Shown: in pieces, positions 1-64,000 of the stretch | Layout: each line of letters starts with the position of its first letter | Position numbering within the stretch: the first letter of the stretch is position 1 | Program-made: the position numbers and the translations under genes | NCBI GenBank assembly: GCA_963932905.1 | Contig: CAWVRN010000015.1 | Coordinates: 35,595-99,594 of the forward strand | Length of the DNA: 64,000 bases | From: an uncultured Bdellovibrio sp. | GTDB lineage: Bacteria > Bdellovibrionota > Bdellovibrionia > Bdellovibrionales > Bdellovibrionaceae | Direction: 5' to 3' | The notes under the pieces: generated by a model | Seen by the model: only the letters and a program-made list of their open reading frames with translations | Database searches by the model: none | Told to the model about the DNA's origin: nothing

Positions 1-3000
1 GGCTGGGAGAAAATCACTGGCGAACCTAATTACATAGAGGCCCGCAATATAAAAGACGATTCAGATTTAACAATAACCGAGCGTTTCGATGACGCCCCAG
101 AACGGATTAAGGCATTCGATTCATGGTTTAAAAGACGTCAAAATTGGCAGGATGCTGAAAAACCAGTGCGCGAAGCTGCGTCGGTTTTCTCAGATCTATT
201 CAAACTACAGGGGCAACTTCAGCGCGAGTCCGAGAAATATCAACTTTATTTAGGCGATGGAAATCTTGTTTGGAATAGCGCAGTCGAGCCTGTTGATCAT
301 CCAATTCTTCTAAAGAAAATCGAATTGGAATTCGATTCATCCATACCCGAATTTATCCTTCGTGAATCTGAAGACAGCCCGGAACTGTACACTTCACTTT
401 TAAGGTACCATGAGCTTGACGGAAATGCAGTTCTTGCTTGTAAATCACTTCTCGAAGATGCAGAGCCTCATCCGCTTGCTAATGGAAAAACAGTCGATTT
501 TTTTAAGTTTTTAGTTCAGAGATTTTTTCCTGACGGAAGCCTCTGCGAAACACGTGAACAAATCAATTTAACGACTCCTTCTCTTTATCGTGATCCAGTC
601 ATTTTTATTGGTAACAGAACTCAAGGTTTTATGGAAGGGCTCGACAAACTTATAGATGCCTTACCCAATGTTGAATTTGTACCTGAAGCTTTGCTAAGAG
701 TCGTTGGAATTGATGAGAAACTCTCTTCCAATGCGACTAATTTAAATATTGATTTAGATGGAAAGCCAACTATATCTCAAAACTCTGAAATTGACTTTCT
801 TCTCACTAAACCAGCAAATAAAGAACAAGAGCGCGTAATAACACAATTAGAGAAGACTGGATCAGTCTTAGTCCAAGGACCACCAGGAACCGGCAAGTCA
901 CACACCATAGCCAACATTATAGGTCACCTTCTTGCAAGCGGAAAAACAGTACTCGTCACCAGTCATACCTCAAAAGCGTTGAAAGTTGTGCGTGAAAAAG
1001 TTGTAGCCCCCCTTCAACCACTTTGCGTTTCCGTTCTGGAGAATGATTTAGAAAGTAAATCTCAGCTCGAAGAGTCGATCAATGGCATCGTAAGCTATCT
1101 TTCGCGAACCGATTCAGAATCACTATCTAAAGAAATTCAACAGCTGGGTGATCGTCGAATTCATATAAAACAGCAGCTAGAAAAGCTTGAGGCTGAGGCG
1201 TTAGAAATTTGTAAAGGTGAGTATACAGATATAATTGTATCAGGAAAGGGAACACCGCCATCTGAGGCCGCACGACGGGTCTGTAATTTAGAGCTCGAAC
1301 ACGGCTGGATTCCAACCCCTGTAGAACCTGGCGCCCCGATTCCGTTAACCGAGACGGAATTGCGCAGACTATATGACACGAATAGAATTCTTTCGTCTGA
1401 AGATGTAAGTTGTATAGCCGAGCGATTGCCTGATTTCACACAAGTACTCAAACCTTTTGAACTGAGCGAGTTGGCTTCAAGTTTAAAGGCTGTGGACCGA
1501 AATCTTGCCAATCGATTTGCCGACCTTTGGGAAAATTCAAACCAGGGTCTGCTTGATTTAGAGCAGGTCTTCACCAGCCTTACCAAGTCATTAGAAATTT
1601 TCAAAGCCCATAAGTGGATCCGCAAAGTTGTGGAGGATTCAAAGCTTGGGCAGGAACGTCTTCAGCCATGGCATACGTTGATAGAGTTGATAGAATCCAC
1701 AAACCAAAAAGTTGCTGTACGCTCGGAGCTTGTTTTAAAATATGGACCACAGTTGTCGATTGAAATTTCAGCAGAATCAATAAAGACTTGTGAAGAGATT
1801 CTGGTTCACCTTCGATCAGGTAAATCTCTTGGTTTCTTTTCTACAATTTTAAAATCTTCATGGAAAGTACTTTTAACCGGCAGTAGAGTCGACGAGGGGC
1901 CACCATCAAAAACTGAACATTTCGAGGCTATACTAGCTTTCATGGAATCCACACAGCTTCGCAGAGAACTCGTTCGTAGATGGGATCGGCAGATTACCTC
2001 TTTGCAAGGGCCAAAACTTGAAACTTCTGAACCTGAGGTTCACGCCTTATCACTCATTGATGCCCTGAGGGTCGGAACAAATTGGACATCATCATCGTGG
2101 AATAATATTGAAGGGCAGCTATCAAACCTAGGATTCAATCTTAAGGCTGCTTTCGACAAAGCGTCTTTGACCACCCAAGCGAATGGTTATATCGATCAAA
2201 TCCAAGCTCTCGTGGAGAATCTGCTTATACCATCTATCGAGTCACGTCGCCTTTGGATTCGACTAAAAGAACTAGAGGCACTCCGTGAAAAAACCCTTCA
2301 AGAATTCAGACTCAACAATCAAAAAGCTGCAAATATCCAGTGTTACCTTCGAGTTCTTTCTTCTTCAGTCGAACATCTGAACGTCGAAGAATATGAAAAC
2401 GCTTTTGATAGGTACCTCGACTTACAAAGTAAATCAGAGAGTTACCAAGAGCGTGAAACTCTCCTTAAAAAATTAGCATTAACGGCTCCAGGCTGGGCAA
2501 AAGCAATAGAGCAGAGATTAGGCGTACATGGCTTAAGTTCATTGCCTGGAAATCTGACAACGGCCTGGAATGTCAGTCAATGGCGACAAGAGCTAGATAA
2601 ACGATTGTCACAAGACTACTCAAGCGTTCAGCGTGAACTTCAACGACTCAAAGTGGAATTAAACGGCATCAATGCCCAATACGTCGAGAAACTTGCTTGG
2701 AAATTTCAACATTCACGTACCGGTTTACACGAGAAGCAGGCTTTGACGGGTTGGCAACAACTCCAGAAAAAAATGACAAAAACAGGGCGCGGAAAACGTG
2801 ATGTTCACATTAAACGTGAGGCGAGGAAGACTCTTAAAGATTGTAAGAACGCGGTTCCCGTTTGGATTATGCCTCTTTCACGTGTGTTCGATAGCTTTGA
2901 CCTTGTCGAGACAAAGTTTGACGTGATCTTGCTGGATGAAGCTAGCCAAAGTGATATTACAGCGTTGGTTGCATTTTCTATTGCGAAACAAGTAATTGTA

Positions 3001-4644
3001 GTCGGCGACAATGAGCAAGTCACGCCACATGCCGTTGGTCAGGAACTTGGAAAAATCCAATCACTTATAGATGAGCTACTTCAAGGAATTCCAAACCGTA
3101 TGCTCTACGATGGAAAAACGTCAGTCTATGATTTAGCTGAGCAGGCATTTGGTGAAACTATTAGGTTAGTTGAACACTTTCGTTGTGTGCCTGATATCAT
3201 CGAGTTTTCCAATCAACTTTCATACAACGGCGAAATAAAACCACTTCGAGAAGCGTCTAGCAGTCCATATGTAAATCATTTGGTCGCCCACCGAGTAAGT
3301 GGCGCCAGTTCACACAATAAAACTAATCGAGTTGAAGCAACTGAAGTTGCATCTATTGTGGCTGCAATGACTAGAATCCCAGAATATGCAAAAGCCTCAA
3401 TAGGAGTCATCTCATTGGTTGGACAAGAACAAGCCATTTTGATCGACAGTATTTTACAACATCAACTTCCCACCGACATCTACTCTAAGCACAATATTTT
3501 ATGTGGAAACGCCTCCCAGTTCCAAGGAGATGAACGTGATGTAATAGTGATATCAATGGTGGATGCTTGTGATTCTCCACCCTTATCGATTCGCCAAACT
3601 GAAGATTTCAAAAAAGTATTTAACGTAGCGGCTTCGCGGGCAAGAAATCAGCTTTGGGTAGTCCACTCCTTGAATCCAAATACTGATCTGAAACCGGGCG
3701 ATCTGCGTTTGCGCCTAATTCAGCATGCTGAAAGCCCTAAAGCACTTCGACAAGCCATAGAGAGTACACAAAAAAAGGCTGATCCAAAGTCAGTCGTATT
3801 TGAACCGATGGTTATTGATGATCTAATGCGCGCGGGTTTCCGTGTTACACCTCAGTTCCAAGTAGGTGCATACACGATCGACATGGTTGTCGAAGGTAGT
3901 AAAAAGCGAATCGCCGTCGAATGTGACGGAGACAGATTTCATCCACCAGAGAAGTTAGCAGACGATATTAGTCGTCAAATAGTCTTAGAGCGGCTGGGCT
4001 GGAAATTTATAAGAATTCGAGGCAGTGAATATTTTCGACGTCGCGAAGCGACTATTAAGCGAGTAATCGAAGAGCTTGAAGCTTATGCGATTGAAAAGCT
4101 AGGCCCATCTTCAAATGTTTCACCTGAAGAAAAATCAGATGAAGTTAAGCAACAGATTCTCAAACTGGCTTACGAATTTAAGGAAGAATGGAAAACAAGT
4201 AATGAGCCCGAAGCTGAACAAAAGGTTCGTCACGGTCGTTGGGGCAGAAAGACTCCTGTAAAATCTACTGATACAAATTTAGAAGGTAATGCCGCTATTA
4301 AAGTTGAACCTATTATCGCAAGCAATCTTGAACAAGATTCGATTTCAGAGCGCGTGAGGCGTCAGCATACAGCTCCCGACCATATGGTGGATGAGGTGGA
4401 AATTAATTGGAGTTCACTTACAGAGAGACTAGATGCTTCAGAAATTGTTTCTTTTTTTCAAAGACACAAATTTGAAGTAATTGATAAACGGGCTTCAGGT
4501 GATGTTATTTGGGTAATTGACAATACGAGATTTAAGAAACTTGCAGAAGCCCTTTCCCTAAAAGGGATTCATTTCTTATTTGCGAAAAATGGAAGCAAGT
4601 CCACATCGAATCGTCCCGCATGGTACACATCCAACAAGCACTAG
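1..4644 (+). CDS. Superfamily-1 (DNA2/NAM7-like) helicase with C-terminal Vsr/DUF559-like endonuclease domain; 5'-truncated by window edge; probable defence protein
   Basis: Frame is open from base 1. Motifs: Walker A QGPPGTGKS, DEASQ, QFQGDERD, FNVAASRAR; C-terminal IDMVV..IAVECDGDRFH..RQ..LERLGWKFIRI. Confidence 0.85.
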   Translation, partial: GWEKITGEPNYIEARNIKDDSDLTITERFDDAPERIKAFDSWFKRRQNWQDAEKPVREAASVFSDLFKLQGQLQRESEKYQLYLGDGNLVWNSAVEPVDHPILLKKIELEFDSSIPEFILRESEDSPELYTSLLRYHELDGNAVLACKSLLEDAEPHPLANGKTVDFFKFLVQRFFPDGSLCETREQINLTTPSLYRDPVIFIGNRTQGFMEGLDKLIDALPNVEFVPEALLRVVGIDEKLSSNATNLNIDLDGKPTISQNSEIDFLLTKPANKEQERVITQLEKTGSVLVQGPPGTGKSHTIANIIGHLLASGKTVLVTSHTSKALKVVREKVVAPLQPLCVSVLENDLESKSQLEESINGIVSYLSRTDSESLSKEIQQLGDRRIHIKQQLEKLEAEALEICKGEYTDIIVSGKGTPPSEAARRVCNLELEHGWIPTPVEPGAPIPLTETELRRLYDTNRILSSEDVSCIAERLPDFTQVLKPFELSELASSLKAVDRNLANRFADLWENSNQGLLDLEQVFTSLTKSLEIFKAHKWIRKVVEDSKLGQERLQPWHTLIELIESTNQKVAVRSELVLKYGPQLSIEISAESIKTCEEILVHLRSGKSLGFFSTILKSSWKVLLTGSRVDEGPPSKTEHFEAILAFMESTQLRRELVRRWDRQITSLQGPKLETSEPEVHALSLIDALRVGTNWTSSSWNNIEGQLSNLGFNLKAAFDKASLTTQANGYIDQIQALVENLLIPSIESRRLWIRLKELEALREKTLQEFRLNNQKAANIQCYLRVLSSSVEHLNVEEYENAFDRYLDLQSKSESYQERETLLKKLALTAPGWAKAIEQRLGVHGLSSLPGNLTTAWNVSQWRQELDKRLSQDYSSVQRELQRLKVELNGINAQYVEKLAWKFQHSRTGLHEKQALTGWQQLQKKMTKTGRGKRDVHIKREARKTLKDCKNAVPVWIMPLSRVFDSFDLVETKFDVILLDEASQSDITALVAFSIAKQVIVVGDNEQVTPHAVGQELGKIQSLIDELLQGIPNRMLYDGKTSVYDLAEQAFGETIRLVEHFRCVPDIIEFSNQLSYNGEIKPLREASSSPYVNHLVAHRVSGASSHNKTNRVEATEVASIVAAMTRIPEYAKASIGVISLVGQEQAILIDSILQHQLPTDIYSKHNILCGNASQFQGDERDVIVISMVDACDSPPLSIRQTEDFKKVFNVAASRARNQLWVVHSLNPNTDLKPGDLRLRLIQHAESPKALRQAIESTQKKADPKSVVFEPMVIDDLMRAGFRVTPQFQVGAYTIDMVVEGSKKRIAVECDGDRFHPPEKLADDISRQIVLERLGWKFIRIRGSEYFRRREATIKRVIEELEAYAIEKLGPSSNVSPEEKSDEVKQQILKLAYEFKEEWKTSNEPEAEQKVRHGRWGRKTPVKSTDTNLEGNAAIKVEPIIASNLEQDSISERVRRQHTAPDHMVDEVEINWSSLTERLDASEIVSFFQRHKFEVIDKRASGDVIWVIDNTRFKKLAEALSLKGIHFLFAKNGSKSTSNRPAWYTSNKH

Positions 4645-5391
4645 TTTATATTAAAAACAGTTCGTTATTGGCACATTTACTAGATTTATTACTCCGAAAG
4701 TAAATTTGCCTATCCCTCGGACATATCATATAAACTTTGATCTTGGGCGATACTTGCTGGGCAAAGCGCGCCAGGAGGTGACTTTGAAATACACCCACAC
4801 CTATCAGCAGCCAGCAAATACGTCTTAGAATAGTAATCAATTAAATTAGTTTATTGAATAATTTTTTCATTTATCTATCGAAAATAAACCACTAATACAC
4901 AAGCCATAGCGAAAAATTGGACTAAAGCCGATAGACTGATGGCTGTCATTCGCCTAACATATTTTTTGTTTATATTATAACTCAACAACCCTTACCTTAT
5001 GGTGAACTATGGCTCTAACAGATGCATACCTGATTACAACAAAAAATCTTGAATCTTTTCTAAACGCGATTGTCGCAGCAAGAGCACCAGATAAATTTAC
5101 CCAAAAATTCTTAGAGTCTTTAGAGTTTAAGAGTACCAATGACCGTCTTTTCATTAAGCTCTTAAGGTCACTTGGTTTCCTAGATGGAAACGGTACACCA
5201 ACACAACGCTATCATGACTTTCTCGATCAAACTCAATCCAAAACAGTAATGGCGGAAGCAGTCAAAGAGGCTTACAGTGACCTATTTAATGTGAAGAAAG
5301 ACGCCAATACATTGAGCGCTCAAGATGTAAAAGGGAAACTGAGGACACTTACTCAAGGAAAGAAATCTGATGATGTCTACAATTGGATGGC

Positions 5392-6688
5392 TGTCCGTCC
5401 TGACACATAGGTTACATTTTATACCGGACACATAGTTTACACTTTTCTAATCTAGGAGGGATTCCAATGGGTTGGAAGGAGTGTACAAAAATGGATGAGA
5501 AGTTAAAATTTATAGCAAGGTATCTTGAAGGTGAAAAAATAGCCCCATTGTGTAAAGAATTTGGTATCACCAGACCAACAGCTTACAAGCTGATTGATCG
5601 TTACAAGATGATGGGTCAATGTGCCTTGGTCGAACAAAAAAGAACACCGCATAGGTATGCGCATGCTTTACCAGTTCAAGTTGAAGCTTTGATTTTAGAT
5701 TTAAAACGAGAATACCCTGATTGGGGTGCGCCAAAAATCAGAGAAAAAATAATTAAAAAATATCCCGATGTTAAAACACCTGCAAAAAGTACCATACACG
5801 CAATCCTTGATCGCCACGGACTTGTTAAACACAGACTAGGTCGAAGAAGATTTAAAGTGACTGGTACACCACTAGAACATGTTACCGAGCCCAATCAGCT
5901 GTGGTGTGCGGATTACAAGGGTGAATTTATGTTGGGTAATCGACAGTATTGTTATCCACTAACAATAACGGATTATGCTTCAAGATATTTAATTAAGTGC
6001 GATGCTTTATCATCAACCAGAGAAGAATTTGCATTTGAAGTTTTTACGAGAGCATTTAAAGAATTTGGAATACCTGATTCTTTACGAACTGATAATGGAA
6101 ATCCTTTTGCAAATGGTCAGTCATTTTATAATTTAACAAAACTATCTGTCTGGTGGATGCGACATGGAATAAATTTAGAACGAATAAACCCCGGTCACCC
6201 TGAAGAAAATGGTCGTCATGAAAGAATGCATTTAACTTTAAAACTCGCAACAACAAGACCGCCAAGACCAACACTTGTTTCACAGCAAGAAGCATTCGAT
6301 CATTTTCAAAATGTTTTTAATAATGAAAGACCACATGAAGGAATAAAAAATAAATATCCTTCAGAAGTTTATAAAAAATCCGATAAAGAATATAAGAAAT
6401 TAGAACCATTATTTTACCCAATGCATGATCAGACAATCACGGTCACTCAGTGTGGAAGAATTTGCACCAAGACGCTGAAGGTATCTTTAAGCAGATCTTT
6501 TGCAGGTCAACAAGTTGGAATAAAAGAAATGGAAGATGGCCTCTGGGTCGTCAGTTTTATGGATTATGATCTAGGTTACTTCGATGAACGAGGTTCTAGA
6601 GTTGAACCAGTGGATGATCCTTTTGGATTTGAAAAAGTGTAAAGGATGTCTCCGGTATAAAGTGTAAAGTATCTATCCGGTATGGACC
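5392..6688 (+). mobile_element. IS481-family insertion sequence (~1297 bp)
   Basis: Imperfect terminal inverted repeats: TGTCCGTCCTGACACATAGGTTACATTTTATACCGGACACATAGTTTACAC versus the reverse complement of the right end GTGTAAAGGATGTCTCCGGTATAAAGTGTAAAGTATCTATCCGGTATGGACC. GGC direct repeat at 5389-5391 and 6689-6691. Confidence 0.88.
5467..6642 (+). CDS. IS481-family DDE transposase
   Basis: N-terminal HTH (LCKEFGITRPTAYK); rve core WCADYKG, RTDNGNPF, ENGRHERMH; RBS AGGAGG upstream. Confidence 0.92.
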   Translation: MGWKECTKMDEKLKFIARYLEGEKIAPLCKEFGITRPTAYKLIDRYKMMGQCALVEQKRTPHRYAHALPVQVEALILDLKREYPDWGAPKIREKIIKKYPDVKTPAKSTIHAILDRHGLVKHRLGRRRFKVTGTPLEHVTEPNQLWCADYKGEFMLGNRQYCYPLTITDYASRYLIKCDALSSTREEFAFEVFTRAFKEFGIPDSLRTDNGNPFANGQSFYNLTKLSVWWMRHGINLERINPGHPEENGRHERMHLTLKLATTRPPRPTLVSQQEAFDHFQNVFNNERPHEGIKNKYPSEVYKKSDKEYKKLEPLFYPMHDQTITVTQCGRICTKTLKVSLSRSFAGQQVGIKEMEDGLWVVSFMDYDLGYFDERGSRVEPVDDPFGFEKV

Positions 6689-6942
6689 GGCAAATACTTT
6701 CAATGCTCTATGTTCTTGGGCCGATTTTTCAACGAAGAAAACAACAACTCCTCTGCCAAACGACGAAGACTCCAGTCCACCGATCGACATTAAAAATGAC
6801 ATGGATGAAAAAAAGAATGCCTTACCTAAGCCTCAAAAACTTGATCTTCATTATAATATTCAGATTCATTTGCCAGAGACCAGAGATACAGCAGTATATG
6901 ATGCAATCTTTCAGAGCTTAAAAAAGCATATGGTTTAGTCCG

Positions 6943-7527
6943 ATGAAAAATTCTATATACGACTTCGTCTTTAAAGGTCTTCTAACAGAAAATGCACTCG
7001 ATAAAACTGACCGAATTCCGAAACAGGCATATTCGGCTTTCGTCGAAATGAGCACTGTTGATAAACTTCCATTTGAACTATTGGACGACAGTTTCTCAAG
7101 TGCAGGCAAAAAAATGGCGGCAGTCTATGTCGCCTTATTCTCTTTTGAAAATTCGGTACGAAAATTCGTTTCAGATTTACTTCTAGAAAAAGTCGGCGAG
7201 AATTGGTGGGTAACTTGTGTTCAACAAAATATGAAGCAAAAAGCAGAATCTCGTCTAGAGGAAGAAAAAAAGATTTTATGGCATGCTCCGAGAGGAGATG
7301 AACCGATAAATTTTCTAGATTTTGGTGACTTAGCAAAGATTATGACCAGCAACGAAAACTGGGCAAGATTTGAGCCGTACATACGAGACCAAGAATGGGC
7401 AAAAAATCTTCTCACCTCTCTTGAAAGATCAAGAAACGTAATTATGCATAGCGGATCACTTGGAGAGAGAGATATAGAGAGAATTGGAACTCTTATGGAA
7501 GACTGGTTGCAACAGATAGGTTCATAG
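6943..7527 (+). CDS. Swt1-like HEPN domain protein (putative RNase effector)
   Basis: LFSFENSVRKFV, GENWW, FLDFGDL and an Rx4H motif RNVIMH; starts 4 bp after the DUF5343-like stop. Confidence 0.75.
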   Translation: MKNSIYDFVFKGLLTENALDKTDRIPKQAYSAFVEMSTVDKLPFELLDDSFSSAGKKMAAVYVALFSFENSVRKFVSDLLLEKVGENWWVTCVQQNMKQKAESRLEEEKKILWHAPRGDEPINFLDFGDLAKIMTSNENWARFEPYIRDQEWAKNLLTSLERSRNVIMHSGSLGERDIERIGTLMEDWLQQIGS

Positions 7528-7615
7528 CATCAAAAACTGGAATACCACGGAACCCAATATACTTCACCAAGAGGAGTATTATCTAATTATTTAGAACCAT
7601 TCCAGGTTCCAAGAA

Positions 7616-7716
7616 TGGTGGAGGCGCCGGGAATGGACTCGCACCATCCTGGCGCTCGGGCCTGCGGCCTGGCTGCGCCATCCAAAAAGGACGTCATGTC
7701 CTTTTTGTGAACCCGG
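7616..7716 (-). repeat. att-like copy of the tmRNA 3' end with a 73-bp insertion in the T-loop
   Basis: 7616-7634 TGGTGGAGGCGCCGGGAAT and 7708-7716 TGAACCCGG match ssrA 20588-20615 exactly; 7635-7707 is the inserted sequence. Confidence 0.85.
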
Positions 7717-7753
7717 AGGACGATCTCAGAGTCTAATCGCGATGTATCTACAG

Positions 7754-7798
7754 TTTAAATAAAAAAACCAACCCGATGGGTTGGCTTTTTTATTTAAA
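7754..7798. terminator. Bidirectional intrinsic terminator
   Basis: TTTAAATAAAAAAACCAACCC-GAT-GGGTTGGCTTTTTTATTTAAA inverted repeat with A/T tails. Confidence 0.8.
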
Positions 7799-7885
7799 TG
7801 GTGGACTCCGAAGTGAGATGAACGAACTCCGATGGTCACCTATCAATATCAACTACACATTTAGCAGTATTACACTGCGATCCAC

Positions 7886-8665
7886 TTACTCTTCAAACTT
7901 TTTAAGCTTTCTTCTCAACACCGCCCACCATAGATCACCTTGATCAATAATTTCAATCTGAGTATTGTGCAAATGCCCATCTTCAACATCATTATTGGTC
8001 CAAGTTATCCGAATATGACAATAGTGAGATGGAACTAAAAAGTTATCGTTGCTTACAATTATGCATAAATCGTACGGAAGACCCGGCAACAGTCTGATGC
8101 TCTCTTGCTGGTTCCTCCTATGAAGAATCAATTCAAGTGGTTTGGACGGAGTCACCTTATTCGGCCCAACAATAGCGGTATCAAGGTAACAAAAATCAGC
8201 TCGATATTTATATCTACCTGGGATGATACAGCCGACTTGGAAGTCCCGATCTGTCTCCGACCAGTTCATTTCAAATGTTGTGAAGGGAATATGACCCGAC
8301 AACTTACCCGATCCAGCTGTCATTCCAACACACCAAATACGAGGAGACACCAATTTTACCCATCCTAAATTTTGAACTCTTAGGCGGTACCAGCTTTGGA
8401 TTTTTTTCAGTTCACTATTGCTGTTGTAGAACTTAACTCCATGAACGGCATCTCCGCTATCATGGCTAAAAGATACTTCCAGCTTCGGTCTCAAAAAAAT
8501 AAATCTTGCAGCGATTGGAATAAGAAGCAGAAAAATTCCTGAAAAACCCGTATTCCAGATATTAGGTGCTTCCCAAGGATCTACTGCAAAAGCAACAGAT
8601 GCACTGCTCATCAACAAGAAGATTATGCAAGTTCTGAAAAAAATCGTTCTATATTCTGGGCGCAT
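7886..8665 (-). CDS. Hypothetical membrane-anchored protein
   Basis: 259-aa ORF with two N-terminal hydrophobic segments followed by RPKLEV; overlaps the upstream ORF by 17 bp. Confidence 0.65.
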   Translation of the reverse strand: MRPEYRTIFFRTCIIFLLMSSASVAFAVDPWEAPNIWNTGFSGIFLLLIPIAARFIFLRPKLEVSFSHDSGDAVHGVKFYNSNSELKKIQSWYRLRVQNLGWVKLVSPRIWCVGMTAGSGKLSGHIPFTTFEMNWSETDRDFQVGCIIPGRYKYRADFCYLDTAIVGPNKVTPSKPLELILHRRNQQESIRLLPGLPYDLCIIVSNDNFLVPSHYCHIRITWTNNDVEDGHLHNTQIEIIDQGDLWWAVLRRKLKKFEE

Positions 8666-8942
8666 ATATCGTCACCGGAACCAAATAAGATCCAAAGTCC
8701 GCCGCATCTTGGGGCTCTCCAAGAGTATAGAAAAGTCGATTCAAATCACAAAGTCTTTCTAATTCGGGGTGAGCCATGCGAGCCAATACAACTCTTGAGA
8801 TAATCTCCCTCGTTATATAGTCACCGGCAGATATCTTGAGCAATTCCTTGGCTACCACCGGGTTATTGAATCCTTGAGCTTTAAGAAAACCATTTGATAC
8901 TTCCAAAGAATTTTCAGGCTGGATAGGCGAATACTTTATCAT
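8649..8942 (-). CDS. Small hypothetical protein coupled to the S8 protease gene
   Basis: 97-aa ORF with ATGA overlap on the protease stop codon. Confidence 0.55.
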   Translation of the reverse strand: MIKYSPIQPENSLEVSNGFLKAQGFNNPVVAKELLKISAGDYITREIISRVVLARMAHPELERLCDLNRLFYTLGEPQDAADFGSYLVPVTIYAPRI

Positions 8943-11176
8943 CGGTTTAGTCCCTGCTGAATTTCGATTGCAACCGGTTGCATGATCTCGAGCTGAGTTC
9001 GATACTTCTGTGCAATCTTATTGTAGAGATTCGGCTCCTTCGGCGCATGGACGGTAATGACCAGCGAATATGGAATAGACTTCGCCGAAGTTGCTTTCGA
9101 GGCTCCGTCTCTAGCCACATAGTGGATATCAAAAACAGGATCATTGAAGTTCGCGCCCTGTTTTCTGACTGAATTGTGCAACACGGGCTCCCACTTGTGA
9201 GCATCATTTCTCAAATCGCTCTCGGAAGGGAATAGCTTCGCGCTACTAAAAAACGGCTGCGTAACATCCAAATTATTTATGTCAGGTCTAAATGTGATAA
9301 CTAGGCCACTGTTAGTATAATTCGATGGCTCTTGGGAGTTTATCTCGCACGAAAAGCAAAATGTGGCTTTCACGGTTACCATTCCCGCAAGACCCGAGAT
9401 CATAGGGATTCTAGCACGAACATATTTCGACGGCTCCAAAGTTCCCTGATAAATTATTTTTGCCGTAGAATCATCGGATGTTAGAAATGTTTCAACGTCA
9501 TTCGATATGCGCCCCCAACCAACATCTGCCACCGGATGGTTTCCGTTATCGGTATGATGAATAAGCAAAGTTTTACATCCTAACGGTATCAATCTGTTTC
9601 CTAAAGTTGATCTCAATCCCGAAGAAACTCTTAAAGCAAGCGGCGAAGAAAAGCTTGTACCCAGTTCTCCTTGCGCCTTTGGAGAAATTCTTGAATCAAC
9701 AACAAAAAATGGTTCCTTCTCACAACCCCCAAAAGCAATTAAATCTGGCTTAATAAAACCAGGTGCTCGACCTGGTCCGATTGAGCTGTAGTCGGCTCGT
9801 CGCCACTGCCCAGGAGAAGTCGAATCAGATGCGCCCACCGCCAATCCATTTACACAGTCTGACGGCACCTGGATTCTCGCATTTCCCGAATCGCGATCCA
9901 AGTCGCCATCATTGCCAACTGCAAATGAAGCCAATGTTTTGCCATTACTTAAAAGTTGATCGAATGTTGCGGTCCATACATGAACATCATCATCTTCAAT
10001 TGGCAGATGTGGCCCAAGACTAAGATTTATAAAGTCGTATTCCTTCTGCTTTAGTACCGACGTTACTCGATCAAGAACATCAAACAAATCCTCATCAACG
10101 TCTAACTGTTGATCATAAACTTTATAGTGATCAACAGTCGAAAAGGGGGCTTGCACTGGCTTACCTGATTCTATGGGGCCAAATAAGAAAGCAGAGGTAA
10201 CAGCCTCACCGTGCGACAAATCCTCCTCATCAGGCTCGCCGTGTCCAACCAAGTCCTTGTAGTTTACCCAAGGAAGTAAATGTGAATTTTCCGGAAGCCC
10301 ACCATCAAATATAGCAGTTCTAATCGAAAGATCCGATGCCGCCACTTTAGGTAGTTCATACTCAACTTGCTTCTTTGCTCTTCTTCGAGTTTTTCTAACT
10401 CCAACCATTGGCATCCGTCGTATAACTCGCAGAAATGCAAACTTCTCCAATAGAGCAATTTCTTTCTTCGTAGCCTCTACTGGTAAAAAGCAAAGTCCTT
10501 GCGCGAAAATTCTTCTATCGATATCAACATCGACCTGAACCTTCTTTGCGTAATGCACAAATGAATCAAGTATAAATGAGTCTTCTTTTGCATCTGAACA
10601 ATGAATCGCCACCTCATAGAGTTTTTCATTTGAATGAGCCTCTTTAGATTTTTTAACTCTCTCGCCCGGATAAAATGGATGAATATCTTCAATTTTTCTA
10701 AAATCTTCTAACCACTTGATATCAGTCTCATCCATCGTAGAAAGATCAACTTCACCATCTCGCATAAAAATAATGTTATTTGCCCAGTTTTCAAAATTCG
10801 TTTTTTTCCCTGCAATAAAAAGTGTAGTTGTCAGATAAGAGTCTTTAACTTTTTTCTGAGTGACCTTATCGGGCGAGATTTTTGCTGGTCGGCTACCGAC
10901 AGATCGAAGATCATACGCCCTAAGCAATGCCTCCGGGAAGTAGCTCTTTGATAAATAACTCGGATGGATTGTCACCGGAGTAACTACCTGACCTTCGGGA
11001 CACGCAAGCTCTGGCAACTGAAGCAAAGAACCCACGGTTTCTTCAAGAGGAGTTGATAGCCGCAAAATAGCATCTTCGATAGAATAAGGATGAGACTTTG
11101 TTGGCTTTATTTTAGGAGGCTCGATGGATGCGGTAAGCCTCTCGCCAAATCCAAATAGAAAGTTCTTATTTGCCAT
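8939..11176 (-). CDS. ietS: S8 subtilisin-like serine protease (IetS-type)
   Basis: Catalytic triad AIFDGG / SHGEAV / GTSFSSP; oxyanion region AVGNDG; KPDLIAFGG; lies directly downstream of an AAA ATPase; no signal peptide. Confidence 0.85.
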   Translation of the reverse strand: MANKNFLFGFGERLTASIEPPKIKPTKSHPYSIEDAILRLSTPLEETVGSLLQLPELACPEGQVVTPVTIHPSYLSKSYFPEALLRAYDLRSVGSRPAKISPDKVTQKKVKDSYLTTTLFIAGKKTNFENWANNIIFMRDGEVDLSTMDETDIKWLEDFRKIEDIHPFYPGERVKKSKEAHSNEKLYEVAIHCSDAKEDSFILDSFVHYAKKVQVDVDIDRRIFAQGLCFLPVEATKKEIALLEKFAFLRVIRRMPMVGVRKTRRRAKKQVEYELPKVAASDLSIRTAIFDGGLPENSHLLPWVNYKDLVGHGEPDEEDLSHGEAVTSAFLFGPIESGKPVQAPFSTVDHYKVYDQQLDVDEDLFDVLDRVTSVLKQKEYDFINLSLGPHLPIEDDDVHVWTATFDQLLSNGKTLASFAVGNDGDLDRDSGNARIQVPSDCVNGLAVGASDSTSPGQWRRADYSSIGPGRAPGFIKPDLIAFGGCEKEPFFVVDSRISPKAQGELGTSFSSPLALRVSSGLRSTLGNRLIPLGCKTLLIHHTDNGNHPVADVGWGRISNDVETFLTSDDSTAKIIYQGTLEPSKYVRARIPMISGLAGMVTVKATFCFSCEINSQEPSNYTNSGLVITFRPDINNLDVTQPFFSSAKLFPSESDLRNDAHKWEPVLHNSVRKQGANFNDPVFDIHYVARDGASKATSAKSIPYSLVITVHAPKEPNLYNKIAQKYRTQLEIMQPVAIEIQQGLNR

Positions 11177-11196
11177 TTACGATCTCCGTTCTCAAG

Positions 11197-12309
11197 CTAA
11201 GCCTCTGCTCCCGAGCCAGCCTTTTTTCTAATGGTGTCCCGACTTACTCCGGTCAATTCACTAATTTTTCGCTGAGAGGCATGACCGCTTTTATAAAGTG
11301 AATCCGCTATATTCATCCGATCTTCGTGAGAGATTCTGTTCATAGCTAGGGCGATATAACTTTCAACCGCTGAGTCAAAGTTTCCATTTCCTAGTATCGC
11401 AGTTTTTTTAAGATTTTTTATCTCTCTAATAATTTCAGAGTGCGACTGGTCCTTAAATAAAAGTGTCAGAACAGACAACAGGTCGGGACCAATTTGTACT
11501 CGTCCAGACAATTCCGCCTTGATAATATCAGTAACCTGACCTTCAGTTGGGCGAGGAAAGCGAATAATGCGATCAAAGCGTCGCCATACTGCTGGATCTA
11601 AAAGTTCGTCGTGATTCGTTGCTGCTATAATAAGATTATCCGATGGCCACGCATCTAACTCTTGGAGGAGAACTGTTACAAGTCGTTTCAATTCACCAAC
11701 CTCAGCAGAATCATCTCTTTTTTTTGCTATCGAATCCAACTCATCTAAAAAAAGAACGCACGTCGAACTTTTTGCAAAATCGAAAACATTTCGGATATTA
11801 CTTCCTGTGCGCCCTAAGAAACTGCTCATGACTGCTGACAAATCAAGAGTCAACAACGGTAGCTTCAGGTCTCGCGCAAGTATCTTAGCAGATAAGCTCT
11901 TGCCTACTCCGGGTGGGCCGACAAATAGCACTGCTCTAGTCGCTTCTGCTCCAGCCAACAGTAATTCTTTTAAGCGACTTCGTTCTGCGACAATTTCGTT
12001 AAGTTCATTTTGTATTCGATCTAAGAGAATAGGCTCATTATCAATTATCGGATTTTGATCCACCTTCAAAAGGCTTAATCGAGTATCCCTATCTACCGGC
12101 ATTGAATCTATCTCATTAGATCGAACCACCGATGAACGCTTAGGTAGCTGATTTACAATGTCCGCAAGTTCTTCCGCCGCATCTGGATCCCATTTTTGAA
12201 TCTTTCTAATGAGGCGACGAATATAGAACTCTAGGTCCTTACGAGACCCAGTTAGGGATAGCCTTGCCAGCTGGACTATTTCATTTGAAATTTTCTTTAT
12301 CTCTTCCAC
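11197..12309 (-). CDS. ietA: AAA+ ATPase (IetA-type) with C-terminal HTH
   Basis: GPPGVGKS, LFLDELD, AATNH..LDPAVWRRFD; C-terminal SQRKISELTGVSRDTIRK. Confidence 0.85.
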   Translation of the reverse strand: MEEIKKISNEIVQLARLSLTGSRKDLEFYIRRLIRKIQKWDPDAAEELADIVNQLPKRSSVVRSNEIDSMPVDRDTRLSLLKVDQNPIIDNEPILLDRIQNELNEIVAERSRLKELLLAGAEATRAVLFVGPPGVGKSLSAKILARDLKLPLLTLDLSAVMSSFLGRTGSNIRNVFDFAKSSTCVLFLDELDSIAKKRDDSAEVGELKRLVTVLLQELDAWPSDNLIIAATNHDELLDPAVWRRFDRIIRFPRPTEGQVTDIIKAELSGRVQIGPDLLSVLTLLFKDQSHSEIIREIKNLKKTAILGNGNFDSAVESYIALAMNRISHEDRMNIADSLYKSGHASQRKISELTGVSRDTIRKKAGSGAEA

Positions 12310-12478
12310 TTAGATCCTATATTTATGTATTTTCAATAAGTTATAGTATCATTTTAACTGGACTAGATCAATACATTTTTAAACTAACTAGTCCATTGTT
12401 GCATTTTGAGGCGATTTAACCTGTCCTCCGCTTTTGTAGTGAAAAATATGGCCAACCATGTGCGACATAGCAACTCGA

Positions 12479-14269
12479 TTAAAAATTGATCTCAAGATCG
12501 ACAGCGATAGGGTCAATGGGAGCTGATGAATTTTGGATCATGGACTGCGACATATCGATGGCACCCGTGACCATCCATTTGCTGTTGTTCTGATTGAGAT
12601 TCTTTTTTTCGGTTCGAGATTGCTGCACACAAACCAAACCATTAAGAAATAATTTACGGAGAGCCGCATTTGCCAATGCTGAATCTCTCTCGAATAGCTC
12701 CGTCAGATTTTCAAAATGTTTTCTTATGCTAAAAATTGTCACAAGAACCTTATCCGACTCCGCAACCTGCAAAAGACGAATCTGCTCTTCAGTGTAACGA
12801 AGTTCTATTTCTCGCTCACCGAGATTTACTTTTACCAGTTCTGCCGAATCAGCCCCTTGTTCGATAAAGTTCATCAAATTGCGAACCTTGCGCTGAATTT
12901 CATTTCGCCTTTGCTGAAGCTGGCTTATTTCAACCGGCACTGATCTTAATCGCTGATTGATTTTTTTATTGATAATGCTTACTGCAAGTTGAATGTTCTG
13001 CTCGCTTAGAAGAATCTCCTTTACCTTCTCGACAACAAATTTCTCGAGCTTCAGGCGATGAATAAGGAATTTATTCTTACAAACCTCTTTGCTCTTTCTA
13101 TGATGTGTAAAGCAGCCATAGTAACCACCGCGACGACCAGTGATTTGCAGCATATTGGATCCACATTCAGAACATTTTAAGATTCCCGCCAACAGCGATT
13201 CAGATTTTGATCCAATCACTTTTGATGCTCGTGCGTATGAAAATGAATCGGTGCCTTCCTCTTTCTTACGGTATTCTCTTATCTCGATAGTTTTTTGAAC
13301 CTTTACCCAAGTATCAATATCAATGATTATCAAATCTTGCCGAATGTCTTTACCCTGATGATGCTTGACCCAAAGGTTTCGGGGCTGCTGTCGCTTTTCG
13401 TATTTATCCGTATCAGGATTCAGAATCCTTGTTGTCTTACCCCATTCCCATATACCGATGTACTTTTCGCGTGTCAGAATTTTCCGAACTGTGGTCTGAC
13501 TCCAATTACAGACGCGGCCAGTTCGAGTTCTCCCTCTTCGCGGAGAAGGGATATTTCGTTTATTTAAAAGTTTAGCCGTAGATGAAAAACCTAAGCCCTT
13601 TAAGCGCAGTTCAAAAATAAGTCTGACAACCGCCGCTTCTTCCAAATTTACTTCCAACTTATAATGCGACGGAATTTCAATTCCACCTTTTGGACGCGTC
13701 CTCGTTGGTATGCTGTTGTAGCCGTAACAAACATCGCCTGAACTAAAGCCATCAAGAACTCTAATCTCCTGACCTCGCTTAGTTCGATGGGCGAGATCCT
13801 CATTCGCCATCTGGTTCGCCATGCCCTTGAATGTGAAGTTGATCATTGAGTTAGGCTGCTCGGAGGAAATGCCGTCGCAAATGCTTATAAGTTCGATGTT
13901 GTTAAACTTCAGCAGCTTGTGCAAATTGACCTGAGTTCCAAGATCGCGGGTAAGTCTTGAAAGATCATCTACAATTACCGCATCGAACTTCTTTTGCCGA
14001 ATACCATTGAGAAGGGCTTCATAGCCAATGCGGCTTCCAACTTTGCCCGACACTGCTTCATCCTTGAAAATACACCCATCCATGATTTGAATTTGGTATT
14101 CGGCCAACGGAAATTTCGTGAAGATCACTTGGTTATTTTCAACCCGATATTGGATACGTCGAATTTGATCATCAGCCGATACTGGAGATTGGTTGTCTGA
14201 ACTGAACCGTGCATATAATCCAACACGGCAGATGTTTTTTGATTTTAGTATTGTCTGGCGCGTATTCAT
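12479..14269 (-). CDS. Large serine recombinase (integrase)
   Basis: YARFSS catalytic motif, DDLSRLTR, recombinase domain, zinc ribbon LLAGILKCSECG, coiled coil. Confidence 0.93.
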   Translation of the reverse strand: MNTRQTILKSKNICRVGLYARFSSDNQSPVSADDQIRRIQYRVENNQVIFTKFPLAEYQIQIMDGCIFKDEAVSGKVGSRIGYEALLNGIRQKKFDAVIVDDLSRLTRDLGTQVNLHKLLKFNNIELISICDGISSEQPNSMINFTFKGMANQMANEDLAHRTKRGQEIRVLDGFSSGDVCYGYNSIPTRTRPKGGIEIPSHYKLEVNLEEAAVVRLIFELRLKGLGFSSTAKLLNKRNIPSPRRGRTRTGRVCNWSQTTVRKILTREKYIGIWEWGKTTRILNPDTDKYEKRQQPRNLWVKHHQGKDIRQDLIIIDIDTWVKVQKTIEIREYRKKEEGTDSFSYARASKVIGSKSESLLAGILKCSECGSNMLQITGRRGGYYGCFTHHRKSKEVCKNKFLIHRLKLEKFVVEKVKEILLSEQNIQLAVSIINKKINQRLRSVPVEISQLQQRRNEIQRKVRNLMNFIEQGADSAELVKVNLGEREIELRYTEEQIRLLQVAESDKVLVTIFSIRKHFENLTELFERDSALANAALRKLFLNGLVCVQQSRTEKKNLNQNNSKWMVTGAIDMSQSMIQNSSAPIDPIAVDLEINF

Positions 14270-14604
14270 TAAACTGCAATCTCCTTTCTAATGATCTCGT
14301 CGCAAATGAGATCAAGTATTGTGTTGAGTCCTGCGTGAGTCTCATCAAGTTGCATGATATTCAGCTCACCGTTCGCATAAGGTCCCGTCTTCGCAATGGC
14401 CTTATACTTGTTTCTGCGCCATATATTGTGACAGCCACCACAGCGGCCTTCACGACGACCTCCCCCTTTGGGTGGAAATTGCAAAATGGGGAATGTCTGC
14501 TTGCAATCACGGCAAGTTCTTAGTTCGGCACACGCCCTCGTCTTATCAACGGGTTCAACGTGTTGGCACGAGACCTGAAAATCTTTTTCATCCTGTTGGT
14601 TCAA
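14269..14604 (-). CDS. Small Cys-rich (CxxC...CxxC) protein coupled to the recombinase
   Basis: CRDC and CGGC motifs; its stop overlaps the recombinase ATG (TAATG); start codon uncertain. Confidence 0.5.
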   Translation of the reverse strand: MNQQDEKDFQVSCQHVEPVDKTRACAELRTCRDCKQTFPILQFPPKGGGRREGRCGGCHNIWRRNKYKAIAKTGPYANGELNIMQLDETHAGLNTILDLICDEIIRKEIAV

Positions 14605-14783
14605 TGTTCATATACTACCTCCCCTCTGTCAGATTACGTCTTGGCAGTACCGCCCCTGTCCGACCCTTTTCCTGGAGGTGACTCTACCGATGCAGATTCC
14701 TGCCTCTAGCAAGAGTCACCTCTTAAAAGAAGGATAGCTACGCTATCCTTAAAGAGATCCCTACGGGACTCTTTTCTCCCACC

Positions 14784-15668
14784 TTAATGTTGAGAAAAAC
14801 CTCTAATGCCCTGGGTGTAAATCTCATTTAGGGTTGGCTGCATTTCTTCAAGGTCATAGAAATTACCGAACTTCTTTGCGAAATTGCCTTTATATTTTTT
14901 ATTGAGTTTCTTGCGAGTATGCCAGTAACCCCAACGCAGACATTTCTGTTCAAATTCAAAATAGTTTCGCCATACTTGAGGTCTGGCATTTTTTCTCGGT
15001 TCGATAAATCTAAAGTGGTGGGATGTACAACCAGCGAAGGGCTCGATCTCAAGAACTTGAGATAGGTTCTCTACACGCATTTCATCTTCAGGTTCCCAAG
15101 TAATTTCAATTCGAGAGCACGGGTAGTTGATAGTTTGCTGATTTCTCTTTGCCTTAGCTTTCATCTCTTTCGTCTTGTCGTAAATTTTAATTTCAATTTT
15201 CTTACCGAGTTTACCAACATAAGCAGTCTCACCTCTGCCTTCGACACCAACGTGCTTGATGTATCGGCGAAAGCCGAAGTCCAAGCCCATATACAAAGAA
15301 TAAAAGTCACAGGGAAAAGTTAGAGCAACATCGATATATTTGATATTGGCTCTCAGGCCGGGTCGGCCAAGAACAGACTCTATTGCATCAAGACAATCCC
15401 ATATAGTATTGAAGCGAGAAGGATTCAGACTAAATCTTAATCCAGCATCAAAAGCATCTGCGAAAAACAGAGTTGCTCCGTGCCCCTTCGGCAAGTCTTT
15501 GATGACGTACCCGTCACCTTTATTTGCCGATTGGGCACGTCCAATAAGGGCTTCTCGATCAAGAGGATAGTTGGTAGTAAAGACAAGTTTATCAAGAGAC
15601 GCGACAACCGCAGACTCGTGAACTCGTCCCGCGGCGACCTCGTCGAAAGAAGGAGTGAAGCTAATCAT
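14784..15668 (-). CDS. Rep_trans-like rolling-circle replication initiator/relaxase
   Basis: Motif order LDKLVFT, LNPSRF, YIDVALTF, GETAYVG, KIYDKTKE, RIEI matches Rep_trans/CRI-type initiators. Confidence 0.7.
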   Translation of the reverse strand: MISFTPSFDEVAAGRVHESAVVASLDKLVFTTNYPLDREALIGRAQSANKGDGYVIKDLPKGHGATLFFADAFDAGLRFSLNPSRFNTIWDCLDAIESVLGRPGLRANIKYIDVALTFPCDFYSLYMGLDFGFRRYIKHVGVEGRGETAYVGKLGKKIEIKIYDKTKEMKAKAKRNQQTINYPCSRIEITWEPEDEMRVENLSQVLEIEPFAGCTSHHFRFIEPRKNARPQVWRNYFEFEQKCLRWGYWHTRKKLNKKYKGNFAKKFGNFYDLEEMQPTLNEIYTQGIRGFSQH

Positions 15669-15921
15669 GCCAAACCCCCTCTGCGAGTGGGTCTCGGCGG
15701 AATTGATTCCGATAGGAAGTTACGACGGTATCCCCCATGTTATTGGGAGATGATTCGCCGTCTAAGTGTTGAAGTAAATCCCGTCTTAGGTCGTTCAGGT
15801 GTGTTAAAAGTTGCCGCCGGAAAAGGGGCAGCTTCCTGTCGTCGAAGTATATCGACTCTGCCAGATTTAGTATGGCATTGATCCGTTTATTTATTATTTG
15901 ATTTGTTTTTTTCTTTTTCAT
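15661..15921 (-). CDS. Small hypothetical protein upstream of rep
   Basis: 86-aa ORF with RBS GGAGG; overlaps the rep start. Confidence 0.6.
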   Translation of the reverse strand: MKKKKTNQIINKRINAILNLAESIYFDDRKLPLFRRQLLTHLNDLRRDLLQHLDGESSPNNMGDTVVTSYRNQFRRDPLAEGVWHD

Positions 15922-15989
15922 ATCGCCTCCATTGAGGCGAAGTTCTGCTTTAAATTTGTGAGATTTGCGATAAGTACTTAGGTAAGTGC

Positions 15990-16655
15990 TTATTTACTCC
16001 TACGTTTCCTTTTGAAATCCAAATCTAAGAGGGGGGCTTGTTCAATAAGTTTCTTTGCCATCTGTAAATTATTTGAAACAGTCTTGTGATGCCTGCTTGG
16101 CTTATTCGTCTTCGTTATTTCATAAAATTTAGGAAGGCGTTTTGCGATTTCATATGTAGATGCTTTGGGATTTTTTAAATGAACTTTGTAAGTAGCAATA
16201 ATCGTATCTAGTCGTTTTTTATCAAGCCGATTTCTTTTAACTGATTTCGCAACCTTCACTTTCATCTGTTCTTTTAATCCAAATACTTCTTTCTGAAAAT
16301 CAGCATAGTCTTTAGGCAAAAGATTTTTCATATCAAAGGCAACAAGAAGATATCGTGGTTCGTTTGGATTATCCGGTTGAAGCGTAGAAATGTCTTCGGC
16401 AATCACATTTTCACGCGTAATACTATTGTAGCTAAAAATGCCAAAGTTGGAAATTTTCTCAAAAAAGATCTCAGGAAGAATATCTGGATCCTCATCACGC
16501 CAATCTGGATAACTTCGCAATCCCCATCGTTTGTGAAGCTCTAGTAAGGTCAGCTCACCGGCAGTGTATTTGTCGTACATATTTTGATACTCAGAATTTA
16601 GCCTGAGAAACTGCCATGTATAGTATAAAACGTCTTCATCAAAATCTGGGTGCAT
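15990..16655 (-). CDS. Putative mobile-element transcriptional activator (DUF6499-like N-terminus, C-terminal HTH-like)
   Basis: TWQFLRLNSEYQ resembles the WEFLRRNxxY motif; C-terminal STYEIAKRL..KTVSNNL. Confidence 0.5.
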   Translation of the reverse strand: MHPDFDEDVLYYTWQFLRLNSEYQNMYDKYTAGELTLLELHKRWGLRSYPDWRDEDPDILPEIFFEKISNFGIFSYNSITRENVIAEDISTLQPDNPNEPRYLLVAFDMKNLLPKDYADFQKEVFGLKEQMKVKVAKSVKRNRLDKKRLDTIIATYKVHLKNPKASTYEIAKRLPKFYEITKTNKPSRHHKTVSNNLQMAKKLIEQAPLLDLDFKRKRRSK

Positions 16656-16795
16656 ATCAAATTGATTTTACTTTTTATGTCTCAGAAATGCAATGTCGGT
16701 GAACCGGTGTTCTTTTCTCTTACCCTACAAAATTTTATGAGAGCCTAGAGTGGCCTTTATTTATTAAGGACAATCCTAAAAAAACACACCGGGGG

Positions 16796-17410
16796 TCATA
16801 ACACAGCATCGACTCGAACTTGAGTTTGCTCGGTGAAGTGCAGATACATCGCGGTGATCGTAGGCGACGAGTGACCTAGGATTTTTTGAACTTCGGCGAG
16901 ATTGAACCCATTGTTCAGCAGAAAAGTAGCAAAGTGATGCCGAAGACTGTGATAGTTGATCGACCGTTCGATGTTGCACCTGCATCGCCAGTAAGTGAAC
17001 CGACGAGCAACGGCATGACGGGTGAAGGGCTCTCCATTTCGATTTAGGAAAAGGAAGGAATCTGATGTCACGGACTGGTTCATCAGTCCATCTTTCAGCC
17101 GAATGAGTTCGTCAATGGCGGCGCGTCCGCGTTTGCCGAGAGGAATTATCCGAAGCTTACGACCTTTACCGACCACCTTGACCGAGTTCTCTGCGATGTC
17201 GCCGATCTTGATATTGGCAGCTTCTGAAACTCGCAGACCAGTCAGCGAACCAATTAAAATTAGGAAGTAGTCGTTGATGAAATGAAGGTGTCTTCCGGTT
17301 CGCAGAGATTGCTCCATCGACGGTTTGATTGTCTTGAGCATGAGTTTAAGTTCGGAATCTGAGAGGATCTTGTCCTCGGTCAGCGCATAATTCTTGGGAT
17401 TTCGGTTCAT
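16796..17410 (-). CDS. Short tyrosine recombinase (catalytic domain only, Xer/resolvase-like)
   Basis: TGLRVSE, GKGRK, HSLRH, LGHSS, TAMY; start ATG at 17410 after AGGAGG. Confidence 0.9.
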   Translation of the reverse strand: MNRNPKNYALTEDKILSDSELKLMLKTIKPSMEQSLRTGRHLHFINDYFLILIGSLTGLRVSEAANIKIGDIAENSVKVVGKGRKLRIIPLGKRGRAAIDELIRLKDGLMNQSVTSDSFLFLNRNGEPFTRHAVARRFTYWRCRCNIERSINYHSLRHHFATFLLNNGFNLAEVQKILGHSSPTITAMYLHFTEQTQVRVDAVL

Positions 17411-18140
17411 TTTAGTCCTCCTGATCACCGTAGTTATCGGATCACAAGACTATCTTCCCAACTGATAACGGGTTCATCACCAGGCAAGATCGAACCGAAT
17501 TGATCGGCACTAGAACCATCACAGAAATCAAACGGTTATAAAGATAGTTACCAGAACAGAGATTTTGATAACTGGAATGAGATCAACCGATCAGCTTAGA
17601 GTTTTAGGGCCAGGCCACGGATTTACTACAATCTCCTCGGGAGCCCCCCATTTTGCACCGGTATTAATGGATTTAGTGGACGGGGCCGTCACCCAAAGAA
17701 GATACATCCAGTTTTCGATGGTACTTTTTGTACTGATTTTAGAAATCAATCACCGCAGAGACAAGGGCGGGAACTCGGAACTTTCTTGAGTGCTTTCAAC
17801 GTGTGGGCTAACTCCCTGACTTGCCATCTTTCTATCTAGAGGCATAACCAGGATTTTAAATACTTCTCTGGATCTATTATGCCTTGTTGATGTTTTTCCC
17901 GATCTCATTATTTGTCTATCTCTTTGGAATTACTTATCGATCAGTCTTTTCGGTTGGGCAGTATGCTCCTATCTTTTGTTACCTTTTTTTGTATTTTCTT
18001 GGACATTACGGGGACTCTCCCTTGGTAGTGTTGGCTTTTAAGTCTTTTCAGAACGTGCTATTTCAACGAATATTTAGGTCATTGCGGTAAGCTGCGGTGT
18101 TGCGGTGATCTGCGGTGGCATACACCTTTAATAGTTCTAT

Positions 18141-18662
18141 TTACTTTGCATCTGGCAATTTTGAACCAGTGTCTTTGAGCTGGCCAAGGCATTGACGAGG
18201 CTTTTCAATGCGTACAACTTTGCGACCTACTATCTCACCGTGAGTGAAAACCACGGCCTGCATATAGTCGAACTTCTTTTTAAGATCGTCAAAGCAGAGT
18301 CTGTATTTAGGGTGAACCTGTATTAAAAAATCTCCTTGCCCTTTAGAGCTATAGGCAAAGTGATAGTAGCCGTCATCGAAAATCTCATTCTTCAAATCAA
18401 CTGCATCGACATCAATTTGCATGATGTATCGCTGCCGCTTGCTTGAGTCGTTTTCGTAATCGGTTTTATCCTTTTTAAGAACATCCGAGTGAGGCAATTG
18501 CGGGAAATGTTGGTCTTTGACCATGCCCTCCCATTGCTTCCAAAGTTGGTGGTCGGCACGAGCCCCGCCAGGAGGAGACTCAATGGGTCCAAGATACTTC
18601 TTCTTGGCATTAGCGGCCATTGTTATAGAAAAGACTACTGCAATAATCATCATATGTTTCAT
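18141..18662 (-). CDS. Hypothetical secreted protein
   Basis: Signal-peptide-like MKHMMIIAVVFSITMAANA; RBS GGAG. Confidence 0.7.
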   Translation of the reverse strand: MKHMMIIAVVFSITMAANAKKKYLGPIESPPGGARADHQLWKQWEGMVKDQHFPQLPHSDVLKKDKTDYENDSSKRQRYIMQIDVDAVDLKNEIFDDGYYHFAYSSKGQGDFLIQVHPKYRLCFDDLKKKFDYMQAVVFTHGEIVGRKVVRIEKPRQCLGQLKDTGSKLPDAK

Positions 18663-18671
18663 AGGTTCTCC

Positions 18672-19013
18672 TTATCCCTTTCGTCTAAGTCTTCTAGCTG
18701 AAATTTCAAAAATGCCGGAGAAGCTAGGATCGGGCTCAGAATCAAAAAGTTCGGCCATTGAAATTTCCTTAGGTTCAACCCGACTATCTGATCCAGTAAG
18801 TAGCCACTCAAAGGAGCAGCCCAATGCCCGACATAGCCGTTGAACTGCAATGTGATCATTTGGTACAGAGCCAGCCAACCAATCGTTCAAAGTTGCGGGT
18901 GTCACATTTGCGATCTCGGCTGCTGATTTTTGCGAAAGTCCACGCTCTGCAAGAATTGATTTTAAATTCTTAGCTAACGGGCTTTGAATTTTCTTGCGAG
19001 CAGGTTTGGGCAC
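18672..19013 (-). CDS. XRE/Cro-CI family HTH repressor
   Basis: LAERGLSQKSAAEIANVTPATLNDW..LCRALGCSFEWLLTG. Confidence 0.88.
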   Translation of the reverse strand: MPKPARKKIQSPLAKNLKSILAERGLSQKSAAEIANVTPATLNDWLAGSVPNDHIAVQRLCRALGCSFEWLLTGSDSRVEPKEISMAELFDSEPDPSFSGIFEISARRLRRKG

Positions 19014-19154
19014 AGACGAACTCCTCCAGCCAAACCAATCGGCTCAAACAAAACCAGAGTTCAACTAAATCCGGTTCTGCTGATTGATTCGGTTCTTCTT
19101 ATTTTCTATGGAGTTGGTTCGATTGGCACGTAGTTGGACCAAAATGGACCGAAA

Positions 19155-19790
19155 CTAAGAGTCCCCATCTCGACGCGCAGGAATTGATTCATAGTAGGCC
19201 ATTATCTCCGCCCACAATTTTTGATAGTTTTCTAAATTGAGCCATGCTTCTGGATCTCCAACTGTACCAAATCCCGATGGGCTCTTTACCCTTTGTCCAT
19301 CAAGAATTTTGCGTGTTGACTCAAACTGTTCTCGACTCTTAGGTGCTGGGTACCGACCAAGCCAGTAAACATACTCGGTCATTACATCAAGCAATCTTCG
19401 CTGAGGATCTGTGACAACAAATCCTGCATCTTTTGCGATCTTATTTAGTTGATGAATTGGCTTTAGGTTCTCGCAATGGCCGTCCCGTTTAACGATACAC
19501 GCTTTTAGAAGTAGTTCGATAGCCAATCCAGCATTTAATCGAAAAATAGGAGGAAGAGCTGCGCCAAACGCAAAACCAGATCCAAGGCCTAATACTTCAG
19601 GGGACACATTTACCGGACTATCTTTTTCACACACATTACCTAGAAGAACTGCGGCTGCATTAAGGTCTGAAGCTCTATTTCGCCAATACACTCCAAATCG
19701 AATGTTGATGTCGTAGCGGTCCCACACTCTCTCGTATTCATAAGAGCAATCTAAATCTTCAGTTGGATGAAGCTTCTCGAATTTTTTCAT
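19155..19790 (-). CDS. HEPN-like domain protein
   Basis: GLAIELLLKA, HQLNKIA, WLGRYPAP; likely start MKKFEK at 19790 after AGGA. Confidence 0.55.
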   Translation of the reverse strand: MKKFEKLHPTEDLDCSYEYERVWDRYDINIRFGVYWRNRASDLNAAAVLLGNVCEKDSPVNVSPEVLGLGSGFAFGAALPPIFRLNAGLAIELLLKACIVKRDGHCENLKPIHQLNKIAKDAGFVVTDPQRRLLDVMTEYVYWLGRYPAPKSREQFESTRKILDGQRVKSPSGFGTVGDPEAWLNLENYQKLWAEIMAYYESIPARRDGDS

Positions 19791-19809
19791 ATTTTTAATT
19801 CCTACCGAC

Positions 19810-20367
19810 TTAGATTTTATCGAGCTTGGCTTTAAGGCTCGATTGTATAGGAGAATTGAAAAGAACGGAGACTTCCTCCCCTGACAGTTCCTCACTCTCA
19901 TATAGTTTTTCAGCGATCAATTTAATTGCCGGTTTAAATGGGGTAAGTGTTCTTAATACCCAGGAAAGCTTCCAATCGACATAGGCTCTGACTAGCGGAT
20001 TTTCAATGTCAGCAAGTGTTCCAGGATTATTGACGGATAATTTGACCGTTGCGTTTTTAAACGTTTCATCAAATTCCAACAAATCCTCGATTAGTTCAAT
20101 TGCGCCAACTAAGTCAGTATGACTGCGATATATAGTGTATCTGCCCGATATCAATACCTCGCCGACAAACCCTGCTAAAGAGATTCTGATTTCCCGAAGA
20201 GCTTCGTCAGGATTTGTTATTTCTCGTGCGGGCGGTTCTGTTGACATCACTCCACGGTATTTATCGGTTCCTTTTATCGAGATTCTTTTTATCTTTAAAC
20301 CATGAATAGTGGCCATAACGGCGTGAGCAGTCTCATGGTATGCAGTTTTCAACTTTTCATGATCCAC
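19810..20367 (-). CDS. Stand-alone M41/FtsH-like zinc metallopeptidase domain
   Basis: TAYHETAHAV (HExxH), SLAGFVGE, IAEKLYESEELSGEEV; probable GTG start at 20367 after AGAGG (track ORF extends to 20403). Confidence 0.7.
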   Translation of the reverse strand: MDHEKLKTAYHETAHAVMATIHGLKIKRISIKGTDKYRGVMSTEPPAREITNPDEALREIRISLAGFVGEVLISGRYTIYRSHTDLVGAIELIEDLLEFDETFKNATVKLSVNNPGTLADIENPLVRAYVDWKLSWVLRTLTPFKPAIKLIAEKLYESEELSGEEVSVLFNSPIQSSLKAKLDKI

Positions 20368-20587
20368 GCCGTAACCTCTTTGCTCCAATCGTCCCCATCC
20401 CATAAAAAAGCCCGAAGTCTGTGTTGTCTCAGCCCTTCGGGTTCAACGTTTTCGTCCCCAATTTCTATTTCTGGATTTGCCGCAAATCAACAGCGGCCAA
20501 GATCAACTATTTAAAATCCGTATCTAATTTTCAATTCCAAGTTCCCGAGAACTCACGGGGACGACCCGGGTTCTCAAACTCTGAAAT

Positions 20588-20940
20588 TGGTGGAGGCGCC
20601 GGGAATTGAACCCGGGTCCGCAAGAGTTCCACGAAAAGGCGCTACATACTTAGTCACTGTTTTTAGTTAGGCTATCGGACTTCCAACGACAAAATTCCAA
20701 TAGTCACCCCCGCAGTTTATTTAGGTCGGTGCCCTGTAGAGAACAGCACTCAACCGGTACGGCATTAATAACAGATCTTCAGCTCAACACCGTCGATTCA
20801 ACTGAGATCCGTGACAGAACTAAGCTGCCATTGCAACGTTTTCGTTAGCAAATAATAGTTTGCACCTTTTTAACGAGGTCCCTGTGCGCCCCGGTATGCT
20901 CCCTTTGCTTCACTTCCCACGTCGAAGCCATGTCGCCCCC
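20588..20940 (-). ncRNA. ssrA: tmRNA (tag reading frame ANENVAMAA*)
   Basis: 5' GGGGGCGACATGGCTTCGAC; 3' GGACCCGGGTTCAATTCCCGGCGCCTCCACCA; internal GCT AAC GAA AAC GTT GCA ATG GCA GCT TAG. Confidence 0.96.
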
Positions 20941-21004
20941 ACTTGAAAGTTTCTAAAACAAAGACAGACCCTAGTTCTAAACTATTTCCGATTGGTTTAC
21001 AAAT

Positions 21005-21496
21005 TTAATAAGGCGTTCCGTCTTTTCTTGTGAAAACCCATTGTCCATTATCGTTCTGAACACCCCTAATATCGTCATTAGGATACGTCACCTCATCCCC
21101 TAATGATCGATCGCCGACCTCTAAATACCAAGCGTCCTTGTTCGACCGGTTCTGAAACTGATGAGCCTCGCCTCCCGCGGGAAACCCTGCGCACATACCC
21201 GCGCTTAGCACCGTTTCTGTGCCGTCACCCAGGATCAGCGTCAATTCGCCTTCAACCACATAAACAAATTCATCTTGTGTTTTATGTTTGTGTAACAAAG
21301 ACGATTTCGAATTAGGTTTCAAATGAGTCAGATTCACTCCGAAATTTTTCAATCCAAATACTTCGCCTAATTGACGTTTCTCTCGCCCCGCCATCAGCGC
21401 CGCAAACGGTGCTGGATAGATGGATGGTTTGGCTCTTATCGCTACATCTTTGGATTTAACCGCAACCAGTTTTAAATTTTTATTTGTCATCTGCAC
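21005..21496 (-). CDS. Cupin domain protein
   Basis: GLKNFGVNL, HKHKTQDEFVYVVEGE, GFPAGGEAHQF. Confidence 0.88.
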   Translation of the reverse strand: MQMTNKNLKLVAVKSKDVAIRAKPSIYPAPFAALMAGREKRQLGEVFGLKNFGVNLTHLKPNSKSSLLHKHKTQDEFVYVVEGELTLILGDGTETVLSAGMCAGFPAGGEAHQFQNRSNKDAWYLEVGDRSLGDEVTYPNDDIRGVQNDNGQWVFTRKDGTPY

Positions 21497-21541
21497 ACTA
21501 TATCGATCCGTGTGCGAGCCTTACAAGTTTTGACTGGTCGT

Positions 21542-21635
21542 AAAAAAGAAAAAACCGAGTGGGGGGACACTCGGTTTCATTTGGGGGGAGAAGCAACCGT
21601 CTTTGGGGGGAAAGACTTTGTGGCCGCTTCTGTCT
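21542..21635 (-). ncRNA. Candidate sigma54-dependent small RNA with three CCCCCC tracts
   Basis: Two stem-loops with C-rich loops, a C6 linker and a U-rich terminator tail; -24/-12 promoter just upstream. Confidence 0.6.
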
Positions 21636-21644
21636 TTATAGTAT

Positions 21645-21660
21645 TGCAATGGCCAAACCA
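21645..21660 (-). promoter_or_regulatory. Sigma54 -24/-12 promoter
   Basis: Minus strand TGGTTTGGCCATTGCA (GG-N10-GC). Confidence 0.65.
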
Positions 21661-21846
21661 ACTGACTCGTCTACGTTCGCTTCTATAAGCAAATAAATCA
21701 CAGCGGCCACTTTGGGAACACTTCGCGCGCCAAACCTGGCCTTAGTGTTTACGTTCCAAATCGATGCGGATTAAATTGATACACAAACAAGACCTGTACT
21801 GTGGACCGATTGAAATCAGCAGCGGGCTCACTTATCCTTTCTAACG

Positions 21847-22269
21847 ATGACGTCGATACTGCCGGCACCTTTAAAAATTCAAGATCTGGCTATCAAGGAT
21901 GACAACGCCAAACTGGTTTGGGATTTCACTCTTCGTTGCCAAACCAAAAAATCACTGTCACTGATCACCGAACTCAGATTAATCCAGCGCAGTCCAATGG
22001 ATGCTGATCGAATCACATTTGAATCTAAAGATATTAAATTATTTAAAGACACTATCGAGCTTCAGCCGGGCGTCGAAAAATTTAGTCGTGAAATTTCTTT
22101 GGCAGAATTAAAATCGATTTTTCAATCCACGATCAGCGAGTTAACCCAAGATCGCAAATCCAGCCATCCGTTTTGGCAGCTCAGATTAAAATTTACGGAT
22201 TCAAATAAAACGGAAACATTTGGCCTAACATTTAAACCAGCACCGGAAAATTGGTTTCATGTTACTTAA
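21847..22269 (+). CDS. Hypothetical protein
   Basis: 140-aa ORF; no recognisable motif. Confidence 0.6.
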   Translation: MTSILPAPLKIQDLAIKDDNAKLVWDFTLRCQTKKSLSLITELRLIQRSPMDADRITFESKDIKLFKDTIELQPGVEKFSREISLAELKSIFQSTISELTQDRKSSHPFWQLRLKFTDSNKTETFGLTFKPAPENWFHVT

Positions 22270-22718
22270 TAAAGTTTTGGAACTTTGAACCTAGATTCCG
22301 ACCGAAATCGGCTTGAAAAAAACATTCAAACTTAGATGAACTCGACCCCAAAATTAAGCTTAAAGTTTATAAAAGTTTGCGTCATAGATTAGCAAATATT
22401 ATGTCAAATCCTATTTTTTCTAATTTACGCAGGCCAAAGTTGTCCAAAAAAACCCGAAAAACAAGGAGTTATCAACCAAGCCCACAGGTTTATCCACATA
22501 CTGGACCGAAAATTTAAGAAAATCTTAAATTCGTTTAAGAAATCAAATCAGCATAAATATTGGGCATAAAAGACAGCGCAAGTAAAATTTTAGTAAAAAA
22601 ATTAATTACTTAGCGCAATTACTCTGAATTTTTGAAAAATAAGAAATAACTTTCGACCAGACGCAAGTCCAGAAATCTTAATAATGGCAAATTCCTAACT
22701 CAAGCGAGTCACTTCAAT

Positions 22719-22751
22719 AAAAAAGCGAGCTCTTTCGGGCTCGCTTTCTTT
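22719..22751. terminator. Intrinsic terminator
   Basis: AAAAAAGCGAGCTC-TTTC-GGGCTCGCTTTCTTT downstream of the 22777 gene. Confidence 0.75.
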
Positions 22752-22776
22752 GTCAATTTTAAATGTTAAGAATGAT

Positions 22777-23790
22777 TTACAGCTGTCCTTCATTTTCAAA
22801 TAAATTAGCTGCCTTCATTGCCTCTTCAGCCAAATCCTGAACTGATTTTTTTACCGGCGCTACCGTTTGATCGGCAGCAACGGCCTTCCCAGCTGTTAAC
22901 GCGTCTGTTTTCGCCACATCAGTGACCGGGAATAATTGGATATTAATCTGATAAATACGCTCGCCCTTTTTTTCTTTACGTGCGATCGCATTGTCTTTGT
23001 TTAGGCTCTTACGTAATTGGCGTAATTTGAATTTAGTTTCCTCAAATTCTTCTTTAGTCAGTGACAGCGTTAATGTTCCAAATTCACGTTCCTGAGGCGC
23101 TTCTTGATACAATGATTCTAAACCGATGTACATCAGCTGCATCTGCAATTTACGAACTAGCGCCACGGGAATTTCTTCCGCTGAATCCATCAGATTATGG
23201 GCGCGTTTCATTTCACCTGTGACTGGATCTTTGCGGATCTCACCACTTGAAATTAATGAATTCAACGCCGCTTCGATTTCTTGTTCAGACGCCTTGTTAC
23301 GAAGAAGGGCTTTTAACGATTGAATATCAAACGAAACGCCTTCTTGATCAATCATCGCATAGATAACCCAAGCTACCCAATTAGGAATCTTTTCCCAAAT
23401 GCGACGATCGATTTCGCCTGATTTCAATTTTTGATTGATACGAACTTCAGACAGCTTTTTTAAATAAACGTTACGTTCCGTTGTATCTTCGGCTTGGTTT
23501 AATTTTACCAAGTGTAAGAATTCTTCTGTTTGTTCTTTGTTTAATGAAAGTGCTTTAGCGAATTTTAAAATCATATCGTCGGACAAGTTACGCTGTCCTT
23601 CGATAATCATCTTTAGATAATTAGGTGATTTGATATTCGCCGCTGCCGAAAACAGTTGGTAGCTGTATGGGCGAAGATCGTTTTTGGTAAGCTCTTTCTT
23701 GTAGTGATAGAAATCCTGCAAGAACAAGCGATAGTCTAAATAATCGGACAAGGCAGGTGGTAAAATATTGTTTTTATCAAGTGCGCTCAT
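22777..23790 (-). CDS. TIGR02147/DUF4423-like protein with N-terminal HTH
   Basis: YLDYRLFLQDFY, KSPNYLKMIIEGQRNLS, EREFGTLTL, IYQINIQLFP; likely start MSALDK. Confidence 0.85.
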   Translation of the reverse strand: MSALDKNNILPPALSDYLDYRLFLQDFYHYKKELTKNDLRPYSYQLFSAAANIKSPNYLKMIIEGQRNLSDDMILKFAKALSLNKEQTEEFLHLVKLNQAEDTTERNVYLKKLSEVRINQKLKSGEIDRRIWEKIPNWVAWVIYAMIDQEGVSFDIQSLKALLRNKASEQEIEAALNSLISSGEIRKDPVTGEMKRAHNLMDSAEEIPVALVRKLQMQLMYIGLESLYQEAPQEREFGTLTLSLTKEEFEETKFKLRQLRKSLNKDNAIARKEKKGERIYQINIQLFPVTDVAKTDALTAGKAVAADQTVAPVKKSVQDLAEEAMKAANLFENEGQL

Positions 23791-23943
23791 CTGTAACCCC
23801 CGAGGTCTTTTCGCCTCTCTATTAAAAATCAAAATGCTAACATCTGCTAACATTTACTTTAGAGTTGATACCTTGCGGCTATTGCTGAATTTGGTGTCAA
23901 AATTTCCCAACCCCTAACTCTAATGTCCCCGGATTGTTACTAG

Positions 23944-23959
23944 AGCAATGACGATGCCA
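23944..23959 (-). promoter_or_regulatory. Sigma54 promoter for the TIGR02147-like gene
   Basis: Minus strand TGGCATCGTCATTGCT. Confidence 0.7.
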
Positions 23960-24081
23960 AAAAAAAAGAGCCCGAAGCGCACCATTTTGCGCTCGGGCTC
24001 TGTATAAAATCGTGGAATAATTTCAATTAGTTCACCGATTTTTTAGGAATCGGTTAGGACAGACGTGTAATCAGCAAAAAA

Positions 24082-25278
24082 TTAAAGACTTGCTGACACC
24101 GGCACGCGTGTAAATCGTAAAGTGAACGAGTTTGATGAACCCGTAGACGCAGATTTAACTGTCATATCAATAGTGATTTGACCTTTAGTGCTGTTTTGAA
24201 CCAGTTTCGCGTCAGAGATCGCGTTCATAAAGCTTAAATCTTTGCCTACGATTTGGCCCATCCACAGATCAACACCTTTAAATTTAGTCTCTTTATCCAC
24301 AGAGATCATTGGTGCTGATAGATCTTTCTTTAATAGTAAGTCCGCTTTAAAGCCTAATACTTGGCTGCGTTTACCAGTCACTACGGCTTTGAAACCTGAT
24401 TTACCGTTTACAACTTCAAAAGTGTTTAAATACGCTGAATCCACTTTGTTACCTGTTTCAAAATCTAACTGCGAGTTTTTGAAGAATTCAACTAGGGTTG
24501 CGTATTCGTTAGCTTGTTCTACTTTTTCATATTCAAACCAGATGTTAGCTAATGTTTGACGTAACAAAGCCGTTGCTTCCGCGCCGTCTTTTACAAATTT
24601 AACTAATAAGTTTGAGCATTGGTTAGCCTGTTTCACAGAATCTAAACATTCAGCTGTCAATTGAATTTCCGAACCAGAACCTGTTGTCGCTACGACTGAC
24701 ATGACCTGACCAGCTGAATACTGCGTGCGAACTTTAACTTGAGATAAACCAGCGCCTTTCGTTAGTGCGATATCTATAGTTAGCTCGCCTTGCGCATCTA
24801 CTACATACGACATATCCCAGATGCTAGCCGCTAGAATAGCGTTTCTATCTTGTTCAACCGCCAACTTCATTTTTTCGTTAGCTAACAACTGAGTCATAAT
24901 ACCATCAGCCGCAGAACCGGAATATTTCATACCTGATTTTGTTTTACCGCCAGTTACAACGATATCTTGAGTTCCCAAGAAGCTATCAGAAGAATCACCT
25001 TGTGAAGCTGAAGAACCTTTGTCTTCGGACTTGTGTTTGTGATTGTGTTTTCTACCAGAAGTGGCACCATGGCCTTGTTTAGATTTCTTTTTTTCTGCCG
25101 CTAATTTTTCAGCTTCTGCTTTCTTTTTAGCTTCTTCAGAAGAAATAGTAGGCGCCGGAGCTGCCGTTTCTGCTTTTTGAGCTTCAGCGGGCTGTTGAGC
25201 TGCTGATTCTTTTTTAGATCCACACGCTGTGAAAAACACAGCGGCCAATGAAAATACTAATAATTGTCTTAACTTCAT
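24082..25278 (-). CDS. Hypothetical lipoprotein
   Basis: Start MKLRQLLVFSLAAVFFTAC (lipobox); low-complexity linker; terminator hairpin at about 23960-24001. Confidence 0.8.
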   Translation of the reverse strand: MKLRQLLVFSLAAVFFTACGSKKESAAQQPAEAQKAETAAPAPTISSEEAKKKAEAEKLAAEKKKSKQGHGATSGRKHNHKHKSEDKGSSASQGDSSDSFLGTQDIVVTGGKTKSGMKYSGSAADGIMTQLLANEKMKLAVEQDRNAILAASIWDMSYVVDAQGELTIDIALTKGAGLSQVKVRTQYSAGQVMSVVATTGSGSEIQLTAECLDSVKQANQCSNLLVKFVKDGAEATALLRQTLANIWFEYEKVEQANEYATLVEFFKNSQLDFETGNKVDSAYLNTFEVVNGKSGFKAVVTGKRSQVLGFKADLLLKKDLSAPMISVDKETKFKGVDLWMGQIVGKDLSFMNAISDAKLVQNSTKGQITIDMTVKSASTGSSNSFTLRFTRVPVSASL

Positions 25279-25323
25279 GGTAACCCCCAAGGTTATAAAA
25301 AAAAGTTCGATGCCTGGAAGTAC

Positions 25324-25339
25324 AGCAAGGCGTAGGCCA
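25324..25339 (-). promoter_or_regulatory. Sigma54 promoter for the lipoprotein gene
   Basis: Minus strand TGGCCTACGCCTTGCT. Confidence 0.7.
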
Positions 25340-25396
25340 GCTAAAAACACCGAATCAAGCCTTGTCTTTCTAATGGAATGAGAAAAAAATACAGAT

Positions 25397-26041
25397 ATGT
25401 ACCAAGATAAAGCAGCCGTAATTAAGTATAACCTAAAATTCATCGTCGTAATCAGCTTGCTAGCTTTACTGTCTATCTTCTATATCGATCAGAACCTGAC
25501 GATGATATTTAAAGAAGACGACTGGAAATGGTTGATAGCAAGGGAAATCACGCATGTGGGGTTGTTTACGAATTACTTTATCCCTGCCGTTATCGTCTGG
25601 GGTGGAGTTGAAATATTCTTGCGCTGGAACAAATCAAAACCGCGTGAACGTTTAAAAAAAGTCGCCACGCAAGCTCTGTGGTTAGTATACTGTTTGTTGT
25701 TTTCTGGATTGTGCGTCCATATTTTTAAATTCTTGGTCGGTCGTCAGCGACCTAAAATTTCCCCTGAATTTGATCCCCATGTGTTTCAACCGTTTACAAC
25801 CAACTGGGATTTTCATTCAATGCCATCAGGACATTCACAGGTTCTGTTCACTGTCGCAACGTACTTTGCGTATCTGTTTCCTCGATTCAAGTACGGCATA
25901 TACACTGTAGCTTTTATACTGTCTTTCACACGAGTGATGACTCGTGACCATTTTTACTCGGATGTATTGATGGGCCTAGCCGTTGGTCATTTATCGACTG
26001 TAGTGATGATATATTGGCTTACACGTCGAAAAATGCCTTAA
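25397..26041 (+). CDS. PAP2-family membrane phosphatase (LpxE/LpxF-like)
   Basis: KFLVGRQRP, SMPSGH, TRVMTRDHFYSDV. Confidence 0.88.
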   Translation: MYQDKAAVIKYNLKFIVVISLLALLSIFYIDQNLTMIFKEDDWKWLIAREITHVGLFTNYFIPAVIVWGGVEIFLRWNKSKPRERLKKVATQALWLVYCLLFSGLCVHIFKFLVGRQRPKISPEFDPHVFQPFTTNWDFHSMPSGHSQVLFTVATYFAYLFPRFKYGIYTVAFILSFTRVMTRDHFYSDVLMGLAVGHLSTVVMIYWLTRRKMP

Positions 26042-26148
26042 TGTAAGCACTTTTAACAGCGACTTTTTACAGCGAACTGTTTACAAAGTAAACTCAAAAA
26101 GCTCACACCCTATTGAAATTATAGTCCTACTTGCGATACACCAGAAGT

Positions 26149-26967
26149 ATGGATATCGAAAAAGAAAACTTACAATCATCAGCTGAGTTTATCAAAACAC
26201 GGCTTCAGAATTTGAAAGCGGAACGCCCGCATTTTTCAATTCGTAATGAATGTTTAAAGTTACGTAAGGTATCACCCACGTTGGTCAGCCTTATGTTGCA
26301 AGGTAAACGAAAAGTTTCTTTAGATCGCGTGGATGAATTATCTATATTGTTAAAACTCTCTCCCAGTGAAAAACAAGCGTTCAAAAACCTAGTCGAATCA
26401 GAAACGCCGCAAAGTCGAAATCCACAAAAGAAATCGACTGTGGAAAAAACTCTGCTGAAAGAAATCAAAAAACGAAATGAAGTTTCTGATTCCATCCTGA
26501 CGAATTTTTTAAATATCTACGTTAAAGACGCATTTCAAATCCAAGAACTGCAGGATCATCCGGAATTAATTTACAAAAAATTAGCCTTTCTAGCAGACGA
26601 AAAAAGTATTCGCAAAAGCATTCATTTTTTACTGCGCGAAGGTTATTTGCGAAAAACACTAGACAACAAAATTGTGTTAGATCAACCCCTGTCCGTGAAA
26701 GAACCAAAAGAAGCGCATCTGTTAGTTAGACGCTTTCACAAGAAAGCATTGAAATTAGCGGCCGTAGGTTTGGATTTAGTTCCCACAGATAAACGCATCG
26801 CTAATACGTTTATCGTGCCGTTAGATCAAGCGACTTATTTTGAACTGCAAGACATGATCAGAAACTTTGCTGATCAGTTAAAAGAATTTTGTGAAACCCG
26901 CGCCCTGAACGGCGAAAACCTATATCAATTGACCCTGAACCTGACCCCAACTGGAGATTTAAAATGA
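26149..26967 (+). CDS. TIGR02147/DUF4423-like protein
   Basis: SPTLVSLMLQGKRKVS HTH, VRRFHKKALKLA, LYQLTLNLTP; likely start MDIEK. Confidence 0.75.
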   Translation: MDIEKENLQSSAEFIKTRLQNLKAERPHFSIRNECLKLRKVSPTLVSLMLQGKRKVSLDRVDELSILLKLSPSEKQAFKNLVESETPQSRNPQKKSTVEKTLLKEIKKRNEVSDSILTNFLNIYVKDAFQIQELQDHPELIYKKLAFLADEKSIRKSIHFLLREGYLRKTLDNKIVLDQPLSVKEPKEAHLLVRRFHKKALKLAAVGLDLVPTDKRIANTFIVPLDQATYFELQDMIRNFADQLKEFCETRALNGENLYQLTLNLTPTGDLK

Positions 26968-28154
26968 AACGGATTTTATTAACGATGCTATTTACAAGCT
27001 CATCCGTGTTGGCATCCACATTTATTGGTAACGGTGGCCAGACTGGTGATGTGGAACTGGCCGTCAGTTTAAAACAAGTTCGAGCGGCTGTTGATCGCAT
27101 TGAAACTTTAAAACAAGAACAACCTGATAAGCGTTACTGTTTATGCCCTGAAAACTATGCGGATCATGCTTTGTGCGAAATCATTGCAAAACTTAATGAA
27201 GATCAATTGAAATACTGTGACCGTTTTGTGGTGACTCAGCTACAGAAACTAGCGCGCGCTTCGCAATCAACACAATTTGAATGGGTTCCCACCTCGATGG
27301 TGAACCAAAATAAAGTGGGTGAACGCGTCGTCGATGCCGTGGCTCAGAAAGACAAAAAATTAATATATATCGACCAAGAAAAATTTGTGGCTCTGACCCA
27401 ATCAAAACGTATGTTCCTGTTAACTCATGAATTATTCCACATGGATACGTTCGATGGAAAAACCCTGGACGATGAAGATGCCATCGGACCATTTAAATAT
27501 CAGTATGGCGTCCGCGATCTGCTGAATGCAGCGGCGGCAGGTATTACGTTAACATCGATTGATGAAACTGTTTTCCAAGACTACACAAAATACTTAAGCC
27601 AATCACGATCGACAAAACGTCACTGGTTTAGCTTGATGACCCCGTCAACATCTTTGAAAGACGAAAATAAAACTCGATTTGATACCGAGATGTTGCATGG
27701 AACGCGCTTCACGTACCAATATCAATTTCCCAATTTGTTCAATTTTGGTTTAATACTGCATTTGCAAAACCAAAGTGGCGAGAAATCGATTTTTACCTCG
27801 ACGAAAATTAAACAAAAGCAAAACATCACAGCCGTGGGCGCAACCTATAGATACTTTATATTTAATAATATGGATCCGTTCAGTCATTTCTGGAATACAT
27901 TTGTTCAATTCGAAGTTTTAACCGAGCGTCTGGATGCCAATTTTGATATGTCAGATGGCTCTTCCAATGCTCAGTCATCCGCATCGTCGACAAACCTTGC
28001 TGGCCGAGTGAGTGTGTATTTCCCAATGAAACATGATTTTTGGATCAACACCGGTGTTCATTTCAGCGATCATAAGGTCAGCTTCCCAGAATTCGATTAC
28101 AATTTAACGTCAAACAGCCCGACATTTTTCTTAGGAGTCACATATGGCTTATAA
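26964..28154 (+). CDS. Secreted protein with HExxH motif and beta-barrel-like C-terminus
   Basis: Signal peptide, GNGG motif, LTHELFH, amphipathic strands ending FFLGVTYGL. Confidence 0.65.
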   Translation: MKRILLTMLFTSSSVLASTFIGNGGQTGDVELAVSLKQVRAAVDRIETLKQEQPDKRYCLCPENYADHALCEIIAKLNEDQLKYCDRFVVTQLQKLARASQSTQFEWVPTSMVNQNKVGERVVDAVAQKDKKLIYIDQEKFVALTQSKRMFLLTHELFHMDTFDGKTLDDEDAIGPFKYQYGVRDLLNAAAAGITLTSIDETVFQDYTKYLSQSRSTKRHWFSLMTPSTSLKDENKTRFDTEMLHGTRFTYQYQFPNLFNFGLILHLQNQSGEKSIFTSTKIKQKQNITAVGATYRYFIFNNMDPFSHFWNTFVQFEVLTERLDANFDMSDGSSNAQSSASSTNLAGRVSVYFPMKHDFWINTGVHFSDHKVSFPEFDYNLTSNSPTFFLGVTYGL

Positions 28155-29454
28155 TACAATACAGAAACTTCTTTTGGCCGTAGGTGCTGCGATGGCCTTT
28201 ACAGCGTGTTATCCCGGAAGCACGAGCGTAGTACCAGATTACAAAGCAGAAAATGTAATCGGTATTCCGTTAAGCAAGAATTCAAAATTGCAATCATCAA
28301 CGGATGAAGATTCCGACAAGGTCGTTATCTTCGATAAAACCATTCGCAAGATTCATCATTTTGATTTGGCGTCATCGAAACATTTAGGTCTATTTGAAGT
28401 CGAGCAACCCGAAGAAGATCATTATTTAATTTACAACAGTGGATCTGATTATTTTATCGACATGAGTCGCCGACATGTTTCGATTCAGAAACTAAATGGA
28501 CAACGAAACAATACATCGGTGAAATTTGTCGGCACACCCATCAGCGCCAGCTATGATGGCAAACAAGGTTATTTGGTTGTTTACGACAGTCAGCAGTCAG
28601 TACTGATTTTTAAAATCGATGCGACCGGAAAGCTAGTGAAACAATTTGTTTCAGGCCCAGTGGTTGACACGTTAGGAACAATCCAAGCCGGTGATATCGC
28701 TGGCAATGGCAAATTAGTACTATCAATTCGCGGGAATTCGGATCCTACGACTGGAACCGTAACTGACTACATTGTGGCGGTCGATATTGAACGAACTATT
28801 GCAGATTCAAACACTCAAAAAGCGTTGGTGTTCGATACGGCCGATAAAACAGCGATGACATTAACCGAAATGAGCTGGGTGGCCCCAGTTCCCGGTTCCC
28901 CGAACCTAGTTATGATTCGCTCAAGCGGAAAAATAAGTTTAATGGATCTAACAACCAAAGCGATATCGTCCCTCCCTACAGACGACTGGGTTGTCGAAAA
29001 GTATTCCAAGATCAAAGATCCACATATCATTTTCAGAAAGAACTATGATTTCTACGCGACAGTGAATGGAAACGTAGAACGCAGAATGTTTTATGTGGAT
29101 GGCGGCGGTCTAAAAACAAAAGTTCAAACTAAGAACTTTAATTATATTTTAAATTCGCACCTGGATATCAAAAAAGACCAATGGAATGTCACAAAAGCCA
29201 ACGTGGTCAAAGAATACGACCTATACAACGCCTATAATAACGATTTCTTCCAAGGTCGATCGTTCACTCGCATTCGTCTGAATGATTTATTAAGCGTTAT
29301 TGATACACCCATCGATGATAAAGCCACAGTAGAAATCGCCGGTGATTTTATATTCAGTTTATTTCCATCGGACATGGGCAAGGCCACTACAACAGATATC
29401 GAGTCTAGCCGTACAAAGACGATCACTAATTTTAACATTAAATATATGAAATAA
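28144..29454 (+). CDS. Hypothetical lipoprotein (beta-rich)
   Basis: Lipobox AFTAC; overlaps the upstream gene. Confidence 0.75.
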   Translation: MAYNTIQKLLLAVGAAMAFTACYPGSTSVVPDYKAENVIGIPLSKNSKLQSSTDEDSDKVVIFDKTIRKIHHFDLASSKHLGLFEVEQPEEDHYLIYNSGSDYFIDMSRRHVSIQKLNGQRNNTSVKFVGTPISASYDGKQGYLVVYDSQQSVLIFKIDATGKLVKQFVSGPVVDTLGTIQAGDIAGNGKLVLSIRGNSDPTTGTVTDYIVAVDIERTIADSNTQKALVFDTADKTAMTLTEMSWVAPVPGSPNLVMIRSSGKISLMDLTTKAISSLPTDDWVVEKYSKIKDPHIIFRKNYDFYATVNGNVERRMFYVDGGGLKTKVQTKNFNYILNSHLDIKKDQWNVTKANVVKEYDLYNAYNNDFFQGRSFTRIRLNDLLSVIDTPIDDKATVEIAGDFIFSLFPSDMGKATTTDIESSRTKTITNFNIKYMK

Positions 29455-29693
29455 TTTTGATCTGCTAATCTGGACTTTCTTAATTTTATGATTTCAAACT
29501 ATCATTTAAGAAGGTCCTTTTTCCATTCAGGGGAGTCTTAACTACTGTTAAGTGTAGATTTTTGGACACCTGTCAGAAAAGGGCTGTTTTCAGCTGCGCC
29601 AAATCGAATTAATGGCTTTTTAACGTTAAGAACCCGGTATCATTTTCGCAAAATAAATAGTTAGGACCTACCATTAAGGATTGAGGTTTTTTT

Positions 29694-30065
29694 ATGAAGA
29701 CAATTTTATTTATTACCACAATGATGGCCACTAGCGTTCCCGTTTTAGCTTGTATTAGCGAAGCCCAAGTTACACGCGTTATTAAAACCGTTAAAATCGA
29801 TCCAGAAAAAAAGTCCTGCAAGGCCTTTATTGATCTTAGCCTTGAAGCGAAAAAAGGATCTTTCTTTAGCACCTTCAGCGATGAAGAAATCAAAAATTCT
29901 AAAGAGCCTCTATGTAAACTTGAACTTAACGAAATCGCCAAAGATGGCGTCGAGGTCGGCCTGACTGAAGACGGACACTGTCGCAAAGACGTTGGCGATG
30001 AACTTGATGGTGAAGTTCAAAAGACGTCGGATTCTTCACTGATTCTAAAAAATCTATCGATCTAA
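29694..30065 (+). CDS. Small secreted Cys-containing protein
   Basis: MKTILFITTMMATSVPVLAC; RBS GAGG; four Cys. Confidence 0.7.
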   Translation: MKTILFITTMMATSVPVLACISEAQVTRVIKTVKIDPEKKSCKAFIDLSLEAKKGSFFSTFSDEEIKNSKEPLCKLELNEIAKDGVEVGLTEDGHCRKDVGDELDGEVQKTSDSSLILKNLSI

Positions 30066-30075
30066 ATTGTAACTT

Positions 30076-30167
30076 TTCTTGGACCTACCGGTCCAATCTG
30101 CATGTTTGGTTCTTGGACCTACCGGTCCAATCTGGCTTGTTGGTTCTTGGACCTACCGGTCCAAGAA
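30076..30167. repeat. Three tandem palindromic units (34-bp period), REP-like
   Basis: TTCTTGGACCTACCGGTCCAA at 30076, 30110 and 30144. Confidence 0.9.
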
Positions 30168-30893
30168 CTGCGTCAGCATTTGATTGTGTTTTAATTCTTT
30201 TTCGCTGTCTTGATAGTTGGGGCAATGCTTTTCTACTAGGGACCAGAAGGCACTGGAATGGTTTAAGTGCCGCAGATGGCAGAGTTCGTGGATGATGACG
30301 TAATCGACAACTTCGGGCTTAAACAAAATTAATCGCCAGTTTAAATTGATTGAGCCTTTGGATGAACAACTACCCCAGCGGCCCTTGGGTTCACGGAAAC
30401 TCAGCTTTGATGGCATCAGGTTCATTTCTGCCGACAACACTTTCACACGTTCTGTTAAATGAGCAATTGATTCACGTTTATAAAACTGCCTTAGAACTTC
30501 GTGATGTTCTGAATAGTCCTGTGAACGGCTGATGGCACTCCATTGATTCATTGGAACGTGCAAAAGAATGTTTAACTCTGTACGCGACATGAATAATTTT
30601 TTATTTGGCGTGATGCTGACTTTTAAATTTAGATCTTTTCCCAAGAACGGAAAAATTTCTTTTTCTAACAAACGTCTCTGTGGAAATTTTTCATCCAGTT
30701 CTTTAAATTTTTCTAGATTTTTTAAAATCCAATCCTTCTTAGATAGTAAAAATTCGTAAATGATTTTTTTAGGCGTCATCAATCCTGTACGCACGATGAT
30801 TGGTTTTTGTGGTGATAAATAGATCGATAGGCTCTTACGGCGTATTTTGCGCTGTATCTGTACTGGGTTATTTTCAAAATCGAGCCATTCCAT
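30153..30893 (-). CDS. YgjP/SprT-like (DUF45, M48-like) metal-dependent hydrolase
   Basis: RWGSCS, INLNWRL, DYVIIHELCHL..NHS..FW. Confidence 0.9.
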   Translation of the reverse strand: MEWLDFENNPVQIQRKIRRKSLSIYLSPQKPIIVRTGLMTPKKIIYEFLLSKKDWILKNLEKFKELDEKFPQRRLLEKEIFPFLGKDLNLKVSITPNKKLFMSRTELNILLHVPMNQWSAISRSQDYSEHHEVLRQFYKRESIAHLTERVKVLSAEMNLMPSKLSFREPKGRWGSCSSKGSINLNWRLILFKPEVVDYVIIHELCHLRHLNHSSAFWSLVEKHCPNYQDSEKELKHNQMLTQFLDR

Positions 30894-30998
30894 TAAATCT
30901 TCCTAAAAACTGTGGTCTTAGAGATATTATAGTGTGTTTGGCAAATCTAGCCGAGATATAAATCATGACAAAGTACGTAATTAAATGTAAACGAAAAT

Positions 30999-31943
30999 AT
31001 GATCTCTTCGTTCTTTAACCTAGATCCTGAATCCGTCCTTAAAACGTGTGAAAATGCAGGTTTTCAACCAACGGGATTATTTACGCAGTTGAATTCGTAT
31101 GAAAATCGCGTCTTTGATATTCAATTAGAAGGATCAGAAAATATTATTGCTAAGTTCTATCGCCCGGAACGCTGGACCCCAGAGGCGATATTCGAAGAAC
31201 ATCGCTTTTTAAAAGAATTGAACGAGGCTGAAATTCCTTCGCTGAATCCACTGGTGCTTAAGAATAATTCGACGTTGATTGATTCCAATGGGATTTCTGT
31301 TGCGTTCTTTCCAAAGTTTCGTGGCCGTATGCCTCAGGAATTAAGCCTTGAAGACCTTAATCGCATCGGACAATTATTTGCGCGAGTGCACAACGTCGGC
31401 GCAAAATCGGTAGCACCGAATCGTCCTTACATGGACACAAGTTATTATGGCGGATGGGAAACGCTAAATAACCTAGATAACTGGGTTGTTCCTGAACTGA
31501 AAAGTCGCTATTTCCCTGCGGCCGAAGATATTTTAAATTTTATTGATGAACGTTTTGATCCCGCAGAATTTATTCGGATTCACGGTGATGCTCACAAAGG
31601 CAACATCCTACAAATGCAGCAAAGTTATTTCCTGGTCGACTTTGATGATTTTTGTAACGGCCCAGTCGTTCAAGATTTCTGGATGTTACTTAGCTACAAT
31701 GAAGAAACTTTGACGGAAGAAAAAGATGCATTTATCGCTGGCTACCAAATGTTTCGTGAATTTCCATTTCATCAATTGGATTGGATCGAAGCTTTAAGAG
31801 GCCTACGCATCATTATGTACGCAGGCTGGATTGCAAAACGCTGGGAAGATCCTTCGTTTCCAAAACTGTTCCCTGAATTTGGTAACTTTTCTTATTGGGC
31901 CGAAGAAGTTGAAGCCTTGGAAAAAATCGCCTGGAAATTATAA
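30999..31943 (+). CDS. srkA: Stress response Ser/Thr kinase SrkA/RdoA
   Basis: LNSYENRVF, AKFYRPERW, IHGDAHKGN, VDFDD, WIAKRWEDPSFP. Confidence 0.9.
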   Translation: MISSFFNLDPESVLKTCENAGFQPTGLFTQLNSYENRVFDIQLEGSENIIAKFYRPERWTPEAIFEEHRFLKELNEAEIPSLNPLVLKNNSTLIDSNGISVAFFPKFRGRMPQELSLEDLNRIGQLFARVHNVGAKSVAPNRPYMDTSYYGGWETLNNLDNWVVPELKSRYFPAAEDILNFIDERFDPAEFIRIHGDAHKGNILQMQQSYFLVDFDDFCNGPVVQDFWMLLSYNEETLTEEKDAFIAGYQMFREFPFHQLDWIEALRGLRIIMYAGWIAKRWEDPSFPKLFPEFGNFSYWAEEVEALEKIAWKL

Positions 31944-32200
31944 GTTAGGTGATTTTGTTCCAGACGGTTGAAAACCAGAAACCAACATAACAATACAGAG
32001 CAAAGTATTTTTAATTGGGCGTTTATCCTAGTTTACCCCCGAAATTCCGCAATAAGCGTTGCAAATTCACAACACTAAGGTCGAGAAAGGCAGGGACCCA
32101 TCGATCCTGTCTACGACGCGGTTTAGACAAAGGACAAATCTTACAGAGATCTGCTTTATCTGGCGGTGTTTTTATTCTATTTTGTCCACTAGAGGTAAAA

Positions 32201-33427
32201 ATGAAAAAAATCAAAGTAGCGAATCCCGTCGTAGAACTAGATGGCGATGAAATGACCCGTATTATTTGGTCATTTATTAAAAACAAATTGATCACTCCGT
32301 ATTTAGAAATCGATATTAAATATTTCGATTTAGGCATGGAATACCGAGATAAAACGAACGATCAAGTTACCGTGGATGCTGCTGAAGCGATTAAAAAATA
32401 TAATGTTGGTATCAAGTGCGCAACGATCACTCCGGATGAAGCACGCGTAAAAGAATTCAATTTGAAACAAATGTGGAAATCACCAAACGGAACTATCCGT
32501 AATATTTTGGATGGTACAGTTTTCCGTGAACCCATCTTGATGAAAAACATTCCTCGTTTAGTTCCTGGTTGGACAAAACCAATCGTAATCGGTCGTCACG
32601 CATTCGGCGATCAATATCGTGCGACTGATCTTGTGATCAAAGGCAAAGGTAAATTAACAATTACGTTTGAACCAGAAGGCGGCGAAAAACAATCTCACGA
32701 AGTTTACAATTTCAAAGGCGATGGCGTTGCGATGGCAATGTACAACACGGATGAATCTATTCGTGGTTTTGCGCGATCTTGCTTCAATATGGCTCTTGGT
32801 AAAAAATGGCCTTTATATTTCTCTTCTAAAAACACCATCATGAAAAAATACGATGGTCGTTTCAAAGATATATTCCAAGAAATCTACGAAAAAGATTTCA
32901 AAGCCTCTTTCGAAGCTGCTGGCATCACTTACGAACATCGTTTGATTGATGATATGGTTGCTAGTGCGATGAAATGGGAAGGCGGATACGTTTGGGCTTG
33001 TAAAAACTACGACGGTGACGTTCAGTCAGACACTGTGGCTCAAGGTTTCGGATCTTTGGGTTTAATGACATCTGTTTTAATTACTCCAGATGGCAAGACG
33101 ATGGAATCTGAAGCGGCACACGGAACAGTGACCCGTCACTACCGTATGCACCAACAAGGCAAACCGACTTCGACTAATCCAATCGCGTCGATCTTTGCAT
33201 GGACTCGTGGTTTAGCTCATCGTGGAAAATTAGATAACAACCAAGAGTTGATCAATTTCGCGAATACACTTGAAAGAGTGTGCGTGGAAACGGTTGAATC
33301 AGGATTGATGACTAAAGATTTAGCTGTATGTATTTACGGCGATAAAGTTCCTGCGGATAAGTATTTAAATACCGAGCCATTCTTGGAAGCGATTGACAGG
33401 AATTTGGCTAAAGCCTTGAAAATGTAA
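32201..33427 (+). CDS. icd: NADP-dependent isocitrate dehydrogenase
   Basis: [48 protein letters not shown]; true start 32201 after GAGG. Confidence 0.97.
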
Positions 33428-33444
33428 TCTGAAATGATTTGATG

Positions 33445-33472
33445 AAAGGGACGTGAAAACGTCCCTTTTTTT
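33445..33472 (+). terminator. icd intrinsic terminator
   Basis: AAAGGGACG-TGAAAA-CGTCCCTTTTTTT. Confidence 0.85.
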
Positions 33473-33496
33473 ATTTGTGGCTAAAGGAGTTTTAAA

Positions 33497-34000
33497 ATGG
33501 AACAAAAGAAACGATTTATCGACGCTCCACTGATTGTTGCTGTTTTAGTTTGTTTGGCAACGGCCGGATATTTTGGTTACAAAAAATTCTACCAAGAACA
33601 CACACCACATTCTGACATCACGGTTTCTACCGCAGAAACATCGGCTCCCCTGCCCGGAAAAGATTTAAAAGTTTTTGGTTCCACATCGATCACTCGCGCT
33701 GCACTGGATGATATATTTTCTGACTTAACGGCAGTGATGATGAGCGCACGTGCGGTCCCACAAAAGTCCGAAGACGGTGAAACGATCGAAGGATTTAAAT
33801 TATCAGATATTCAGCCCGATAGTTTGTGGACTAAATTTGGTTTTCAAAATGAAGATACGATTTTGCAATTGAATGAAGACATCATTGATTCTGCCGATGC
33901 CGCAATGAATGTTTATACGACCCTAAAATCGGCAAACAATTTTAAATTTAAAATTGTTCGCGGAAATGAAACCGGTGTGCTAGAAATCAAAGTCGATTAG
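33497..34000 (+). CDS. GspC-like PDZ domain membrane protein
   Basis: N-terminal TM segment; SARAVP..GFKLSDIQPDSLWTKFGFQNEDTI. Confidence 0.7.
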   Translation: MEQKKRFIDAPLIVAVLVCLATAGYFGYKKFYQEHTPHSDITVSTAETSAPLPGKDLKVFGSTSITRAALDDIFSDLTAVMMSARAVPQKSEDGETIEGFKLSDIQPDSLWTKFGFQNEDTILQLNEDIIDSADAAMNVYTTLKSANNFKFKIVRGNETGVLEIKVD

Positions 34001-34390
34001 GACACTAAAAATTACATACTCGAAAATTTCGATTCAATGTGCATATACTCTAGCTCGTTGAAATCGCGCTGATTTTGTTGGCCACGGATTTGACGTAGTG
34101 ATCATTTCGGTAACATTTTCGAGCTTGGCTCATGTAAATTTAACACGATATAGGATTAGACTTTGTTTTTGCTAACATAAGCAAAATCAGCATTTTAACA
34201 AGCAATTGCACTAAATTCTGTATAAAAATAAGTCGATGTGTTTTGTAAACATATTTTGATAGAACCCTTCACACGGAACAGGTTTTTAAGAATTTGTTCC
34301 TCTAGGGGTTCCATGGGTGGTTTGGGGCACTTGATCTTCACAGTTTAGATGATCAAGTGTCCTTTTTTTTTGGAATTTTCGATCCCGATT

Positions 34391-36463
34391 TTAGGCGGCG
34401 TTTTCGCCAGAGTTTTTGCTAACTAAAACTTTCTGCAATTTTTCAATACGCGATTTAATCATAGAATGATTCGAGCTTTTCAAGAAATCGGCTTCCGAAA
34501 CACAGGCGGCCAACAGGCTGTTTGTTTTAAACACGATTGGATCATGAATTTGATAGTGGCGTAGCGTTTCTTCCAAAACATACAAAGCACTGGCTTGAAA
34601 CAACAACTGATCGGAATCCAGCCAACTGATCAATGTTTTCGTGTTGGCTTTGGTAATTGATTTACGCATTTCTGCTAATAAAAAGTTGGCGCAAATACGA
34701 TTGTTGTCTTTCCAATTTAAAAGGATGGCCTGCATTTCTTTAGAATCATAACCAAAGCGACATAGGACTTCGACGGAATTCGCTACGATACGCGGTTGTG
34801 AACACAGTAGATAATTTTTAATCAAGGCTTCCCAAGGTTGTGTCCACAGGTCAGGGTGAACTAAAGAATCGGCCATTAGAATCAATGAATTTAACACAGG
34901 ATAGTCTTTGCATTTAACTGTGATCAAAGGGAAGTGGTCGGATAGGATTTGATATAACTGCGCAACAATGGGAGCGCTGCGCACGCCTAACGTTAGGTCT
35001 TTTAGGTGAGTCACCATATAGGCGACTTCGATCCATTTGTGTTCAAAAATTGATTTATTCAAAACCTGCAGTCCGCCCAAAATGTCTTGTTGGCCGCGGA
35101 AGAACGTGAGGCCTTTCATGGCTTCTTTAACATCGGTTTCATTGCCCTTGGCAAAACTAGATCGGAAGAAATCTTTCAGCGTAACGAATTCTTTGATTTC
35201 TAAAATCTCGGATTGTTCTTCAAAACCTTTTAGATCGACCATTTTAGAGGTCGGATTATTCATGAAAACCATAGCGGATTCCATGCCGTTCTTTTTGATG
35301 ACTAAAGTATTTTCTGATTTATCGCTGACACAACCAAGCATGCGAACGGATTCAATCAAAGGAACGCCAGCAAAAGCATAACCATTGTTTAGCTGAACAA
35401 AACGAAGCGATCCATAGGAAATCGAAGCTTTCAATAAAAAGCGATGTTTATAATCGGCTTGAATTTTTAGATCCAGTTCTTGCGCCCATTCGAAAATAGC
35501 GCGCACACAGAACAAAGCCGCCAAAGGATCTTTGTTTTTTAAAACAAACACGATCTCATCACCGATGATTTGATAAATTTCGCCGTCAAAGCGTTTGATT
35601 AAGTCGTTGGTAACGGAAAAATATTCATTAAGAACGGTAACGATGTGTTCTTCTTTTTTCTCCAAAAAAATTTGGGTGTAGCCATTTAAATCAATACGAA
35701 CGACGGCCGATGGAATTTGAGTTAAATGAGGCGTGCCTTTGTCGATCTCGGAATGGATGGCTCGTCCAACGGTATTCTGCAGATGATGAATCATATTGGA
35801 TTTTTCAGAATTCATCTGATCCAGAGTGTAGGTAGAATCGATCAAAGTCTGAGCTTCTTTAGAACGCGCTTTGATTTTAGTAAAGTCCCCGCCTTTGGCG
35901 CCTTTCTGAAGCATGCGATCTAATAATAGGAAGTCTTTCATCACAAGGTAGACAAGAAGGCCTAGGAAAGTGGTGATGATGATGACGTCTTTGATAAAGG
36001 CGAACAGATTATTCTTTTGTGCTTTCCAAAAATAGCCCCAGAAATCGGTAGAAAAACCAACGCTGACAATATTGTCACCAATTTTAATCGGTTTAACGAT
36101 TTGGTCAGTATATTTAAGTGGAGCTCCGTAGGAAGCAATTCGACGATCATGAGTTTTTTCGCATCCAGAAGTTCCATTAGGAGAATATTCGTATAAAGTA
36201 GCCTCTTTATCTTGGATGCAATAGTAGTTGATAAGGTCAATTTTAACAGCGCCATCAAGATGGTCTTTAAGGGCATCAATATTACCGGTCAATACTAGAG
36301 TCTGAGCCACTGACAGCAGATGTTCGACTTGTTGAAGGTGATAGTTATCGTTTTCATTTTTTCTATCGGACGTTGTGTACAGAGTCTGTGCGAAGGAGAG
36401 GACGATGTAACTGACCCAGAAGACGGCGATTATAATTAATAAAAACGATTTCTTTTTCATCAT
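34391..36463 (-). CDS. Membrane class III nucleotidyl cyclase-like protein with helical C-terminal domain
   Basis: Two TM segments; VRIDLNGYT and YQIIGDEIV metal-binding motifs. Confidence 0.7.
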   Translation of the reverse strand: MMKKKSFLLIIIAVFWVSYIVLSFAQTLYTTSDRKNENDNYHLQQVEHLLSVAQTLVLTGNIDALKDHLDGAVKIDLINYYCIQDKEATLYEYSPNGTSGCEKTHDRRIASYGAPLKYTDQIVKPIKIGDNIVSVGFSTDFWGYFWKAQKNNLFAFIKDVIIITTFLGLLVYLVMKDFLLLDRMLQKGAKGGDFTKIKARSKEAQTLIDSTYTLDQMNSEKSNMIHHLQNTVGRAIHSEIDKGTPHLTQIPSAVVRIDLNGYTQIFLEKKEEHIVTVLNEYFSVTNDLIKRFDGEIYQIIGDEIVFVLKNKDPLAALFCVRAIFEWAQELDLKIQADYKHRFLLKASISYGSLRFVQLNNGYAFAGVPLIESVRMLGCVSDKSENTLVIKKNGMESAMVFMNNPTSKMVDLKGFEEQSEILEIKEFVTLKDFFRSSFAKGNETDVKEAMKGLTFFRGQQDILGGLQVLNKSIFEHKWIEVAYMVTHLKDLTLGVRSAPIVAQLYQILSDHFPLITVKCKDYPVLNSLILMADSLVHPDLWTQPWEALIKNYLLCSQPRIVANSVEVLCRFGYDSKEMQAILLNWKDNNRICANFLLAEMRKSITKANTKTLISWLDSDQLLFQASALYVLEETLRHYQIHDPIVFKTNSLLAACVSEADFLKSSNHSMIKSRIEKLQKVLVSKNSGENAA

Positions 36464-36493
36464 GTACTAGCCCATCCCCCGAAAAAACTTAAC

Positions 36494-38308
36494 CTAATTT
36501 TTCTTGCCTATATTTAACTTAGTGAACTTAATACCGTCATCACTGAATACATATTTTGCTTTTGTCATCGATTCACCCGAAACATCACCACTTTGATTAA
36601 CAACGCGGATTCCTTTTGCGGCCAGTAATTTGCTAGTCGCATCTGAATATAGAAGATTGCGTAAATCAGCGATATTAGAGGCTTCTTTTTTAAAGAAAGT
36701 TTCAATTTTAGCCGGTGTAGTTAATTCCGTGATTTTCTGTTGAACAGCGGCAAGCGCAGCAGAAGAAACGGCTTCGGTATTGGCAGCACCAGAAGCAACA
36801 TTGGCAGCCGCTTTACCAGGACCACCACCAGCAGACCGTGAACTAGAAAGGCTGATAGGACGAGGACCACCTACAGGAGCGACTTCGTCAGTATTATTAG
36901 CAGTAGACCTCTGAAGACCAGCGGCTTTAGAAGCTTTGTTAGAATCTCCGTCGATATTGTTAGCAATAGCGCCACCAGAAGAACCGGCAGCGGCAACAAG
37001 CGCATCGGGATCAACAGACGCCCTTGAATCAGAAGAAGGAAGTTTACGGCTAACAGTAACGACACCGGATGCATCTGTGTTGATTTTAGGTGAATTACTA
37101 CGACCAATCACACTGGTACGCCCCGATGAAGACACAGAACTAGCCATGTTAGAGAGTTTTTCATAAACAGGAGCAAACGCCTGCCCAGCTTGCATTGCAG
37201 CGCTAGCAGAAATAGTACGAACGGCACCCGTTGCGATGTTACCCTCAGACGGAGCCACACCTTGAGCCGTGCCTGATCCTGGAACCGCTTGATCAACTTG
37301 AGCTAGGGCTGGAGTTAAACCGATCGGTTTACCGACTTGTGAAGTCATCACTTCGGGCATAGGCTTGCTTTCCAGGGGAACCGTGTCGGCTTTGGCTAGG
37401 GCTGCGCCGTTTTGCTCCGCATCTCTTGCGTTGGAGAATCTGTCGGAGTGAGTTCCTTTTTCAATATCGACGCAGCTAATTGTTTTATCTGATAAACTTA
37501 ACTTAGACTCCTCAACAATAGCACAAATAACATTATTTATGTTTAGTTTGTCCTTTTCATAAAAAATGTCACTTTGTGGGCCACAGACTAACCCTTTTAG
37601 TTGCTCTGAAGAATCCATCTTGCTTAACATCGTTTTTTTAAACTCTAGGAGTGCTGGAATTTTTTTCATTACCTCGGCATCCAAATTACCAGTTGTAACT
37701 TGTCCACTAGGCTTTACACAACTATACAAAAATGAAGTCCTATCTAAGATGGGAGCATCCAGAACCTTTGCAAAAACGGAAATTCTATTCTTTAAAGATT
37801 GGGTTGCGATAGTAGACATTACATTGCAATTATTTTTATTAAATTCTACTTCAGAAACAACTGCACCTGAAAAAGCACCAATATCTTGGATAGACGCTCC
37901 TAAGCCTCCGCTGCATCGACCCGTACCTCCAAAATCATTAATTAATTTTACTTTGGCACTATCGTAAAGGCTTTGATATCTCTTGCATACGTTGCCATCC
38001 ATTTTACAAAGTTTTTTTGAACCATCACATTCAGTTTTCACAAGGTCAGAATTTGAAAATAGATTCAATGAATTAAACTGATCATCTGTAATTTCAAAAC
38101 TTGAACTTTTTAATTTCTCTCTGATATTTACTTTGCAAACTGTTGAGTTTTTTATTGCGCATTGAATATTCACAACTTCGTTGTTACATTTGAATGAATA
38201 TTTTCTCTGCTCGACATCTTTTGATAAAAGTGTGCATGTCGACTCCGCGAATGCGGCAAACCCAGAAAACAAAACTAAAATCTGAAGCACTATTTTAATA
38301 TGGTTCAT
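36494..38308 (-). CDS. Secreted Cys-rich protein with Ala/Ser/Gly-rich C-terminal half
   Basis: Signal peptide ending FAAFA; many Cys in the N-terminal half. Confidence 0.75.
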   Translation of the reverse strand: MNHIKIVLQILVLFSGFAAFAESTCTLLSKDVEQRKYSFKCNNEVVNIQCAIKNSTVCKVNIREKLKSSSFEITDDQFNSLNLFSNSDLVKTECDGSKKLCKMDGNVCKRYQSLYDSAKVKLINDFGGTGRCSGGLGASIQDIGAFSGAVVSEVEFNKNNCNVMSTIATQSLKNRISVFAKVLDAPILDRTSFLYSCVKPSGQVTTGNLDAEVMKKIPALLEFKKTMLSKMDSSEQLKGLVCGPQSDIFYEKDKLNINNVICAIVEESKLSLSDKTISCVDIEKGTHSDRFSNARDAEQNGAALAKADTVPLESKPMPEVMTSQVGKPIGLTPALAQVDQAVPGSGTAQGVAPSEGNIATGAVRTISASAAMQAGQAFAPVYEKLSNMASSVSSSGRTSVIGRSNSPKINTDASGVVTVSRKLPSSDSRASVDPDALVAAAGSSGGAIANNIDGDSNKASKAAGLQRSTANNTDEVAPVGGPRPISLSSSRSAGGGPGKAAANVASGAANTEAVSSAALAAVQQKITELTTPAKIETFFKKEASNIADLRNLLYSDATSKLLAAKGIRVVNQSGDVSGESMTKAKYVFSDDGIKFTKLNIGKKN

Positions 38309-38377
38309 CCCAATAAATTATTCGGACAAACATGGTAAATACTTAAGCTTATTGGGTATTTTTAAAAACTTTTCTTT

Positions 38378-39019
38378 TTAAATTTCGCTAGAATCGACTA
38401 ATTTGTATCCACTTTTTCTAGCCAAACTATCGTCTACCATTGCCTTAGCCAATACGTTAGCTGAGGTCATAAACGGTTTTAATTTATCTTGGCCGAATAA
38501 ATTCTCTAACTTTCTGGCAATACCAATGGCAACGGACTCTAAAAACCTAGATTCGTTCCTATCTCCAATTAATAACCCGGGCCTAAATATAGTAGCCGAT
38601 TTCAGGTTCATATTTAGAACAGCGTTGTCAGCTTCACCTTTCGTCTGGTTATAGAAAAAACGTGATTTCGGATTTGATCCTTTCGCTGAAACTAATGAGA
38701 AATGTAATGCGTTTTTTTGTTTGGCTAATTCTGCAAAATCAACAACGGCCTGATAATCTACTTTCCTAAATGCTTCTTTATTTCCTGCCTTTTTTATAGT
38801 GGATCCTATGCAGCAGAAGAAGACCGGCGCGTTTAAACTAAGATCCAATTTAGGAATCTCACTAAGGTCTTTTATAAGAATTACGGATTTTTTTTTAAAC
38901 TGAGATTGAATATTTTTTCTGGCAATTAAAAAGATTCTTTCGAATTGGTCAGTTTTGGATAACTCCTCAACTAAAAGGCCCCCAACTAATCCAGTTCCGC
39001 CTAATACTACTGCGTCCAT
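38378..39019 (-). CDS. NAD(P)-binding oxidoreductase (YraR/TIP30-like)
   Basis: GGTGLVG, CCIGSTIKKAG, FYNQTKG, RPGLLIGDR. Confidence 0.88.
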   Translation of the reverse strand: MDAVVLGGTGLVGGLLVEELSKTDQFERIFLIARKNIQSQFKKKSVILIKDLSEIPKLDLSLNAPVFFCCIGSTIKKAGNKEAFRKVDYQAVVDFAELAKQKNALHFSLVSAKGSNPKSRFFYNQTKGEADNAVLNMNLKSATIFRPGLLIGDRNESRFLESVAIGIARKLENLFGQDKLKPFMTSANVLAKAMVDDSLARKSGYKLVDSSEI

Positions 39020-39020
39020 C

Positions 39021-40055
39021 TTATTCACATTCTTTATCAAGATCCGCGATATCTTTGTTTGTAGCTTGTTTGTATCTCTCAGCTAATGTTTGGAATGAAG
39101 ATAAGAAGTTTGCGCTTTTTGTATCTGCAGTTTTAGCAGTTACTTCTACCGCTGAATGGCCAGTTGCACTGTTACCTGCGGCAAAAACACCAATCAATTC
39201 ATTTGGTTTTGCTGAAGCTACGCATCCTCCACCAGACATGCCGGGATAAGCGATTGCGTTAGTAAGGACACCTCTGTCGTAGTTACCATTAAAAATTTTT
39301 GCGTCTTTTTGAAACCAAAGCATTTTATCAGACATATCTTTAGATAACTTGATTTGGTTGTTGTATTCTGGATAACCCCAGCAGTTAACTCTGTCACCTG
39401 CAGCTGAGATTGCATTTGGAGTAGTTTTCAATTTGAAGAAGTTTTTATCGTTTTTATTGTAGTTTTTTAATTTTAAAATTACAAGGTCGCTTTTGCCGAA
39501 AAATCTTCTTTCTAAACATTTACCGCTGTTGTCTTGTTTGCTGCAAACGAAGTCTTTTCCAGCATCAGTCATTTTAAAATAAACTTGAGCGCCAACAGAT
39601 TTTTCGAATAATCTTGCATCACAAGTTTGACCAGAATGGAAATTAATATCAAATTGTTCAGAATCTTTCAGAGCAGGGAAGTCTTGATTGTCTACCTGAA
39701 CGTTTGTGTTTTTATAAAGTAAATGTGCTGACGTGATGATATGGCAGCTAGAAATTTTTTGGCCAGATGCAGCCTCAACACTCGAATCAAAATTTGCTGA
39801 TACAGCGCCTGTAGCATCGTTCATCAACGTATCTTTAGTTCTATCGTGCGGGATTAAACGTTGGCTATTTAGTTCGCGTTGATCTTCGACTGACATTTTA
39901 TCAATATTGCAGTTGTTAACATCTTTATCGAAGCACTCATCAAGTTCTTTAGAAGCAGCGATCAAGTCTTTTACGGCTTGAGTGTCGAAGCATGAATTAC
40001 TTGCTAATACTTGTTGTGTTAGTATCAAAGTGATAATCATTGCTAAGGCTTTCAT
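39021..40055 (-). CDS. Secreted trypsin-like serine protease
   Basis: Signal peptide; ITSAHLL, SDLVILKL, PGMSGG. Confidence 0.75.
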   Translation of the reverse strand: MKALAMIITLILTQQVLASNSCFDTQAVKDLIAASKELDECFDKDVNNCNIDKMSVEDQRELNSQRLIPHDRTKDTLMNDATGAVSANFDSSVEAASGQKISSCHIITSAHLLYKNTNVQVDNQDFPALKDSEQFDINFHSGQTCDARLFEKSVGAQVYFKMTDAGKDFVCSKQDNSGKCLERRFFGKSDLVILKLKNYNKNDKNFFKLKTTPNAISAAGDRVNCWGYPEYNNQIKLSKDMSDKMLWFQKDAKIFNGNYDRGVLTNAIAYPGMSGGGCVASAKPNELIGVFAAGNSATGHSAVEVTAKTADTKSANFLSSFQTLAERYKQATNKDIADLDKECE

Positions 40056-40411
40056 GTAAGCTCCTCGAAATTGCGTGTCTGACTTAGTAAATATCCAAAA
40101 AGCGGTCCAGTCGCAATTTGAATCGTTCTAACCTATTGGTCCCAGTAAGGAATACATGGATTTTGGCGGTGAAATTCTCTTATTGAGATAAATATCAACA
40201 ACTTAGGCGCAAATAGTGTCCTTCACCTTCCCAAAGTTGTTACTTTTGTTATGTTACCGAGAATCAAAACATCCCAAACTAAACCATCTTAATTTAGCGG
40301 AGTTTTTACTATCAAACCTCTAGTTCTGGAAATGTTTCGATAAAATATTTAAATTTCCCCGCATAAAACTGTAAGATTTCAAAGGGAAACAAACTTAACT
40401 ACGGAGTAAAC

Positions 40412-40813
40412 ATGGACGCAGTTGATACAATTAAAAAGTATTTCGACTTTTTTAACCAAGGAAATAATGAAGGCATGATTTCACTTCTTCATGAGGATGT
40501 CGCACACGAAGTAAACCAAGGCGACACAAGAAATGGCCTACCTCTTTTTAAAGAATTCATGAAGCATATGGATACATGTTACAAAGAAAATTTAAGAGAC
40601 ATAACAATCATGTCTTCACCAAGCGTAAAAGATCGTGTATCTGCTGAATTTATTGTTGATGGAACATATTTAAAAACTGACAAAGGTTTGCCTGAAGCAA
40701 GAAATCAAAAATATTCCGTTAGAGCCGGAACCTTTTTCGAACTTAAAAATGGAAAAATTAGTAGAATTACAACTTATTACAATTTGCCTCAATGGATTAA
40801 AGCTGTTCAGTGA
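40412..40813 (+). CDS. SnoaL/ketosteroid-isomerase-like (NTF2) protein
   Basis: YFDFFN..DVAHEVNQG..RVSAEF..GKISRITTYYNL. Confidence 0.82.
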   Translation: MDAVDTIKKYFDFFNQGNNEGMISLLHEDVAHEVNQGDTRNGLPLFKEFMKHMDTCYKENLRDITIMSSPSVKDRVSAEFIVDGTYLKTDKGLPEARNQKYSVRAGTFFELKNGKISRITTYYNLPQWIKAVQ

Positions 40814-41415
40814 TCGAAAAAAATAATTTAAGATTTTTGCACTTAAAAGGTTCTGAGATTGCGAAACATCGAAATGAAATTGCGAAACTCAGAATCGAAA
40901 TTTTTCGAGACTTTCCTTATTTATATGAAGGAGACCTCACATACGAAGAAAAATATTTGAAAGTTTACGAACAGTCTCCAGATAGTATTTTAACTTTGAT
41001 AGTGGATGGGTCAAATGTCGTTGGAGCAACAACAGCCCTTCCACTTTCCCATGAAACCGACTATGTAAAAGAACCATTTATTAAACTGGGCATGAAACAG
41101 GATGAAATATTCTATTTTGGCGAGAGTATTTTGAAAAAAGAATATCGCGGTTTAGGCATCGGAAAGAAATTTTTCCAATTTCGCGAAGATCACGCGATGT
41201 CATTTAATAAATATCGAATAACATGCTTCTGTGCTGTAAACCGCCCCGATGACCACGCTTTTAGGCCGAAAAATTACGTGGCATTAGATTCGTTTTGGAC
41301 TTCTCTAGGATACAGAAAGGAACCTCAATTAACTTCTTCATTTTCCTGGAAGGATATCGGAGATCGAGAAGAATCCTCAAAGCCAATGGTTTATTGGGCA
41401 AAGAAATGGAAATAA
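40810..41415 (+). CDS. GNAT-family acetyltransferase
   Basis: LRIEIFRDFPYLYEG, FYFGESILKKEYRGLGIG. Confidence 0.85.
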   Translation: MIEKNNLRFLHLKGSEIAKHRNEIAKLRIEIFRDFPYLYEGDLTYEEKYLKVYEQSPDSILTLIVDGSNVVGATTALPLSHETDYVKEPFIKLGMKQDEIFYFGESILKKEYRGLGIGKKFFQFREDHAMSFNKYRITCFCAVNRPDDHAFRPKNYVALDSFWTSLGYRKEPQLTSSFSWKDIGDREESSKPMVYWAKKWK

Positions 41416-41416
41416 A

Positions 41417-42316
41417 ATGTTTAACTTAGCTCTAGCGCAATATCCTATTCACTTTTACAAATCAGAAAGCGATTGGAAAGATAATATCGAAATATGGATA
41501 AAAAAAGCAGCCGAACACAAAAGTAATATTTTGGTTTTTCCCGAATACGGTTCCATGGAGCTCGCATCGTTAATACCCAATAACGATGTTATAGATTTGA
41601 AAAAACAATTAGATAAAATTCAAGCACTCCATGACAAGTTTTTGAACTTATATATTCATTTCGCACAGAAATACTCAATCTATATATCTACGCCATCATT
41701 TCCTCTACAGATTAAAAACAAATATTACAATAGAACATATTTAATTTCCCCCGATGGAAAATATGATTTTCAAGACAAACTGCATATGACCCGCTTTGAG
41801 GACGTTTGGGGAATTTCAGCAAGTGAAACAGAGCTCAAAATTTTTAATACTAGATTCGGAAAAATAGGAATACAAACTTGCTTCGATATCGAATTTCCTT
41901 GGCCCAGCAGTTTATTAGCAGCCTCAGGAGTAAAGCTAATCATTTCTCCTAGCTGCACAGAGACTTTTCACGGATTGAACAGAGTTCATACAGGTGCTCG
42001 CGCCCGGTCGTTAGAGAACCAAATTTATGTTGGGGTTTCTCCGGTAGTTGGCACCGCTACATGGTCGCAGGCAGTTGATATTAATAATGGGTACAGCGCC
42101 TTGTACGGCCCTGCAGATTCCGACTTTCCTAAGGATGGAATTATTAATAAAGGAATTTTAAATCATCCAACATGGCTATTCGGCGAAATTGATTTTTCGA
42201 AAATAGACAAAGTTAGAGTAGACGGACAAGTTTTCAATTTCAAGTATAATTCCGAATACCCATGGGAAAAAGCCAAAACTAAAAATCTAGAACTAAAATA
42301 CATAGATTTACTATAA
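41417..42316 (+). CDS. Carbon-nitrogen hydrolase (nitrilase family)
   Basis: VFPEY, QDKLHMT, TCFDIEFP (Glu-Lys-Cys triad). Confidence 0.88.
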   Translation: MFNLALAQYPIHFYKSESDWKDNIEIWIKKAAEHKSNILVFPEYGSMELASLIPNNDVIDLKKQLDKIQALHDKFLNLYIHFAQKYSIYISTPSFPLQIKNKYYNRTYLISPDGKYDFQDKLHMTRFEDVWGISASETELKIFNTRFGKIGIQTCFDIEFPWPSSLLAASGVKLIISPSCTETFHGLNRVHTGARARSLENQIYVGVSPVVGTATWSQAVDINNGYSALYGPADSDFPKDGIINKGILNHPTWLFGEIDFSKIDKVRVDGQVFNFKYNSEYPWEKAKTKNLELKYIDLL

Positions 42317-42369
42317 GATTTTTATAAATGCTATTTCTTGCCAATCATCTAAGATTTTCGAAATTACTA

Positions 42370-45222
42370 TCAGAGCAAAGGATCTTTTCCGACCACTCTT
42401 TTTATACCCTGTGGGACATTAATCAGTTTTGGATCAAAGCCGGTTGTTAACGAGACGTTAGTAAAACCCGCATCCATAATTTCCTGCGCGATTTTTTCCC
42501 CCCTCACTCCATCGCCAAGATTTACATCAACAAAAATTGCAGAATCTCGATCGATATAGGACGCATTCATCCAAAATTCTTTTGCATTTGAAAAACACAA
42601 AATTGAAACCTCTTTTTTTGCTGCAGCCATTTTCCAAGTAGTATGGATAATCGATTTATCATCATCAATTAAAACCGCTGAATACTTTTTTAATTCACTT
42701 TCAAAAGAGAATGGAACAAACGCAGCCAAGGTTTTTGGTAACATTTGAACTCCAAGGCTTTCAGATTTTATGCTAACATTTGATTCCTCAAATCGTGACG
42801 TTACTAAAATTGACTTTTCCTGAATTCCTAATTGCTCAATGATTGCAAGTCCATTCCTTGGTTGATTTAAAAGTTCAAAATCAATCAAGAACAAAGACAC
42901 GCTATCTCTATTGCCATTTTCGAGCCATTGTTCAAATTTTTCTCCCGATGAAAAAGTCACATGAGACACCGATTTATGAAATATAGAGTTTAGTGTTTGT
43001 ATCCTGCCCGACCAAATTTGATGAATTGTTTGATCATCGTCGACGGAAACTATAACATCGTTTGGTTTTAACTTAATAAATTTAACGAACCATTGAGGAG
43101 TAGAACATCTCGGAAGCATTATGCTTACCTTAGTGCCAACTCCAACTGTAGATTCGATTGAAAAACGACCGCCCAAATTTTCGATTGTCTTCTTCGCGTG
43201 GTAAATTCCAAGACCTGATCCTCCAGTTGTGCCCGCTTTTCCATGAGTGACTCCAAGATCTCCTAACCGCTCTAAAATTTCCGGTGGGATACCCACGCCA
43301 TTATCACAAACAGTAATTACAACCTCGTTTTCAAATCCATTGATTGAAACAGAGACTACACCGTCAATTGAGATAGCTTCAGCAGAATTATTTATTAGAT
43401 TGGAAATAACCCTAGAAAATTCTACTGGATTTAGATTTGCAAATAATCCATAACCATCATTCAGTTCTCCCGAAATTTCCAGATTTAATCTTTCTCTAAA
43501 CTGAACCCTTTTCTCACTCAGGATGGAGTCGAGCAAAGCAACTAGCATAATTGGAGTAGCTGCTTGAATCACATTATACCCATCTCCTACAAGTAATTCT
43601 CTGGTACCTTTCTTTAATAATCCATTTGCAATATCGTTAATACGTTGGGTAGCATTTCTGATTATCAATCGATAGTCTTCGGGTAATTCTTTAATTTCTC
43701 CAAGCACCATATTAAGTGCGGCTAGCGGAGAACGGATATCATGAGATATTTGAGCATTAATTTCGTTTTCAGCTTTCAAAATCTCTTGCTGAACTCTAGT
43801 CTCTTTATAAACAATCTCACTTTCTTTAAGGTTTTTAAGTTCATCAGATATCTCCCTCAATTCGCCTGAAGCCCTTTCGAAGTCTTTACTTAAAAAGTCA
43901 TCTAAACTTATTTTACCAAAGTTTTTTATCAGGAAAAGCAATTGCCTTAGAGGATTTACAACCATTCTATTTAATAAAATAAAACTAGTTGTGATGAAAA
44001 CACATAGCAATATGGCAATTAGGAACAAAATACGATCGCTAAAATTTTTTGAATTCTCTACCGATTCGAATGAACTCTTAGCCAGTGAATTAAATTTCTT
44101 TTCAAAATTACTTGTAAAACCATCAATATAATTTGAATCAAGTAAAAATACGATACTCCAGTTGGCACGAGGCAATCTACGCTTAAAAACAAAGTAATTT
44201 TTGTTTCTAAATTCAAATTTTGAATACTTTACGTCTTCGATTGCATTATAAGATATATGTTCTTCTTTTGAAAAAAAAGACGAACTAGAAATAAATTTAG
44301 GTATATCTTTCCAATCACCCATTAAATCTTCATCATCACGCTTGAAAATTACTTGATTCGACTCGTTCAAAATGAGAATTGGCAACATACTCTTGTCGAT
44401 ATTTATATTTATAATGTCCCTAATTAGTTTCTCAACAACAATATCGGCAGCCGACACAAATAAAGGCTCGTTCGTGTTGCTGCCATAAGTTGCTTTAGCG
44501 ACAGTTAGAACCAAAGACTTATTCCCAGTATCGAAGTATGGCTCTGTCCAAACGGCTTCACCCTTGTTTTTATGAGCTTTTTGATACCAAGGACGTGTTC
44601 TAGGATCGTACCCATCCGGCTCCGAGAAGTTTCCAGGAAAATTAAGAACAGACCCATCTTTTTGAAATCCCACGTATGTCCAGAGGATACTGTTATACTT
44701 CCCGTAAAAGGCTTTTAAGAAAGGGGTTAGTCGCCAATACATTTGATTATATAGGCTTATAAGATTTGAATCATAAATCAGAATATCTGGAAATTCGAAA
44801 GATACTGGGTTTAAAAAATTTTTGTCTTTTTTTAGAGTCTTCTTAAATTCCAATTTCTTTGAAAACGCAATTGGGTCAATATCTGAGTTAGGTGTCACAT
44901 CTATACGGTGATGATCATATATGTCTTTTGTAGCAGTTGCCAAGACGTCCACATTTCTTTCAAGATTATTAAAAATTAATGATATTCGCTCAATTTTCTC
45001 ATCAATTAAACTTGAAATCACGTCTAGGCGATTTGCTTTTACGTCGGCGAGATAATTGTCATTGAACGATGAAACGATATCTTCTTTAAAATGAAGAACT
45101 ACTCGATTAATTGTTGTCCTAAAAAGATAAGAACTAATCCCAAATCCAACAACAAATAGTACGGTGATTGCAAAAAACAACAAAAAGATTTTGGATGGAA
45201 TAGTTCTAAAGTGAAATTTCAT
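42370..45222 (-). CDS. Cache-domain sensor histidine kinase with receiver-like domains
   Basis: YDPRTRPWY, WTEPYFD, SHDIRSPL, NLINNS, DNGVG, GSGLG, VDDD and LIDDD. Confidence 0.9.
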   Translation of the reverse strand: MKFHFRTIPSKIFLLFFAITVLFVVGFGISSYLFRTTINRVVLHFKEDIVSSFNDNYLADVKANRLDVISSLIDEKIERISLIFNNLERNVDVLATATKDIYDHHRIDVTPNSDIDPIAFSKKLEFKKTLKKDKNFLNPVSFEFPDILIYDSNLISLYNQMYWRLTPFLKAFYGKYNSILWTYVGFQKDGSVLNFPGNFSEPDGYDPRTRPWYQKAHKNKGEAVWTEPYFDTGNKSLVLTVAKATYGSNTNEPLFVSAADIVVEKLIRDIININIDKSMLPILILNESNQVIFKRDDEDLMGDWKDIPKFISSSSFFSKEEHISYNAIEDVKYSKFEFRNKNYFVFKRRLPRANWSIVFLLDSNYIDGFTSNFEKKFNSLAKSSFESVENSKNFSDRILFLIAILLCVFITTSFILLNRMVVNPLRQLLFLIKNFGKISLDDFLSKDFERASGELREISDELKNLKESEIVYKETRVQQEILKAENEINAQISHDIRSPLAALNMVLGEIKELPEDYRLIIRNATQRINDIANGLLKKGTRELLVGDGYNVIQAATPIMLVALLDSILSEKRVQFRERLNLEISGELNDGYGLFANLNPVEFSRVISNLINNSAEAISIDGVVSVSINGFENEVVITVCDNGVGIPPEILERLGDLGVTHGKAGTTGGSGLGIYHAKKTIENLGGRFSIESTVGVGTKVSIMLPRCSTPQWFVKFIKLKPNDVIVSVDDDQTIHQIWSGRIQTLNSIFHKSVSHVTFSSGEKFEQWLENGNRDSVSLFLIDFELLNQPRNGLAIIEQLGIQEKSILVTSRFEESNVSIKSESLGVQMLPKTLAAFVPFSFESELKKYSAVLIDDDKSIIHTTWKMAAAKKEVSILCFSNAKEFWMNASYIDRDSAIFVDVNLGDGVRGEKIAQEIMDAGFTNVSLTTGFDPKLINVPQGIKRVVGKDPLL

Positions 45223-45318
45223 ATTTAGTTATATAAAAATCTGCTATATATTAAATCGTTAACTAACGAAAAATATGATAGCATCGGCAAATCTTTTGCC
45301 CAATTGAAAAGGATCAAT

Positions 45319-45642
45319 ATGAAAAATTTGCTAAGACTTTCATTTTACGTCCCACAAACGCATTTAGAGGTTGTTAAAAGCGCTTTATTCTCGGCAGGTG
45401 CTGGCAGATATAAAAATTACGATCGTTGTTGCTGGGCAACTTTGGGTGAAGGCCAATTCCGACCCCTTGCCTCAAGTAATCCTTATATTGGACATGAAAA
45501 TATTATTGAAAAAGTGCCAGAATATAAGGTTGAGATGGTTTGCGAAGAAAGCTGTTTAAAAAGTGCTTTAAAAGCATTGAAAGACACTCATCCCTATGAA
45601 GAACCAGCGTTCGAGTTTTATAAAATTAATTCTAGTATTTAA
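45319..45642 (+). CDS. YqfO/NIF3-like PII-like protein
   Basis: ALFSAGAG..YDRCC..GEGQFRP..HPYEEPA. Confidence 0.85.
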   Translation: MKNLLRLSFYVPQTHLEVVKSALFSAGAGRYKNYDRCCWATLGEGQFRPLASSNPYIGHENIIEKVPEYKVEMVCEESCLKSALKALKDTHPYEEPAFEFYKINSSI

Positions 45643-45759
45643 TTCTGCACATGAGACTTCTGTTACTTTTAAAAATGTCTCAATTCGATATACTGAGTAA
45701 TTTTCTTTCGTTTTCCAAATTTTATCCCGATAACTAAATATCCCAACAAGGAAATCATT

Positions 45760-46191
45760 ATGTATAAATATGCCTTAGCATTTTCCCTACTCATCTCCCT
45801 CCCATCATTCTCCCAGACTTCCGCTGAGTCAGCAGCCGCCATGAAAGACACTCAGAATCTAATTAGCGATCCTGCTCGTAGAAAGTCAGTGATCGCTGAT
45901 GATCCTAAAGCGAAATCAGTTGATGATATGGTAAATAAATTAGCGGGAGAAGATTCTGGGGAATTGTATTCTATCTCTGCTGATATTCTTCCGATATTGA
46001 TGGAAATGAATCAAGATAATCCAGAAAAGGCCCTTGAATCCCTCACTTCATATTCTAAAAACCCGGCTGAGTTTTTATCTTCTTTGCCGCCTAACATTCG
46101 CGAGCGCATTGAAAAACTCTCTAAAAAACTAGAATCTAAAATGGACGCTAAGGAAATTCAAAAGCTTCAGAAAAATCAGAAGAAACCATAA
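45760..46191 (+). CDS. Hypothetical secreted protein
   Basis: Signal peptide; RBS AAGGA. Confidence 0.7.
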   Translation: MYKYALAFSLLISLPSFSQTSAESAAAMKDTQNLISDPARRKSVIADDPKAKSVDDMVNKLAGEDSGELYSISADILPILMEMNQDNPEKALESLTSYSKNPAEFLSSLPPNIRERIEKLSKKLESKMDAKEIQKLQKNQKKP

Positions 46192-46252
46192 TTGATTTGA
46201 GTCCCCGTTCGTTTTGTTTTTATAATCAAATCTAAATGCGAGGCTCCTTCAA

Positions 46253-46867
46253 ATGACAAAGTTTCTTTTCCTCTCTATTTTTTTCTTCACCTGGTTTTCC
46301 TTCAATGTTAATGCTGATGCCAAACCTGTAAAGAAGAAGAAAGAAATGACTACATCAAACGATACTGCAAAGAAAACTGAAACGGCCCTTCTTGCTGGTG
46401 GTTGTTTCTGGGGCGTGGAAGAATTAATTCGTACTCAGCCTGGCGTTATCTCTACCCAAGTTGGTTACACAGGTGGCGTGATTCCAAATCCTACTTACGA
46501 AATCGTTAAAAAGGGAACATCTGGTCATGCCGAAGCCATCGAAATTCAATTCGATCCACAAAAAACTTCGTACGAAAATATTTTGAAATATTTTTTTAAA
46601 ATTCATGATCCGACCACTTTAAATCAACAAGGTAACGATCGTGGTTCACAATATCGTTCCGCCATCTTTTTCCTATCTCCTGATCAAGAAATAACTGCTA
46701 AAAAGGTCAAAGAACTGGTCGACGCATCTGGAGCCTGGAAAAAGCCCGTCGTCACTGAGATCGTCGCTGCTGGTCCGTTCTACAGCGCTGAAACCTATCA
46801 CCAAGACTACCTTCAAAAGAATCCCGGCGGTTACACGTGTCACTGGGTGCGTGATATAAAATTTTGA
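46253..46867 (+). CDS. msrA: Peptide methionine sulfoxide reductase A, with signal-peptide-like N-terminus
   Basis: AGGCFWG, GHAEAI, QGNDRGSQYRSAIF, AETYHQDY. Confidence 0.95.
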   Translation: MTKFLFLSIFFFTWFSFNVNADAKPVKKKKEMTTSNDTAKKTETALLAGGCFWGVEELIRTQPGVISTQVGYTGGVIPNPTYEIVKKGTSGHAEAIEIQFDPQKTSYENILKYFFKIHDPTTLNQQGNDRGSQYRSAIFFLSPDQEITAKKVKELVDASGAWKKPVVTEIVAAGPFYSAETYHQDYLQKNPGGYTCHWVRDIKF

Positions 46868-46876
46868 GGCTAAATT

Positions 46877-47755
46877 TTAAATTATTTTCATTTTACTTGC
46901 TAAGAAATTTGAATACTCGCGCCAGTTATCTAGTAGCTGGTTATTGACGTCGTTAAATTCAACTAGTTGGTCAACCGTAATGCTCCCGCTAGTCATAAAA
47001 ATCTCCGACATAACCAACAGACGGCGAATCACTTTCTTATCAAACGCACTTTCTTTCGATAACACCTCTAGAGTGGACATATACTTGGGTAATCCCGACA
47101 TGAGTAGCGGTAGGAACATTCCATGTTTAGAATGATCCATCTCCATTATCTGGCCGCTCGAAATAACACCGTTTAATACATTTCCAATTTCATGAGCCGT
47201 ATTAGAAAGTTGCAACTCTTGCTTTAAATATTCAGAAGTCCAATCCAAATGTGCTTGGCTTTCTTTGAACGGCACATACTTGGTGTGACTTGCATCCCAT
47301 AAATCATTTTTGCTGACATAGTCCCTCATGGCCTTAATATCATTGTGATAGGGAACTTCGCCATATGATTGGTGCTTGGTTGATTTAAAATACTCTCCGC
47401 TGATATCATTAACAGCTACCAGAAGGTTTTTACCGCCAGCCTTTTCGCGCAAAGAAAACTCGCCCATCCACAATGTTTTAACTACGGGATTTGTTTCTTC
47501 ATATTTCAAAATAATGCTTCTTATGGCAGACTCATGGCCAGGACCCCAAGAATTTGGAACATAAACTAACGATTGTTTTCCATCTGTCAATTCTACGAGT
47601 ACGCCAGAATAAGCTATTTGTGGAAAATTTGTTGGATTGGCATAGACAGACCGACACCTGAACCCGATGTCTTTAGCTTGGGACCATACTGAACTAAAAG
47701 AAACTCCCATAAAAATAAATAGAAATAAAAGCAAATGCCCTTGCTGTTTTTGCAT
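46877..47755 (-). CDS. Hypothetical secreted protein
   Basis: Signal peptide; degenerate sigma54 site at 47768-47783. Confidence 0.7.
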   Translation of the reverse strand: MQKQQGHLLLFLFIFMGVSFSSVWSQAKDIGFRCRSVYANPTNFPQIAYSGVLVELTDGKQSLVYVPNSWGPGHESAIRSIILKYEETNPVVKTLWMGEFSLREKAGGKNLLVAVNDISGEYFKSTKHQSYGEVPYHNDIKAMRDYVSKNDLWDASHTKYVPFKESQAHLDWTSEYLKQELQLSNTAHEIGNVLNGVISSGQIMEMDHSKHGMFLPLLMSGLPKYMSTLEVLSKESAFDKKVIRRLLVMSEIFMTSGSITVDQLVEFNDVNNQLLDNWREYSNFLASKMKII

Positions 47756-47973
47756 ATGTAATAATTTAGCAAGGCCTATTCCCCCCTCTATTAGCTCTCT
47801 ATTCGTTTAGATCAAGTCAGGAGCCCATTTATGGGCTTCCTCTGTAATGATATTGAACAACGAATTCGCTCTTTTACATCTAGTCAGTCGAGCCCAATTT
47901 AGAGGGTTAAACTCTTTAACGAATTGCGTCGCGTTATCGGATGAATGCCTACAGAATCTAAGTTAGACCAGAG

Positions 47974-48071
47974 ATGCCGGGTCCCATACAATGGCTTTGA
48001 TGACGAACCCCGCTAGGTCCGGAAGGAAGCAACGGTACTCGTCGAACCATGTGATATGGGGTGCTCGGCAT
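47974..48071 (+). ncRNA. ffs: Signal recognition particle 4.5S RNA
   Basis: CCGCTAGGTCCGGAAGGAAGCAACGG domain IV inside a long hairpin; located upstream of dnaX. Confidence 0.92.
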
Positions 48072-48134
48072 TTTTATTTTCCAACGTAGCTGGGTTATAT
48101 CCTAAGGATATGTCCTAAAAAGAAAGACGCGCTA

Positions 48135-49907
48135 ATGAGTTATCAAGTTATTGCCAGAAAATATCGTCCTCAGTCTTTCCAAGAAATCGTTGGCCAAAAA
48201 CACATCACTCAAACTTTAAATAATGCTTTAAAAAATAATCGTATCCCGCACGCCATTTTGTTTACGGGTCCACGCGGAACGGGAAAAACATCATCTGCAA
48301 GGATTCTAGCTAAAGCCCTTCGTTGTCCGAATTCTATCAGTGACGACAACGGCGCACTGGTTCCCTGCGGTGTTTGTGATAGCTGCATAGAGATTGCGGA
48401 ATCACGTTCTGTTGACGTTATCGAAATCGATGGAGCATCCAACAACGGTGTGGATTCTATTCGTGAACTTCGCGAAACCGTTGGCTATATGCCGTCTACG
48501 GGTAAATTTAAAATCTTCATCATAGATGAAGTTCACATGTTATCGGGATCTGCGTTCAATGCTTTACTGAAAACTTTGGAAGAGCCACCTGAACATATCA
48601 TCTTCATCATGGCGACAACTGAAGTCCACAAGATCCCGCAAACGATTTTGTCCCGTTGTCAGCGTTTTGATTTTCGTCGCATTAGTTTAAAAGAAGTCTC
48701 TGATCAACTGGCGCACATTTGCACCTCTGAAAAAATTGAATTTGAAAAAGAAGCTCTTTGGTTAGTCGCCAAACAAGGCGACGGATCTATGCGCGACAGC
48801 CAAAGCTTACTGGATCAGGTTATCAGTTTTTCGAACGGTCCGCTGACCAAAGCCAAAACACAGGAAATCTTGGGTCTTACTGATCGTAATTTATTATTTG
48901 ATACATTGGCTGCGATTCTTGATCGCAATTCGACCCAGTTAGTTGAGCTACTTAAAAAAATGCGTTTAACGGCCACTGACCCTGAATTATTCATGACGGA
49001 ACTTGTAGAGCTAGCTCGTCATTTACTGGTGGTTAAAACAGCCGGCGTTGAAGCCTTGTCGATTGTGGAAATTCCTGAAAGTGAATTCCAAGAACTGGCT
49101 ACGTACACAAAAAAAGCATCCACCGAAGATATCCATCACCTTTTCGATTTGTTGTTAAAAGCCATCCAGGATCTGTCTAAATCTCAAGATTCCTATATCG
49201 TTCTTGAAGTTTTGTTGCTGCGTCTGGCGACCTCGCCCCGAATTGATGATCTGCAAACTTTGTTAAAAGAATTGTCTCAGTCAGGAACGACGAATTTGGC
49301 CCAGCCTCAACGTAGTCAGCCTGTCCCGGCAGCGCACGCCCAGACTGCGCCCAGATCAATGGCTTTGAATAATTCATCGACCGTGCAAGCGTCTGTGACT
49401 CAAAAACCAGCGGCCTCGACACCACACCCATCCGCGCAACAGGCCCCATCAGCGCCGCAAGCCCGCGCTCAACAATCTGGCTTTGTAACCGGTAAAACTC
49501 CGGAAGATCGCTGGGTTGCCTTTATCGATCGCGTCCGTGGTGCTGATTCTTTGTTCGGTGCCAAACTTGAAAATTTGATCTTCGTAAAAGAAGAAGCCAA
49601 TAAGCTGATGTTGGGAGTCAGCAAGACAAATGCATTCCTAAGAGACATCTTAAGCGATGCTGACAATAAGAAAAAAATGCAAGGATTTGTTGATTCCTTT
49701 TGGGGCACTGGGTATTCTTTCGTGGTATCCACTAGCGGTGAAACTCAAGGAACTTCTGCCCAAGTGATGGTGCAGAAAAAAACCCTACAGAGCGAAGAGC
49801 TAGTAAAACAAAAAATTATGAACGACCCCAAAGTGCTAGCTGCACAGCGGGTTTTTAATGGAACTGTAAAGAGCGTGACTGAAATCAAGTCTGACTCTAA
49901 AAAGTAG
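48135..49907 (+). CDS. dnaX: DNA polymerase III gamma/tau
   Basis: ARKYRPQ, GPRGTGKT, EIDGASN, IIDEVHML, SRCQRF. Confidence 0.97.
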   Translation: MSYQVIARKYRPQSFQEIVGQKHITQTLNNALKNNRIPHAILFTGPRGTGKTSSARILAKALRCPNSISDDNGALVPCGVCDSCIEIAESRSVDVIEIDGASNNGVDSIRELRETVGYMPSTGKFKIFIIDEVHMLSGSAFNALLKTLEEPPEHIIFIMATTEVHKIPQTILSRCQRFDFRRISLKEVSDQLAHICTSEKIEFEKEALWLVAKQGDGSMRDSQSLLDQVISFSNGPLTKAKTQEILGLTDRNLLFDTLAAILDRNSTQLVELLKKMRLTATDPELFMTELVELARHLLVVKTAGVEALSIVEIPESEFQELATYTKKASTEDIHHLFDLLLKAIQDLSKSQDSYIVLEVLLLRLATSPRIDDLQTLLKELSQSGTTNLAQPQRSQPVPAAHAQTAPRSMALNNSSTVQASVTQKPAASTPHPSAQQAPSAPQARAQQSGFVTGKTPEDRWVAFIDRVRGADSLFGAKLENLIFVKEEANKLMLGVSKTNAFLRDILSDADNKKKMQGFVDSFWGTGYSFVVSTSGETQGTSAQVMVQKKTLQSEELVKQKIMNDPKVLAAQRVFNGTVKSVTEIKSDSKK

Positions 49908-49916
49908 AGGTATGTT

Positions 49917-50243
49917 ATGAAAGGATTCGGCGGCGGCGGAATGGCTCAGTTGATGAAACAAGCCAACCAAATGCAACTTAAAATGAAAAAGACTCAAGAA
50001 GAAATCGGTAAACAAGAATTTACTGGAACTTCTGGTGGTGGCGCAGTTACAGCTGTTGTCACTGGCGATAACAAACTTGTATCTGTAAAATTCAATCCTG
50101 ATGTTTTCAAATCAGGCGATGCTGAAATGTTAGAAGAAATGGTTGTATCGGCAACGAACGATGCTCTTAAACTAGCAAAAGAAACCATGGCTAAAGAGAT
50201 GGAAAAAATCACTGGCGGCATGGGCATCCCAGGAATGTTTTAA
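49917..50243 (+). CDS. ybaB: YbaB/EbfC nucleoid-associated protein
   Basis: MKQANQMQ..GTSGGGAV; lies between dnaX and recR. Confidence 0.93.
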   Translation: MKGFGGGGMAQLMKQANQMQLKMKKTQEEIGKQEFTGTSGGGAVTAVVTGDNKLVSVKFNPDVFKSGDAEMLEEMVVSATNDALKLAKETMAKEMEKITGGMGIPGMF

Positions 50244-50854
50244 TGCTTCACATATCGGCTCTAGAGAAACTTGTTCACGAATTGACTAAATTACCAGGCA
50301 TTGGACCGAAAACGGCTCAGCGCCTAGCGTATTACATTTTAAAGTCGCGTGAACAGTACTCGGCCGATCTGAGCGATGCACTTCAACGAGTTCAATCGGA
50401 AGTGCACGAATGCCCACAATGCTTCAACTACACAGATAGCGACATCTGCCGATTCTGCAAAGATTCGCACCGTCAGAATGAAATGATCTGCCTAGTAGAA
50501 GAACCCTCGGACGTTATGCGCATCGAAGCCTCTGGCGCATTCCGTGGACGCTATCATGTACTTCATGGAGCTTTATCACCACTTGATGGGATTACTCCGG
50601 AAGATTTAAAAATCAGAGAATTATTAAAACGTATTCAAGATCAATCCAGCACAGCTCATCCAGTTCGTGAAATCATCATGGCCTTGGATGCGGATCTTGA
50701 AGGCGATACGACTGTTTTGTATTTAACGAAGATCCTACAAAATTCTGGAATTAAATTATCAAGAATTGCGCACGGGGTACCTATTGGTGGCGATATCGAC
50801 TTCATTGATGATCGTACGATGAGCCGCGCTTTAGAAAACAGAGTAGAACTGTAA
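50243..50854 (+). CDS. recR: Recombination mediator RecR
   Basis: LPGIGPKTAQRLA, C4 zinc finger, YHVLHG, RIAHGVPIG. Confidence 0.97.
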   Translation: MLHISALEKLVHELTKLPGIGPKTAQRLAYYILKSREQYSADLSDALQRVQSEVHECPQCFNYTDSDICRFCKDSHRQNEMICLVEEPSDVMRIEASGAFRGRYHVLHGALSPLDGITPEDLKIRELLKRIQDQSSTAHPVREIIMALDADLEGDTTVLYLTKILQNSGIKLSRIAHGVPIGGDIDFIDDRTMSRALENRVEL

Positions 50855-50880
50855 TAAGAATCACACGGACGGAGAAAGTA

Positions 50881-51474
50881 ATGTCGTTTATCAACTATAA
50901 TGCTAAAGAAATCCACTGTAAGATCGTTTACTATGGTCCCTCTTTAGGTGGTAAAACGACTAACTTGCAATGGGTTTACAAAGAAACCACTCCGGACCAA
51001 AAATCTAAATTAATGAATCTAAGCACTGAAACCGAGAGAACTTTGTTTTTTGACTTCCTTCCGCTGAATATCGGTGAAATTCGTGGTTTTAAAACCCGAT
51101 TCCATCTATACACAGTACCAGGCCAAGTCGTTTACGATGCTTCAAGGAAATTGATTTTAAAAGGTTTAGATGGCGTCATTTTCGTCGCTGACTCGCAAAT
51201 CGAGCGTATGGATGAAAACTTAGAAGCCTTCAAAAATTTGCAAATCAATCTCGAACAGCAGGGTTATGATATTAAGGAAATCCCTTTGATCATGCAGTAT
51301 AACAAGCGCGATTTACCAAATGCCGCTTCATTGCCTGAACTCAGAGCTTCTTTAAACCATTACAACTCGCCAGAATTTGAAGCCATTGCCAACGATGGCA
51401 CCGGCGTTTTTGAATCGCTACGAAGCGCTTCAAAATCGATTATCAACGTTCTTAAAGGTGGAGCTAATCTTTAA
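50881..51474 (+). CDS. mglA: Ras-like GTPase MglA
   Basis: MSFINY..KIVYYGPSLGGKTTN, ERTLFFDF, TVPGQV, NKRD. Confidence 0.95.
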   Translation: MSFINYNAKEIHCKIVYYGPSLGGKTTNLQWVYKETTPDQKSKLMNLSTETERTLFFDFLPLNIGEIRGFKTRFHLYTVPGQVVYDASRKLILKGLDGVIFVADSQIERMDENLEAFKNLQINLEQQGYDIKEIPLIMQYNKRDLPNAASLPELRASLNHYNSPEFEAIANDGTGVFESLRSASKSIINVLKGGANL

Positions 51475-51492
51475 GCTCTAAAGGGTAAGCAA

Positions 51493-52455
51493 TTGGGCTA
51501 CGATCTGGGTCAAGAAATCCGCGAACTTAAAAAGAAAAAAAACGTCACGATATTGGCTCACTACTATGAAGACGGCGCCATACAGGATCTTGCCGATCAT
51601 GTGGGTGATAGTTATTTCTTGGCGCAAAAAGGCCAACAAGAAAAAGCCGACATTATTCTTTTAGCCGGCGTCGTGTTCATGGCTGAATCTGTGAAAATTT
51701 TAAATCCAACGAAAACAGTTCTTGTTCCCGATATGAATGCAGGCTGTTCATTGGTTGATAGCTCGCCATTTGATAAATACTACGCCTGGAGAAAAGCAAA
51801 TCCCGAAGCCATCGCGGTTACGTACATTAATTCCAGCGCTGAAGTGAAATCGATTTCTGATGTGATCATCACATCATCGAATGCTGAAAAAATTATTAAC
51901 TCGATTCCTAAAGATAGAAAAATATTATTCGGCCCCGATCAACATTTGGGAAATTATCTCAGCAAAAAATTAAATCGACCGATGGAAATGTGGAATGGTT
52001 CCTGCCAAGTGCACGTGCTATTCAATGCTCGTCGTCTGCATGAACTTACCATGGAACACCCAGATGCTTTGGTAATTGCCCATCCCGAGTGCGAAGCATC
52101 GGTCCTGCAATACGCCCACGTAGTCGGCTCGACCTCTAGACTGCTGGATGAGGTTGTAAAAAATCCAAAGAAAAAATTTATTGTCGCGACTGAAACTGGA
52201 ATTTTTCATCAGATGAAAAAGGCCCGTCCCGACGTTCAATTAATACAAGCGCCCGTAGAGGATAAAGGATGTCTTTGTAATGATTGTCCTTTTATGAAAC
52301 TCAATGATTTAGAAAAAATAAAACACGCTATTGAAACGTTAAAACCCGAAGTAAAGGTAGATGAAGCCACCCGTGTGAAGGCACAAGTTTCACTTGATCG
52401 AATGATGAAAATCGCTCAAGGTGAAAGTGTATCATGGCCCACAGTATTTGCCTGA
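51493..52455 (+). CDS. nadA: Quinolinate synthase
   Basis: ILAHYY, GVVFMAE, AGCSL, YINSSA, AHPEC, CPFMK; TTG start. Confidence 0.95.
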   Translation: MGYDLGQEIRELKKKKNVTILAHYYEDGAIQDLADHVGDSYFLAQKGQQEKADIILLAGVVFMAESVKILNPTKTVLVPDMNAGCSLVDSSPFDKYYAWRKANPEAIAVTYINSSAEVKSISDVIITSSNAEKIINSIPKDRKILFGPDQHLGNYLSKKLNRPMEMWNGSCQVHVLFNARRLHELTMEHPDALVIAHPECEASVLQYAHVVGSTSRLLDEVVKNPKKKFIVATETGIFHQMKKARPDVQLIQAPVEDKGCLCNDCPFMKLNDLEKIKHAIETLKPEVKVDEATRVKAQVSLDRMMKIAQGESVSWPTVFA

Positions 52456-52471
52456 TACGTTCGGGTAGGGA

Positions 52472-53119
52472 ATGCAATTTGCTTCAGTAGAGATAACTAG
52501 TTTCGTATCATCGGTTATGGGGCCTGATTTCTATCTTGAAATATTTCCTTTTAAAACTCAGTCACGCGATCCTTTCGAAAAGAAAACCAAAAATCGTTTT
52601 GATCTGCGAACAGCTTTATATAATTACTTAAAAGACAAAAAAAATTTCGTATTCGAAGATGCTTTAGATTTACGAAATGTTCCTCAGAAGATCGGTGTTC
52701 CCGGAAAAGATTTATATAGTTCGCTTTCACACACGGAAGATGTTGGTGTTTTCGTTTTAGATTCCTCACCTGTCGGTGTCGACTTCGAAAATCGCGTGCG
52801 CATTCAAAAGTCTGTTGTCGAACGGATTTGCCAAGACAAAGAATTAACCTTAGATCCTAATTTCCAATTGCTTTGGTCAATCAAAGAGGCCGCATTTAAA
52901 TCGGTGCCCTTCATCGTGCAGCCTAAATCGGTTACTGACGTCATCGTCACAGGCCTAAATAATGTAACTGACCAAAAGATTCCATTTTTCAAAACAGCTA
53001 ACTTTACCGCAACTGCGAAAACATCACCTACGGGCAAATCGCTATCTAAAATTCACGGCATTTGTGTCTTCAATGATGATCATCAGCTAGCGATCGCCAA
53101 AGCGATTATTGACGGGTAA
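52472..53119 (+). CDS. 4'-phosphopantetheinyl transferase family protein
   Basis: SLSHT, VGVDFE, WSIKEAAFK. Confidence 0.82.
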   Translation: MQFASVEITSFVSSVMGPDFYLEIFPFKTQSRDPFEKKTKNRFDLRTALYNYLKDKKNFVFEDALDLRNVPQKIGVPGKDLYSSLSHTEDVGVFVLDSSPVGVDFENRVRIQKSVVERICQDKELTLDPNFQLLWSIKEAAFKSVPFIVQPKSVTDVIVTGLNNVTDQKIPFFKTANFTATAKTSPTGKSLSKIHGICVFNDDHQLAIAKAIIDG

Positions 53120-53308
53120 ACATTACGCGTGAAGAACTAGTTTACACGCGTAATGTTAGGTCAAAAAAATCTATTCAGATTTCGTCTACTATTTTGACAC
53201 TGTATAAATTAAAGATGCCAAATCGATTTTATTTGGAAATAAAGGCTTAACTTAAGTCCTGAGCTGTCCGAATACTTAATCAGCAACACCTGAAAGAGGG
53301 ACAACACG

Positions 53309-53755
53309 ATGGAAAAAACAGCTAAGAAACCCGCAAAGACCCCGAAGGCCAAAAAGCCAGCCTACAAAGACACTCGCTCGGCTCCCAGAAAAGAAGTCGA
53401 ACCAATAAAAGTTTCCTACATGGCTTCACTTGATGATCTAGCCAAAATCGCAAAGAACTGCCAGATCGTAGAAGCCTCATCTACTGGCCTTTTGCTGACA
53501 GTATTAAGAGATGATTTAATTCCTCAGTCTTTAAGAGGAAATTTAAATTTAGATATGCTAGTTGGTAACCGCGTTTACTTAAAGCTTGAGCCAATGAATA
53601 TGGAAATCAGCGGGGAAATTAAACGAACAAAATTTTTAGGCAAACAAGGATTTCACATTGCAGTAGATTATTCGGATGATGCTCCCGAGTATTGGCGCGA
53701 ATGCCTGATGGACCTGCTACCAAAACCCGGTGAATTAGAAAAAGATACTCAATAA
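53309..53755 (+). CDS. PilZ-domain protein
   Basis: RSAPR (RxxxR) and EASSTG (degenerate DxSxxG). Confidence 0.65.
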   Translation: MEKTAKKPAKTPKAKKPAYKDTRSAPRKEVEPIKVSYMASLDDLAKIAKNCQIVEASSTGLLLTVLRDDLIPQSLRGNLNLDMLVGNRVYLKLEPMNMEISGEIKRTKFLGKQGFHIAVDYSDDAPEYWRECLMDLLPKPGELEKDTQ

Positions 53756-53758
53756 CAA

Positions 53759-54397
53759 CTACAGTGGGCCGAAGGGCGGCAAGCCCTGTTCACTGATAAG
53801 TACGATTGAATAGTGAGGCGGCAGAAACCAACTGATCGCCTCTGCAATACCCTGATGTTCCTTCGTTGGCGGATTTCCTAGCGATTCCAATGAAAAACAC
53901 AAATCGAAATTCTTGTTATCATCAGATAACAAATTGATTTTTACACCTAATAAACCTTGATCACGGAAAAACTCTAACAGAATTTTGCGTACATAACCGG
54001 GCAGAAATGATTCCGACGGCTGGCCAAAGTATACGGAAGCGTTCTTTTGAATTTCAACGACTTCAGGTTTTATTTGGTCAATCGTTTTATAAAACAGACC
54101 GGTTTCTTTAAAATGCCAAATCATCCCGTAAGTGAAAACATAATCTGGGTATTCTTCAGTAGGATTTAAAACTAAACCAATCCCCTTGTCGTGCAACCAA
54201 TGAAGAATCTTTTGAACAGACTCTTTTGCTTCAATATCAGATTCAACCAAAAGATAAGGCCAATTATCCGGTCCAACTTGAGGATCTGGTGACAATATAT
54301 TTACATTACTACCAGTAAACTGAACGAAAAACTGATTTTCCCAATCAGCATCACGACGCTCAGAGGCCACATTTAAAAGATCATCTAGTTTTTTCAT
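53759..54397 (-). CDS. Conserved hypothetical protein
   Basis: 212-aa ORF with ATGA overlap on the upstream gene. Confidence 0.7.
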   Translation of the reverse strand: MKKLDDLLNVASERRDADWENQFFVQFTGSNVNILSPDPQVGPDNWPYLLVESDIEAKESVQKILHWLHDKGIGLVLNPTEEYPDYVFTYGMIWHFKETGLFYKTIDQIKPEVVEIQKNASVYFGQPSESFLPGYVRKILLEFFRDQGLLGVKINLLSDDNKNFDLCFSLESLGNPPTKEHQGIAEAISWFLPPHYSIVLISEQGLPPFGPL

Positions 54398-55236
54398 CCA
54401 GCATCCATAAAAAGAGATTTACATAATTCGTTGTAAAAATAGTGAAACAAAGTCAAAGATTCAGACGAAATTGGATAGGGATAAACCTCGTCATACCTAA
54501 CGTCATTGAGCAAAGTCTTGATTGAGTTCTCTTTAACCTCTTTGATCGTATTCGCTTGGGACTTATCAGCACCATCTTTTTTAGCGTAGAATAAATAATC
54601 TTTGTTAGAAAGATTGATATTCATACGAGCCAATGTTTTTTTCTGTTTTAAATCAAAAACATACACTTCAGATTTAATAAATGATTCCGTGATCGCAATC
54701 ACGTTGCTCTCTTTGTTAAATCCTCGGTTTTTTTCATAGTCTTCCGAGCTCAGGACTAATACAAGTTTATCGTAATCAGATAGTTCAGTCGCCAATTCAG
54801 AAATTTCAGCGAAAACGACTTCTTGACGCAAGAAAATTTTATCAAAGAAAAAATTAAATTGAGCTTCCGACAATTTTTCAATTGGCAACAACACCTCAAA
54901 TTTTTGGCAATCATCGCAAAATGTAACTAAAGCTTGCCGTAAAATTTCGGAACGATCCATCTGCAACGACTTGGCTTCATCTAACGCCATATCTGGAGGA
55001 TTCATTTTAGTTTTTGCTGACAACAAGGCACTATCAGGAAAATCATGAATATTCAAAAACGCTATTTTTTCTTTCTGATAAGCTTTTAAGCCTTCAGCTG
55101 GCATCGCTGCTTTGACGTCTTTTTCAACATTCATGTTTTCTTTTTGCATTTTTTCTGGAGAAACTTTTGAGTTTTTCGAAGATGTCGTGCAACCCATAAA
55201 GAGCAGTATAGAAAGAACTAAAATGATCGTTTTCAT
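54394..55236 (-). CDS. Hypothetical lipoprotein
   Basis: MKTIILVLSILLFMGC lipobox. Confidence 0.75.
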   Translation of the reverse strand: MKTIILVLSILLFMGCTTSSKNSKVSPEKMQKENMNVEKDVKAAMPAEGLKAYQKEKIAFLNIHDFPDSALLSAKTKMNPPDMALDEAKSLQMDRSEILRQALVTFCDDCQKFEVLLPIEKLSEAQFNFFFDKIFLRQEVVFAEISELATELSDYDKLVLVLSSEDYEKNRGFNKESNVIAITESFIKSEVYVFDLKQKKTLARMNINLSNKDYLFYAKKDGADKSQANTIKEVKENSIKTLLNDVRYDEVYPYPISSESLTLFHYFYNELCKSLFMDAG

Positions 55237-55339
55237 GCCCCTAAACTAAACGGTTCGACCCCACGATTCAACTACTCGAAAAACACTTGGCCATATGCGT
55301 AGTTGACCGCCTCCTCAGGCATGGTCATAAAATAGGCTC

Positions 55340-56374
55340 GTGAACTCTAAATTCTTCGAAAAACTTGAATATCAAGGCCTTAAAAAACTCTACAGTTCAA
55401 GTCCTCGTAATGTTCAACAGCTGAATTCGTTTAATACCAGCGACACCGAGGTGGTCAGACTCAAGAAGGACCTATTTTTAACTAGCTCAACGGATTCTTT
55501 AGCCATCGAGATTCATTCAGGATTATATAAAAATCCTGAAACTTGGGGTTATCTGGCAGTCGCCAATTCCGTTTCCGATTTGGCGACTTCAGGCGCTCAG
55601 CCCATTGGCATGCTAGTTTCCGCGCAATGGAAAAAAGAGCACACGGCACAAGTCAAAAACACCGTTTATGAATCTATTGGAAAAACTCTTAAGAAATTCG
55701 ATATTCCCTTACTTGGAGGTGATTCGGGATCATCAAACGAAACAGTGATAACCACAACAATTCTTGGACAGTCAGTACAACGTCCTTTAACCCGCATGGG
55801 AATCAAACCAGGCGATCTAGTTATTTTGTTTGGCGAATTTTTGGGAACTGGTCCCGCGCTGGCCTATGATTATTTGAAAAATCAATCCCGAAGCAAATGG
55901 GAACGTCAGTTCAGGCCACAACCTAACTGGAAAGTGATTCACAAATTCAGAAAATATTTTAAAGCTTCGATGGATACAAGTGACGGAGTTTACAATTCAC
56001 TAGCCACTTTGGCACAGATAAACAATGTCGGATTTGAAATAGATCTATCGAAAATAAAATTATCAAATAAACTAAATTTATATCGATTCAAGAACGAAAT
56101 TCCAATTCAGTATTTTATTGAAAGTGACCTCGGTGATTTGCAAACATGCGCCGTTGTTGATTCTAAAGTCTACCAAACAATTCAATCGCGTTTGCCATTT
56201 CATCAGGTCTTGGCTCAAGCAAATAGGAACCTATCCCGTGTTTCCTATTCTGATGAAATAAAAAATCATTCATACATTAAAAATTATCTGTCTCTGCCTT
56301 ACATCTTAGAAAAGAAAAAATTCGACTATATAAACTCACTAAATCTATGGTTGAAACAATTTTCCCGTTGTTAA
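55340..56374 (+). CDS. Thiamine-monophosphate kinase-like (PurM/ThiL family) protein
   Basis: STDSL, NSVSDLATSGAQP, LLGGDS, ASMDTSDG. Confidence 0.75.
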   Translation: MNSKFFEKLEYQGLKKLYSSSPRNVQQLNSFNTSDTEVVRLKKDLFLTSSTDSLAIEIHSGLYKNPETWGYLAVANSVSDLATSGAQPIGMLVSAQWKKEHTAQVKNTVYESIGKTLKKFDIPLLGGDSGSSNETVITTTILGQSVQRPLTRMGIKPGDLVILFGEFLGTGPALAYDYLKNQSRSKWERQFRPQPNWKVIHKFRKYFKASMDTSDGVYNSLATLAQINNVGFEIDLSKIKLSNKLNLYRFKNEIPIQYFIESDLGDLQTCAVVDSKVYQTIQSRLPFHQVLAQANRNLSRVSYSDEIKNHSYIKNYLSLPYILEKKKFDYINSLNLWLKQFSRC

Positions 56375-56440
56375 CTGAAGTCTAGACGACGGTTTGAAAT
56401 AGGACCAAAAGCGCCGATCTGGAGGTCCCATGGGCCAAGG

Positions 56441-57358
56441 TTAGGTTAAACAAACCCAGGTCAATTCATGTTTATTTGCATTTAGATGGAATATTTTTGA
56501 ATTTGAAATAGACTGGAATTTTTCTAAGACTGCAAAATCTACTTTACCTTTAAATTTAATCGTACAAATGAAATTTTTAACCAAGCCGGAATCACGCCAG
56601 TCATTGACTAGCGCATACAATCGTTCGGGTTCACATATGATATCACTGAAAAGCCAATCAATATTTCCGACTTCTTGAGGTGACAATTTAAACGCATCTT
56701 TTTTGATAAATTCGACATTCTTTTGCGTTCCCAATTTTGGGTCCAACGCTACGGTATCGACACTCACCACTCTCTTAGCTAGATGGGACAGAACCCATGT
56801 CCACCCGCCAGGATGGCTACCAAGATCCATAACTTTTTCATCCTTGGTGGGAAAACGTCCAATGCGTGCGAAAACCTCATCCAATTTCTGAAATGCTCGC
56901 GACGGCGCCAATTTGTCTTCAGGGACTTCAGGTATTCCATTTTTAAAAGGAATACTGATGTCGTCCGTGTATGAAATTTGATTGGCCTCTTCTAAAAACC
57001 AGGCCCCACACTTGATCAGCTCGAAAATTTGACCTCTTTTTACCTGAGGCATTTTAGTTTTGAATAACCCATCTTGAATTAGCGATGATCGACGATGCAG
57101 TTTGTAGTCTAAATTAATCCAGTACTTTCCATGACTCTTCAAAATCTTTGTAGCTTGAGAAATAGACTCGATAGGTTGAGTTTGAATATTCCAAAGTTGC
57201 CACTGCGGCCACCAAAGAACTTGCTTAGGTCCACCTACCCATATAATTCCATTATCTTTCTTTATTAATTCCAAATTATTGCGATATTTTATTTCTTCCA
57301 ATAAATCGGATTCGTATTTTTCAGAGGCGACTAAAACATGTATGTTGGTAGGATTCAC
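56441..57358 (-). CDS. FtsJ-like RNA 2'-O-methyltransferase (RlmM-like)
   Basis: PSRAFQKL, DLGSHPGGWT, WLFSDI, TIKF, HELT. Confidence 0.82.
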   Translation of the reverse strand: MNPTNIHVLVASEKYESDLLEEIKYRNNLELIKKDNGIIWVGGPKQVLWWPQWQLWNIQTQPIESISQATKILKSHGKYWINLDYKLHRRSSLIQDGLFKTKMPQVKRGQIFELIKCGAWFLEEANQISYTDDISIPFKNGIPEVPEDKLAPSRAFQKLDEVFARIGRFPTKDEKVMDLGSHPGGWTWVLSHLAKRVVSVDTVALDPKLGTQKNVEFIKKDAFKLSPQEVGNIDWLFSDIICEPERLYALVNDWRDSGLVKNFICTIKFKGKVDFAVLEKFQSISNSKIFHLNANKHELTWVCLT

Positions 57359-57390
57359 ATTTACTATTTAGCAAGAGTAGCTTGGTCTGA

Positions 57391-58653
57391 TCAAGAACGA
57401 AGTAACTTAAATGCCATAGCCGCCCCGACTAGCAGGGTACCGCCAATTGTATAGACAATAGAATCAAACTGGGTCATCAATACTAGGGAAATACCAGCAG
57501 CAATAAAAGGAAGTAGTGGAAATTTTCCAATGCTCAACGGGACTTTGAACGGCCTTGCCACTGTGCTTTGTCTATACCTTAAAATAATCAATGCCACATT
57601 TACTGAAAAAAATGCGAGCATCGTCGCTAATGCCGAAATGCTAGCGACAACCTCCAACTTACCTAATGGCAACAGTAGCAATGCTGCGGCTAATATGATT
57701 AACGACGCTATCCACGGGGTTTTTCTTGTTGGAATAATTTTAGCTACGATGTTTGGCAAAGCCCCTTCTTTTCCCATGCTATACAATATTCTGCTAGCAC
57801 CAATTAAAGATATCAAAGCTGTGTTTGCAGTTGAAAATAGCGCCACAGTTCCCAAAATTTGCCCTGCTTTTGCAGAACTAGTTTGAGCCACCGCCATAAG
57901 TGGCGCTTGGCTTTGAGCCAACTGTTCAACACTTAGCAATGCAAGTACTGCTACACTTACACCTAAGTAAAGCGTTGTCGAAATCAACACACTTAAAATG
58001 ATGGCCCACGGTAAATGTTGTTCTGGCTTTTTCGACTCTTCCGCTAAATTGGCTATGCTTTCAAAACCAAAAAAAGAAAATATTATCAAAGCAGATCCCG
58101 CTAATGTTGCCGAATTCGGTCGAATTGATAGGTGTTCAGTGAGTTTATCAGTTTGAACGCCTAAATAAATTATAAATATCAATCCACTCACTTCGATCAA
58201 AGTAGACATTACAGTTGCCCACCCTGATTGTCGAATTCCCATCAGCGCTATGCCGGTGAAAAATATAAGTACACAAGCAGCAACAAGGCTCTGCGACACT
58301 ACAAAGAATTGATTAATATAACCAGCAAATGATAACGCTACCGTAGTTGCAGTAGCAGCACCAGACAACGCCATTGCGATTCCAATACTTGCGCCAATCC
58401 AATTTTTGTTGTTGAATGCTTTGCCTAAATAAATAAACTCGGCCCCTGCTTTAGGATACATTGCGGACAGTTCCGCGTACGACAACGCAGTTAACAATGC
58501 CGAAATTCCCGCAAATAGAAACCCCAACCACAACGTTGTTCCAGTTACTTGCGCTGCTTTCCCGATGATCGAATAGATTCCCGCGCCTAATATCATTCCA
58601 GTGCCATAAAAAATTAACATTGGAAATCCAAGTGTTCTGTTTAGTCCAGACAT
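57391..58653 (-). CDS. APC-family amino acid permease
   Basis: GMILGAGIY, SYAELSAMYPKAG, FFGFE; roughly 12 TM segments. Confidence 0.9.
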   Translation of the reverse strand: MSGLNRTLGFPMLIFYGTGMILGAGIYSIIGKAAQVTGTTLWLGFLFAGISALLTALSYAELSAMYPKAGAEFIYLGKAFNNKNWIGASIGIAMALSGAATATTVALSFAGYINQFFVVSQSLVAACVLIFFTGIALMGIRQSGWATVMSTLIEVSGLIFIIYLGVQTDKLTEHLSIRPNSATLAGSALIIFSFFGFESIANLAEESKKPEQHLPWAIILSVLISTTLYLGVSVAVLALLSVEQLAQSQAPLMAVAQTSSAKAGQILGTVALFSTANTALISLIGASRILYSMGKEGALPNIVAKIIPTRKTPWIASLIILAAALLLLPLGKLEVVASISALATMLAFFSVNVALIILRYRQSTVARPFKVPLSIGKFPLLPFIAAGISLVLMTQFDSIVYTIGGTLLVGAAMAFKLLRS

Positions 58654-58738
58654 ACCCATCCTTTGAGGCAAGTTTCCACAGGTGCTGTAATAGATTCGGT
58701 CAAATACTTCCAAAGTGCAAACTGCAGTAGACATGCCA

Positions 58739-58754
58739 TGGTAAGTAATTTGCA
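58739..58754 (+). promoter_or_regulatory. Sigma54 promoter for the BON-domain gene
   Basis: TGGTAAGTAATTTGCA. Confidence 0.6.
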
Positions 58755-58808
58755 GTTTTTCCTCTTAATATATTTTAGAGAACTTTTATCACAAATAAAG
58801 GAGTATTT

Positions 58809-59546
58809 ATGCAAAACAAACGATACGGAACCGACCGCGACAATCGTCGTTCATCATATCAACGTACAGACTCAAAAAATTACGCTGCCGAAGATAACAA
58901 AAGACGGTTTCAAGATCAGGACTATGACCGATATTTTCCTGAACAAAACTCCTATCATCCGCGCTCGCAACAACGCAATCAAAGTTATTCAGGGATGGAA
59001 AATGACTACAACACCACCGATTATGGTTCCCAACAAGAATACCCAAGCCAATGGAACGCAAATCGGTCTGACTACATTCATCAGTCAGAAGGACAAAATT
59101 CATACTATGGACAATCCCCTTACGACCAAAATTCTACTCAAAGTTGGTCGCAACCAGTACGAAATGATGAAGTCCCACAACAGTTTGGTCGCACACATTA
59201 TGGCAAAGGTCCGAAGGGTTTTAAACGTTCAGATGACCGAATTCGCGAAGAAGTTTCTGAAGCGCTTTTCCACGATCATGCTGTTGACGCCAGTGAAATC
59301 GAAGTCGCTGTGAACGACGGAGAGGTAACTTTGAAGGGAACTGTAAGTGAACGTCGCATGAAGCGACTAGCAGAAGATTGCGTAGAAAAAGTAGCCGGCG
59401 TAAAAGACGTACGAAATGAAATTCGCATACAAGCTTCACCTTTTGCCGATAGATCTGAAAAAACAGGAAGTTTACCTAATACCGACGATTCTTCTTCAGA
59501 TCGCTTTTCTCCAGAAGATAAATCAAAATCGAAAACTTCAAATTAG
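58809..59546 (+). CDS. BON-domain protein with Q/Y/N-rich N-terminus
   Basis: GKGPKGFKRSDDRIREEV..GEVTLKGTV..GVKDVRNEI. Confidence 0.88.
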   Translation: MQNKRYGTDRDNRRSSYQRTDSKNYAAEDNKRRFQDQDYDRYFPEQNSYHPRSQQRNQSYSGMENDYNTTDYGSQQEYPSQWNANRSDYIHQSEGQNSYYGQSPYDQNSTQSWSQPVRNDEVPQQFGRTHYGKGPKGFKRSDDRIREEVSEALFHDHAVDASEIEVAVNDGEVTLKGTVSERRMKRLAEDCVEKVAGVKDVRNEIRIQASPFADRSEKTGSLPNTDDSSSDRFSPEDKSKSKTSN

Positions 59547-59568
59547 TTGAATAATTAGCTATAAAAAG

Positions 59569-59593
59569 AAAAACCACCGCAGTGGTGGTTTTT
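59569..59593. terminator. Bidirectional terminator
   Basis: AAAAACCACC-GCAGT-GGTGGTTTTT between convergent genes. Confidence 0.75.
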
Positions 59594-59623
59594 CAACAAG
59601 GACAGATTTGAGTTTGAAAATGA

Positions 59624-59842
59624 CTATTTACGTGAAGCTTTCAATCTATAGTCAGAGCGAACCATTAAAATATAGGCGCCCGAAAGAAATAACGTAGCAA
59701 TTGAAACAAAGGCAATAAAGCTACTCCCACCGGTTAAGCTCACGTTGGCTTTCAAAGCAAGACTCACTAAACCAAGGACAAAAAAGAAATATGGTTTAAA
59801 TTCGTACGTCAACCAGTCGTTCTTGTGATTAATATGTTTCAA
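59624..59842 (-). CDS. Small two-TM membrane protein
   Basis: Two hydrophobic segments; likely TTG start; sigma54-like site at 59878-59893 (minus strand TGGTTTTGAACTTGCA). Confidence 0.6.
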   Translation of the reverse strand: MKHINHKNDWLTYEFKPYFFFVLGLVSLALKANVSLTGGSSFIAFVSIATLFLSGAYILMVRSDYRLKASRK

Positions 59843-59993
59843 GCTCAAACCCCTTTCATAGAAGTACAAAGAGGTAGTGCAAGTTCAAAACCATAGTGTA
59901 GATTTGAATACAGCATGAAGTCGAAGTTACGCTATATAGTTTTCTTACACATGGTAACTAGCAGTTCGACATTCAAAATGAAACATCTCAGAA

Positions 59994-60470
59994 TTAGACA
60001 ACGTCTACAATATCGTATTCAATGTCTTTGATCTCAATTGAATCATCCACAGATTTGCCCACCAATTGAGCCCCCATCGGACTCTCGGGCGTAATAACCT
60101 TTATAGCTATTCCCTGATATTGAATGCTTTGTCCACCGCCCTTAGGTAATAGCAGCACCCACAATGTTTTCCCGTTTGTCTCAAGTTGAATCAATGCCGA
60201 AATGGCAATTGGTTGACCTTTACTAAAATCGCGAAGCTTCATACTTTCAATCGCAATCTTCACGTCTTTTAAATCTAGAACTCGTTCGGATTGTGCACGA
60301 GCCAAATAAGAGGCTTCCAATCCACGAGTATCGTATTTATTTTCTGGTTTATTTTCCTCGTGGGTGGCAACGTCCAATGTAACCTGAACGGCTTCGACAG
60401 CGAGTTGCAATTGTCGATCAATTTCGTCTCTTAACTTTTTAAAAAGCTCGATTTTATTTATCACACCCAC
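59994..60470 (-). CDS. GreA/GreB-family protein
   Basis: ENKYDTRGLEASYLA, VITPESPMG. Confidence 0.85.
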   Translation of the reverse strand: MGVINKIELFKKLRDEIDRQLQLAVEAVQVTLDVATHEENKPENKYDTRGLEASYLARAQSERVLDLKDVKIAIESMKLRDFSKGQPIAISALIQLETNGKTLWVLLLPKGGGQSIQYQGIAIKVITPESPMGAQLVGKSVDDSIEIKDIEYDIVDVV

Positions 60471-60473
60471 AGC

Positions 60474-61226
60474 CTAACCTAAGCGCGCATCGTAGACACG
60501 GTTTTTCGGTCTGCGGTACGAAGTACTTCGGGGGTTATCATAGGCCTCTTGAACAAACTGAATCTGTGTTTCTACCAATTTATTGAACACTTCTAGCAAG
60601 TTGTCATGCTTTCTATCTTGTATTGGAAATCCCACTTTATCGCCTAGTAACTCGATGGTGTGATGAACAGCTTCAATTGTAGAATAGCATTCTGGCTTAG
60701 GTTGCTTACGAACACGAAATTGCGATGGCGCGGGCGGAGTAAAACAGATGCGTGGCAAATGACTTAGATTCGAACTTTGACGAACCATCTTTCCCGCCGT
60801 GGCCCAAGTTCCATCGATCACGAAAATAACCGGAGTTTTATTCGGCAAAAAAATGCGATTAGCCGTAGGTGATTGCAAGTCAGGGTCGACTGTCAAATTC
60901 ACTGAATTTCGCCCGGGATACAAAATCACAGATGAATAATTAGGATTATCAATAATATCATTCACGCGTTGATTGTTAGAATAATCTTGCCCTGCAATTA
61001 ATTCAGAATTGATAAGGCACTGATGAGTCATGCGACCGGTGGCAATTCTGCGGCGCTCTTCCACTGGGTGAATTAGAATAACAAATTTAATTTTAGGATC
61101 GAACATTTTGATCGTTGAGCAATAACAACCTACCGTTGGTTGACGGCACTCCCAACACAACTCACGATATTTGCGGGCAGTTTTTTCTTGCTCTTTTCGG
61201 CGCTGACGATAAGTCTGAATATCCAT
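60474..61226 (-). CDS. DTW-domain tRNA-uridine aminocarboxypropyltransferase (TapT-like)
   Basis: CWEC..CYC, ILIHPVE, IDGTWATA, STIEA. Confidence 0.88.
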   Translation of the reverse strand: MDIQTYRQRRKEQEKTARKYRELCWECRQPTVGCYCSTIKMFDPKIKFVILIHPVEERRRIATGRMTHQCLINSELIAGQDYSNNQRVNDIIDNPNYSSVILYPGRNSVNLTVDPDLQSPTANRIFLPNKTPVIFVIDGTWATAGKMVRQSSNLSHLPRICFTPPAPSQFRVRKQPKPECYSTIEAVHHTIELLGDKVGFPIQDRKHDNLLEVFNKLVETQIQFVQEAYDNPRSTSYRRPKNRVYDARLG

Positions 61227-61389
61227 AGAGAAAAGTCTAACAGCTGGGCCTCTATATTCAATTCCACGTGGACTTAAGTCTAACACCCTAGGGACAATTT
61301 TTGACTCTAGAGGCATTAAAACCGATTCCGCGCGTGCAACCCACATATAGAACATTAGAACCGGTATTTATTTTGCTCTTATTAACTGT

Positions 61390-62058
61390 ATGAAGCGATG
61401 CCTTTTATTCTTTCTATTTATAGTGTCCTCGTCGTGGTCTAAATCTGTTCTGATCATTGGCGATTCCCATGTCTGTGGATCAATGGGAAAAACGTTGTTC
61501 GATTCCTATCTACGCAAAGATTTTCAAGTGTCGTTATACTGCGGAGTCTCTAGCCATCCATATCATTGGGTTCATGCCGAAGCTCCTAAAGGTTTCATCT
61601 GCCAATCCCGCGCCGGCGAAGGAACTAAACTTTCTAAATGTTCAGAGGGTGGTGATTACATTCCTCTAAAATCTATTTTATCACAAGGCCCATGGAGCAA
61701 AGTCATTGCGATCATGGGCACGAATTCATTAAATAATTCTGTCGCAGATGAAAACTACAAAGAGCTTTCTAAAGACCTGCAAGCCGTCACCGAAAAATGT
61801 TTTTGGGTAAGTCCACCGAATTTGCGCGTCGATCAAGCCAAAACAAAGAAAAATGGCATAGCGAAACTTCAAAAAAATCAGGACATATTTTTTGAGTCAC
61901 TAACGACGACCGTAGCAAAAAATTGCACTCTACTGGATAGTAGAAAATACACTCCATTTGGATCACCCGGCGCCGAAACATCCGACGGCATCCATCGCAC
62001 AAACAGTGCTGGAGAATCTTGGGCTGCAAAAGTTTTTGAGGATATCGAAAACAATTAG
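61390..62058 (+). CDS. Secreted SGNH/GDSL hydrolase
   Basis: Signal peptide; IGDSH, MGTN, DGIH. Confidence 0.85.
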   Translation: MKRCLLFFLFIVSSSWSKSVLIIGDSHVCGSMGKTLFDSYLRKDFQVSLYCGVSSHPYHWVHAEAPKGFICQSRAGEGTKLSKCSEGGDYIPLKSILSQGPWSKVIAIMGTNSLNNSVADENYKELSKDLQAVTEKCFWVSPPNLRVDQAKTKKNGIAKLQKNQDIFFESLTTTVAKNCTLLDSRKYTPFGSPGAETSDGIHRTNSAGESWAAKVFEDIENN

Positions 62059-62062
62059 ATAA

Positions 62063-63814
62063 CTAAATTTGAAATTCTGCGCGAGCTTTCTTAAGCTCAT
62101 CAATAAGTTTTTCTTCCGACCAGCCAAGCTCACGAGCTAAAACCTTTCCTACCCGATCTAGAACACGCTTAGTTTCATTTTTGTCCATTGTAGCCATTCG
62201 CACACGACGAGCTAGCACATCCGTAATCGATCTTGCCGATTCCACATGAACGGCATAGTAAATTTCGGCCCAAATGAATGGCAACCCATCGGCCATACGT
62301 TGATGAGACAGCGGATAGGTATTTAAAAGATTTTTTGCTTCACCGGCATAAATACGATTCAGATAAATCGCAATATCGCTTGGAAGTTTATAATCGTTCA
62401 TCAGAATTTTATAATTCTCTGAGGACCAGTTTACTGATTCGGAAAGTTGCAATTGATCTGTTTTAGACGGTTCAATTTTAGGATCACGTCCAAGCTGAAC
62501 TAGCACTTGATCTATCGCATGCTCACCCATCACACGGTAAGTAGTCCATTTTCCACCAGTAAGAGTGATCAAACCTGATTTAGAATTTCTATTAATTACA
62601 TGATCACGAGCCAAGGCGGCCGTATCACTGGCGTTAGGATCGGAAACCAAGGGACGAATACCCGTCCAATATGACTTCACATCAGCGCGAGTAATAGGCT
62701 GACTTAAATACTGACCGACTTCCTTAATAAGGTAAGTGATATCTTCTTCTGTAGTTTTTGGTTTTTCAACTACCTCAGATTTACTATCTGTAGTGCCAAT
62801 CAACGTTTTGCCTTCCCAAGGAAGAACAAACAACACACGCCCATCCGATGTTTTTGGAATTAGAATTCCTGTGTCGGGTAAAGCAAACTGTTTATCTAAA
62901 ACTAAGTGAGTCCCACTAGCACCAGAGATCATCGCTGGAACAGACGGATCATCCATTTGACGAAGTTTATCCGCAAATGGTCCCGTCGCATTTAAAACAA
63001 TTTTTGATCTAACGGAATGAATTTCACCAGTAATCATATCTTTGATCTGTACACCGACGATTTTTTCGCCGTCTTTTTCAAAACCAACAACACGTGTATG
63101 ATTCAGCAAAATCGCACCTTTGGCAGTAGCCGTTTTAGCAAGGCCGATGGCCAACCTAGAATCATTAAACTGACCATCATAGTAGACAACTCCGCCTCTA
63201 AGGCCTTTGGAATTAATCTGAGGATATAGCTTTTTAATTTTATCGGCAGAAAGAAAATGACTATTTGGAAGTTTCCCTTTCTTGCCAGCAAATAAATCAT
63301 ACACTTTCAAACCCGCCCAGTAGTATGGAACTTCTGGCCAACTATAGATGGGAGTAAGCAAGGCCAATGGCTGCGCTAAATTGGGCGCATTCGCAATAAC
63401 GGTTTTACGTTCTTTCAAAGCGTCCCTAATTAAATTGTAAAGTGTTTGATCCCACTCACGCTGAGTTAAAAGTTTGGTCCATAATTGTTCTAGATAGCGA
63501 ACACCACCGTGAAGAAGTTTGGTCGATTTGCTAGAAGTCTCTGAAGCAAAATCATCAGCTTCAACAAGCAGTGTTTTTAGTCCGCGAGTTGTCGCATCTA
63601 ATGCCGACCCTAAGCCCGCACTTCCGCCACCAATTATAACGAGGTCATACTCTGATTGATCGAAATTTTTGAAATGCTCTTCACGGGAAATTTTAGGCTG
63701 AAGTTTTTTAAAATGATAGAAGTCCAAACAGCTGGTGTCGGCCATGGAAAATGACCAAATCAATGACAATCCAACTATAGCTTTCCACAACGTCCAAATG
63801 AAACCCGACTTCAT
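62063..63814 (-). CDS. glpD: FAD-dependent glycerol-3-phosphate dehydrogenase/oxidase
   Basis: IIGGGSAG, TSSKSTKLLHGGVRYL, YYDGQFND, GGKWTTYR; start uncertain (63814 or 63832). Confidence 0.92.
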   Translation of the reverse strand: MKSGFIWTLWKAIVGLSLIWSFSMADTSCLDFYHFKKLQPKISREEHFKNFDQSEYDLVIIGGGSAGLGSALDATTRGLKTLLVEADDFASETSSKSTKLLHGGVRYLEQLWTKLLTQREWDQTLYNLIRDALKERKTVIANAPNLAQPLALLTPIYSWPEVPYYWAGLKVYDLFAGKKGKLPNSHFLSADKIKKLYPQINSKGLRGGVVYYDGQFNDSRLAIGLAKTATAKGAILLNHTRVVGFEKDGEKIVGVQIKDMITGEIHSVRSKIVLNATGPFADKLRQMDDPSVPAMISGASGTHLVLDKQFALPDTGILIPKTSDGRVLFVLPWEGKTLIGTTDSKSEVVEKPKTTEEDITYLIKEVGQYLSQPITRADVKSYWTGIRPLVSDPNASDTAALARDHVINRNSKSGLITLTGGKWTTYRVMGEHAIDQVLVQLGRDPKIEPSKTDQLQLSESVNWSSENYKILMNDYKLPSDIAIYLNRIYAGEAKNLLNTYPLSHQRMADGLPFIWAEIYYAVHVESARSITDVLARRVRMATMDKNETKRVLDRVGKVLARELGWSEEKLIDELKKARAEFQI

Positions 63815-64000
63815 GGGATTTAGTCTATCCAAAACTTATGCCCGAATAAACAGGCTCCAACCGGAGCCTAACGCCAGCCATTTGTTTTATAAATCTATCA
63901 GTTGTCGTACTTTAAAACAGAGGCCGCAACTTTAGATTCCATCGGGGTTCTATTGCAATTTAGTGCAAGTGTTTGAACTCTGGTGAGGGAATGAACCGGG

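Follow-up and report, generated by a model that had tools for sequence, protein, structure and literature searches.

The tRNA-linked repeats (TLRs) of Escherichia coli have been known since 1978, with Egan & Landy 1978, Rudd 1999, and Bösl & Kersten 1991/1994 cited for them by Stenum et al. 2021 (PMC8144298). According to that paper, TLRs are located in operons of tRNA and rRNA genes, and the gene upstream ends in the same 18 to 19 bp as the TLR. It counts 22 TLRs at ten loci of E. coli K-12, gives them "no known function" and no established origin, and describes them as transcribed and processed RNAs, with the repeat proposed as an RNase E processing signal. The TLRs rrA, rrB, and rrF, located behind 5S rRNA between the terminators T1 and T2, are presented as read-through products that bind Hfq and CsrA via GGA motifs, two of which are in hairpin loops (PMC8144298).

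The site described here was found in a 64,000-nt stretch of DNA from an uncultured Bdellovibrio sp., referred to in full length as the window. With a probability of about 70%, it is a TLR attached to the tmRNA gene ssrA and a distant relative of the E. coli TLRs. A TLR is composed of a terminator, a spacer, a few bases of gene copy, a hairpin-rich core, and the last 18 to 19 nt of the gene, and as far as was searched, this is the first one seen behind a tmRNA gene in a Bdellovibrio-type bacterium. Like rrA, rrB, and rrF, the site lies behind a stable-RNA gene, has last 18 to 19 nt equal to the gene end and a terminator between gene and unit, and contains short hairpins, GNA triloops, and GGA loops. 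Unlike them, it has tmRNA as the host gene and comes from a Bdellovibrionota metagenome-assembled genome (MAG) rather than an enterobacterium; in further contrast to the rrn-type TLRs, a second terminator is not evident, and the unit is placed 12.9 kb from its gene through an intervening island. The layout is also that of RtT RNA (RF00391; rttR of tyrT and the serW units), and the T-arm of those E. coli units is split after TTCGA. However, the Rfam model misses the site, and the last hairpin, P5, is here a 5-bp AGGAT hairpin as opposed to the GCGAAGC or GCGC-GCA-GCGC mini-hairpin of E. coli.

Islander-type att fragments resemble the site in that the inserted DNA brought along the proximal copy, the ancestral gene end being the distal one; here, however, the unit is ∼185 bp with no integrase, the copy is broken by a conserved core, and that core also occurs at a 5S rRNA end. 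The original prediction had used an ordinary att duplication as its frame of comparison, which does not apply to a site of TLR architecture. The T-loop is reportedly, from work by Williams in 2002, a crossover sublocation of integration into tRNA genes. Integron attC sites share with the site imperfect palindromes, arrays at one entry point, and a single orientation, but no integron integrase was found near a related unit in a second genome (G008, below) or near 14 other loci, and the flanks are without R boxes, the consensus of which is GTTRRRY. The core resembles MITE, REP, and BIME elements where it forms part of a ∼230-bp element with TIRs in a Francisellaceae genome and where it is nested among hairpin repeats in GC-rich contigs, whereas in the window's genome, it is single-copy and gene-linked.

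Layout of the split ssrA end

On the minus strand, positions 7716-7616 read CCGGGTTCA, 73 nt, and ATTCCCGGCGCCTCCACCA, while the 3′ end of ssrA reads ...CCCGGGTTCAATTCCCGGCGCCTCCACCA. Since both pieces match the ssrA end, CCGGGTTCA plus ATTCCCGGCGCCTCCACCA constitutes the last 28 nt of ssrA, broken after TTCA in the T-loop. The split 28-nt copy with its 73-nt insert was therefore present as the original prediction had described it, and all four of the hairpins named there were located, at 7707-7641. A repeat search paired 7616-7637 with 20588-20609 at 95% identity, and the distal repeat is identical to the ssrA 3′ end at 19/19 positions. The split copy is on the ssrA strand and, because an island has been inserted between them, lies 12.9 kb behind ssrA in the window. 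The features are as follows.

20588..20940, minus: ssrA (tmRNA), tag peptide ANENVAMAA, found by ARAGORN and by Rfam (RF00023, 176.6 bits); its last 19 nt are repeated at 7616-7634
7761..7798, minus: T1 terminator of the unit, with A-tract, stem GCCAACCC/GGGTTGG, and T-run (sequence and terminator scan)
7717..7760, minus: spacer of 44 nt from T1 to the split copy; the spacers of the ssrA unit and of a tRNA-Met unit in genome G016 are weakly alike
7708..7716, minus: left half of the split copy, CCGGGTTCA, made up of the 5′ half of the ssrA T-stem and TTCA
7635..7707, minus: TLR core, 73 nt, with four hairpins, P2 to P5, supported by covariation; 66.9 bits with covariance model R1, in which the window core is itself included
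7707-7683, minus: hairpin P2, 10 bp, loop ATGAC
7680-7670, minus: hairpin P3, TGGC-GCA-GCCA, GCA triloop
7669-7659, minus: hairpin P4, GGCC-GCA-GGCC, GCA triloop; CGA separates P4 and P5
7655-7641, minus: hairpin P5, GCGCC-AGGAT-GGTGC, loop AGGAT
7640-7635, minus: core tail GAGTCC, after P5
7616..7634, minus: 19-nt copy of the ssrA 3′ end (ATT, 3′ half of the T-stem, acceptor strand, ACCA), the hallmark repeat of a TLR
7590..7615, minus: native post-ssrA flank with hairpin GGAACC/GGTTC (7610-7594), kept behind ssrA in two other genera

By sequence, T1 reads as a terminator on both strands, and the scan listed it on the plus strand. Behind the unit, the scan did not call the hairpin of the native flank, a conserved hairpin of 5 to 6 bp without a T-run. 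At other units (tRNA-Met, tRNA-Pro, and E. coli serW, tyrT, and rrnB), the equivalent left 9 to 13 nt match the local gene.

The core was found once in the window's genome (G000, a 4.55-Mb assembly), both by BLAST and with the covariance model. As DNA, the 101-nt stretch folds better than its shuffles (z = −3.17 for the sense and −4.22 for the antisense strand), and as RNA, z = −2.69 was obtained over 141 nt. Choosing a strand from folding energy was rejected, as both DNA strands fold equally well.

That the site is not a product of chance follows from a second genome of the same genus (G008, a Bdellovibrionaceae MAG), in which the unit is 88% identical to that of the window over 185 nt; its core differs only in P2, where the changes are compensatory. 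Contigs from four DNA sequencing runs of four studies (wastewater, sludge, and groundwater) match 7626-7829 at 85 to 99% and diverge on both sides. The stretch that they share amounts to the unit and ∼30 nt of the right end of the island, and the right-hand break of the contigs falls inside the 19-nt repeat, as in G008. No RNA run was found among the sequencing runs for the split-copy stretch.

The displaced gene end and the neighboring island

In two other genera of the family (G019 and G015), ssrA is followed by TTT(T/A)(T/C)GGAACCTGGAAATGGTTCTAAG, and the same type of flank stands behind the 19-nt copy at 7616 in the window. Because the native flank follows the 19-nt copy, 7635-20606 is inserted relative to the state in these genera; of the two gene ends, the distal 19-nt one is thus the old one, and the proximal one arrived with the unit. 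The functional ssrA gene ends today in the copy brought by the insert. The DNA between the gene and the unit is an island with the following features.

7799..20587, minus: island of 12.8 kb, exactly behind the CCACCA of ssrA, with ends TCCACCA at 20594-20588 and 7805-7799; not part of the unit
about 16796-17428, minus: tyrosine recombinase of ∼200 aa, catalytic domain only (Pfam, translation)
12479-14269: large serine recombinase, 596 aa (Pfam)
14784-15668: weak Rep_trans match (Pfam, 28 bits, below the cut-off of 29.6)
8939-12309: AAA ATPase and S8 subtilase pair
within 7799-20587: HTH protein and weak HEPN match

Behind the second TCCACCA, a strong terminator (7798-7761), the 44-nt spacer, and the split copy follow in that order. 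In G008, T1, the spacer, and the split copy come directly behind ssrA with no island; the repeat lies 94 nt behind the gene, and the last 10 nt of its 19-nt repeat are decayed. Since G008 has the unit without the island, terminator, spacer, and split copy form a unit that predates the island and does not depend on it.

On the chromosomal side of the repeat, 5009-7527 encodes a DUF5343 protein, an rve-type transposase with HTH domains (5467-6642), and a Swt1-like HEPN protein (6943-7527), and it looks like another mobile or defense patch. A 25-nt tandem pair is located on the same side at 6634-6683.

A family of cores with four covarying hairpins

A strict motif scan of 384 genomes of the order gave matches only in G000, G008, and G016. 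In a collection of species genomes, 74 loci were matched, of which 70 were chance matches in GC-rich coding DNA and 4 were true: G008, G016 (a Pseudobdellovibrionaceae MAG), a Steroidobacteraceae MAG, and a Francisellaceae MAG. With a refined motif, metagenome contigs yielded 65 loci with 68 matches, including 2 chance matches and 1 partial match. After removal of duplicates, 59 distinct cores were aligned with their flanks, and this alignment also formed the basis of the covariance model R1, which hence includes the window's own core. Rfam assigned no family to the site or to ten metagenome loci, and a phage collection gave no match to the core.

The four-hairpin structure was paired in 88.1% of cells across the 59 cores compared to 82.5% in shuffles, and the covariation score was 0.157 compared to 0.066, with 0/500 shuffles reaching as high, although these controls overstate independence because the cores are related. 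By hairpin, the proportion of paired cells was 94.9% for P2, 86.3% for P3, 96.0% for P4, and 98.9% for P5. The loop of P4 was GNA in 51/59 cores without being forced by the search pattern, and the triloops are on the tRNA-sense strand. Within the same set, the constancy of GNA in P3 and AGGAT in P5 proves nothing because the search patterns fixed both loops; both were also present in copies found by the covariance model alone. The predictions that homologues with covarying stems would exist and that the GNA loops would keep to one strand were thus borne out. G.T pairs outnumbered A.C pairs in the stems by 17 to 5.

GGA was present in the P5 loop of every collected member and also in the linker between P2 and P3, and the P2 loop carried it in 53/59 cores. 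In the window copy, GGA occurs in the P2-P3 linker and the P5 loop; the P2 loop reads ATGAC and lacks the motif.

Relation to the E. coli and Klebsiella repeats

When a metagenome core was compared by BLAST with plasmid records, a Klebsiella record was matched in which tRNA-Ser end fragments are separated by terminators and hairpin cores. The Klebsiella sequence was matched in 3367/5426 complete E. coli genomes. At E. coli serW, the match fell on four tandem units that are annotated by PGAP as "RtT sRNA" and score 45 to 46 bits with Rfam RtT, each composed of a terminator, a spacer, GGGGTTCGA, a core with GCA/GAA triloop hairpins ending in GAGTCA, and the last 18 nt of the tRNA. The enterobacterial look-alikes that the original prediction had mentioned could therefore be identified as E. 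coli and Klebsiella TLR or RtT units.

Searched with R1, the "rrB" core in the K-12 rrnB T1-T2 region scored 54.3 bits (E = 6e-13), the Klebsiella TLR 48.8 bits, the four serW RtT units 26.1 bits (E = 1.9e-5), and the tyrT/rttR units 16.5 to 17.3 bits (E = 5e-4 to 8e-4), and the matches to the E. coli and Klebsiella cores were collinear over the whole model. The Rfam RtT model RF00391, which has a gathering score of 45 bits, gave no match on 7500-7900 even at E up to 10 and, at its gathering score, none in the window, ten metagenome loci, and five Bdellovibrionota loci; because it misses the site, the link to E. coli rests on R1, which includes the window core. With this basis, the core was shown to be homologous to the E. 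coli TLR cores, namely rrnB rrB, serW RtT, and, weakly, tyrT rttR.

In E. coli rrnB, it is a copy of the 5S end that is split, 18 nt from its end, as GAGTAGG, core, and AACTGCCAGGCATCAAAT. It follows from this split that the constant feature is the distance from the gene end and not the T-loop. The rrnB T1-T2 terminator that contains this TLR is present in many cloning vectors. With the same four-hairpin core at tmRNA and tRNA genes of Bdellovibrionota, at tRNA-Ser in metagenomes, in a Steroidobacteraceae MAG, and in a Francisellaceae MITE, what had been an E. coli curiosity becomes a widespread family that is accessible to comparative genomics.

Position and copy number of the cores

GTTC(A/G) was found directly to the left of the core in 35/59 cases, 32 of them by rule; visual reading added the window, G008, and the Francisellaceae copy. 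A tRNA-Ser end is on the right in most of these T-loop cores, and all 35 share one orientation relative to the gene. The other 24 cores are nested in loops of unrelated GC-rich hairpin repeats. The insert does not always sit in the T-loop between TTC(A/G) and A, the position that the original prediction had proposed to check: 35/59 cores do so, the rrnB core splits a 5S end, and in one genome the core is carried within a MITE. A tRNA or tmRNA gene ended at most 150 nt upstream on the same strand in 18/65 oriented instances.

The genes that precede cores include those for tRNA-Ser, -Met, -Pro, and -Glu. Among 101 genomes sampled from the phylum, each at least 90% complete, a match at E ≤ 1e-4 was obtained in 14 genomes, representing 8 of 79 genera, and two of five inspected Bdellovibrionota loci proved to be a tRNA-Pro and a tRNA-Glu unit with the same layout as the ssrA unit. 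In G016, tRNA-Met is followed by a terminator, a spacer, GGCGGTTCA, a related core, and CGCCTCTCACTACCA, with the flanks matching its own T-arm and end. Counted with R1, the core is present once each in G000, G008, and the Steroidobacteraceae genome, 10 times in G016, where several copies are behind tRNA genes, and 68 times in the Francisellaceae MAG of 2 Mb (G385). In the latter, the core is the inner part of a ∼230-bp MITE (e.g., L160 1390-1620, L164, and L166), with ∼40-bp TIRs and TA flanks in 26/26 copies examined, and the copies inspected are intergenic and tight against gene ends.

Tandem arrays were seen in many metagenome contigs, with the newest-looking copy beside the gene. A mirror layout was also encountered, in which the intact tRNA-Ser or tRNA-Gln gene is preceded by a complete 5′ copy of itself that carries the core (L127, L149, and L142; L096; L107); this 5′ copy includes the promoter region, and its 3′ end is decayed. 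At L133 (about 1230-1420, minus strand), the spacer is native flank, and 28 nt are duplicated around "GGTTCGA + core," resembling a long target duplication. A "rescue duplication after lethal insertion" was considered and rejected as fitting L133 only, the spacers of G000, G008, L147, L118, and L131 carrying a foreign terminator.

Mobility genes near the cores

No integrase, transposase, or Rep family was found in 33 ORFs from the 3-kb flanks of 14 other loci, and no recombinase, transposase, or Rep was found in 4 re-called ORFs of L158, where a 2.7-kb insert carries a luciferase-like gene and a PIN/Phd pair. The co-occurrence with Rep_trans or particular recombinases that had been predicted was consequently not observed at these loci. 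A 408-aa ORF of L158 was dismissed as an antisense artifact of the luciferase-like gene. Genes for Y1 transposases were present in 4/5 core-bearing genomes compared to 6/14 controls. The idea of an IS200/IS605-type PATE or a RAYT/REP system was discarded, as the non-tRNA subfamily has no common target tetranucleotide.

Alternative explanations of the site

The original prediction took the split copy for an attachment site or replication terminus of the island, used by the Rep_trans-like protein or the recombinases. The proximity of the two, the presence of a tyrosine recombinase, a large serine recombinase, and a weak Rep_trans match in the island, and the contigs of the four DNA runs, in which the unit is accompanied by ∼30 nt from the right end of the island, would be in keeping with this. 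However, the split copy is not the att site of the island, which has its own TCCACCA repeat with the boundary 83 nt from the split copy; G008 carries the unit directly behind ssrA without an island, and related units occur at other genes without such genes nearby. The explanation is therefore very improbable, and on account of the TCCACCA repeat and the islandless G008 unit, no link could be made between the site and the island's Rep_trans match or either of its recombinases. The part of the prediction that stood is that DNA was inserted beside a displaced ssrA end, as the native flank behind the 19-nt copy indicates. It is scarcely credible that the site is instead the displaced att fragment of an old tmRNA-targeting island, later hit by chance by an unrelated insertion: islands do leave displaced 3′ fragments of tRNA and tmRNA genes, as described in the Islander paper, but the same core splits copies of many genes, at an equal distance from the end and in two phyla. 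A chance one-off insertion is impossible where the split recurs at many different genes. For the window, a supposed new recombination site is thus removed, and the repeat is set apart from the adjacent island.

A broader form of the original idea is that the core is a selfish, non-autonomous module that enters stable-RNA genes 18 to 19 nt from the end, either as a folded single strand or by a recombinase acting in trans, regenerating the gene end and piling up in arrays, with the RNA as a by-product. Several observations are consistent with this: the unit is inserted relative to related genera with the native gene end displaced, the newest-looking copy of an array is at the gene, disrupted copies occur both behind the gene and, as 5′ copies, before an intact one, and the orientation is single in 35/35 T-loop cases. 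The 68 copies in one 2-Mb genome, the nesting of cores in the loops of other hairpin repeats, the excess of G.T over A.C in the stems (17 versus 5) together with the one-stranded GNA triloops, and the 28-nt duplication at L133 point in the same direction. Raised coverage of E. coli tyrT-rttR in exonuclease-resistant DNA preparations, described in a preprint (10.1101/2024.07.17.603846), might also be cited in its favor, though its authors ascribe the signal to RNA/DNA hybrids and report that no circles were seen. Against it, the 33 ORFs from the 3-kb flanks of the 14 loci and the 4 ORFs of L158 included no recombinase, transposase, or Rep, only one copy of the core is present in each of G000, G008, and the Steroidobacteraceae genome, and in the 68-copy genome, it is the cargo of a TIR- and TA-flanked MITE and does not move alone. 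Furthermore, Y1 transposase genes were no more telling in core-bearing genomes than in controls (4/5 versus 6/14), and neither a circle junction nor a pair of empty and filled sites within one species was seen. On balance, this explanation was judged unlikely. Such an unlikely DNA-level scenario, in which a mobile module enters its fixed point, perhaps in folded single-stranded form, would account for the single orientation and the arrays as well as for the displacement of the native end. Any model of how TLRs originate has to accommodate the arrays, the displaced native end, and a break fixed at 18 to 19 nt from the end of the gene.

Possible role of the repeat

For the TLR behind ssrA, the role that appears most likely by analogy is that of an RNA module produced by read-through, with GGA in hairpin loops to which CsrA may bind. 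The unit would be, or would once have been, transcribed by read-through of T1 as in E. coli, and the 19-nt copy would provide the same 3′-processing signal as in the parent RNA, if the proposal in PMC8144298 extends to it. The core would then display GGA motifs for putative CsrA binding, in this copy in the P2-P3 linker and the P5 loop and in most family members in the P2 loop as well. A csrA gene was present in 5/5 core-bearing genomes, the window's genome among them, compared to 3/14 controls. Against such a role, the Francisellaceae MITE copies showed no orientation bias with respect to co-directional genes (10 same and 9 opposite), which does not favor a sense-RNA role there, and no RNA run was among the matches. 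Also against it, a CsrA-sponge predictor gave 19/22 E. coli TLRs a score of <0.01, and the phenotypes reported for rrA, rrB, and rrF were modest (PMC8144298). The GGA-free P2 loop of the window copy, the lack of an evident second terminator, and the failure of the Rfam RtT model to match the site count against it as well. The window copy may itself be silent because the island separates the unit from the ssrA promoter.

A more far-reaching and rather improbable proposal is that TLR cores represent one ancient cross-phylum module that enters stable-RNA genes (tRNA, tmRNA, and 5S rRNA) 18 to 19 nt from the RNA 3′ end by an end-measuring mechanism, restoring the gene, forming arrays beside it, and providing RNAs with GGA hairpins through which CsrA activity is coupled to stable-RNA transcription. 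As modes of entry, the 3′ end of the stable RNA itself might serve as primer or template, or the module might enter as a folded single strand. The length of 18 to 19 nt is also that of the retroviral tRNA primer site.

Further features of related loci

In the mirror layout at L107, the break is at the anticodon loop. In both layouts, a CGAACC box, the complement of GGTTCG, is located at the outer end of the unit. In the tRNA-Ser arrays at L118, L130, and L150, the main core alternates with a second type in which GGGGATAA, three GNA-triloop hairpins, and GAGTA follow one another, and this type is likewise followed by the last 18 nt of the tRNA. The window contains a small SRP RNA gene at 47975-48073 (Rfam, 60.7 bits), and an SRP RNA also adjoins the tRNA-Ser TLR in the metagenome locus L130.

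Follow-up and report, generated by a model that had tools for sequence, protein, structure and literature searches.

The closest described system is the ssrA islands of Dehalococcoides (DsiB + DsiA), where a large serine recombinase (LSR) directs insertion at the 3′ end of ssrA. As described in PMC3146451, these islands share a second small recombinase, accrete in tandem, lack transfer genes and have been proposed to be integrative mobilizable elements (IMEs); they consist of a six-gene module in which dsiB overlaps attL, and their repeat is 20 bp long. Streptococcal IMEs with Rep_trans/MOB_T combine an integrase with a Rep_trans nickase, considered a replication initiator, a relaxase or both, and use a helper ICE in place of a T4SS; those listed use tyrosine integrases, and serine IMEs with a specific site interrupt the gene they target (PMC5704250, PMC7563843). 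Simple tyrosine recombinases of the Xer/Cre type are defined as having a core-binding domain (PMC8138268). MobK, TcpM and MpsA, from pIGRK (RepR + MobK), pCW3 and SGI1, respectively, lack arm- and core-binding domains, and PMC8152469 leaves open whether catalytic-domain-only proteins are relaxases or resolvases. Tycheposons target tRNA/tmRNA genes, carry modular replication genes and small serine recombinases, leave cargo behind in islands, and mostly have tyrosine integrases at one end and a primase/helicase (bioRxiv 2020.12.28.424599). FseA of ICEMlSym has an AWEFLRRN motif near its N-terminus and is encoded upstream of an excision/nicking operon (PMC10359603).

The window, a stretch of 64,000 nucleotides from an uncultured Bdellovibrio sp., contains a mobile element of 12,789 bp (7799–20594) whose ends were fixed by an empty site found in one of nine congeners (G077), the comparison that the initial annotation had asked for at ssrA. 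Sequence comparison places the insertion at the final 7 nt of ssrA, copied as a TCCACCA core at both element ends; the 3′ end is the target and the gene is not disrupted. The attR core is followed by the same host terminator that comes after ssrA in the empty-site genome. The att-like ends annotated initially thus held as to a bounded element, but the element is larger and its repeats are 7-bp cores, not the 19-bp ssrA copy (7616–7634), which lies outside it and has a diverged counterpart at the corresponding position of the empty-site genome. All eight core ORFs of that annotation are present and co-oriented on the − strand, and they are intact, with catalytic residues kept and both att arms preserved. 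Its statement that no T4SS, coupling-protein or phage structural gene is recognisable was borne out: T4SS, coupling, capsid and terminase families had no match among all 14 element ORFs with Pfam, the 12 of 14 searched with NCBIfam or the 11 of 14 searched with PHROGs. Four ORFs (259, 97, 86 and 173 aa) had no family over cut-off, and a disguised transfer or packaging function may therefore still lie among them. With these four set apart, the element has three properties of an IME: its own site-specific integrase, an att-bounded insertion and no complete conjugation apparatus.

Table 1. Features of the element and its flanks (window coordinates)
Feature	Position	Strand	Basis or remark
attR core TCCACCA	7799..7805	-	Empty site G077
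P arm with GAGTTC (7824-7829)	7806..7830	-	5 bp further from core than GGGTTC in ssrA
Cargo ORF of 259 aa, no family	7886..8665	-	Pfam
Cargo ORF of 97 aa, no family over cut-off	8649..8942	-	Pfam
Cargo, IetS-like S8 peptidase	8939..11176	-	PADLOC IetS E 5e-35; below NCBIfam equivalog cut-off
Cargo, IetA-like AAA ATPase	11197..12309	-	PADLOC IetA E 5e-86; below NCBIfam equivalog cut-off
LSR, 596 aa, likely ssrA integrase	12479..14269	-	Resolvase + Recombinase + Zn ribbon (Pfam)
CxxC zinc-finger protein, 111 aa, candidate directionality factor or regulator	14269..14604	-	Before LSR in 5/5 relatives
Spacer rich in hairpins, candidate replication or transfer origin	14605..14783	-	DNA fold z -4.85, 0/200 shuffles
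Rep_trans-fold nickase	14784..15668	-	Rep_trans E 2e-6, 28 bits vs cut-off 29.6 (Pfam)
86-aa ORF, no family	15661..15921	-	Pfam, PHROGs
FseA-like (DUF6499-type) putative transcriptional activator, 221 aa	15990..16655	-	Trans_reg_dom = DUF6499, E 1.3e-3
204-aa tyrosine recombinase, catalytic domain only	16796..17410	-	Phage_integrase E 3.5e-31
Site II, same half-sites as site I, 16-17 bp spacer, candidate accessory/operator site	17432..17470	.	75 bp from site I
Site I, inverted repeat (11-6-11), putative crossover site for short tyrosine recombinase	17546..17573	.	5/5 close homologues, same place
Probably exported 173-aa protein, no family	18141..18662	-	Signal-peptide-like N-terminus by eye
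XRE-family repressor	18672..19013	-	HTH_3 E 6e-10
Cargo, HEPN-like ORF, start uncertain	19155..19901	-	Pfam HEPN E 0.005 only
Cargo, M41-peptidase-like, 197 aa	19810..20403	-	Pfam PF01434 E 5.5e-8
P′ arm with GAACCC (20568-20573), candidate LSR zinc-ribbon-domain motif	20561..20587	-	Conserved in relatives
attL core TCCACCA (3′-terminal 7 nt of ssrA)	20588..20594	-	Empty site G077
ssrA, host tmRNA gene, intact	20588..20940	-	ARAGORN; Rfam RF00023

The layout of the Dehalococcoides islands is not matched. The repeat has 7 rather than 20 bp, the LSR gene is internal and co-oriented with ssrA rather than overlapping attL, genes for replication, an FseA-like protein and a CxxC protein stand in place of RecF/ParB/Mom, and the small recombinase may be of the tyrosine type in this family. 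In two relatives (G153 and G177), the LSR gene overlaps attL. In contrast to the streptococcal IMEs, the element uses an LSR, leaves its target intact, lacks a coupling protein and resides in a Gram-negative host, its transfer being putative; it differs from tycheposons in its internal LSR and Rep_trans gene.

The initial annotation had also suggested an undescribed element family in predatory bacteria, and a recurring family was found in Bdellovibrionota. The order small recombinase, regulator, replication gene, CxxC and LSR is common to five relatives (G128, G211, G300, G527 (= L048, counted once) and G327), all of which carry a small recombinase, the CxxC gene, the P′ arm and the LSR (44–46%, cut by a contig end in G327). 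Because this scaffold is shared, the locus represents one element rather than two nested remnants, and the conservation of the Rep–CxxC–recombinase neighbourhood proposed initially was confirmed. The combination of LSR, Rep_trans and short tyrosine recombinase, present exactly in only two of the six members, does not define the family, since a small serine resolvase replaces the short tyrosine recombinase in 3/5 relatives and other genes replace Rep_trans in 3/5; moreover, ssrA islands with an LSR and a small recombinase are already described in Dehalococcoides. The searches made listed no such element for Bdellovibrionota. The small-recombinase slot differs between sister LSRs twice in the tree, and the serine resolvases carry their own conserved upstream region. 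G211 has a DnaB-type helicase in the Rep_trans position and retains the short tyrosine recombinase, while G289 encodes the short recombinase and a related Rep together with tyrosine integrases; its contig lacks an LSR, and the arm is missing. Judged by sequence, the element resembles known helper-dependent islands, and swaps of the replication gene and of the second, very short recombinase mark a small family. Remnants of the family also exist, for example a truncated recombinase in G017.

The best explanation is a helper-dependent integrative mobilizable element of this modular Bdellovibrionota family (rough probability, 0.6), which would excise, amplify and transfer. Two proteins are relaxase candidates, the Rep_trans protein and the short tyrosine recombinase. 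The Rep_trans fold annotated for the first was corroborated: the six best structural matches of its predicted model (pLDDT only 61, TM 0.35) were all Rep_trans initiators (4cij, 4cwc, 4cwe; best E 7e-8). Its metal site (D26, D113, E188), Y163, K165 and R186 correspond to RepD D46/D142/E214, Y191, K193 and R212, with D113, Y163 and K165 aligned directly to RepDE and D26, R186 and E188 assigned by motif order; all six residues are invariant in 10/10 sequences. RepD R140 and D146, called strictly conserved, are missing, with Y111 and T117 instead, and Thr occupies the latter position in 6/6 close homologues. Rep_trans is found in 2/5 relatives at 16–19% identity, and a hairpin similar to that after Rep occurs in 1/4, so that this feature is not general. 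We are fairly confident that this protein nicks the circle; it would start rolling-circle synthesis for copy number, MOB_T-like relaxase transfer, or both.

The XRE repressor is 58–84% identical in 4/5 relatives, and the 173-aa protein has homologues in G211 (51%) and G327 (69%). The proposed DUF6499-like regulator was partly upheld. The 221-aa protein has a WxFLRxN motif (TWQFLRLN) that it shares with FseA and three relatives, it is likewise placed upstream of the presumed excision/nicking genes, and its Atlas neighbours also point to FseA-like proteins, but its Pfam match (E 1.3e-3) is under the cut-off; DUF6499 matches were weak and occurred in 3/5 relatives. Its C-terminal part had no Pfam match to DUF2285, a domain carried by 23% of the proteins in the Atlas cluster ranked fourth. 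In contrast to FseA, it is a single ORF on an element that is not an ICE, and neither an FseA box nor QseM was identified in the element. The 86-aa ORF had no homologue in related loci. The CxxC gene is coupled to the LSR start, and its product resembles zinc fingers of phage endonucleases. We give an even chance to a switch in which the XRE protein would silence the core and the FseA-like protein would activate the operon of 86-aa ORF, Rep, CxxC and LSR; that CxxC might turn the LSR towards excision is a tentative suggestion.

The short tyrosine recombinase starts at an ATG behind AGGAGG and is under purifying selection. Its R-K-H-R-H-Y active site (R60, K85, H154, R157, H180, Y189) is invariant in 7/7 sequences, and its predicted model (pLDDT 86) has an Xer-type catalytic fold, with the core-binding domain absent. 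Site II lies directly before the ribosome-binding site of its gene. The spacer of site I differs in sequence in all five copies at a constant length of 6 bp, and the half-sites of G527 have changed in concert; with a profile from G527 and G289 alone, site I of G000 ranked first of 571 candidates (29.4 vs 15.0 bits). Like resolvase-type sites, this candidate site has inverted half-sites, a spacer within 6–8 bp and one copy per replicon. The multimer resolution proposed initially is favoured because the recombinase has its own upstream 11-6-11 site and alternates with a small serine resolvase, and we consider the odds roughly balanced that it acts in this way at site I, with site II as an accessory site or operator.

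A rival reading comes from MobK, TcpM and MpsA. In the same element, the short recombinase could be a MOB_M-like relaxase, with sites I and II as oriT and Rep_trans only replicating, which we regard as unlikely but as a serious alternative. It too consists of the catalytic domain alone, and a repeat-rich site directly upstream is shared with pIGRK, SGI1 and pCW3, the first two of which also lack a T4SS; MobK has its oriT, with imperfect inverted repeats, immediately upstream of the mobK gene (PMC8152469), and 96% of MOB_M genes are near an integrase, according to 10.64898/2026.01.13.699239. The protein is kept in G211 despite the replacement of Rep_trans, it also occurs in islands with tyrosine integrases, and it aligns with TcpM (hhalign probability 88%). 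We found clear literature precedent for relaxases without a core-binding domain and none for resolvases. Nevertheless, its profile was far closer to host Xer-like proteins (87 and 81 bits) than to TcpM (24 bits), MobK and MpsA being compared by description only; the 11-6-11 centre is free in sequence, unlike an expected nick site; the slot, together with its site, is exchanged with serine resolvases; and no G-quadruplex-like tract occurs upstream on the sense strand in 4/4 cases. The exchange with serine resolvases makes it possible to test cleanly whether proteins reduced to the catalytic domain act as MOB_M relaxases or as resolvases.

Under the preferred reading of a helper-dependent IME, it is somewhat more probable than not that a strand would leave via the T4SS of a co-resident conjugative element. 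Three clusters in the host combine genes for VirB4-like and coupling proteins with LSR genes, and two MOB_C-like matches lie beside other VirB4 clusters; these could serve as helpers, and no sequence shared with the element was found. For the satellite or IME-like, helper-reliant life style annotated initially, a candidate conjugative helper is thus present in the host, while the phage-satellite side gained no positive support. Amplification of the circle upon infection, with packaging by a helper phage (tycheposon-/PICI-like or a filamentous-phage satellite), would suit the element size, the repressor–replication–integrase layout, the defence cargo and the likeness of CxxC to phage zinc fingers, and tycheposons too carry small serine recombinases. 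It is improbable, considering that no PICI/tycheposon packaging or interference gene (terS, MCP) was found with Pfam (14 ORFs) or PHROGs (11 ORFs, likewise free of terminase, capsid or other packaging matches), that Rep relatives were absent from the viral contigs and phage records searched and the P′ arm from the viral contigs searched, that FseA-like regulators are described from conjugative elements (PMC10359603), and that the host had no match to Terminase_6N, the one family searched.

The LSR is the likely integrase, as proposed initially, because it is the sole recombinase common to all six members and because the att arms bear a T-loop mirror shifted by 5 bp, as in serine-integrase attP/attB. 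Its catalytic Ser (S23) is invariant in 10/10 sequences, and its best NCBIfam match was CcrB (E 2e-31, under cut-off). GAACCC of the P′ arm mirrors T-loop GGGTTC, and the GTTC end lies at −18 in P arms versus −13 in ssrA (left arm), a displacement known from serine integrases (PMC3783163); on the host right arm, no motif stands out clearly. Four −18 junctions (G000, G527, G301 and G300:C7) were fixed independently of this motif, which was itself used to pick attR of G211, G300 and two cassette ends, and its background was 5/663 TCCACCA sites. A GAACC-like mirror follows the tRNA/tmRNA gene adjoining this LSR clade at 8/8 loci (seven GAACC, one TAACCC) and is absent at four control tRNA ends. 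Very probably, the LSR would join an attP circle to the 3′ end of ssrA by recombination, with T-loop GGTTC read as its attB zinc-ribbon motif. An insertion made instead by a tyrosine enzyme, either the short recombinase or an integrase since lost, with the LSR as a passenger using other sites, would fit the 7-bp core, the occupation of the same ssrA end by tyrosine-integrase islands of congeners and the occurrence of arms in genomes without this LSR. It is very unlikely, given the 5-bp shift, the arm motif after tRNA ends overlapped by LSRs of the same clade, the three of six complete members that have the same P′ arm without the short recombinase, the reverse situation in G289, and the different, internal candidate site of that recombinase. 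The view that the locus is a dead island or an accidental pile of nested remnants has hardly any standing: modules are clearly exchanged and remnants known, but the core ORFs are all open with catalytic residues, both arms are intact, codon changes relative to G211 are 88 synonymous and 20 non-synonymous, and a contig ~92% identical over 12477–16790 carries other cargo. The 7-bp core is compatible with tyrosine chemistry too, and the symmetry of the reconstructed att arms is off by up to 1 bp. The attP joint was not found in contigs of two sequencing runs.

The P′ arm has one match in the host genome and occurs in 23/384 genomes. The arm and the LSR are often apart, because the LSR was present in only 1/20 further arm-bearing stretches (eight of them under 11 kb) and its clade was not found in 9/10 arm-bearing genomes searched. 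As a speculative and, taken jointly, doubtful extension, the LSR clade might read the universal tRNA/tmRNA T-loop as attB and, as a transient visitor, mobilise integrase-free single-gene cassettes (0.5–5 kb, bounded by the two arms of the LSR) into ssrA tandem arrays, integron-like on serine chemistry, alongside the short tyrosine recombinase (204 aa), which would recombine its 28-bp site without a core-binding domain and possibly double as a relaxase. Such cassettes suggest how accessory genes accumulate behind ssrA.

For a phylum of predatory bacteria, the element outlines a concrete path of gene flow that can be tested. Its parts could be useful: it supplies two enzymes with predicted sites, the LSR and a very small tyrosine recombinase, and insertion at the conserved 3′ end of ssrA, which leaves the gene whole, is attractive for engineering Bdellovibrio and other bacteria. 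The defence cargo noted initially was supported as defence-like. The HEPN-like ORF had no PADLOC match, and this cargo and the IetAS-like pair plausibly protect or stabilise. The pair itself was identified by PADLOC as an adjacent AAA ATPase and S8 peptidase, the arrangement expected of IetAS, with both genes under the NCBIfam equivalog cut-offs.

The tmRNA gene (ssrA) lies on the same strand as the eight genes described in the initial annotation, all of which were found, were open and ran in one direction. One of nine congeners, G077, carries a terminator directly after ssrA, followed by ~190 bp matching the window from 7805 to 7616 at 88%. Because this empty site continues as the window sequence just beyond the element, we place the element ends, on sequence grounds, at two copies of a TCCACCA core, which gives a length of 12,789 bp. 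In the remaining eight congeners, ssrA is followed by different islands or by different sequence, and the core of the element was absent from all stretches examined there. A repeat scan of window positions 5000-30000 gave nothing beyond chance-like families and IS ends, and no attP joint was present in the contigs of two DNA sequencing runs. A 19-bp sequence that repeats the end of ssrA was ruled out as attR, since a diverged copy occupies the same place in the empty-site genome G077; it is part of an older neighbouring island. The stretch conserved in G077, which includes this repeat, is non-coding. It has an end resembling the 3' end of ssrA, a terminator and inverted repeats rich in GC, and had no match in Rfam.

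Locations of the features discussed (window positions, or positions in loci of relatives where a locus is named)
Feature	Location	Strand
Element	7799-20594	
TCCACCA core, ssrA side	20588-20594	
TCCACCA core, attR side	7799-7805	
tmRNA gene (ssrA)	20588-20940	-
Large serine recombinase (LSR)	12479-14269	-
Rep_trans-like gene (Rep)	14784-15668	-
Short tyrosine recombinase	16796-17410	-
19-bp ssrA-end copy	7616-7634	
Conserved non-coding stretch	7616-7798	
Older defence island	1-7634, on to ~C15:31800	
Bacterial small SRP RNA	47975-48073	
Second-clade short tyrosine recombinase	L145:11272-11904	
Integrase-free cassettes	L207:435-1275; L216:414-1227	
P' arm after tRNA-Ala (G312)	L212:419-520	
Rep_trans-like genes beside other LSRs	L048:8478-9554; L006:7735-8727; L007:9667-10659	
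Nuclease-like gene, G128 element	L018:11593-12096	
Kdp-like cargo, G527 element	L048:11822-21244	

Searches for the LSR covered 151 genomes of the family, 390 of the class and a scan of genome contigs; those for the short recombinase covered 401 genomes of the phylum, and those for the arm pattern 384 of the order. The contig scan returned 80 loci, among which the Bdellovibrionota loci L047, L048 and L062 were mapped; L049 is the same locus as that of G177, and the remaining 76 (25-33% identity) lie outside the mapped set. Genome and contig searches upheld the synteny of the block, with the same scaffold in five relatives (G128, G211, G300, G527, which is the L048 locus, and G327). The LSR (44-46% identity), the CxxC protein ahead of it and a small recombinase occur in all five, an XRE homologue in four, a DUF6499 match in three and a Rep_trans-like gene in two. 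G211 (89%) and G527 (63%) have a short tyrosine recombinase in the small-recombinase slot, and G128, G300 and G327 a small serine resolvase. Elsewhere, the replication slot holds a DnaB-type helicase (G211), a winged-helix protein (G300) or a 397-aa protein without known family (G327), and the cargo is different in every member. The trio of LSR, Rep_trans and short tyrosine recombinase named in the initial annotation does not define the family, being complete in only two of six members. In an LSR tree of 15 rows, with G327 and G364 left out, G128 (serine, Rep_trans) pairs with G211 (tyrosine, DnaB) at 100/99, and the host genome G000 with G300 at 85/87; the small-recombinase and replication slots were therefore each exchanged more than once. 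A 40.8-kb metagenomic contig, in a comparison that left out the short recombinase and the IetAS cargo pair, shows ~92% identity over 12477-16790, retains XRE and joins the same attR arm, skipping IetAS. In the G128 element (L018, L027), an exported staphylococcal-nuclease-like gene occupies the secreted-protein slot, and the ORFs after the LSR may resemble QatA/B/C; PADLOC gave no match for the one tested. From protein sizes and N-termini, we read one part of the cargo of the 24.5-kb G527 element as a Kdp-like potassium transport operon.

Our main reading, with a probability of about 0.85, is that the LSR made the insertion at ssrA. In all six members the core is followed by the same P' arm, that is, TCCACCA, 7 free bases and then a stretch ending in GAACCC. 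The end of GTTC lies 18 bases before the core in P arms versus 13 in ssrA, and this -18/-13 offset equals the 5-bp displacement of the attP motif relative to that of attB in serine integrases described in the available part of PMC3783163. Four P-arm junctions were set independently of the motif, which was used to pick those of G211 and G300 as well as two cassette ends; the background of the -18 motif was 5/663 TCCACCA sites. In all eight loci where related LSRs adjoin tRNA-His, -Ser, -Glu or tmRNA, a mirror motif (degenerate in one) lies equally far from the core, and this motif was absent from four control tRNA ends. G289 has the short recombinase and lacks both LSR and arm. Two results count against LSR-mediated insertion: the LSR is absent from 19 of 20 further arm-bearing stretches, and its clade was not found in nine of the ten arm-bearing genomes searched. 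The P' arm occurs in 23 of the 384 order genomes (reversed control, 5 genomes with one match each), and arms without LSR are best interpreted as remnants and as cassettes that lack an integrase. Such cassettes lie between a P' and a P arm in G188 (834 bp), G335 (807 bp) and G301 (5,398 and 539 bp). The cassettes at L207, L216 and L211 (G301) span 0.5-5.4 kb and are partly arranged in tandem; no member of the LSR clade was found in the genomes that carry them. A tRNA-Ala of G312, with the 3' end TCCACCA, is likewise followed by this P' arm; the target range may therefore extend past ssrA.

The short tyrosine recombinase (204 aa) has a complete active site, a predicted fold comprising the catalytic domain only, and a record of purifying selection. 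An 11-6-11 inverted repeat (site I) lies upstream of all five close homologues, and the same half-sites recur 75 bp on with a 16-17 bp spacer (site II). The 6-bp centre of site I differs in each of the five, the four half-sites all changed together in G527, and the element holds one copy of site I. With a leave-out profile from G527 and G289 only, the G000 site ranked second when scanned with site I alone and first, among 571 candidates, only with the four-half-site pattern. Of 11 regions upstream of short recombinases, only 1 reached significance when scored simply for inverted repeats, and six distant homologues (~30% identity) showed no shared upstream site; the case for the candidate sites is built on position and the leave-out profile. 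In members with a serine resolvase, this upstream position is taken by another conserved region. We put at about even odds the reading that the recombinase and its upstream sites form an exchangeable resolvase-plus-site cassette. A less probable but serious alternative is that the enzyme is a relaxase with an oriT just upstream, the arrangement described for core-binding-less tyrosine recombinases in the accessible portions of PMC8152469, PMC6414798 and 10.64898/2026.01.13.699239. TcpM does align with it, but the profile of the short recombinase scores TcpM at 24 bits versus 87 bits for a host Xer-like protein. Invertases of the FimB/FimE type, which are also short, gave an NCBIfam match (E 3e-8), but no second inverted site was found. 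A second clade of ~210-aa catalytic-domain-only tyrosine recombinases (~30% identity) was seen at L145, L164, L165, L166, L167, L168 and L169. The islands in question also carry tyrosine integrases, helicases of the DnaB type or ORFs that we assume, by motif, to be small-terminase-like.

The Rep_trans fold proposed for the Rep-like ORF was corroborated by a structural model (pLDDT 61) that matches RepSTK1 and RepDE first, and the profile aligns to RepDE across the RxDxAxD and IYNK motifs. By the numbering in the available part of PMC4797284, the metal ligands D26, D113 and E188, the catalytic Y163, K165 and R186 are invariant in 10 of 10 sequences; two further residues, R140 and D146 in RepD numbering, are not retained. 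As single-stranded DNA, the spacer after the gene has an unusually strong fold, with a comparable fold at this position in one of four relatives (G289). Rep_trans proteins on IMEs are replication initiators, relaxases or both, according to portions of PMC5704250 and PMC7563843, and Rep could be any of these, which sequence alone cannot tell apart. Its alignment had no match in genome or viral contigs and no phage record; the one record in metagenome contigs, 100% identical and probably from the same assembly, was uncounted. Rep_trans-like genes also adjoin other LSRs at L048, L006 and L007; in the latter two, the LSR is an unrelated 500-aa protein at tRNA-Asp, and these form a separate IME-like family.

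The 221-aa protein probably activates the downstream operon, because it carries the helix motif that marks DUF6499 in FseA, as described in the available part of PMC10359603. No FseA box was identified in the element, and the 280-aa ORF of G289 has no detectable FseA likeness. The CxxC gene runs into the start of the LSR. Among the 384 order genomes, it is matched over its full length only in the five genomes with such a layout, four of which are in the alignment. CxxC is, at a guess, a candidate directionality partner of the LSR; matches in its profile search were dominated by zinc-finger repeat proteins. Promoter and terminator scans gave no excess over shuffles. The AAA and S8 pair matches IetA and IetS, with scores below NCBIfam cut-offs.

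Overall, the element is IME-like, and its logic is closest to that of the Dehalococcoides ssrA islands as far as these are described in the accessible text of PMC3146451. It falls outside the module of those islands and outside satellites as these groups are delimited. It shares traits with Rep_trans IMEs, tycheposons (available part of bioRxiv 2020.12.28.424599) and pIGRK, and every part of it has precedent. The literature searched, with thin coverage of subscription journals, held no description of the element family and nothing relevant on minimal or short tyrosine recombinases or on T-loop-reading LSRs with non-autonomous cassettes; targets at tRNA genes or ssrA go unmentioned in the accessible portion of PMC10083194. 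Such loci may be present, unnamed, in large databases of islands, TIGER being one example. With its defined sites, tyrosine/serine exchange and integrase-free cassettes, the family opens several questions to direct testing.

VirB4-like, coupling-protein and LSR genes occur together in three host clusters (contigs C1, C12 and C22), which are candidate helpers for a putative conjugative transfer of the element; VirB4 marks another three clusters in the host, and two matches are MOB_C-like. There was no sign of a phage helper in a search of the host for one terminase family (Terminase_6N) or in searches of viral contigs, phage records and element ORFs. With at least six clusters that contain VirB4 and about eight other matches to the LSR (C1, C3, C12 and C22), the host genome is unusually rich in integrated elements. 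The older defence island beyond attR begins at the 19-bp ssrA copy and carries a PDC-M34A/B-like pair (DUF5343 and HEPN_Swt1) with an IS481-type element between both genes, a 1639-aa PDC-S37-like helicase and further ORFs.
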